Shown here piece after piece: positions 1 through 32,000 of a stretch of 32,000 nucleotides of DNA. A program made the position numbers and the translations under genes. The stretch comes from Paracoccus suum. Lineage in GTDB: Bacteria > Pseudomonadota > Alphaproteobacteria > Rhodobacterales > Rhodobacteraceae. Positions within the stretch are counted from its first letter, which is position 1, and each line of letters opens with the position of its first letter. The stretch covers positions 1,410,001-1,442,000 of the forward strand of contig NZ_CP030918.1 in assembly GCF_003324675.1 (NCBI RefSeq), given 5' to 3'. The notes beneath the pieces were generated by a model. The model searched no databases and was not told the origin of the DNA. It worked only from the letters and a program-made list of their open reading frames with translations.

Positions 1-554
1 GCATAGCGAAAGTCGCACAACGCCTCGCCCAGCGGCCGGCTGGCGAGGGAAGCGCCCAGTTCCGCCAGCAAAGCGTTCACGAAATCCGCCGCAATGGCGG
101 CGTCGGTGCGCGTTGCCCGGCGGGGCGCGGCGGCGCGGGCAGAGATCCGGCCAATTGCCTGCATCTCGATCAGCGATGCGATCATCGCCGGGCAGAGCGC
201 GATCACGCCGAGCCGCTCGGCTGGACCCTCGATCACCGCGATCAGCGCGCCCTCGGGCAGCAATTCCGACAGTTCCGCGAGTGTAATGCTTCTGACGGTC
301 ACCGTCTCTGCGCTCGCCTGAAGGCCGCTGGCCCGCGCGGCGGCGCGGCCGCTCGCGAGGGCTACGACGCGTTCCAGCGAGGGCGGCAGGGCGGGCGCCA
401 ACGGCGCGGGCTGGACGACCGCCCCAGGCAAAACGCCAGCCGCGATCAACCGGGCCCGCAGAACGCCCCCGACGCGCCCATGCGCCGCGTCCGCCTTGCG
501 TCCCTCCGGCATTGCGGTGTCGGCAGGCTGCGCCGTATCTGCACTGGCGTCCAT
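1..554 (-). CDS. Hypothetical protein, N-terminal part (gene runs off the left edge); faint resemblance to FliM/CheC-like switch proteins of Rhodobacterales
   Basis: Minus-strand frame is open from the ATG at 554 to the window edge. It is absent from the ORF track because it has no stop in the window. Translation: MDASADTAQPADTAMPEGRK...SITLAELSELLPEGALIAVIEGPAERLGVIALCPAMIASLIEMQAIGRI...RRATRTDAAIAADFVNALL. Third codon positions are strongly G/C, as in the real genes here. Confidence 0.5.
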   Translation of the reverse strand, partial: MDASADTAQPADTAMPEGRKADAAHGRVGGVLRARLIAAGVLPGAVVQPAPLAPALPPSLERVVALASGRAAARASGLQASAETVTVRSITLAELSELLPEGALIAVIEGPAERLGVIALCPAMIASLIEMQAIGRISARAAAPRRATRTDAAIAADFVNALLAELGASLASRPLGEALCDFRY

Positions 555-736
555 CTGCCGTCGTCCGCCCCTTTTGACACCGATTCGACCGTCTCTACCT
601 CGCTCTCATACCTGGATCAGGTTGACGAAACCCTAATCCGGCAGCATTTGCTGCTCTTGGTTCTTGAAACTTGTGCGCGCTCGGCGCATCTGTCACCGGC
701 CCCGCAGTTTGGCGGGGCGGATTAAACGGAGTGACC

Positions 737-955
737 ATGGCCAAGGAAGAAATGCTCGAATTCCCAGGCGTCGTGAAGGAACTCTTGCCGAATGCGACAT
801 TCCGGGTCGAGCTTGAGAACGGCCATGAGATCATCGCGCATATGGCGGGAAAGATGCGCAAGAACCGCATCCGCGTTCTGGCCGGCGACAAGGTGCAGGT
901 CGAAATGAACACCTATGATCTGACCAAGGGACGGATCAACTATCGCTTCAAGTGA
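737..955 (+). CDS. infA: Translation initiation factor IF-1
   Basis: 72 aa: [72 protein letters not shown]. Near-canonical IF-1 S1-fold sequence. The internal ATG at 737 of ORF 671..955 was chosen by homology. Confidence 0.97.
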
Positions 956-968
956 TCGTCCGACCCCC

Positions 969-1547
969 GTGCCGCGCCTGATTCTCGCCTCGGCCAGCCC
1001 CCGGCGCCTTGCGCTGCTGGCGCAGATCGGACTTGTCCCCGACCTTGTGATTGCCACTGACATCGACGAGGCCCCCCGCCCCGGCGAGCCTGCGCGCGAC
1101 TGCGCGCTGCGGCTTGCGGCCGGAAAGGCGGCGGTCGTCGATGCGGGCCCGGACGACGTTGTCCTTGCTGCCGATACTATCGTCTCTGCGGGACGCCGCA
1201 TCCTGGGAAAACCCGAGGACGCGGCCGAGGCCGAGGCCTTTTTGCGTCTGTTGTCGGGCCGTCGGCACCGCGTCGCGACCGCCGTTGCCGTGCGGCGCGG
1301 CGCGCGGGAATCGCTGCGCCTCGTGGAGACGACGGTGCGCTTTCGGCCCCTGACGCGGACCGAAATCGAGGATTACATCGCCTGCGGCGAGTGGCAGGGG
1401 AAGGCCGGCGGCTACGCAATCCAGGGCCGTGCTGCGGCCTTTGCGCCATGGCTGCAGGGATCGTTTACCGGCGTGGTCGGTTTGCCGCTGGCCGAAACGG
1501 CGGCCATGTTGAGGGCGGCCGGCATTCGACCGCGGGGGGACGCATGA
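969..1547 (+). CDS. maf: Maf-like nucleoside triphosphate pyrophosphatase (septum formation protein Maf)
   Basis: GTG start. N-terminus is (M)[16 protein letters not shown], the Maf signature, and GGYAIQG lies near the C-terminus. Its stop overlaps the next gene (ATGA at 1544-1547). maf-rng synteny as in E. coli yhdE-rng. Confidence 0.9.
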
Positions 1548-2605
1548 AGGGCAGACAAGTCGTTCTGGGCCAGTTGTTCGGGGCCGAGGCCGCGGCGCTG
1601 ATGGTCGACGGCCAACTGGAGGACCTTCTGGTCGATTCATCGGCTCTGGTCCCGTTGGCGCCCGGAGCAATCTGCCGCGGCATCGCCGACAGGCCGATGA
1701 AGGGGCAGGGCGGTCTGTTTCTGCGCCTGCCGGGCGGGGCCAGCGGGTTCCTGCGCGATCGCAGCGGCATCGCGCCGGGCCAGCCGGTGCTGGTGCAGAT
1801 CGCCGGCATCCCCGAGTCCGGCAAGGCGATTCCGGTGACCGCGCGCCTCTTGTTCCGCGGCCGCGCCGGTATCGTGACCCCCGATGCGCCGGGCGTGAAC
1901 GTCTCGCGCCGCATCCGCGACGAAGAGGCGCGCGTCGCCCTGACGGCGATGGGAGAGGCCGCGCTGTCCGGTTGCGATCCCCGCACCGGCATGGTTATCC
2001 GTAGCGCGGCCGAGGTTGCCGATCCGGCCGAGGTTTCGGACGAGTTGACCCAACTCGCCCAACTGGCGGCTGCCATCGCCGATGATGTGGACGGGAAAGA
2101 GGAGTTGCTGCTCGATGCTCCCACCCCGTGGGAGGCCGCGTGGCGCGACTGGTCCGAACCCGAGGACAGCGTGTTGCAGGGCGAGACTGCCCTCGCCGAC
2201 AGCGGTGCCGAGGCCGCGATCGCCGCGCTGCTCTCGCCCGAGGTTTCGTTGCCGGGCGGCGGCTCTGCGGTGATCGAGCAGAACCGCGCGTTGGTTGCGA
2301 TCGATGTGAACACTGGTCGCGACAGCTCGCCCGCCGCCGGCCTGAAGGCGAACATTGCCCTCGCGCGGGATCTGCCGCGCCAGTTGCGCCTGCGCGGGTT
2401 CGGCGGCCAGGTGGTCGTCGATTTTGCGCCGATCCCCAAGCGCGACCGCGGGACGTTGGAGCAGGTGCTGCGCGCCGCTTTCAAGGGCGAGGCGGCCGAG
2501 ACCGTGCTGGCCGGCTGGACTGCCATGGGCCTGTTCGAGATGAGCCGCAAGCGCGACCGCGTCCCATTGGCGCGCCTCGCCGCCGCCGCCGGATGGCAGC
2601 TATGA
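1544..2605 (+). CDS. rng: Ribonuclease E/G family protein (short alphaproteobacterial RNase G-like form)
   Basis: 353 aa starting [23 protein letters not shown]. Contains ...[11 protein letters not shown]...GGQVVVDF..., the catalytic-core motifs of RNase E/G. Translationally coupled to maf upstream and yacG downstream. Confidence 0.85.
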
Positions 2606-2793
2606 GCGCCGCGCGTACAGCGGCCCCGCAAGGTGGCAATTGTCCAATCTGCGGCAAGGCCACGGTGCGCGCCTTCCGCCCGTTCTGTTCCGCCCGCTGT
2701 GCGGACGTGGACCTGGCCCACTGGCTGCGCGGCGACTATCGCATCCCGGCCGAGCCGGTGGATCCCGAAGCACAGGATCCGGCGTCAGAATAG
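2602..2793 (+). CDS. yacG: DNA gyrase inhibitor YacG (zinc-finger protein)
   Basis: 63 aa: [53 protein letters not shown]...CSARC four-Cys zinc finger and the DL..WL motif. ATGA overlap with the preceding gene. Confidence 0.9.
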   Translation: MSAARTAAPQGGNCPICGKATVRAFRPFCSARCADVDLAHWLRGDYRIPAEPVDPEAQDPASE

Positions 2794-2854
2794 CTCTGGA
2801 CAGGGCCGCGTGCGGCGGCTAATCACGCCCGCACCCGGCCGGAAACGGCCCAGT

Positions 2855-2930
2855 GCCCGGATAGCTCAGTTGGTAGAGCAGCGGATTGAAAATCCGCGTG
2901 TCGGTGGTTCGAATCCGCCTCCGGGCACCA
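2855..2930 (+). tRNA. tRNA-Phe (anticodon GAA)
   Basis: 76 nt: GCCCGGATAGCTCAGTTGGTAGAGCAGCGGATTGAAAATCCGCGTGTCGGTGGTTCGAATCCGCCTCCGGGCACCA. Folds as a cloverleaf with acceptor GCCCGGA/TCCGGGC, anticodon stem GCGGA/TCCGC, loop TTGAAAA, T-loop GGTTCGAATCC and an encoded CCA. Nearly identical in pattern to E. coli tRNA-Phe. Confidence 0.95.
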
Positions 2931-3020
2931 CTTTTCCTCAGTCCTAACGTCGAGCGCGGCAGGCCGGTCGTGGTACCGGCAGCCTGGGATGCAGATGTCG
3001 TTACCCCTGCGGCGGCGGTC

Positions 3021-3890
3021 CTATGCGCTCTCATACTGCGCCCGCGCCGCAGCGATAAATGCCGCAACGACGCCCAACTCGGACACCTCCTGGCGGCAGA
3101 CGAGGTATTCGGAGGCGGGCGAAGAGTCGCGGATGGGGACGCCGACCAGACGCTCATCGGCGCCGAGTTCGGCGTCGAATACGACCCCGATGCCCAGCCC
3201 AGCGGCCACGGCTTCCTTCATGGCCTCTCGGCTGCCCATGACGAACTGCTGGGGAAAGACGACGCCCAGACGTTGCGCGGTGCCCTCGAACAGTTGGCGG
3301 GTGGACGAGCCGACCTCGCGCATGATGATGGTCTCGTCGGTAGCCTCGGACAGGTCGATCTCGGCGCGGTTCGACCAAGGATGCCCTGCGGGCAGCACGA
3401 ACATCAGCCGCAGCGCCACCAGCCGGGTGCAAGCGAGATGCGGCAGAGGTTCCGTCAGCGTCAGCATGGCGATGTCGATCCGCGACTGCTCGACCATCTC
3501 CAGCAGGCGGGCCGAGTTGTCGAACAAGACCTCCAGGCGGACGGTAGGGCAGGCGGCCATGAATCGCCCCAGCACCGGCATGACGAGGTGCGGGGCGCAT
3601 TGGCCGATGGACAGGCAGCCTCCCTCGGGCGAAGCGCGGCCGAATAGCCGCATCTCAAGATCGTCCAGCACCAGCAGGGCTTGCCGGACGCGGGGCAGCA
3701 GCGCCTCGCCCTCGGCCGTCAGCACCGCACCGCTGGCTTGTCGCAGCAGCAAGGGACGCCCGCTGTCCCGCTCCAACGCCTTGATGTGCTGGGTCACCGC
3801 CGGCTGGCTGATCCCGAGCGACTGCGCTGCTGCAGAAAGCGAGCCATGCCGCGCGACGGCGTCCAGGCTGCGCAGAAACTGGGCGTTCAT
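3021..3890 (-). CDS. LysR-family transcriptional regulator (likely regulator of the divergent aminophosphonate operon)
   Basis: Starts MNAQFLRSLDAVARHGSLSAAAQSLGISQPAVTQHIKALERDSGRPLLLR, the LysR HTH, followed by a LysR substrate-binding domain. The internal ATG at 3890 of ORF 3021..3986 was chosen by homology. Divergent from the ABC operon starting at 4026. Confidence 0.85.
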   Translation of the reverse strand: MNAQFLRSLDAVARHGSLSAAAQSLGISQPAVTQHIKALERDSGRPLLLRQASGAVLTAEGEALLPRVRQALLVLDDLEMRLFGRASPEGGCLSIGQCAPHLVMPVLGRFMAACPTVRLEVLFDNSARLLEMVEQSRIDIAMLTLTEPLPHLACTRLVALRLMFVLPAGHPWSNRAEIDLSEATDETIIMREVGSSTRQLFEGTAQRLGVVFPQQFVMGSREAMKEAVAAGLGIGVVFDAELGADERLVGVPIRDSSPASEYLVCRQEVSELGVVAAFIAAARAQYESA

Positions 3891-4025
3891 CCTGTTCCTC
3901 CCATCGGTGCGAACAACGGCCCGCGTCACAAAGCCGACACGGACTTCATCTATCCTTATAGCAGAAGGCGAAAAACGCGCCATCACTTATGGCCAGAAAT
4001 CTGCCTGACAGCAAAAGGATAGACC
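3891..4025. promoter_or_regulatory. Divergent promoter/operator region between the LysR gene and the ABC importer operon
   Basis: 135-bp stretch that is AT-richer than its surroundings. Contains a CTATCCTTATAG dyad (CTAT-N4-ATAG) at 3950-3961 and an AAGGA ribosome-binding site at 4015-4019, ahead of the ATG at 4026. No transcription start can be assigned from sequence alone. Confidence 0.35.
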
Positions 4026-4991
4026 ATGACACGCATCCAACTTCGTCCCGGCCTGTCGGGCCTCGCCGTTACTCTTGCGCTGACTGCGGCCGGCGCGGCG
4101 AGCGCGCGCGAGCTGGTGATCTACAATGCGTCGGACAAGGTGAACACGGTCATGATGGCCGCGTTCAAGGAGAAGCACCCCGATATCGAGGTGAAATTCG
4201 TGGACGGCTCGACCGGCCCGATCACCGAGCGCGCCATCACCGAAAAGAGCAATCCACAGGCGGATATCGTCTATCTGGTCAACAACCTCGCGCTGGAGCA
4301 GCTGAAGCAGGCGGGCGTGTTCGAACCCTACGAACCGGTGGATTCGAGGATCGCGCCCGACTTTCGGGATCCCGACAATTTCTTCAACAAGTACTTTGCC
4401 ACCACGATGTGCATGGTCGTGAACACCGAGCGACTGGGTCAGAAAAACCTGCCCATGCCGACCACCTGGGAAGACTTGGTCAAGCCGGTCTACAAGAACG
4501 AGATCTCGCTGCCCTCGCCGCTGAAGTCGGGCACGGGCGGGGCGGTCCTCACGACCTTCGTGGACGCATTCGGCTGGCCCTTCGTCGAGAACCTGAAGGA
4601 GAACGTCTATCAGTGGTCCGAGGGTGGCAGCGGCGGCGCGAACCTCGCCTCGACCGGCGAGGTCGCGGTCGGCATCAGCTTCGACACGACTTGCCACCAG
4701 ATCAAGGACTCTGGCCGCCCGGTCGAGGTTGTCTATGGCCGCATCACCCCGAACGTGACTGAGGGAGGCGGGCTGGTCGCCGGCGGCCCGAACCCCGAGG
4801 AAGCCAAGCTTTACCTCGACTTCATGGCCAGCGATGACGCCGCCAAGGCGCTGGACGATCTGGTTGGCGCGACTGCGGCGCCTGGCTACGGCCTCGTCGA
4901 TCTGTCCGAAGTCTACCTGTGGCAGATCCGCCGTCCGGTGGATATGGTCGAGTTCCGCAAGGAGTTCTCGACCCGGATCATGGGCGAATGA
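4026..4991 (+). CDS. ABC transporter periplasmic substrate-binding protein, 2-aminoethylphosphonate/iron(III)-type family (PhnS/AepX-like)
   Basis: 321 aa with a signal peptide, MTRIQLRPGLSGLAVTLALTAAGAASA|RELVIYNASD. Family-1 solute-binding-protein pattern. Substrate is inferred from context, with phnX and a LysR regulator in the cluster. Confidence 0.85.
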   Translation: MTRIQLRPGLSGLAVTLALTAAGAASARELVIYNASDKVNTVMMAAFKEKHPDIEVKFVDGSTGPITERAITEKSNPQADIVYLVNNLALEQLKQAGVFEPYEPVDSRIAPDFRDPDNFFNKYFATTMCMVVNTERLGQKNLPMPTTWEDLVKPVYKNEISLPSPLKSGTGGAVLTTFVDAFGWPFVENLKENVYQWSEGGSGGANLASTGEVAVGISFDTTCHQIKDSGRPVEVVYGRITPNVTEGGGLVAGGPNPEEAKLYLDFMASDDAAKALDDLVGATAAPGYGLVDLSEVYLWQIRRPVDMVEFRKEFSTRIMGE

Positions 4992-6076
4992 TCCACGAAC
5001 GGCGTCCCGAAGCCGCTATCGCCGTCGGGCCGCTGCTGCGGCTCGACGGGATTTCGCGCTCCTTCGGCCAAACCAAGGCAGTCGATGGGGTGTCGCTGGA
5101 GATCGCCCAAGGCGAGTTCGTGACACTGCTGGGCGATTCCGGCTGCGGCAAGACCACCCTGCTGCGCATTGTCGCGGGCTATGTCGCGCCTGAACGCGGC
5201 CGCGTGCTGCTGGTGGACCGCGACATCACCGCGCTTGCCCCGGCGAGGCGGCGCATGGGATTCGTCTTTCAATCCTACGCGCTCTTCCCGCATCTCGACG
5301 TCGGGGCGAACATCGCCTTCGCGCTGAGGCTGGCGGGCGAGCCGATGTCGTTGCGCAGATCCCGCACCGCCGAACTGGCCGAGATGCTGGAGATCGCGCA
5401 CCTGCTGGACCGCTTTCCGCACGAGCTTTCGGGGGGTCAGCAGCAGCGGGTGGCGATGGCCCGGGCGCTCGCCTCGTCGCCGCAACTGCTGCTGCTGGAC
5501 GAGCCGATGTCGGCGCTGGATGCCCGCATCCGTACCCGTCTGCGCGACGAGTTGAAGGCCCTCATCACGCGCATCGGGCTGACGGCGCTTTACGTCACCC
5601 ACGATCAGGAGGAAGCGCTGGCGATGTCGGACCGCATCTGCGTGATGCACAGCGGCCGGCTGGAGCAGGTCGGCACCCCAGCCGAGATCTATCATCGCCC
5701 CGCCACGCGTTTCGTCGCCGAGTTCGTGGGGCTCTCCAATATCATTGACGGGATTGCCGACGCCGGCGGCTTTGATGCGGGCGGCGAGATCTGGCCGCTG
5801 CCCAGCAACGAGGCGCGCCTGGGCGCCGCCACGCTGGTCTATCGGCCCGAAGCGATTGACCTGTCCGCTTTTCGCGGCGGGGGTGACCCCCGCCTTGTCG
5901 GCCGGATCGAGCGCATCGCCCTGCTGGGCGCACTGCAACGGCTCTGGGTCCGCACCCGCGCGGGCCGTCTGGTGCTGGTCGAGCGGCCCTCGGTTGAAGT
6001 GGAATGGCGCGCCGGGATGGCGGTGTCGCTGGCGCCCGATCCCGAGCGTGGCCGCTTGCTGGCCGTGGCCGCCTGA
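4988..6076 (+). CDS. ABC transporter ATP-binding protein (PhnT/PotA-like, with C-terminal TOBE-type regulatory domain)
   Basis: Walker A GDSGCGKTT, signature [15 protein letters not shown], Walker B LLLLDEP, H-loop YVTHDQ. ATGA overlap with the binding-protein gene at 4988-4991. Confidence 0.9.
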   Translation: MIHERRPEAAIAVGPLLRLDGISRSFGQTKAVDGVSLEIAQGEFVTLLGDSGCGKTTLLRIVAGYVAPERGRVLLVDRDITALAPARRRMGFVFQSYALFPHLDVGANIAFALRLAGEPMSLRRSRTAELAEMLEIAHLLDRFPHELSGGQQQRVAMARALASSPQLLLLDEPMSALDARIRTRLRDELKALITRIGLTALYVTHDQEEALAMSDRICVMHSGRLEQVGTPAEIYHRPATRFVAEFVGLSNIIDGIADAGGFDAGGEIWPLPSNEARLGAATLVYRPEAIDLSAFRGGGDPRLVGRIERIALLGALQRLWVRTRAGRLVLVERPSVEVEWRAGMAVSLAPDPERGRLLAVAA

Positions 6077-8151
6077 TGAAAGCCCGTCAGAAGCAGACGG
6101 CCGCGGGAGCGTTGCTATCGCTGGTCGTGGCAGCACTGCTGGTCATCTTCATCGCCGTTCCCTTCGCGGCGGTGCTGCGCGAGAGCGTTGTCGTCTCGCA
6201 GCCGATGTCGTTGCAGCGACTCGACCGCATCACCCGCGAGGCCATCGCCGAGATTCCGGACGCCGAGCGGGACGTCGCTTTGGCGCGCTGGGCTGGGCAG
6301 ATCACCCCATCCGAGCGCGTCGAGGCGATGGCCGCAGCGTTCCATTTGGCCGATCGCGACGTGCCATGGGACCGCAGCCGTCCCTATGAAGAACAGGACC
6401 GCCGAGCCCAGGCAGCGCACGCGGCGCTCGATCCGGTCGCGCGCTCCGAGGTCGATGATTTCTTCGCCGTCGCGCATGTGATGCTGCACAAGCGCACGGC
6501 GCTCGCCTTCATGGTCCGCGAGGAGATCGGGAAGGCACGATTCGACGGCATGCGCAGCGGGGTCGAGCGCCAGTTCGGGCTGGCCAACTATGCCGAGGTG
6601 CTGGCGACCCCGCACTTCCAGCGCGCGGCGATCAACTCGCTGACCTTGGCGTCGGTAACGACATTGATGACCGTCAGCCTCGCCTTCGCGTTGGCCTATG
6701 GTCTGAACTCAGGCGCGTTGCCGCGTCCGGGCCTCATGCGCGGTGTGCTGCTGTTGCCGCTGGTCGCGCCTCCGGTCCTGATCGCGACGGCGACACTGAT
6801 GCTGTTCGGGCGGCGGGGGCTGATCACCAACGGCCTGCTGGATGGGGCGCTGGGGCTGGTCGACGCCGACCAGGTCAATATCTACGGCCCGGTCGGCATC
6901 GTCGTCGTGCAGATGCTCGCCTTCTTGCCGGCTGCGCTGATCGTGCTGGACAACGGCTTTCGCGACAGCGACCCGCGCCTGGTCGAGGCGGCGCCAGGGC
7001 TGGGGGCGGGCTACGGGGCGCAGATGCGCAGCGTGGTCCTGCCGATGAGTTTTCCGGCGCTGAAGCGCACTATCGTGCTGGTCTTCATCATGGCGCTGAC
7101 GGATTTTTCCAACCCGATGCTGCTGGGGGGCGGGTTTCCGGTGCTGGCCGAGGTGATCTACGACCAGATAACCGCCTACCGGAACATGCCGCTCGCCGCC
7201 GCGGTCTGCATCATCCTGCTGATCCCACCACTGCTGCTTTATGTGGCGCTGGAGCAGATCGGCCGTCGCCGCCGCTTTTTCGTGCCGGGCGCCGCCCCGC
7301 GAGGCGTCCTGCCAGTGCCCGCACCGGCGCGTCGGCTGCTCGCCGGCCTTGCCCTTGCGGCCGGAGGTGCGATCTTGCTGGTCTATGGCACGATGATCCT
7401 CGGCGCCTTCACGCGGATCTGGGGCGTCGACCGGGGGCTGACGCTGGGCTATTTCATCCCCGCGCTGCAACCCACCGGGCTGCCAACCAACGTCGCGGGA
7501 ATGAGCGAAGTCGCCGACAGCCTGCGACTGGCTCTGGTCGCCGCACCTCTGGGCGGCCTTCTGGCCGTGCTGGTCGCCTATGTCGTCGAGAGGCTGCGGC
7601 CGCCGGGATCGGGCGTGATCTTCTTCATCACGCTGATGCCGGCAATCCTGCCCGGCATCATCTTCGGCATTGGCTATATCCTCGCCTTCAACGCGCCCTT
7701 CGGCATTCCGGCTCTGTCTCTTAGCGGGACCTTTGCAATCCTCGTGCTGAACGTGATGTTCGGCAATCTTTTCGTCGGCGTCCTGGCGGGACGCGCGGCG
7801 CTGCAGCGGCTCGACCGCAGTGTGGACGAAGCGGCGGAGGGTCTGGGCGCGGGTATCGGTGCCCAGATCGGGCTGATCATGCTGCCGCTGCTGCGGGTGC
7901 CGATCCTCCTCGGGACGCTTTATGTGTTTATCGACGCGCTGACGACGCTTTCGTCGGTCATCTTCCTGGTCTCCGGCGATCACAAGCTGGCGTCGATCGC
8001 GATCTTCAACGCTGCGAATGGATCCTCCTTCGGGCCGGCTGCGGCCAAGAGTGTCGCGCTGCTGGTTATTGCGCTGACAGCGATGGCGCTGCTGCGCCGG
8101 ATGGAGCGCCGCGCCGGCACCGGATTTCGCAAGGAAGTGGTTCAAGCATGA
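6076..8151 (+). CDS. Fused two-domain ABC transporter permease (PhnU2/FbpB-like) with a long hydrophilic insertion after TM1
   Basis: 691 aa with two tandem permease halves, each carrying an EAA-like loop (VEAAPGLGAGYGAQMRSVVLP and DEAAEGLGAGIGAQIGLIMLP). TGATG overlap with the ATPase gene and ATGA overlap with the next gene. Confidence 0.85.
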   Translation: MKARQKQTAAGALLSLVVAALLVIFIAVPFAAVLRESVVVSQPMSLQRLDRITREAIAEIPDAERDVALARWAGQITPSERVEAMAAAFHLADRDVPWDRSRPYEEQDRRAQAAHAALDPVARSEVDDFFAVAHVMLHKRTALAFMVREEIGKARFDGMRSGVERQFGLANYAEVLATPHFQRAAINSLTLASVTTLMTVSLAFALAYGLNSGALPRPGLMRGVLLLPLVAPPVLIATATLMLFGRRGLITNGLLDGALGLVDADQVNIYGPVGIVVVQMLAFLPAALIVLDNGFRDSDPRLVEAAPGLGAGYGAQMRSVVLPMSFPALKRTIVLVFIMALTDFSNPMLLGGGFPVLAEVIYDQITAYRNMPLAAAVCIILLIPPLLLYVALEQIGRRRRFFVPGAAPRGVLPVPAPARRLLAGLALAAGGAILLVYGTMILGAFTRIWGVDRGLTLGYFIPALQPTGLPTNVAGMSEVADSLRLALVAAPLGGLLAVLVAYVVERLRPPGSGVIFFITLMPAILPGIIFGIGYILAFNAPFGIPALSLSGTFAILVLNVMFGNLFVGVLAGRAALQRLDRSVDEAAEGLGAGIGAQIGLIMLPLLRVPILLGTLYVFIDALTTLSSVIFLVSGDHKLASIAIFNAANGSSFGPAAAKSVALLVIALTAMALLRRMERRAGTGFRKEVVQA

Positions 8152-9362
8152 CTACTCTTGCTGAACGCGATGCGCGCGTGTTTTTGCATCAAAGTTCATC
8201 CTCGCCCGTCCGCAGCGGGCTGCGGGCGGTCGAGGGCATGTGGATCGAGGATAATGACGGCCGCCGCCTGATTGATCTGCACGGCAACACTGCCCATCTT
8301 CTGGGCCACGCGAACCCGGAGATTCGCGCTGCGCTGGCCCGGCAACTCGACGAGCTGGCCTTTTGCCCGCGCCGCTATACCAACGCACCCGCGGTTGAGC
8401 TGGCCGAGGCGCTGACCGCCCGGTGGTCGGGTCGGGGCGAGGCCGGGGTGCTGTTCGCCCCCAGCGGCTCTGACGCTATCGAGATCGCCATGCGCCTTGC
8501 CCGCGCCGCGACCGGAAGGTTCGAGACGGTGTCGCTGGACGGCTCGTTCCACGGCAGCGGCTTTGGCGCGCTGGGCCTTTCAGAGGCCGTGCTGGACCCC
8601 CGCCTCGGCCCGCACCTGCCTGGTCTGCAGCATGTCGCGCCCTATTGGGGTGAGGGCGGCGCCGAGCGCATGCTGGATGGGCTGCGCCAAGCCTTCGCGA
8701 CAAGTGCCACGGGTATTTCCGCGGTGATCGCCGAAGCGGTGCGCTCGAACTGTCATATGCCGCCACCCCAGCTGTGGCCCGAGGTCCGGCGCGTCTGCGA
8801 CGATCATGGCGCGCTGCTGATTTTTGACGAGATTCCCTCGGGCCTCGGCCGGGCGGGCAGGTTTTTCGCCTTCGAACTGTTCGATGTCCAGCCAGACATA
8901 GCGGTGCTGGGCAAGTCGCTCGGTGGTGGGGTTCTGCCGCTGGCCGCCGTGATCGCCGACCGCCGGCTGGACGTCGCCCCGGACCTCGACATCGGGCACT
9001 ACACGCATGAAAAGAACCCGATGCAGGCGCGCGCGGGGCTGACGACCGTGCAGATGGTCCTGCGCGACGATCTCCCCACCCGCGCAGTCGAGATTGGACA
9101 TCGCCTCGCCGAAGGTATCGCCGAGATTGCTGCGCGAACTGGCCGCCCCGCTGGTCTACGCGGCCCCGCCGCGCTTCTTGCGCTCGAGTTGCCGGGATGC
9201 GGGCTCGCAACGGCCGAGTTGGTCGCGCGCTGCAGGGATGCCGGTCTGTCCACTACCGGCAAGGGTCCCCAGTCGGTCGGGCTGAGTCTGCCCTTGACCG
9301 TCAGCGATACGGATATCGACGAAGTGCTGAGCCGGATCGAAACGCTGATTGCGCGTCTCTGA
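8148..9362 (+). CDS. Class-III aminotransferase-fold PLP-dependent enzyme (aminophosphonate transaminase or PbfA-like lyase; function not resolved)
   Basis: 404 aa with APSGSDAIEIAMRLAR, LIFDEIPSGLGRAGRFFAFE and VLGKSLGGG (PLP lysine), all typical of the GABA/ornithine aminotransferase fold. Last gene of the importer operon. Confidence 0.85.
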   Translation: MTTLAERDARVFLHQSSSSPVRSGLRAVEGMWIEDNDGRRLIDLHGNTAHLLGHANPEIRAALARQLDELAFCPRRYTNAPAVELAEALTARWSGRGEAGVLFAPSGSDAIEIAMRLARAATGRFETVSLDGSFHGSGFGALGLSEAVLDPRLGPHLPGLQHVAPYWGEGGAERMLDGLRQAFATSATGISAVIAEAVRSNCHMPPPQLWPEVRRVCDDHGALLIFDEIPSGLGRAGRFFAFELFDVQPDIAVLGKSLGGGVLPLAAVIADRRLDVAPDLDIGHYTHEKNPMQARAGLTTVQMVLRDDLPTRAVEIGHRLAEGIAEIAARTGRPAGLRGPAALLALELPGCGLATAELVARCRDAGLSTTGKGPQSVGLSLPLTVSDTDIDEVLSRIETLIARL

Positions 9363-9379
9363 CCCGGCTCGCGGCTCGG

Positions 9380-10168
9380 TCAGGCGCGCCCGGCCTCAAT
9401 CCGCTCGATCAGCGCGGGTAGATCGGCGACCGTGTCGATCACGTGATCGGCGCCGGCATCGCGCAAAACCGCCGTCGCTTTCGCCCGTAATGCATCCCGC
9501 TCGGCGGCCGGAAGGGCGGCGAGTTCAGAGGCAGACAGCGCCGCCTCGTTGCCCGACAGGGAGAGTCCGACGGTCACGCAGCCCGCCGCAATTCCCTCGG
9601 CGATACCGGGGGCCGTGTCGTCCACCTTGATGACCGACTGCGGCGGATGGGCGACAAGGTCGATAAAGCAGCGATACATCATCAGCGGGCCGGGACGACC
9701 CTCGGCCAGATCGCCCGAGCAGACCAGGTTGTCGGGCGCATAGCCCTGCGCTGCCGCGACGGGCAGGATCCGCTCCATGATCGAACGGGGATAGCCCGTG
9801 GTCGACCCAATCCGGATGCCGCGAGCACGAAGCCAGTTCACCGTTTCCAGCGCGCCCGGAACCAGCGTCGCGTGGTCAGCGGCCATCGTTTCCATAAGCG
9901 GCACGAACTCGGCATGGATGGAATCGACATCCGCGTCAGCCGCATCAGTGCGGCCGCCGGCATGCCATTGCGCCGCGATATGCGGCTCGTCCAGCATTTC
10001 CCGGATGTGATCCCATTTCCGCGCACCCATTGGCTTGCGTGCATCGGCGGCAGAGACCTCGATCCCGAAGCGGCCGAATGCCGTGATCACCGCGTCAACG
10101 GGCGCGAAGGACCCGAAATCGATCATCGTGCCCGCCCAGTCGAACACGACCGCCTTGAATTTGCTCAT
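9380..10168 (-). CDS. phnX: Phosphonoacetaldehyde hydrolase (phosphonatase)
   Basis: 262 aa: MSKFKAVVFDWAGTMIDFGSFAPV...ARKPMGARKWDH...IGSTTGY...GRPGPLMMY...VDDTAPGI. Matches the PhnX HAD-family pattern, including the Asp nucleophile (FDWAGT) and the Schiff-base Lys (ARKPMG). The ATG at 10168 was chosen by homology. Confidence 0.9.
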   Translation of the reverse strand: MSKFKAVVFDWAGTMIDFGSFAPVDAVITAFGRFGIEVSAADARKPMGARKWDHIREMLDEPHIAAQWHAGGRTDAADADVDSIHAEFVPLMETMAADHATLVPGALETVNWLRARGIRIGSTTGYPRSIMERILPVAAAQGYAPDNLVCSGDLAEGRPGPLMMYRCFIDLVAHPPQSVIKVDDTAPGIAEGIAAGCVTVGLSLSGNEAALSASELAALPAAERDALRAKATAVLRDAGADHVIDTVADLPALIERIEAGRA

Positions 10169-10703
10169 CGCCACAAACCTTTTTGTCTTAAAGCTCGAGC
10201 TTGTCGCGTCGGAGGGTAACAGTTTGATGGAACCGGCGGCCCTCGGTGAATCGGCGAGCATCGGCCTCAGCAGCGCCTGTTGCTGCTCGCAGGCGTACAG
10301 GAGTCAAATCCGCAGTGGGACCGGCCGGGTATCGTTCCCTCTCGACGCCGAGAGGTCCGGTTGCCGGGTAGGACGTGCCCTCGCTGTCACGGAAGCGCGA
10401 TAGAACGGCACTAATGTCCAAGTCGCTGGAAACAGATATGGAGCCTTGGGCGGTGGGCAGTCACTGCGATGGCGAGGCTCCGTTTACCGTCGCGAAGGGC
10501 CGGCGGGCGGGACCTCTGGAAGCTCAAGGCGCATTGAGCATCTCCTGCCCGGAGGACTCTCGCACCCGAGCTGCCCCTCGGGCGCCATGTGGCCGGGCCT
10601 CGTTGCAGCTCTGCGCGCCGCAGGCCGCAGCGCCGGTCAGCCTGCCGCCCTGCCCGTTTCGCGGGTCGCCCCCCCAACCCAACCCGAACCCGGAGAAAAA
10701 CCG
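10169..10703. promoter_or_regulatory. Long (535 bp) divergent non-coding region between phnX and the EEP gene; contains the phnX promoter/leader and several GC-rich stem-loops
   Basis: No ORF here has gene-like codon bias. Perfect 12-bp palindrome AAGCTCGAGCTT at 10191-10202. Hairpins CCTCTCG-ACGC-CGAGAGG at 10338-10355 and AGCAGC-N7-GCTGCT at 10269-10287. AACCC-type repeat just upstream of the EEP ribosome-binding site (GGAGA at 10692-10696). Confidence 0.4.
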
Positions 10704-11585
10704 ATGCGCGTCGTCACCTACAACATCCAGTACGGCAAGGGCCGCGACGAGCGCTATGACATCGAGCGCACCGCCGCCGCCTTGGACGGCGCTGACATCA
10801 TCGGCCTTCAGGAGGTCGAGGCCTTTTGGGACCGCTCGGGCAACATTCACCAGTGCGAGCGGATCGCCGAACTTCTGGGCCTCCATTCCGTCTATGGCGT
10901 GACCGTCGACATCCACAAAGGCCTGGCCCTGCCGGACGGCAGGACCCGCGACGTGCGCCGCCAGTTCGGCAATGCCGTGCTGTCGCGCTGGCCGATCCTT
11001 ACCAGCCGCACGTTCCTCTTTCCCAAGCTCAGCCCCGCCAACGCGCATGCCATCCAGCGCGGCATCACCGAGGCGACCATCGCGACACCGCTCGGACCCG
11101 TCCGCGTCTACAGCACCCATTTCTCGCATCTGTGCGAGGAGGAGCGGCTGGATCATGCCCGCATCGCGCTGGAGCTTCACCGGCGTGCCCATGCAGACGG
11201 TCCAGTGGCGAGCGGCGGGCACGCGGACCCGAGCTGGCTGGAGGATAGCCCGCCGCCTGTGCCCGCCGAGGCGATCCTGCTCGGCGATCTGAACTTGACC
11301 CCGGACAGTCCCATCTATGCGGTGCTCACCGGACCGGTCAGCGAAATGTATGGCCGGCTGCACCGGCCCGATGGCTTTGTCGATACCTGGACTGCCGCCG
11401 GGCATGACGAGGCGTCCGGACCGACTTTCTATCACGGCGACGAGGGCTGGCAGGCCAGGACGGGCGAGCGCATCGACTATGTTCTTGCGACGCCCGGCCT
11501 CGCCAAGCGGGTCACGGCGGCTGAGGTGCTGACCGGGATCGACGCCTCGGATCACCAGCCCCTCGCCGTCACTTTCGAGGTCTGA
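10704..11585 (+). CDS. Endonuclease/exonuclease/phosphatase (EEP) family protein
   Basis: 293 aa: MRVVTYNIQYGKG...IIGLQEV...LLGDLNLTPDS...IDYVL...ASDHQPL. All the catalytic motifs of the DNase I/sphingomyelinase-type EEP fold are present. No signal peptide. Confidence 0.85.
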   Translation: MRVVTYNIQYGKGRDERYDIERTAAALDGADIIGLQEVEAFWDRSGNIHQCERIAELLGLHSVYGVTVDIHKGLALPDGRTRDVRRQFGNAVLSRWPILTSRTFLFPKLSPANAHAIQRGITEATIATPLGPVRVYSTHFSHLCEEERLDHARIALELHRRAHADGPVASGGHADPSWLEDSPPPVPAEAILLGDLNLTPDSPIYAVLTGPVSEMYGRLHRPDGFVDTWTAAGHDEASGPTFYHGDEGWQARTGERIDYVLATPGLAKRVTAAEVLTGIDASDHQPLAVTFEV

Positions 11586-11632
11586 GCCGAGGCTACATCC
11601 GCGAACGATCCGCCCTGTCCATAGCGCGAAAC

Positions 11633-12244
11633 TCAGGCGCTGTATTTCTCGATGAAGGCATCGATGGGCAGTTCGCGAATGTCGGGCAGCGCCGCGCGCA
11701 GACTATCGTGGCTCCAGTCCCACCATGCGATCTGCTGCAATGCGGCGCCCTGCGCCTCGGTGAAGCGGCGCTTGATTTCGCGTGCGGGCACGCCGCCGAC
11801 GATGGTGTAGGGGGCGACGTCCTTCGACACCACCGCCCCCGCGCCGATCACCGCCCCGTCGCCAATGGTGACGCCCGCCAGCACGGTGACGCCGTGGCCG
11901 ATCCAGACATCATTGCCGATCGTCACCCAGTGGCGCTTGCGCCAGGCGAAGAACTCGGCGTCGTCATCGCCCAGCCCGTATTGCGCGGCGCGGTAGGTGA
12001 AATGATGCTGGCTTGCCCGCCAGGTCGCGTGATTGCCCGGGTTGATCCGCGCTCCTTCCGCGATCGAGCAGAACTTGCCGATGGTGGACCAGATGACATC
12101 GCCATGCTGGACGATGTAGGAATAATCCCCGAACTCGACCTCGCGCATCGACACATGGGCATAGATCTCGGTCCAGCGGCCAAGCTGGCAGTCCACGACG
12201 CTGGCGGTGGGATGGACGTTCGGCGCTTCGTTCAGGGTCTTCAT
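11633..12244 (-). CDS. Phosphonate-metabolism-associated hexapeptide-repeat acyltransferase (LbH family)
   Basis: 203 aa with left-handed beta-helix repeats ([35 protein letters not shown]). ATGA overlap with the upstream phnE, so it is the last gene of the phnCDEE operon. This family is typically found in alphaproteobacterial phn clusters. Confidence 0.85.
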
Positions 12245-13104
12245 GCGGTAGCTCCCACAAGGCGGCTGCGGATCAGGCCAGAAAACCAGTCGATCAGATA
12301 GACCATGAGAATGATCAGGATGATGATCGACCAGACCTCGTCCCAGCGATAGGCGGCGATACGGTCCGACAGCAGGAAGCCGATGCCTCCCGCGCCGACG
12401 ATGCCCAGGATGGTGCCCGAGCGGACATTGGATTCGAAATTGTAAAGCAGGATCGAAAGGATCACGGGCATGACCTGCGGCATTACGCCAAAGCGCACTG
12501 CCTGCAGCCCGGAGCCGCCCGCAGCTGTCACCCCCTCGACCGGGCGGCGCGAGGTGTTCTCGATCGCCTCGGAAAACAACTTGGCAAAGGTGCCGACCTC
12601 ACTGACGGCGATCGCCAGGATCCCGGCCAGCGGGCCTAGTCCGAAGGCGCGGATGAAGATCAGCGCGAGGATCAGCGTCTCGACCGCGCGGATCAGGTCG
12701 TAAAGGCGGCGGGTCGAAAAGCGCAGCAGGGGCAGGCGATTGATGTTGCGGGCGCCGAGGAAGGACAGCGGAAAGGCGGCGAGCGCGCCTAGCACGGTGC
12801 CGAGGAAGGCCATCGAAAGCGTCTCGCCCAGGCCCTTCAGCACCTCCGAGAACTCACGCCACGTGGTCCAGACATGGGGCGGGAACATGAAGCTGAAGAT
12901 GTTTCCCAGCCGCGAGAGCCCCGTCGCAATCCTCTGCGGGGTGATGTCGAAGGCGATGAGGCACCACAGGAACAGTGCCGCGGACCCCGCCCAGAACAGC
13001 GCGCGGATAAGGCGGTGGCACAGCGGCTTGCGGAAGGCGAGCGGTGCACGCGCCCTCGCTGCGTCGATGCGGGCGGCGTCGGGGGCAGAGGGGGCAACGG
13101 TCAT
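12241..13104 (-). CDS. phnE: Phosphonate ABC transporter permease
   Basis: 287 aa polytopic protein with the PhnE-type EAA loop (...[33 protein letters not shown]...). Translationally coupled on both sides. Confidence 0.9.
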
Positions 13105-14030
13105 GTTTCGGCCTCGATCACGCGGTGGCGCAGCTTGCCGGACAGATGGTCGATTACGATGACCGTTACGAGGACGATCACGAACAGCGCCGACAGGTCG
13201 GTGTATTCCTGCAGGCTCATGGCGGTGCGGATTTCCTGCCCGAGGCCGCCGGCGCCAACATAGCCGACGATCGAGGACGAGCGGACGTTGATCTCGAATC
13301 GCAGCAGCGTGTAGCTGATAATGTTCGGCAGCACCTGCGGGACGGCGCCATAGCGGATCTGGTCGAACCAGGTCCCGCCGGCCGCCCTCACGCCCTCCAG
13401 CGGGCGCATGTCGATGTTCTCGTTAACCTCGGAATAGAGCTTGCCGAGCGAGCCGCAGCTATGGATGCCGATTGCCAGCACCCCGGCCATCGGCCCGACC
13501 GAAAAGGCAAAGACAAAGATCAGGGCCCAGACCAGTTCGGGCACGGTACGGGCGATTTCCAGCCAGCGACGGATGAACCAGGTGACGGCCGGATGTGGCG
13601 AGAGGTTGCGTGCCGCGGGAAAGGACAGCAGGAAGCCCCCGGTGACGCCAACCACCGTCGCCATCCAGGCGATCAGGATGGTTTCCCACAGAAGTTCCAG
13701 CCAGATCCGCCAGCGCCAGAACCACGCCGCCAGATCGGCACCAAGGCTGGACCAGCGCAGTTCGGGGATGGTCTTGGACAGGTATTCGCCAAGACGCGGC
13801 AGTCCCGCTGGAATGATCCAGCGCCAGTCGCGGCTGCCGTCGGGCATCGTGACCTGCGTGACCTTGAAGAATTCGCCCAGCCACGCGGTCAGCAGGCACA
13901 GGGCGGCAAAGACGCCGAGCCCGGTCCACCAACGCAGCCGCGCCCGCGTCCTCGCCTGGGCGAAGTCGGTGCGAAATCGCGCCATTGCTGGCGCGCCGTG
14001 CAGCGGTGGATTGATGTCGGCGAGGGTCAT
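13101..14030 (-). CDS. phnE: Phosphonate ABC transporter permease (second copy)
   Basis: 309 aa from the ATG at 14030 (MTLADINPPLHG...). Contains ...SEVNENIDMRPLEGVRAAGGTWFDQIRYGAVPQV.... The upstream extension of the ORF to 14138 would overlap phnD, so it was not used. Confidence 0.85.
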   Translation of the reverse strand: MTLADINPPLHGAPAMARFRTDFAQARTRARLRWWTGLGVFAALCLLTAWLGEFFKVTQVTMPDGSRDWRWIIPAGLPRLGEYLSKTIPELRWSSLGADLAAWFWRWRIWLELLWETILIAWMATVVGVTGGFLLSFPAARNLSPHPAVTWFIRRWLEIARTVPELVWALIFVFAFSVGPMAGVLAIGIHSCGSLGKLYSEVNENIDMRPLEGVRAAGGTWFDQIRYGAVPQVLPNIISYTLLRFEINVRSSSIVGYVGAGGLGQEIRTAMSLQEYTDLSALFVIVLVTVIVIDHLSGKLRHRVIEAET

Positions 14031-14086
14031 TGCGTGTCCGGCGCGAAAGGGCAGGCGAGGGGTCGCCTGCCCGTGGAGGATGAGGG

Positions 14087-15007
14087 TCAGCTGCGGCGAC
14101 GCTGCTCTTTCAGCCAGTCGCGCATGTCGATGATCCACTGGTAGTGGTCGTGATCGACACGGGTGTAGCCCGCGACCGGATTGTCACCGCCGATCTCGTT
14201 GCTGACCATCGCGTCGAACGCCGCCTTGTCGGCGGTCGGAAAGGTCTCGAGCGCGTCGCGCATGTCGTCGATCAGCGCCTCGGGCAGGTTGGCGCGCGCG
14301 GTGAAGGGGCCGTTGGTGATCTCGGGCGATTCCCAGATCTTGCAGATGACGCCGTCCTTCAGCATGCCCTTCAGAACCATGCGCTGCGGGATGCCGCGGG
14401 TGTCGCTGTTCTCGTATGTCGCGGCGGCATCGAAGGTGCCGTTGGCAACGCCCTGGACGCCCGCCTCGTGGCTGCCCGAGAACGGCGTTGCCGAGAAGAA
14501 GCCGTCGCCGAAGCCCTGCTGGACCAGGTTGTAGAACGGCACCGCATAGCCCGACGTGCTGTCGGGATCGGCAAAGGCCAGCACCTTGCCCTTGAGATCC
14601 TCGACATTTTTGTAGTCGTCGGCGCAGCGCGTGACGATCGTCGAGTAATAGCCCGACGTGCCATCGGCATCCTCCGCCGCCAGCAGGGGGATCACCCCGC
14701 CCTTGGTCTCGGACCAGGCGGCGGCATAGGCGGACGAGCCGAGGAACGAGAATTCGATCTGGTTGGCCGCGAGCGCCTGCACGACCCCGTCATAATTGCC
14801 TGCCGTGAACAGCTCGACCTTCACGCCCAGCGTCTTTTCCAGATAGCTCTTCAGGCCGTCGTACCGCTGCACGCGGTCCTTTTCGTTCTCGCCCGAAAGG
14901 ACGCCGAACCGGACGACCTGATAGTCGGCCTTCCAGTCCTGGCCCAGGGCCGGGGTGGTCGTGAGCGCGGCAAGCGCGAGCATCGCAAGGCTGCGGGTGG
15001 GAATCAT
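14087..15007 (-). CDS. phnD: Phosphonate ABC transporter periplasmic binding protein
   Basis: 306 aa with a signal peptide, MIPTRSLAMLALAALTTTPALGQD. Contains VVRFGVLSGEN...LFTAGNYDGVVQAL...SSAY..., typical of PhnD. Confidence 0.9.
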   Translation of the reverse strand: MIPTRSLAMLALAALTTTPALGQDWKADYQVVRFGVLSGENEKDRVQRYDGLKSYLEKTLGVKVELFTAGNYDGVVQALAANQIEFSFLGSSAYAAAWSETKGGVIPLLAAEDADGTSGYYSTIVTRCADDYKNVEDLKGKVLAFADPDSTSGYAVPFYNLVQQGFGDGFFSATPFSGSHEAGVQGVANGTFDAAATYENSDTRGIPQRMVLKGMLKDGVICKIWESPEITNGPFTARANLPEALIDDMRDALETFPTADKAAFDAMVSNEIGGDNPVAGYTRVDHDHYQWIIDMRDWLKEQRRRS

Positions 15008-15030
15008 CGGAAATCTCCGTTGTGGGGGGA

Positions 15031-15846
15031 TCAGGCGTAGGCCGCCACGCCGACATGGCGCGGGGCGGTCGAAGTGACGTCGTGATCGAAAGCCCCGAAG
15101 GCGTCCGAGCCATAGATGTCTCGGACCACGTCGTCGGTCAGTTGGCGCGGCTTGCCGTCAAAGAACACCCGCCCATCGCGCATGGCGATGATGCGGTCTG
15201 AATAAGCCCGGGCAGTGTCCAGCGTGTGCAGGTTTACCAGCACCGTGATGCCGTCCTCGCGGTTGATGCGGCGAAGGCTGTCCATCACAAGCGTCGCGTT
15301 GGCCGGGTCGAGCGAGGCGATCGGTTCGTCCGCGAGCATGATGCGCGGTCGCTGAACCAAGGCGCGGGCGATGGCGACGCGCTGCTGCTGGCCGCCCGAC
15401 AAGGTGCCGGCGCGCTGCAGTGCCTGCGGCACCAGCGACAGCCGGTCCAGTGCCTCGATCGCCATCGTCCGCTCGGCATCGGTAAAATGCATCAGCATCG
15501 ACGAGACAAAGCCATGCTCGGCCAGCCGCCCGACCAACACGTTGGTCAGCACGTCCAGCCGGTCAGACAGGTTGAACTGTTGGAAGATCATCGCGCAGTC
15601 GCGCCGCCATTGCCGCAGCGCTCGGCCGCGCAGGGCGCTGACCTCGGTCCCGCCGAAATGGATCTTTCCCGAGGTCGGCTCGGTCATCCGGTTGATCAGG
15701 CGCAGGAGGGTGGATTTCCCGGCGCCGGAGCGACCGATCACGCCCACGAACTGTCCGGCGGGGATGTCCAGCGAGACGTCGTCGACGGCACGGGTGACGC
15801 CGAACTGACGGGTAAGGCCGGAAAGGGAGAGTTGTTCCTGTGTCAT
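15031..15846 (-). CDS. phnC: Phosphonate ABC transporter ATP-binding protein
   Basis: 271 aa. Walker [13 protein letters not shown], signature [15 protein letters not shown], Walker B IMLADEP. PhnC-type N-terminus. Confidence 0.93.
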
Positions 15847-16000
15847 GGCGGCACATTCGACCGAAGCTGTGACAGGGCAACTTCATTCGGATGAATGTTG
15901 AACGACAATCCAGATGCGAGGTAAATACATGTAATTCAAGGGTAAAACTCCCGCGCCACGCTGTGCGGGCCGGGGAAGGGCTTCGTGGTAAAGCGCGTAA
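15847..16000 (-). promoter_or_regulatory. phnM-phnC intergenic region, probable internal promoter/operator for phnCDEE
   Basis: 154-bp gap including the most AT-rich stretch of the window (about 15890-15960, ...atgaatgttgaacgacaatccagatgcgaggtaaatacatgtaattcaagggtaaaac...). Dyad TTCAT-TCGG-ATGAA at 15882-15895. Confidence 0.4.
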
Positions 16001-17176
16001 TCAGGCGGCCGCGCGGCCGCCCATCATTCCGTCCGAAAAGATCAGCCGTCCGCCGCGCAGCGTCGCGCGGACATGGCCGATGCCGTTGTCGTCGGCGATC
16101 ACCAGATCGGCGGCGAGCCCCGGGGCGATCCGGCCGCGGTCGACGAGCCCGAGCGCATCTGCGGGATTGGCTGTCGCGAGTCGCGCGGCGCCCGCCAGAC
16201 CCTCCGGGTCGGTGGCCGCCAGGGCAAGCACCGCGGGCAGGATCGCCGAAGGATGGTAATCCGCGGCGAGGATATCGAGCAGCCCGGCGGCATGCGCCTC
16301 GCGCGCAGACAAGTTGCCTGAATAGGAAAGCCCACGCAGCGCATTCGGCGCGCCCATAGCATTCGCCATCCCCGCCGCGCGTGCGGCGCGCGCGGCATCG
16401 AGCGTTACCGGGAATTCGCTGATTGTCGCGCCCAGATCGCGCATCAGCGCAACCTTTTCCGGGCTGTCATCGTCATGGCTGGCCAGCGGCAGGCCATGTG
16501 CGCGGCAGGCCGTGGTCATCGCCCGCAGCACCGCCTCCAGCTGGTCGGGGGCGACGGACTTGCGCTCGATCCGCTCGGCAACCGCGACGCGTGCATCCGC
16601 TTCGGAAAGATTGGCGTTCTTGGCCACGTTGCGGATGTGGCGCTCGAGGTCGCGATACTGGCCTTGGCCCGGGGTGTGGTCCGTCAGCGAGACGAGGTCC
16701 ACCGTGCCCTCGGCGATCAGCTCCTCAACCACGGACAACGCGTCGGGAAAGGTGATCTCGAACCGGGCATGGACGCGGTGATCGACCCCGAGGTGCGGGC
16801 GCATGGCCTTGAGGCCGCGCAGCATGTCCTTGGTGTTGTCGAAATGGCGGATATGACCATAGGCCGAATGGGGGTTGAAGCTGACCGCGGCATAGGCGGT
16901 CGTGACCCCGGCCACCTTGAGCCGCTGGTCCAGATCGCGCAGCCCCAGTGCCAGCGGCATCCGCACCCCGGGGCGGGGTTCCACCTCGCGCTCGATCATG
17001 TCGCCATGCATGTCGATGAAGCCGGGCATGAGGATCAGCCCATGGCCCTCGACCGCGGCGCCGGGCACCGGGATTTCGCGGACCTCGGCGATGTGGCCGT
17101 CCTCGACGCGCAGTGCGCCGAGGTCGATCACCCGGTCGGGCAGCACCAGTCGAAAATCAGACAGCCACATCGGCAT
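16001..17176 (-). CDS. phnM: Alpha-D-ribose 1-methylphosphonate 5-triphosphate diphosphatase
   Basis: 391 aa amidohydrolase-fold protein. Aligns by eye with E. coli PhnM: PGFIDMHGDMIE..PRPGV, LTDHTPGQGQYRD, LASHDDD, GAPNALRG.S.SGN, ILAADYHP. Confidence 0.9.
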   Translation of the reverse strand: MPMWLSDFRLVLPDRVIDLGALRVEDGHIAEVREIPVPGAAVEGHGLILMPGFIDMHGDMIEREVEPRPGVRMPLALGLRDLDQRLKVAGVTTAYAAVSFNPHSAYGHIRHFDNTKDMLRGLKAMRPHLGVDHRVHARFEITFPDALSVVEELIAEGTVDLVSLTDHTPGQGQYRDLERHIRNVAKNANLSEADARVAVAERIERKSVAPDQLEAVLRAMTTACRAHGLPLASHDDDSPEKVALMRDLGATISEFPVTLDAARAARAAGMANAMGAPNALRGLSYSGNLSAREAHAAGLLDILAADYHPSAILPAVLALAATDPEGLAGAARLATANPADALGLVDRGRIAPGLAADLVIADDNGIGHVRATLRGGRLIFSDGMMGGRAAA

Positions 17177-17867
17177 CCTCGCGTGCGGTCAGGGAAAATT
17201 CGCGGTCGATCAGCGCAAGCACATCGCCCGGGTGGTGGAATACCCCGATCATCGCCGTGCCCTGCGCCTTCAGTGCCGATAGGCGCGCGATCAGGGCCGC
17301 CCTTGCGCCAGCATCCAGCGAGGCGGTGGGCTCGTCCAGCAGCAGCAGCCGCGGTGGCAGGATCAGAGCCCGGGCAAGGTTCACCTTTTGCTGCTCGCCG
17401 CCCGAAAAGGTTGCGGGATAGGCGGGCCAGAGGTCAGGCTTGATGCCATAGGATGCCAGCGCCGCGCGGGCGGCTGCCCGTGCCTTGACCAGCGGCTGGC
17501 CGGCGGACAGCAGCGGCTCGGCCACGATGTCCTCGGCCGGAACGCGGGGACGGGCGGTCAGGAACTGGGTGACAAAGCCGATCTCGTGCCGCCGCAACAG
17601 CGCGATGTCGACGTCCGCCGCGCGAGCAAGGTCGATGCGGCCGCCATCCGCCCGGGTAAACACCACGCGCCCGGCCTCCGGCAGGTAGCTGCGCCAGATG
17701 GTCCGCAACAGGGTGGATTTTCCGGCCCCGTTTGCCCCGGACAGCAGCAGGAACTCTCCCTCGTCCAGCGTGAAGCCCAGGTCCTCAAAGGCCGGCAGGG
17801 TCCGGCCCAGGTGATGCATGGTGAAGGATTTGGAAAGGTCCGAGACCTCGAGCACCCGGCGCGTCAT
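17157..17867 (-). CDS. phnL: C-P lyase system ATP-binding protein PhnL
   Basis: 236 aa. Walker [13 protein letters not shown], signature FSGGEQQKVNLARAL, Walker B LLLLDEP. Position between phnK and phnM, with a 20-nt overlap with phnM. Confidence 0.9.
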   Translation of the reverse strand: MTRRVLEVSDLSKSFTMHHLGRTLPAFEDLGFTLDEGEFLLLSGANGAGKSTLLRTIWRSYLPEAGRVVFTRADGGRIDLARAADVDIALLRRHEIGFVTQFLTARPRVPAEDIVAEPLLSAGQPLVKARAAARAALASYGIKPDLWPAYPATFSGGEQQKVNLARALILPPRLLLLDEPTASLDAGARAALIARLSALKAQGTAMIGVFHHPGDVLALIDREFSLTAREDADVAV

Positions 17868-18640
17868 AGCTTTGCCTGCACCAGTTGCTGCGAATAGGGG
17901 TGCTGCGGGTCCTGAAATACCTGGTCCGCCAGCCCCTGTTCGACCACCTGGCCGCGGCGCATGACAACCACCCGGTCGGCCATGGTGCGGATCACCCCCA
18001 GATCGTGGCTGACCAAGATCATCGTGATGCGCCGGTCGCGCTGCAGGTGTTTCAGCGTGTCCAGCACCAGTGCCTGCACGGATACGTCAAGCCCGGTCGT
18101 CGGCTCGTCCAGCAACAGGACGGCCGGCTCCAGCGCAATCGCCTTGGCGAGTTGTACACGCTGCTGCATCCCGCCGGAAAGCTCGACCGGCGGCGCATCC
18201 ATGCGGGCCAGCGGGAACTCGGACGCCTCGAGCGCAACCTGGCCCCGTTCGCGCAGGGCGGCGAAGCGGCGCTCGCCGGCGATCAGCAGCCGCTCGGCCA
18301 CGTTGCCCGAGGAGGAGTTGTGCATCAGCAGGCCCTGATGCGGGTGCTGGTAGACGATGCCGATGTGCCGGGCACAGAGTTGGGCGCGGGCAAAGCGGCC
18401 AAGGTTGAACAGGTTGCCGTCCGCCCCCGGCACGCCCGGCAGCGACAGGCGGTAGTCGCCCGCTTCCGGCACCTCCTGCAGATTCAGCATCCGCAGCAGC
18501 GTCGACTTGCCGGAACCGCTTTCGCCAACGATGCCCAGCACCTCGCCCGGCCAGACGGTCAGTCCGACATCCTGCAGCGCCACGACCTCGCCATAGCGAT
18601 GCGACACCCCGTCGAGCCGGATCAGGGGCTGGTCGGTCAC
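17864..18640 (-). CDS. phnK: C-P lyase system ATP-binding protein PhnK
   Basis: Walker A GESGSGKSTLLR, signature LSGGMQQRVQLAKAI, LLLDEPTTGLDVSVQ, and a ...PQHPYSQQLV C-terminus as in E. coli PhnK. Start assigned to the GTG at 18640 (VTDQPLIRLDGVSHRYG) because the ORF upstream extension overlaps phnJ. The exact start is uncertain. Confidence 0.88.
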   Translation of the reverse strand: MTDQPLIRLDGVSHRYGEVVALQDVGLTVWPGEVLGIVGESGSGKSTLLRMLNLQEVPEAGDYRLSLPGVPGADGNLFNLGRFARAQLCARHIGIVYQHPHQGLLMHNSSSGNVAERLLIAGERRFAALRERGQVALEASEFPLARMDAPPVELSGGMQQRVQLAKAIALEPAVLLLDEPTTGLDVSVQALVLDTLKHLQRDRRITMILVSHDLGVIRTMADRVVVMRRGQVVEQGLADQVFQDPQHPYSQQLVQAKL

Positions 18641-18677
18641 CAGCCGCGGCGGGTCCAGTCCTAGAGCGGGGCGGCCA

Positions 18678-19595
18678 TCAAGCACGACGAAACTCCCCTG
18701 CGCGGTACCACGTCGGGGCGGGAGCGGGGCCCGAACCCTCCGCGGCGCGGATCGCCTTGATGCCCAGTTCGCTGTCCGAGACCTCGTGCATGACCCCGCC
18801 ATCCGCCTGAGGCAGTTCGTTCATGAAATAGCCCCGCAGCCCGCTGCGCCCGCATGTAAGGACGGCGTGATCCTCGACCCGGAAGGGAATGTCGTCGAAC
18901 ACCAGTGGCTCGACCGTGGTATGGGGCGGTACGGCGTAAAGGCGCTTCTCGCGTCCCGCCGACAGGATCGTCAGATGCTCGGCCATGTGCAGCTTGGGCA
19001 GGTCCCAGCGCGGAATGGGCGAGGGGGTCATGACATGGCGGCCATTGACCAGCGCCGGATAGCCCGCCCCCTGCATGATCCGGCCCGCGCGGACGACCTG
19101 CTCGTACAGGATCAGCCACAGCCGCGCATAATCGGCGTCGGCATGCATCTGGCGGGCGCGGGACATGTCGGGCTCGACCGGCCGCAACGGCTCGGGGTTG
19201 GGCACCTGCAGGACCAGCATCTGGTCCGCCCGCAAGACTTCCTCGGGGATGCGGTGGCGCGACTGGATCAGAGTGGCAGCAGTGGTATCGCACGTGCCCG
19301 CCGCGCCCGAGACGCGGGTGACAAAGCGCCGGATCGAGGCGGCGTTGACGCTGTCATCCGCGCCCTGATCGATGACCTTGACGCACGAGCGCGGGTTCAC
19401 CAGCGTCAGCGTGACCTGAAGGCCGCCGGTGCCCCAGCCCCGCGCCATCGGCACCTCGCGGCTGGCATAGGGGATCTGGCAGCCGGGCACGGCGACGGCC
19501 TTGACCATGGCCCGCCGCAACTCGCGCTTGGCCGAGGCGTCGAGGAAACCATAGCTGTGGTCGGCACGCTTCCGGGTCAGTGCGGCGAGGGTCAT
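18678..19595 (-). CDS. phnJ: PhnJ (alpha-D-ribose 1-methylphosphonate 5-phosphate C-P lyase) homologue with atypical C-terminus
   Basis: 305 aa. About 250 aa align closely with E. coli PhnJ (YGFLDA.AKRELRRA.VKAVAVPG.QIPY..REVPM..GWGTGG.Q, KVIDQGADD, LIQSRHRIPE, GREKR.YAVPP). The C-terminal Cys-rich region is altered; see findings. Confidence 0.9.
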   Translation of the reverse strand: MTLAALTRKRADHSYGFLDASAKRELRRAMVKAVAVPGCQIPYASREVPMARGWGTGGLQVTLTLVNPRSCVKVIDQGADDSVNAASIRRFVTRVSGAAGTCDTTAATLIQSRHRIPEEVLRADQMLVLQVPNPEPLRPVEPDMSRARQMHADADYARLWLILYEQVVRAGRIMQGAGYPALVNGRHVMTPSPIPRWDLPKLHMAEHLTILSAGREKRLYAVPPHTTVEPLVFDDIPFRVEDHAVLTCGRSGLRGYFMNELPQADGGVMHEVSDSELGIKAIRAAEGSGPAPAPTWYRAGEFRRA

Positions 19596-20662
19596 TCCGC
19601 GGGCTCCAGTTCAGGTGCGACGCCGGGCTCTGCCTTCTGGCGGGCTGCGCCGCGCAGGTTGTCCAGCGCCGATTGGAAGGTGACGTAATGGGGCAGCTTG
19701 AAGTGGATGCAAAAGCCCGAGGCCTCGACCGGCTCGGTGTGATAGAGGAAGAATTCCGGGTTCGTCGGGCTTTTTGGCGCCGCGTTCGGGCTGTTGAGGT
19801 CCAGCGTCGCCCCGGCGATGGTCTTGACCTCGTTCCAGCCGAAGCTGGCGCAGAATCCCAGCTTCAGCTGGGCGCCCTTGGCGTTGACGACCTCGGCCTG
19901 GCCGACGCGGATTCTGCCCGCGCTGAAGATCGTGCCGCAGGGGTGGGTGACGCGCAACGGAGCCTCAGTCAGGCGTAACTCGTTGACAGTCGGATGCGCC
20001 TGCCCGTAGCCCCGCATTGCCGAATATCCCAGTGCCAGCATCCCGCCGGTGTCGGCGCGGGCGAGGCTTTGCAGCGTGTGCGCGCGGCTGGCGGGGAACA
20101 GCAGCGGCTCGCGCGTGACATCGGGGATGGCGTCGGGCGCGATTTCGGGGGCGTTCAAGGGCGCGAGCAGCCCTTGCGCCCGCTGCCAGTCGGCAAGCGG
20201 CGGCGGGCTGGCCGGCGCAGGACGGGCAGCGGGTTCCACCGGCCGAGGCGTCACAGTCGCGCCCGACAGCACGGCGGTCGCGAGCATGCGGTGGCTGTAA
20301 TCCAGCGTCGGGCCGAGGATCTGGCCGCCGGGGATATCCTTGAACGCGGCCGAGACTCGGCGATGGGTCAGCCCCTCGCCGGTCTGGATCGGCTGCGCGA
20401 TCGCCAGCCGCGGCTGGGTGGTGCGCCAGGCCCGCAGCAACATCACGGCCTCGTAGAGATCGCCGCCGGTCTGGGCCAGCGCCAGCGCTGCAAGGTCGGG
20501 CGCGTAGAGCGAGGCCTCACCCATGACGCGGTCGATCAGCAGGGGCATCCCGTCGCGGATTCCCGCCACCCGCTCGGGCGTGATCGGGCCGAGCGCGGCG
20601 CGATACAGCCGCTCGGCCTGCTCGATGGCGCGCTCGCCGCCCCGGGTCGCGACATAGGCCAT
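19592..20662 (-). CDS. phnI: C-P lyase core complex subunit PhnI (ribosyl-transfer component)
   Basis: 356 aa starting MAYVATRGGERAIEQAERLY (compare E. coli MYVAVKGGEKAI). ATGA overlap with phnJ and a 1-nt overlap with phnH. Confidence 0.9.
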   Translation of the reverse strand: MAYVATRGGERAIEQAERLYRAALGPITPERVAGIRDGMPLLIDRVMGEASLYAPDLAALALAQTGGDLYEAVMLLRAWRTTQPRLAIAQPIQTGEGLTHRRVSAAFKDIPGGQILGPTLDYSHRMLATAVLSGATVTPRPVEPAARPAPASPPPLADWQRAQGLLAPLNAPEIAPDAIPDVTREPLLFPASRAHTLQSLARADTGGMLALGYSAMRGYGQAHPTVNELRLTEAPLRVTHPCGTIFSAGRIRVGQAEVVNAKGAQLKLGFCASFGWNEVKTIAGATLDLNSPNAAPKSPTNPEFFLYHTEPVEASGFCIHFKLPHYVTFQSALDNLRGAARQKAEPGVAPELEPAE

Positions 20663-21210
20663 CAGGGCACCTCCACCCGCGTCGATCGCGGCAGTGCCAG
20701 CACCCGCGCGCCGTCGACGAGGATCAGTTCGAACCCCAGAGGATAGGTGCAGGCGAGTTCGCGCAGTGACCAGAAGGCGGGCGCGATACCGTCCAGCGCG
20801 ATCTGTTGCGCCTGGCGGATGCCGGGGCCGGTCAGGCGCAGCCGCTCGCCTGCGCCGAGGCGCGCGGGTGCGATGATGGTAGCGCCACCCTCGGGGTGAA
20901 GCTCGCTGCCGACCGATAGTTGGGCGACATCCACCAGTGCGACAGGCGTCAGTTGCATGATGGCATGGTCAGCCGTGCCCACGGGCGAGAGCCGCGCGCC
21001 CGTGGCCTGTACCGCCGCGGCATGTTCCGGCGCGTAGACCCGACATTCGCGGTCGATCAGCGCCTGGGCCGCGGTCATCACGCCGCCTTCGGGCAGCTCA
21101 AAGATATCGCCCGGCAGCGACAGCGCCCTCAGGATCGCGTCGAAAGCGGCGTTGTCGCGGGCTTCCTCCGCATCGGGCAAAAGGGTCTCGGACAGGGCGC
21201 TTGCCTGCAT
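20662..21210 (-). CDS. phnH: C-P lyase core complex subunit PhnH
   Basis: 182 aa. FDAILRALSLPG near the N-terminus and ...YPLGFELILVDGARVLALPRSTRVEV at the C-terminus, as in E. coli PhnH. Position between phnG and phnI. Confidence 0.85.
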   Translation of the reverse strand: MQASALSETLLPDAEEARDNAAFDAILRALSLPGDIFELPEGGVMTAAQALIDRECRVYAPEHAAAVQATGARLSPVGTADHAIMQLTPVALVDVAQLSVGSELHPEGGATIIAPARLGAGERLRLTGPGIRQAQQIALDGIAPAFWSLRELACTYPLGFELILVDGARVLALPRSTRVEVP

Positions 21211-21632
21211 CAGAACGTCTCCATCTCGACGCGCGTCGCCTCGATCCGGCGCAGGGTTTCTGTGTCCGCATCGGCCTGCGCGCGGGCCTCGGTCGCCGCA
21301 AAGCGGGCGACGGCATCCGCGCCACGGCCCGCCTGATAGGCGGCGTCCAGCACTGCCATCGCCATTGCCTGCTCCAGGTCCATGCCGATGATCAGGCCAT
21401 AACCCTCGGTGGCCGTTCCGGGCAGGCGGATATGCGCCTCGGCCACCAGCACCTCGCCCAGATGAAAGTTAGTGCCCTGCGCCGTGTCCCGCATTGGCGC
21501 CATGACCAGCCCGCTGCGCGATGCAATGACCTCGACCGCGCCCAGTGCAGGCAGCAATTCCGAGGCCAGCGCCTTGAGGGGGCCGGGTGCAGCGCGGGCC
21601 AGCGTCTCAAGCAAAGCGGCGTGCCCTGTCAT
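21210..21632 (-). CDS. phnG: C-P lyase core complex subunit PhnG
   Basis: 140 aa with GLVMAPMRDTAQGTNFHLGEVLVAEAHIRL and a C-terminal ATRVEMETF (compare E. coli ...SRVDFFTM). Coupled to phnF (ATGA) and to phnH. Confidence 0.85.
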   Translation of the reverse strand: MTGHAALLETLARAAPGPLKALASELLPALGAVEVIASRSGLVMAPMRDTAQGTNFHLGEVLVAEAHIRLPGTATEGYGLIIGMDLEQAMAMAVLDAAYQAGRGADAVARFAATEARAQADADTETLRRIEATRVEMETF

Positions 21633-22363
21633 CCGGCAGCCCCTTCGTTGTCGTCCAGCATGTCGATCGAGAACTGGATGCGGTGCGCGGACCAGATCGA
21701 TTCGGAATAGCCGATGGGCTTGCCGGCGTGGTCGGTGTCGGTCTTTTGCAGCACCATCACCGGCTGGTCGGGATGCTGGTCCAGCAGCCGCGCCTCCGCC
21801 TCGTCGGGCCGGCGGGCATAGATCGTGGTGTTGCGGCGCAGGTAATCGGCGACGCCGTGGGCGCGGTAGACATCAGTGACCGAGCGTCCGGCCTCGCGCT
21901 CGGCCGCCAGGTCGGGAAAGCGTGCGGCGTCATGCCAGCTTTGGTTGAGGTTGATCGGAACGCCATCGGCAAGTCCGCGGCGCAGGGTGTGATGGACGGG
22001 CGCGCCCTCGGCCAGCCCCAGTGCCTCGGCGATGCGGGCGGCGGCGGGCAGGGTTTCGGCGATGATATGCTCGCCCGAAGGCGTGCGGCCTGCCGCCAGC
22101 AGGTTTTCGCGAAAGCGGGTGCGCTTGCTGATGCGATAGCGGATCAGCGGCGCCGAGCGGACGAAGGTGCCGCGCCCCTGCTCGATGCTCAGCAGCCCGT
22201 CCACCGCAAGCGCCGTCATCGCCCGCCGCACGGAATGCCGGCCGCTTCCGAATTCGGCGCAAAGCTGCGATTCGGTCGGCAGCTGCGTCCCATCGGCGTA
22301 GTCGCCCGCGGCGATCCGTTCGGCGACCCGGTCGCGGATATTGGTCCAGTTGTGCTTGTTCAT
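21629..22363 (-). CDS. phnF: GntR/HutC-family phosphonate regulator PhnF
   Basis: 244 aa from the ATG at 22363: MNKHNWTNIRDRVAERIAAGDY..GTQLPTESQLCAEFGSGRHSVRRAMTALAVDGLLSIEQGRGTFV (GntR HTH), followed by a UTRA-type C-terminal domain. First gene of the phnFGHIJKLM string. Confidence 0.85.
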   Translation of the reverse strand: MNKHNWTNIRDRVAERIAAGDYADGTQLPTESQLCAEFGSGRHSVRRAMTALAVDGLLSIEQGRGTFVRSAPLIRYRISKRTRFRENLLAAGRTPSGEHIIAETLPAAARIAEALGLAEGAPVHHTLRRGLADGVPINLNQSWHDAARFPDLAAEREAGRSVTDVYRAHGVADYLRRNTTIYARRPDEAEARLLDQHPDQPVMVLQKTDTDHAGKPIGYSESIWSAHRIQFSIDMLDDNEGAAG

Positions 22364-22520
22364 GGTCGTCCGGCAATCGTTCGGACGTTTCATGAAGACG
22401 CCGCGTGACGACGGAGCGAAGGCTGGTTGAAAGATTTGTGATGATACCGGGGCGGCGTAGACTTCAGGCATGCGGAGGGGCTACCGCACGTGCCGCTGTG
22501 CCCAGCCGTCGCGGTCGCGC

Positions 22521-23450
22521 CTAACTCCGACCGGGAGCGTCAACAGACAAAGCTTGCCTCCCGATACCTCGGGCGGGCAACGTCATGACGATGACCCCGG
22601 CTACCACGCATGCGAGGCCGATCCATGCCGTTGGCGATAGCGCCTCGCCAAGAAACATGACGCCGATGCCGACGCCGATCGGCACGCGCAGATAGGCCTG
22701 CGCCATCGTTCCGACCGAGCCGAGCGTCTGAAGCAGCCGGAAATAGATCACAAAGGCCAGCGCCGTGGAAAAGACGGAAAGTGCAAGCAAGGCGCGCACC
22801 GAGGCAGCGCTGGGCGCGAGGGTCCAGGGTCGATCGAAAGCCAGGCTGATCGGGATGAGGATGGCCGCCCCGCAGACCAGTGAGCCGGCGGCGGGTATCA
22901 TGGGATCGAGACCCTTGAAGTTTTTGCCAAAGATCGCGGCGCCCGCATAGCAGATCGTGGCCGCGACAATGGCCAGTTGCGCCCACATCTCTCGTCCAAG
23001 GCCGCCCAGCGCCTCGGTCCCGACGATCAGGCATGTCCCCAGCAGCCCGGCAGCGATGCCGAACAGCTTGCGATTTGTGACCGTCTCATGCCGCGTGATC
23101 AGCAGCGTCAGCAGAAACGTGAAGATCGGCGAGGTTGAACTGAGGATCGTCGCAAGGCCTGCACCGGTCGTCTGCTCGGCCCATGCGATCAGGGTGAATG
23201 GCATGACGCTGTTGAGGCAGGCCTGGACCAGAAATCGCCCCCAGACCCGTCGACCGGTGGGCAGCCTCAGCCCGCGCAAGCGAAGAATGACGACGAGGAT
23301 GCCGCCGGCGATCAGGGTTCTGGCGGCGATAAATGTCACCGGCGGAATGGTTCCGACGCCGATCTTGATGAAGGTATAGGACGCGCCCCAGAGCGTCGAC
23401 AGCAGCAGGAGCAACGCCAGCTCGGTTGGGAGATTTGCCTTGGAATGCAT
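22521..23450 (-). CDS. EamA/DMT-family transporter
   Basis: 309 aa from the ATG at 23450 (MHSKANLPTELALLLLLSTLWGASYTFIKIG...). Ten predicted hydrophobic helices arranged as two EamA repeats. Confidence 0.85.
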   Translation of the reverse strand: MHSKANLPTELALLLLLSTLWGASYTFIKIGVGTIPPVTFIAARTLIAGGILVVILRLRGLRLPTGRRVWGRFLVQACLNSVMPFTLIAWAEQTTGAGLATILSSTSPIFTFLLTLLITRHETVTNRKLFGIAAGLLGTCLIVGTEALGGLGREMWAQLAIVAATICYAGAAIFGKNFKGLDPMIPAAGSLVCGAAILIPISLAFDRPWTLAPSAASVRALLALSVFSTALAFVIYFRLLQTLGSVGTMAQAYLRVPIGVGIGVMFLGEALSPTAWIGLACVVAGVIVMTLPARGIGRQALSVDAPGRS

Positions 23451-23573
23451 GTTGGTCCCATTTCGTGACGTGGCTCTCGCTTTGTGACTAGCCGCAAATG
23501 GAACACGGATGTTTCGGTCGCGGCCGAACTGTCGAAGGCTGACGGCGCGGCATTTGTTTGCTAGGCTTGCCGC

Positions 23574-24365
23574 ATGTCCAATTTCGCTTCGGGAAACACG
23601 ATTGCCGAGGTCGCGAGCCTGATAGGCGATGCGGCGCGCGCCAACATCCTGTCCGCCCTGATGAGCGGGCAGGCGTTGACGGCGGGCGAGTTGGCGCGCC
23701 ACGCCGGTGTCACCGCGCAGACCACCAGCGGCCACCTTGGGAAGCTCACCGAGGCTAAGCTTATCGCGGTCGAAAAGCAGGGGCGGCATCGCTACTATCG
23801 GCTTGCAACGCCGCAGGTGGCTCAGGCCATTCATGCTTTGATGGCGGTCGCAGCGAGTGGACCGACGCGCTATCACCCGATCGGTCCCAGGGATCAAGCA
23901 CTACGGCTGGCCCGGACCTGCTACGACCATATGGCTGGGCGGCTGGCGTTGACGATTGCCGACAGCCTCGTGCGCGAAGGCCATGTCGTCCTGTCGGATG
24001 GGGCAGGGATGGTCACCGACGAGGGGCGCCGCTTTTTCGCGGACCTCGGGATAGACACCAAGTCGCTTCGCGCTCGCCGGCCCTTGTGCCAGACCTGCCT
24101 CGACTGGAGCGAGCGCCGGCCCCATATCGCCGGGCAGCTTGGTGCGGCGCTCCTAAGCAGTGTGTTGGCCCGAGGATGGGTTACTCGGTCAGCTGAGAGC
24201 CGCGCCCTCAAGCTGTCGCGGGCGGGCGAAAGCGGTCTTGCGACGGCTTTTCAACTGCCGGCGGATTGGCGCAATGAAGGCCCTTTTACGAGGGACGTTC
24301 TGGAGCCTGAGGTCCGGGGCGGCCCGTCAACCGATGTTCTCGCAGCGCGCCAGCCTGCCGGGTAA
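23574..24365 (+). CDS. ArsR/SmtB-family winged-helix transcriptional regulator with extended C-terminal domain
   Basis: 263 aa. IAEVASLIGDAARANILSALMSGQALTAGELARHAGVTAQTTSGHLGKLTEAKLIAVEKQGRHRYYRL is a typical ArsR HTH. Divergent from the EamA gene. Confidence 0.8.
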   Translation: MSNFASGNTIAEVASLIGDAARANILSALMSGQALTAGELARHAGVTAQTTSGHLGKLTEAKLIAVEKQGRHRYYRLATPQVAQAIHALMAVAASGPTRYHPIGPRDQALRLARTCYDHMAGRLALTIADSLVREGHVVLSDGAGMVTDEGRRFFADLGIDTKSLRARRPLCQTCLDWSERRPHIAGQLGAALLSSVLARGWVTRSAESRALKLSRAGESGLATAFQLPADWRNEGPFTRDVLEPEVRGGPSTDVLAARQPAG

Positions 24366-24516
24366 CGCCGGGGCTCTACGTCTTGAACAGGGCCTTAGCG
24401 GGGACCGCTGCCCCGGCGATCGGGTCTTCGCCGTCCGCTCCAGTTCTGCCGGGCAAAGCTCGGATATTGCTCTTGTCAGCCCCGCCCGCATTCAAATGCA
24501 GCCGTCTATCTGACCT

Positions 24517-25266
24517 TCACTTCGCATCGTGAAAGATGATCCCGACCGTGTGCCGCTTTCCGCTGCGCAGGCGGCTGACTCCGTGGCGCAGGTTCACGCG
24601 GTAGGTGCCGCGGGTCCCCTGCACTGGCCGGTTGTGGACGGCGAACGCTACGGCGTCGCCCTGCATCAGCGGCACGACCTCGGCGCGGCTCTGCATGCGC
24701 GGGCGCTGTTCGGTCAGGACGAATTCGCCGCCTGTAAAGTCGCGACCCGGCTCTGACAGCAGGAAAGCCACCTGCAGCGGAAAGGCCAGATCGCCGTAGA
24801 GATCCTGATGCAGGCAGTTGAAGTCGCCCTCGACGTATTGCAGCAGCAGCGGTGTCGGACGCGTCTGGCCGGCCTCGTGGCACTGGCGCAGGAAATCCGC
24901 ATGGGCGTCGGGATAGCGCTCATCGATGCCCATGCGCGCATTCCAGTTGTTGGCGACGACCGCCAGCCGCGGCCACAGCGCCGTGCGCAGCCCGCCCAGC
25001 AAGTCGGGCAGCGGGTACTTGAAATAGCGGTACTCGCCCTTGCCAAAGCCATGCCGCGCCATGTGGATATGGCTGCGGAAATGCGCCTCCTCGGGGTAGA
25101 GGGCCGCCAGATCCCGGCATTCCTGCGGGGTCAAGACACCCTTGAGGGTGGCGCAGCCGAAGCGGTCCAGGTCCTCGGCAAAGGCGTCCCAATCATATCG
25201 GGACAAGCGCTCCTCGGCGGACTTTACCGCTGGTCCTGCGGGGGTGAAATCGCTGGGCGCGTTCAT
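24517..25266 (-). CDS. 2OG-Fe(II) oxygenase superfamily protein (prolyl-hydroxylase-like, not canonical AlkB), co-transcribed with ada
   Basis: 249 aa from the ATG at 25266 (MNAPSDFTPAG...). HxD facial-triad motif in NCLHQDLYGD, with a distal His/Arg in VNLRHGVSRLRSGKRHT. ATGA overlap with the ada stop. Confidence 0.85.
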   Translation of the reverse strand: MNAPSDFTPAGPAVKSAEERLSRYDWDAFAEDLDRFGCATLKGVLTPQECRDLAALYPEEAHFRSHIHMARHGFGKGEYRYFKYPLPDLLGGLRTALWPRLAVVANNWNARMGIDERYPDAHADFLRQCHEAGQTRPTPLLLQYVEGDFNCLHQDLYGDLAFPLQVAFLLSEPGRDFTGGEFVLTEQRPRMQSRAEVVPLMQGDAVAFAVHNRPVQGTRGTYRVNLRHGVSRLRSGKRHTVGIIFHDAK

Positions 25267-26321
25267 GCCGCGGCCTCTTTGTCCAGCAGGGCACGTTTGC
25301 GTTCGACCCCCCAGCGATAGCCGGAAAGCGCGCCGTCGCTGCGCACCACGCGGTGGCAGGGAATCGCGACCGCGATCTGGTTGGCGGCGCAGGCCTGCGC
25401 CACGGCGCGGACCGATTTCGGCGCGCCGATCCCTCGGGCGATGTCTGCATAACTGGCCGTCTGGCCGGCTGGAATGTCCCGCAGCGCCTGCCACACCCGT
25501 TGCTGGAAGGCGGTCCCCCGGATGTCCAGCGGAAGGTCCAGTCCAGTTCCCGGCGCCTCGACAAAGCCCACGATCTGGGCGACGCGCGATTCGAACGCGG
25601 CATCGCCGCCGATCAGATCGGCGTGGGGAAAGCGGTCCTGGAGGCCGCGAACCAATGCCTCGGGGTCGTCCCCAAGCGCAATCGCGCAGATCCCCTTGTC
25701 AGTTTCGGCGACGAGGATCGGGCCGAGCACGCTCTCGCCCACGGCAAAGCGGATATGGCTGTCCTTGCCGCCTTGGCGAAAGGCCGTGGGTGTCATCCCC
25801 AGGACGTCGCGGGAGGCCTCATAGAACCGGCTGTTCGCGTTGTAGCCGGCCTCATAGATCGCTTCGGTCACGGTATTCTCCATGTCTTGCAGTCCGGCGC
25901 GCAGCTTGCGGGCGCGATGCGCCGCAGCCCAGGCGCGCGGCGTCAGGCCGGTGAGGGCCTTGAACTGGCGGTGGAAATAATGGCTGCTGAAACCGACCCT
26001 TGCGGCGAGCCTGTCCAGCTTTGGCATCTCGTCCGACGCCTCGATGATCCGGCAGGCCTCGGCGATGATCGCGGCGTTGGCCTCGGTTGCAGATTGTCCC
26101 TTTGGGTTGCAACGCAGGCAGGGGCGATAGCCCGCCCCCTCGGCCGCAGCCGGCCCGTCGTAGAAGTTGACATTGGCCGGTTTGGCCCGACGCGACGGGC
26201 AGGAGGGGCGGCAGTAGACACCGGTCGTTCGCACGGCAAAAACGAAGCTGCCGTCTGCGGTCGCGTCGCGGTCGACGACGCGTTGCCAGCGGGGGTCTTG
26301 CTCGGTCTGGGTAGGTTCCAT
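25263..26321 (-). CDS. ada: Bifunctional Ada: methylphosphotriester-DNA methyltransferase / AraC-type regulator / O6-methylguanine-DNA methyltransferase
   Basis: 352 aa. N-terminal zinc domain FVFAVRTTGVYCRPSCPSRRA...YRPCLRCNP. AraC HTH in the middle. C-terminal active site IPCHRVV. Confidence 0.9.
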   Translation of the reverse strand: MEPTQTEQDPRWQRVVDRDATADGSFVFAVRTTGVYCRPSCPSRRAKPANVNFYDGPAAAEGAGYRPCLRCNPKGQSATEANAAIIAEACRIIEASDEMPKLDRLAARVGFSSHYFHRQFKALTGLTPRAWAAAHRARKLRAGLQDMENTVTEAIYEAGYNANSRFYEASRDVLGMTPTAFRQGGKDSHIRFAVGESVLGPILVAETDKGICAIALGDDPEALVRGLQDRFPHADLIGGDAAFESRVAQIVGFVEAPGTGLDLPLDIRGTAFQQRVWQALRDIPAGQTASYADIARGIGAPKSVRAVAQACAANQIAVAIPCHRVVRSDGALSGYRWGVERKRALLDKEAAA

Positions 26322-26390
26322 GGCTGTCCCTCCGTATGTCGGGTGTCTTGCCTGGATATAGGCGAAGCTTGGACCCGGTCACTCCGGAGC

Positions 26391-26403
26391 TTGCTTTCAA
26401 ATC
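26391..26403 (-). promoter_or_regulatory. Candidate Ada box upstream of ada
   Basis: Minus strand reads GATTTGAAAGCAA, about 70 nt upstream of the ada ATG. It resembles the E. coli AAT-N6-GCAA / AAAGC Ada operator. A TATAT element lies about 30 nt downstream of it (26356-26360). Confidence 0.25.
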
Positions 26404-26505
26404 CGACGCGAGCGAGCAGTTCTGTCGTTGGCCCCGCGGGGCCATAAGCGTCCCACCGACCGGAATCGGCTGAACAGGGTCCCTCTTCTCGCCAGAAACC
26501 CGACG

Positions 26506-27081
26506 TCAGGCGGGAAGGTGCCCCAGACAGATATGACAGGCGGGCACCAAGGGCGGCGGCAGCTGGATCGCGGCAACCGTTGCCTCGTCATGAAAGCCGG
26601 CGATCAGCGCGGCGCCGAGGCCCGTCGCCGTCGCCGCCAGCAGGGCATTTTGCGCGGCGGCGCCCGCCTCGATCCATCCATAGCGCAGGCCCCGCTCGCC
26701 ATAGGGTGGCTGGTCTGCGAAATGGGTCGCGGCGGCCATCATGTCGACGCAGACCGTCAGGATGGCGGCGGCGTTCGCCAGCCACGGCTGTGGGCCGATC
26801 GCCGCCGCCTCGAGTGCGGGGCCATGATCGCCGGTCGCAAGCTTTTGCCACGGATCGGCGCAAGGATCGTAAATCCCGGTCTCGACCCCCGCGACGGCGC
26901 GCACAGCGAGGCGCAGGCGGAGGGGGTAAAGCGCATGGGCCGACGGCGCCGTGCGTCCCCCTTCCTGCCCGGTCGCGCCTTGCGCGGCCCAGATGACTTG
27001 GCGCACTACTTCGGCGGTGAGCGGCGCGTCCGAATACTCGCGAACGGTGCGCCTCAAGCGCAGGGCATCGAACAGGTCCAT
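26506..27081 (-). CDS. Nitroreductase-family (SagB-type dehydrogenase-like) protein
   Basis: 191 aa from the ATG at 27081: MDLFDALRLRRTVREYSDAPLT...PSAHALYP...QNALLAATATGLGA, the nitroreductase-fold pattern. GAGG-like ribosome-binding site upstream. Confidence 0.75.
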   Translation of the reverse strand: MDLFDALRLRRTVREYSDAPLTAEVVRQVIWAAQGATGQEGGRTAPSAHALYPLRLRLAVRAVAGVETGIYDPCADPWQKLATGDHGPALEAAAIGPQPWLANAAAILTVCVDMMAAATHFADQPPYGERGLRYGWIEAGAAAQNALLAATATGLGAALIAGFHDEATVAAIQLPPPLVPACHICLGHLPA

Positions 27082-27168
27082 GTCGGTTTGCCTCGCGTCG
27101 TTAGAGCGGGACACCTTACCCGCAGCACCACCGAAAGCGATCATTTGTCTCGCCGCAGACGCCGGAAC

Positions 27169-28494
27169 CTAGGGGTTTCCGCTTTCGTCGAACTGCACGC
27201 TCACGCGTAGCCCCGGTTTATTGTCAGCCAACTCCAGCTGGCCGCCGTGCAGCTTGGCGATGGCATCGACCAGCGACAGGCCAAGCCCGCTGCCGGGGGT
27301 CGAGCGGCTGCGGTCGAGGCGGTAAAGGCGGCGCAGCACAGCCTGGCGCTCGGTCTCCGGGATGCCGGGGCCGCGGTCGGCAACGGTAACCGTCGCTCCT
27401 TCAACGCTCAGCGCGACGGGGCAGGGTGCACTGTGTCGCAATGCGTTTTCGAGCAGGTTGGTCACGAGTTGCCCCAGAAGGGTGCGGTCGCCGCGGATTG
27501 TCGCGGGGCGATCCAGCGACAGTGTCAGGCTATGGCCGCTTTCCTCGGCCGCCGGCTCGAAAAGCTCGGCCATCGTCGCGACCAGCGGGCCGAGCGCGAC
27601 CGGGGCGAAGCGGGCGCGGGGGCTGCCGCCCTCGATCTGGGCGATACGGAGCAGCGCCTCGAAGGTGGCGACGATGCCCTGCATCTCGTCCGCCGCGCGG
27701 TCCAGCGACTCGAGGTCCGGAGCCTCGGCCCGTGCGCGGTCCAACAATACCGATAGCCGCTGGATCGGTGTTTTCAGATCGTGGGCGATGTCGGCCGAAA
27801 CCTGGCGCAGGGCGGCGCTCGACGCCTCTTGCGCGGCCGCCAGTCTGTCGATGCCGGCGCCGACCCGGCTGAGATCGTCGGCCGGGCCGGGCATCGGCGG
27901 CAGGCGCGCAGCCAGATCGCCCGCCGTCAGCCGCGCCAGGGTGGCCTCGATGGCGGTCGAGCGGTTGGCCGCCCTTCGCGCGATCAGCAGGCCGCCGGCC
28001 AGCACGATCAGCGCGGTCGGCAGCATGGCAAAGGCCAGCACCCGCGAGAAGATCTCGCGCAACTCGTCAAAGGCATCGGCTCCCTGGCCCACAGTTAGCG
28101 TCCCGCCGGGCACCGGCTCGCTCAGCAGGACATAGGCGCCGTCGACGTCGCGCACCTCATCCTCCAGCACTGCCTGGCGGATCCGGCCGTCGGGCAGGGG
28201 GCCCTGGTAATTACCGACCGCACCCTGCGCTCCGTCATACCGAACGATCAGGTGGTCGGGATCGGCGGTTGCCGCTACGCCCCGGACCGCGGCTGCAATG
28301 CCCTCGGGCTGACCCGAGGCAGTCAACTCGCCAATCTCCTGCTCCAGCGTGGTTTCGATCGCAGCGAGCAGGGTCTTGTTGGTCAGCCACCAGGCCGCGG
28401 CAAAGGCCAGCAGGCTGACCAGCACGAACAGCGCGACCAGCCGCATCGTCAGGCGCATTGGCGTGGTGCGCCAGACTGCGCCCCAATGGCTCAC
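27169..28494 (-). CDS. Two-component sensor histidine kinase (two TM helices, HAMP, HisKA, HATPase_c)
   Basis: 441 aa. H-box SADIAHDLKTPIQRL, N-box LVTNLLENALRHS, G-boxes DRGPGIP and GSGLGLSLV. GTG start overlapping the response-regulator stop (GTGA). Confidence 0.88.
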   Translation of the reverse strand: MSHWGAVWRTTPMRLTMRLVALFVLVSLLAFAAAWWLTNKTLLAAIETTLEQEIGELTASGQPEGIAAAVRGVAATADPDHLIVRYDGAQGAVGNYQGPLPDGRIRQAVLEDEVRDVDGAYVLLSEPVPGGTLTVGQGADAFDELREIFSRVLAFAMLPTALIVLAGGLLIARRAANRSTAIEATLARLTAGDLAARLPPMPGPADDLSRVGAGIDRLAAAQEASSAALRQVSADIAHDLKTPIQRLSVLLDRARAEAPDLESLDRAADEMQGIVATFEALLRIAQIEGGSPRARFAPVALGPLVATMAELFEPAAEESGHSLTLSLDRPATIRGDRTLLGQLVTNLLENALRHSAPCPVALSVEGATVTVADRGPGIPETERQAVLRRLYRLDRSRSTPGSGLGLSLVDAIAKLHGGQLELADNKPGLRVSVQFDESGNP

Positions 28495-29162
28495 GGGTCG
28501 ATCCGATAGCCGGCACCGCGCACCGTCTGGATGATCTCGGTCGCGAATGGCTTGTCCACCTTGGCCCGCAATCGCGAGATGTGGCTTTCCACGACATTGG
28601 TCTGCGGGTCGAAGTTGAGGTCCCAGACCGCCTCAAGCAGCATGGTACGGGTCTGCACCCGGCCCTTGCGGCGCATCAGGCATTCGAGCAGCGCAAACTC
28701 GCGCGGTAGCAGGTCGATCCCCTCGCCTGCCCGCGTCACCCTGCGGCGGATCAGGTCCATGCGCAGATCGCCTGCGGTCAGGATGGCCTCGGTCTCCTGC
28801 ATCTGCGGGCGGCGGGCGAGCGCATTGATCCGGGCCGAAAGCTCGCCAAAGGCGAAGGGCTTGACCAGGTAATCGTCGCCACCGGCGTTCAGCCCCTCGA
28901 TCCGGTCATCGACGCCGCCGAGCGCGGTCAGAAAGATCGCGGGCGTCAGATTCTTTGCCGCTCTCAAGGTCCGCACCAGCGACAGCCCGTCCAGGTCGGG
29001 CAACATCCGGTCCACTACCAGAACGTCGAAATCATTGGTCTGCGCGGTGATCAACCCCTCGCGACCGTTTTGGCTTAGATCAACTGCATGCCCTTCCTGG
29101 CGCAGTCCCTGCACGAGGTAATCGGCGGTGGTGCGATCATCCTCGATAACCAGAATGCGCAT
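28491..29162 (-). CDS. OmpR/PhoB-family response regulator
   Basis: 223 aa from the ATG at 29162: MRILVIEDDRTTADYLVQGL...DVLVVDRMLPDLDG...LTA...KPF. Winged-helix C-terminus ...VESHISRLRAKVD...IQTVRGAGYRI. Confidence 0.92.
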   Translation of the reverse strand: MRILVIEDDRTTADYLVQGLRQEGHAVDLSQNGREGLITAQTNDFDVLVVDRMLPDLDGLSLVRTLRAAKNLTPAIFLTALGGVDDRIEGLNAGGDDYLVKPFAFGELSARINALARRPQMQETEAILTAGDLRMDLIRRRVTRAGEGIDLLPREFALLECLMRRKGRVQTRTMLLEAVWDLNFDPQTNVVESHISRLRAKVDKPFATEIIQTVRGAGYRIDP

Positions 29163-29180
29163 CGCTGTCCTTCCAGTTGG

Positions 29181-29201
29181 GCCGGCCCTGAACGGGCCGG
29201 C
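29181..29201 (-). terminator. GC-rich stem-loop between the PepSY gene and the response regulator (possible attenuator or RNA-stability element)
   Basis: GCCGGCCC-TGAAC-GGGCCGGC: a perfect 8-bp stem with a 5-nt loop in the 58-nt intergenic gap. No U-tract follows on the coding (minus) strand, so it is not a canonical intrinsic terminator. Confidence 0.3.
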
Positions 29202-29220
29202 AGTCATTTGCGCGTCACGT

Positions 29221-29799
29221 TCAGCCTTCAGCGTCGTTTTCGCCACCCTCGTCGTCGCCCTGACCTTCCACCACCGGCGTCAGCTTGTGGTCAGCGGGGT
29301 TCATGAGGAAGTCGTGGATGGTTCCGTCGGCTTTGACAATCTCGACCGCGATGCCGAGGTTCTTGCCGTCCTCACGCTCATAGTCGATCGACATGACCTT
29401 GCCGTCGCCAGCGGTCTCTGCCGCGGTTGCCAGATCGGACAGGGGCGCCCCCAGGAGTTCGGGCGTGACTGCCTCGGTCTTGTCCTTGTCGCCCGTATCC
29501 TGGTCCTTGACGACTTGCCCGGTCGCGGCGTCGACTTTGACCTCCGCGCTACCAGCAGCGGTGAGAGTCATGACGTCCCACGATCCGGTGCCGTCGTGGT
29601 CGTCGAACTCTGCCTCGACTGCCTTGCCGCCGGTTGCACCTTCGGCAGATGCGATTGCGGCGTGGACGTCTTGCGTGGCCTTCTGGAACAGCGCGACCTC
29701 GGCCGGATCATTCTTGCCGCCAGCCCAGGCCGCGCCGACTCCGAGGGCGGCGGCCGACACCATGGTTCCGGTGAGAAGCGTGATGATGCTGCGTTTCAT
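29221..29799 (-). CDS. Secreted PepSY-domain protein with acidic C-terminal tail
   Basis: 192 aa with a signal peptide, MKRSIITLLTGTMVSAAALGVGAAWA. Two PepSY-like repeats (...AIASAEGATGGKAVEAEFDDHDG... and ...AAETAGDGKVMSIDYEREDG...). GAGGAG ribosome-binding site. The PepSY-RR-HK arrangement is common. Confidence 0.8.
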   Translation of the reverse strand: MKRSIITLLTGTMVSAAALGVGAAWAGGKNDPAEVALFQKATQDVHAAIASAEGATGGKAVEAEFDDHDGTGSWDVMTLTAAGSAEVKVDAATGQVVKDQDTGDKDKTEAVTPELLGAPLSDLATAAETAGDGKVMSIDYEREDGKNLGIAVEIVKADGTIHDFLMNPADHKLTPVVEGQGDDEGGENDAEG

Positions 29800-30165
29800 T
29801 CCTGTGTCTCCTCAGTGGGCGGCCGGCGTTCTGCCTGCCGCTGAGGGAAAGATGAGATGCGTGACTGACGCGCAAATCGCGGGAGCATTATCTGTGCGTA
29901 ACCTCAGATATCGCCGGCGGGCCCGGCTCTAAAAGTGCGCGATGGGCGGTCGCCGGTGCGTTCGGTGGACCGGGCGCCGGCCGTCCGTGAACTCCGTAGC
30001 CCAGTCAACTTCGACCATCCTGCGCCCTGAAGGCCGCCGTAACCGATGGATCGGCCACAAAAATTTCACCTTTCATTACAGAAATACAATCTTCGCCCGA
30101 ACTGCCCGTCACATCGGACATCCATTCTGCGGCTTGGCGGCATCCTGCTGCGGATGAGGTTCATC
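29800..30165. promoter_or_regulatory. Divergent promoter region between the PepSY/two-component operon and the membrane-protein/PAP2 operon
   Basis: 366-bp non-coding gap with a locally AT-rich stretch (30055-30100, aaaaatttcacctttcattacagaaatacaatcttc). That stretch contains TTCA/TTACA-type direct repeats of the kind bound by OmpR-family regulators. Dyad CCGAT-GG-ATCGG at about 30043-30054. Confidence 0.35.
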
Positions 30166-30954
30166 ATGTCGAATATGCGGGCAACCAGGCCCTTCGCGCG
30201 CACCCTTTTCAACAAGGTGCCCGAGGTGACGGCCATCTTCTGGGCCATCAAGATCATGGCGACGACCCTCGGCGAGACCGGGGCCGATTACCTGATCTTC
30301 AAGATGAAGCTCGGCCTGCCGGTGACCTCGGCGCTGATGTTGGGCGTGCTGGCCCTCGTTCTTGCCCTGCAGTTCAGGACCGACCGCTACCGCCCCTGGG
30401 TCTACTGGCCGGCGGTCACGATGATCTCGATCGTCGGTACGCTGATTACCGACAGCCTTGTCGACACCTATGGCGTGCCGCTGACGGTCACGACCGCCGC
30501 CTTTGCGGCGGCGCTGATCGCCACCTTCGCGATCTGGTATCTGCGCGAGCGCACCCTGTCGATACATGCCATCGACACCCCCGCCCGCGAAGGGTTCTAC
30601 TGGCTGGCGATCCTGTTCACCTTCGCGCTGGGCACGGCGGCGGGCGATCTGATGGCCGAGCGTCTGGGCCTCGGCTACCTGCCCTCGGCGCGGATCTTTG
30701 GCGCAGGCATCGCGGCAGTCTTCGCGGCATGGCGCATCGGTGCGATCGGTCCGGTGCTGGCCTTCTGGATCGCTTATGTGCTGACCCGGCCCCTGGGCGC
30801 GAGCTTCGGCGACTTCCTGGCCCAGCCGGTCGCGAATGGCGGCCTCGGCCTTGGCACGGTGCTGACCAGCGAGACGTTCTTGGTCGCCATCCTCGGGCTG
30901 GTCGCCTATCTGGCGATCAGCCGCATCGACCTTGAACAATCCCGCCGGGCCTGA
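30166..30954 (+). CDS. Polytopic inner-membrane protein of unknown function (COG4705-like)
   Basis: 262 aa from the ATG at 30166, with a GAGG ribosome-binding site 5 nt upstream. MSNMRATRPFARTLFNKVPEVTAIFWAIKIMATTLGETGADYL... followed by about 7 hydrophobic helices. Confidence 0.75.
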   Translation: MSNMRATRPFARTLFNKVPEVTAIFWAIKIMATTLGETGADYLIFKMKLGLPVTSALMLGVLALVLALQFRTDRYRPWVYWPAVTMISIVGTLITDSLVDTYGVPLTVTTAAFAAALIATFAIWYLRERTLSIHAIDTPAREGFYWLAILFTFALGTAAGDLMAERLGLGYLPSARIFGAGIAAVFAAWRIGAIGPVLAFWIAYVLTRPLGASFGDFLAQPVANGGLGLGTVLTSETFLVAILGLVAYLAISRIDLEQSRRA

Positions 30955-30958
30955 GCGC

Positions 30959-31717
30959 ATGGGCCCGGACATTCTCGCCCGCCGGCTCATCGCCGGCTCG
31001 ATCATCGGACTGCTGATTGCCGTGGCCTTTTTCGCGGCAATGCCGCAGGCCGATCTGGCGGTCAGCAACCTCTTCGGCACCGTCAAGGGCTTTCCGGTCG
31101 CGCATCAGCCATTATGGGTCGCGATGCGCAACGGCTTCATCCTGACGACCGACGGCACGATGATCGCGCTGCTCCTGATACTGGTTCATAACTTGGTGCG
31201 CCCCGCCCGGGCGCGGCTGGAAAATCGCGCGATCAGCTTTGCCTTGCTGTCCTACGCCCTCGGGCCTGGGTTGGTCGCCAATGGCATCTTCAAGTCGTTC
31301 TGGGGCCGGGCGCGCCCGCGCAACATCCTGGAGTTTGGCGGACAGCACCTCTATTCCTCGCCGCTGCTGCCGTCCGACCAGTGCAGCGTGAATTGCAGCT
31401 TTGTTTCGGGCGAGGGCAGCGCGGTGACCGCACTCGCGCTGGTCGCCCTGTTGCTGGCCTGGCCGCGGCTTGGACGAGACCAGCGGATCTGGGCGGTGGT
31501 GGCCGCCCTCCTTTATGCGGGCTGCGGCTCGATCCTGCGGGTCGTCTTTGGCGGCCACTTCCTCAGCGATGTCATCTTTGCCGCGCTGATGATGGGGATC
31601 GTCGTGCCCACCACCTACATCGTCGTGTTCAGCCGCGAGACGGATCGCAGTGCCTTCCGGTTTGGCAGACGGGTAAAGGCAGACGCCCGGCTGGCTCGGC
31701 CGGAAACGGCCGCCTAG
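30959..31717 (+). CDS. PAP2-superfamily membrane phosphatase (LpxE/LpxF/PgpB-like)
   Basis: 252 aa. Acid-phosphatase motifs KSFWGRARP (KX6RP) and RVVFGGHFLSD (RX5HX3D). The middle motif reads SGE (FVSGEGS) instead of PSGH. Confidence 0.8.
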   Translation: MGPDILARRLIAGSIIGLLIAVAFFAAMPQADLAVSNLFGTVKGFPVAHQPLWVAMRNGFILTTDGTMIALLLILVHNLVRPARARLENRAISFALLSYALGPGLVANGIFKSFWGRARPRNILEFGGQHLYSSPLLPSDQCSVNCSFVSGEGSAVTALALVALLLAWPRLGRDQRIWAVVAALLYAGCGSILRVVFGGHFLSDVIFAALMMGIVVPTTYIVVFSRETDRSAFRFGRRVKADARLARPETAA

Positions 31718-32000
31718 CTGGACAGATCGGCCAAGCCTGCCCTGACCGACGGCCGGATGCGCGTCGTTCGCAGCGTCCGGCGCATCAGCATTGGGGTCAG
31801 CAGGCGCCCGATGAGTCCCTGCGGGATCGGCGCCACCAATGCGCGAGAGGCGAGCGTGCTGCGGCGGACCTGTCCGGCCAGATCGCGCGCCAGCTTTCGC
31901 TGGTAATCCTCTGCGCTGCGCCCGGCCTCAAACCATTCTACGGCGTGTCGGGCGCTGTGCAGGGCGAGGGACATTCCTTCGCCGGTAAAGGACGGAATTA
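31714..32000 (-). CDS. FAD-dependent oxidoreductase (geranylgeranyl-reductase-like), C-terminal end only; gene continues beyond the right edge
   Basis: The frame is open upstream of the listed ATG to the window edge: ...IPSFTGEGMSLALHSARHAVEWFEAG.... The TGEG.S.AL motif is typical of the C-terminal FAD-binding region of this family. Its stop overlaps the PAP2 gene stop (convergent). Confidence 0.6.
   Translation of the reverse strand, partial: IPSFTGEGMSLALHSARHAVEWFEAGRSAEDYQRKLARDLAGQVRRSTLASRALVAPIPQGLIGRLLTPMLMRRTLRTTRIRPSVRAGLADLSS

Follow-up and report, generated by a model that had tools for sequence, protein, structure and literature searches.

Bacteria use alkylphosphonates and glyphosate mainly through C-P lyase, which also produces methane in oxic waters. 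In E. coli, the subunit PhnJ carries a [4Fe-4S] ligand set (C241, C244 and C266) and a thiyl-radical residue (Cys272), and its activity in vitro is tied to the cluster and to Cys272, as summarised in PMC9947105 and PMC11978286. The E. coli cryo-EM structures place Arg107, His108 and Gln124 in contact with the bound product PRcP (PMC9947105), and the ~30 Å between the cluster site and Gly32 in the E. coli structures is a known puzzle. The searchable papers treat the four cysteines as conserved or universal; a Methylotenera study takes their presence as validation, and the global marine survey of Lockwood et al. 2022 (PMC9381506, Supplementary Table S2) kept a PhnJ only when C241, C244, C266 and C272 were all there. 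We found neither a description of a cysteine-poor PhnJ nor an experiment on one in the searchable papers (subscription papers lay outside this search, and an earlier mention is possible).

We analysed a 32,000-nucleotide stretch of the Paracoccus suum genome (the window; contig NZ_CP030918.1, positions 1,410,001 to 1,442,000) that encodes a PhnJ. The protein matched the PF06007 (PhnJ) profile, of length 275, over positions 3-268 with 379.4 bits (cut-off 25; E = 1e-113). HMMER also matched it to E. coli PhnJ (chains 7z15_D and 4xb6_D) with E about 1e-77. An exact look-up returned the same protein as WP_114075778.1 of Paracoccus suum. Window PhnJ is like E. coli PhnJ in its Pfam family, in its full-length fold (46-48% identity) and in lying between phnI and phnK. 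It also keeps the residues equivalent to Gly32, Arg107, His108 and Gln124, and its partner PhnI keeps His328 and His333. However, it lacks two of the cluster ligands (244 and 266) as well as the thiyl residue Cys272, it has a C-terminal extension of ~25 residues, and its partner PhnI has a cysteine in place of E. coli Val326.

Window PhnJ has exactly four cysteines, at positions 39, 71, 102 and 248. The E. coli residues C241, C244, C266 and C272 correspond to C248, S251, V272 and G278, so that only the first cysteine is kept. The first two pairs (C248 with C241, S251 with C244) were taken from HMMER columns, and the last two (V272 with C266, G278 with C272) from MAFFT columns. The E. coli-type [4Fe-4S] ligand set is therefore incomplete, with C248 as its only member, and the thiyl-radical residue is absent, with G278 in its place. 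An earlier note on this DNA, made from the sequence alone, had aligned the proteins by eye and claimed that three of the four C-terminal cysteines were missing. The two alignment programs upheld this, placing no cysteine of the protein in the three vacant columns. The codons and coordinates given there for the four residues were exact on re-reading, and the ATGA overlap of phnJ with phnI is real (19592-19595). The equivalent of Gly32 in AVPGCQIPY is present as G38, and the other five frames contain no CxxC between 18600 and 18960, as had been stated for the alternative frames. The features are collected in the table below.

Table. Features of the C-P lyase locus in the window (window coordinates; scores in bits where given)
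Feature	Position	Strand	Basis or remark
phnJ, cysteine-poor type, 305 aa	18678..19595	-	PF06007, E. coli PhnJ structures and AF2 model
PhnJ C-terminal domain, residues 240-305, without Cys knuckle	18678..18878	-	pLDDT, dN/dS, motifs
Gly38 (GGC 19482-19484, = E. coli Gly32) then Cys39, in AVPGCQIPY	19479..19484	-	
Cys248, TGC	18852..18854	-	= E. coli Cys241; Cys in 120/120 close homologues, Asp in Meiothermus-type subclade
Ser251, AGC	18843..18845	-	E. coli Cys244 position; Ser in 119/120 homologues, Thr in 1
Val272, GTC	18780..18782	-	E. coli Cys266 position; V, L, A, I or T in 120/120 homologues
Gly278, GGC	18762..18764	-	E. coli Cys272 (thiyl radical) position; Gly in 119/120 homologues, Ala otherwise
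phnF-like GntR/UTRA regulator	21629..22471	-	
phnG	21210..21632	-	PF06754; TIGR03293 88.3, just below cut-off 89
phnH	20662..21210	-	PF05845; TIGR03292 94.4 vs cut-off 91.5
phnI, 356 aa	19592..20662	-	PF05861 E = 7.5e-104; E. coli PhnI 7z15_C E = 1e-59
PhnI motif C318-I-H320-F-K-L-P-H325	19688..19711	-	C318 at E. coli V326 position
phnK	17864..18685	-	TIGR02323 212 bits, below equivalog cut-off 302.85
phnL	17157..17867	-	TIGR02324 230.6 bits, below cut-off 256.3
phnM	16001..17176	-	NF011988 515.7 bits vs cut-off 369
phnC	15031-15846	-	within 11633..15846 block
phnD	14087-15007	-	within 11633..15846 block
phnE permeases, two	13101-14138 (start uncertain); 12241-13104	-	within 11633..15846 block
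Phosphonate-associated hexapeptide transferase	11633-12244	-	TIGR03308 289.8 bits; within 11633..15846 block

The gene order in the window is phnF-GHIJKLM, followed by phnC, phnD, two phnE genes and the hexapeptide transferase. All seven genes from phnG to phnM are present and intact, in agreement with the earlier statement that the rest of the operon looks intact. From the reading frames we infer that phnK starts with the GTG at 18685, overlapping the phnJ stop (the PhnK alignment covers 19-271); a longer phnK frame up to 18802 is probably unused. The whole operon is a diverged subtype, with PhnK, PhnL and PhnG all under the NCBIfam equivalog cut-offs; in keeping with this, NCBI gives the PhnK and PhnL of the Haematobacter and Thermus operons only the name 'ABC domain-containing protein'. 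Compared with E. coli, PhnK and PhnL are diverged and the operon has no phnN, phnO or phnP. Neither PhnP/PhnPP nor PhnN was found anywhere within the 32-kb window, and their genes may lie in another part of the genome.

The earlier note had offered a recently inactivated C-P lyase, base-call errors or a variant PhnJ as explanations. The pattern C, S (or T), V/L/A/I/T and G (or A) was found at the four positions in 120/120 of the closest homologues (76-91% identity), which include proteins of Paracoccaceae, Devosia, Hoeflea, Ochrobactrum sp. BTU2, Psychromarinibacter and Pacificibacter. The Ser, hydrophobic and Gly states are thus common to the relatives and are a clade trait, not unique to this genome. 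Window PhnJ deviates at 1 of the 187 columns that are conserved in at least 95% of the sequences, no more than the homologues do among themselves. Within genera, dN/dS was 0.00-0.06 for the PhnJ core and 0.0-0.3, mostly around 0.1, for codons 240-302, and the motifs or residues FMNE[IL]P, SDS, K280 and T295 are conserved in this part. Purifying selection therefore acts on the C-terminal domain of PhnJ. An incipient pseudogene, or a sequencing error, would account for the missing cysteines and for nothing more; the clade-wide pattern, the purifying selection, the other frames free of CxxC and the identical public protein all contradict it, and we give these two readings practically no credence. 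Inactivation is refuted by the homologues, the conserved columns and the selection on the C-terminal domain, and base-call errors by the same evidence together with the identical P. suum deposit. We conclude that the phnJ of the window is intact and that it is an ordinary representative of a clade of cysteine-poor PhnJ proteins that is both large and old.

We further modelled PhnJ with AlphaFold2 (AF2), using a 92-sequence alignment. The mean pLDDT of the model was 87.3, and each 10-residue block between 241 and 300 had at least 91. When compared with the full-length E. coli PhnJ chains 7z19_H and 4xb6_D, the model gave a TM score of 0.91-0.92 (target-normalised) over 273-278 aligned columns. 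The model reproduced the E. coli fold, and did so in the central insertion and in the C-terminal domain as well. The extension relative to E. coli consists of a helix at residues 275-285 and of terminal strands, the last residues of which read TWY..GEF. The pLDDT, TM and dN/dS values together indicated that the C-terminal domain is a well-defined, selected structure without metal-binding cysteines. In this clade the E. coli-type Cys knuckle would have been replaced by a metal-free domain of the same fold, with an extra helix and strands.

The clade extends far beyond the relatives of the window. Cysteine-poor PhnJ proteins were seen in Alphaproteobacteria, Thermus, Deinococcota, Chloroflexota, Bacteroidota and Verrucomicrobiota, and the PhnJ of Thermus thermophilus, borne on plasmids that include pVV8 of strain HB8, has C/T/V/M at the four positions. 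A search seeded with a divergent member returned 118 further proteins with one or none of the four cysteines, many having Asp at the C241 position; they came from Thermaceae, Meiothermus, Deinococcus, Anaerolineae, Chloroflexales and one Burkholderiales MAG. In a sample of 74 species-representative loci, which is skewed towards relatives of the window, the cysteine-poor phnJ was found at 53 (38 alphaproteobacterial, 14 from Bacteroidota/Verrucomicrobiota and 1 from an Erysipelotrichaceae). The remaining 21 have all four cysteines and include SAR116, Bacillus and relatives, actinobacteria and a Ciceribacter/Roseovarius UBA6217 group. All four are also present in the PhnJ of S. meliloti pSymB, Paracoccus versutus pTAV3, Haloarcula and E. 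coli. A representative library at 50% identity gave mostly fragments and fusions, PhnJ being too conserved for such a cut, and was used only as a pointer to divergent variants. One candidate, P0247, had been suspected to be SAR11-like; its relatives in a protein search were short sequences of Bacteroidota, Bacillota and Chloroflexota, not of Pelagibacter, and it was rejected. A second place indicated by tblastn on Haematobacter pOT1-5 was absent from the first 100 kb.

Neighbour-joining trees were computed on core PhnJ residues, leaving out the C-terminal domain. In one tree the cysteine-poor proteins formed a single clade beside the 4-Cys haloarchaea, with the Erysipelotrichaceae sequence separate; in the other they were split into two or three groups, and the deep topology was unstable. 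As the two trees disagree, the cysteines may have been lost between one and three times. The loss of Cys241 came later, in the Meiothermus-type branch. The 4-Cys PhnJ proteins of haloarchaea (Haloarcula pHsi204) and of Methylibium/Ciceribacter share core motifs that are typical of the cysteine-poor clade (ARGWGTGG, SRHRIPEE and PRWD), and Haloarcula and Methylibium also share the gene order GHIJKLM. Unlike window PhnJ, these proteins have kept all four cysteines.

The third explanation in the earlier note, a PhnJ variant that builds its cofactor site differently, was right in outline. Its specific proposals, a [4Fe-4S] site rebuilt from PhnJ C39, C71 and C102 or from cysteines of partner subunits, failed when the cysteines were counted across the clade. 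Among the 120 near relatives, only 4 have a cysteine at the position of C71 and only 3 at that of C102. At the position of C39, 105 of them have Cys, but the more distant members of the clade have Tyr. The Thermus operon has no cysteine in PhnG, PhnH, PhnI and PhnM, and one each in PhnJ, PhnK and PhnL. In four Meiothermus-type operons the counts were 1-2 for PhnG (three seen), 0-2 for PhnH, 1-2 for PhnI, none for PhnJ and PhnK, 1-2 for PhnL and 3-4 for PhnM (three seen). The PhnGHIJ core thus holds a single cysteine in Thermus and two to five in the Meiothermus type, where only the PhnI cysteine is shared. No conserved multi-Cys motif was found in the partner subunits, and no shared Cys column links the subunits across the clade.

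Since the entire Thermus core has one cysteine, the cluster has not been relocated to another place. The alphaproteobacterial subclade has three invariant cysteines (PhnJ C248, PhnH C56 and PhnI C318) and often a fourth, PhnJ C39, which would be in keeping with a rebuilt site. However, the three invariant cysteines lie on three subunits and at two sites that are separate according to the E. coli papers, and PhnH C56 is absent in Thermus and in two other operons (L088 and L089). Taken over the entire clade, these data already contradict a rebuilt cluster, which we consider very improbable. For the clade as a whole, the conserved cysteines of PhnGHIJKLM are too few to ligate a [4Fe-4S] cluster, and a conserved PhnJ thiol for the role of the Cys272 thiyl is absent.

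When we examined PhnI, we observed a cysteine that is correlated with the PhnJ type. Window PhnI reads GFC318-I-H320-FKLP-H325-Y, with the cysteine two residues ahead of the first metal-binding histidine, and both metal-site histidines of E. coli PhnI are kept (H320 = H328, H325 = H333). The C318 position was Cys in 39/39 alphaproteobacterial operons of the cysteine-poor type and in 7/7 sampled operons of Chloroflexota/Deinococcota, and in three of these seven it is the only cysteine of PhnI. In the 4-Cys operons this residue is V, L or I, with the exception of one lineage (Methylibium PM1, Ciceribacter and Roseovarius UBA6217) that reads GFCTH despite its 4-Cys PhnJ, so that the Methylibium group resembles the window in the GFC-H cysteine as well. 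The position is Ala in Thermus and Thr in Bacteroidota/Verrucomicrobiota, both of which retain the PhnJ cysteine at the C241 position. In the window subclade, PhnI Cys318 may be the strongest candidate to supply the missing thiol or to act as a new metal ligand (C-x-H-x4-H). As a lead, the catalytic thiol or a third metal ligand may thus lie in PhnI, at the site that is occupied by the product analogue in the E. coli structures. It is not the general solution, since it is absent in Thermus and in Bacteroidota/Verrucomicrobiota and is present in one 4-Cys lineage. The very large size of the clade, the diverged operon subtype and this correlated PhnI cysteine had all been missed in the earlier note.

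The residues of the substrate site were then compared across the clade. G38, R113, H114 and Q130 (E. coli Gly32, Arg107, His108 and Gln124) are invariant in 92 diverse members. As the cluster and radical cysteines are missing, the accepted E. coli mechanism cannot apply as written to the cysteine-poor branch. Judged from the sequences, cleavage would proceed by other chemistry, which is the reading we prefer, or with help in trans, or the function would have shifted. We consider it likely that window PhnJ is an intact member of the cysteine-poor clade whose complex still makes PRcP, with the chemistry started differently from that in E. coli. A ribosyl-phosphonate would be converted to the cyclic phosphate PRcP at the His/metal site between PhnI and PhnJ, and the start of the chemistry would be unlike that of E. 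coli PhnJ. PhnI Cys318 might serve as thiol or metal ligand in the window subclade, and a radical initiator, if there is any, would be encoded elsewhere or be unnecessary.

A conserved glycine stores the radical in glycyl-radical enzymes, which are activated in trans (as pyruvate formate-lyase is by its activase). An activase encoded elsewhere could in the same manner install a radical on Gly38. The invariance of Gly38 agrees with such radical-SAM chemistry in trans, which is compatible with the preferred explanation and forms one branch of it. The likeness to the E. coli PhnJ model, in which the radical is passed to a Cys thiol, is an analogy only. Unlike the glycyl-radical enzymes, the cysteine-poor operons have no linked activase: a radical-SAM gene was present neither in the 32-kb window nor beside the nine related operons (Haematobacter, Thermus, Meiothermus, Roseilinea, Deinococcus and three MAGs among them), that is, in or adjoining none of the ten operons inspected. 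The Meiothermus-type PhnJ has no cysteine at all to accept the radical, and many carriers are strict aerobes, which also counts against this possibility. We regard activation in trans as distinctly unlikely.

The third possibility is that cysteine-poor PhnJ is a paralogue that is not catalytic or whose function has shifted. Ribosyl-phosphonates would then still be made and trimmed by the operon, which would either not cleave unactivated C-P bonds or need a co-resident 4-Cys PhnJ or operon. The 'additional phn operon' described in Rhizobium strains by Massot et al. 2021 (PMC7840833) bears on this, since Rhizobium sp. P32RR-XVIII (L039), a strain from that study, carries the cysteine-poor type. 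Both PhnJ types can therefore share one genome, and as some Rhizobium strains have the cysteine-poor operon in addition to a standard one, it may depend on a co-resident 4-Cys enzyme or have diverged from it. 4-Cys operons are also common on Paracoccus plasmids, and the lack of phnN and phnP in the window and the low equivalog scores of PhnK and PhnL fit such a shift.

However, the residues of the substrate and metal sites are all invariant, and purifying selection is very strong. The operons of Thermus, Meiothermus, Deinococcus and Roseilinea are self-contained, each with its own transporter, and all 118 relatives from the divergent-member search were cysteine-poor. Some operons encode esterases of the cyclic-phosphate type: the Roseilinea operon has a 2H phosphoesterase, and two others (L086 and L087) have a metallophosphoesterase, as expected if a cyclic phosphate is still the product. 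Taking both sides together, we consider a shifted paralogue unlikely, although it is a more serious contender than activation in trans.

The preferred explanation, that PRcP is still made, has a bolder form. Here the cysteine-poor lyases would cleave unactivated C-P bonds with neither a PhnJ Fe-S cluster nor a PhnJ thiyl, by a possibly oxygen-tolerant chemistry that does not depend on radical SAM bound to PhnJ. This chemistry would be centred on the metal site between PhnI and PhnJ, to which a cysteine has been added in the window subclade (C-x-H-x4-H). We put this forward tentatively, as a possibility that is on balance doubtful. If true, the Cys4 site of E. coli PhnJ would not be the universal heart of C-P lyase, which would also be relevant to the unexplained distance of 30 Å from there to Gly32. 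The existence of a large, selected clade without these cysteines means either that the chemistry can be started or carried out in a second way, or that thousands of genes called 'PhnJ' do something else. The complexes of Thermus and Meiothermus have hardly any cysteine and are expected to be thermostable, which would make them attractive for biochemistry and cryo-EM.

These results also affect how surveys of phnJ are read. Under the four-Cys rule of Lockwood et al. 2022 the whole cysteine-poor clade is discarded, including many Rhodobacterales and Hyphomicrobiales. It is possible that the mismatch between phnI and phnJ taxonomy in that survey is due to this filter, but SAR116 is of the 4-Cys type. 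The PhnJ of Ochrobactrum sp. BTU2 formed a singleton cluster, and so is uninformative on the glyphosate-degrading Ochrobactrum strains. Among possible sources of experimental proof, no link to a cysteine-poor PhnJ was found for the Martinez 2013 fosmids, the Sosa 2017 Sulfitobacter isolates, the Marivita MAGs, Variovorax xiamenensis or the Massot 2021 strains. The functional clones and isolates of Martinez 2013 (PMC3840354) and Sosa 2017 (PMC5649143) have the rcsF/phnN layout, which we observed together with a 4-Cys PhnJ.

In the operons of Alphaproteobacteria, Chloroflexota and Deinococcota with a Cys-poor PhnJ (the clade that lacks most or all of the four C-terminal cysteines of E. coli PhnJ, and to which the window protein belongs), we observed that PhnI carries the motif GFC-I-H-x4-H, with an invariant cysteine two residues ahead of the first active-site histidine. 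The comparison covered the window and the loci L006, L008, L010-L043 and L086-L089 (i.e. the Cys-poor operons of Alphaproteobacteria, Chloroflexota and Deinococcota), whereas E. coli PhnI has Val326 at this site. One lineage with a 4-Cys PhnJ, in which all four cysteines are kept, has GFCTHYKMPHY in its PhnI (L060, L061, L063, L065 and L090, the last being plasmid RPME01 of Methylibium petroleiphilum PM1). The PhnI cysteine thus also coexists with an intact PhnJ cysteine motif.

Among the other PhnJ variants, the protein of L067, an Erysipelotrichaceae MAG, reads C/S/T/L at the four cysteine positions, and both NJ trees placed it together with 4-Cys sequences of Firmicutes. On this sequence comparison, the motif looks to have been lost independently in L067. 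A further set of PhnJ-family members (P0389-P0400, relatives of P0247) is short, at about 249-255 aa, and the few named relatives were from Bacteroidota, Bacillota and Chloroflexota. These proteins may be gene calls that were cut short, or a subfamily with a short tail.

A global marine survey retained PhnJ sequences only when C241, C244, C266 and C272 were present (PMC9381506, Supplementary Table S2), a filter that would drop the whole Cys-poor clade. In the same survey, phnI reads and phnJ reads fell to different taxa (PMC9381506), a discrepancy that the filter might account for.

The gene layout of the Deinococcota-type operons differs from that of the window in the genes between phnK and phnL. 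A hexapeptide transferase sits there in four of these operons (L006 and L087-L089), and a metallophosphoesterase in two (L086, 4352-5155; L087, 6344-7087).

Within the window, the longest phnK ORF (17864-18802) has an ATG start 125 nt within phnJ. The GTG at 18685 fits the PhnK alignment, and would overlap the end of phnJ by 8 nt (18678-18685, phnJ stop included). No phnP, phnPP or phnN was found in the window. A gene for an endonuclease/exonuclease/phosphatase-family protein is flanked by phnX on one side and by the transporter genes of the C-P lyase operon on the other, and its product had no match among NCBIfam models.

A second phosphonate route adjoins the C-P lyase operon (3021-10261). 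Its genes are listed in the table together with the other features of the window.

Features of the window
Feature	Position	Strand	Remark
phn-type LysR regulator	3021-3986	-	
PhnS2-like binding protein	4026-4991		
ABC ATPase	4919-6076		
Fused permease	6004-8151		
Class-III aminotransferase	8148-9362		Nearest model PbfA lyase; 376 bits, below the cut-off of 525
Phosphonoacetaldehyde hydrolase PhnX	9380-10261	-	326.8 bits; cut-off 220
Endonuclease/exonuclease/phosphatase-family protein	10446-11585	+	
PhnI Cys/His motif	19688-19711		In phnI; sequence comparison with L006, L008, L010-L043, L086-L089
PF09859 'Oxygenase-NA' protein	24517-25494	-	Longest ORF
Ada-type methyltransferase/regulator	25263-26321	-	

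The PF09859 gene follows the Ada-type gene, which its longest ORF overlaps by about 230 nt; its true start is probably further downstream.
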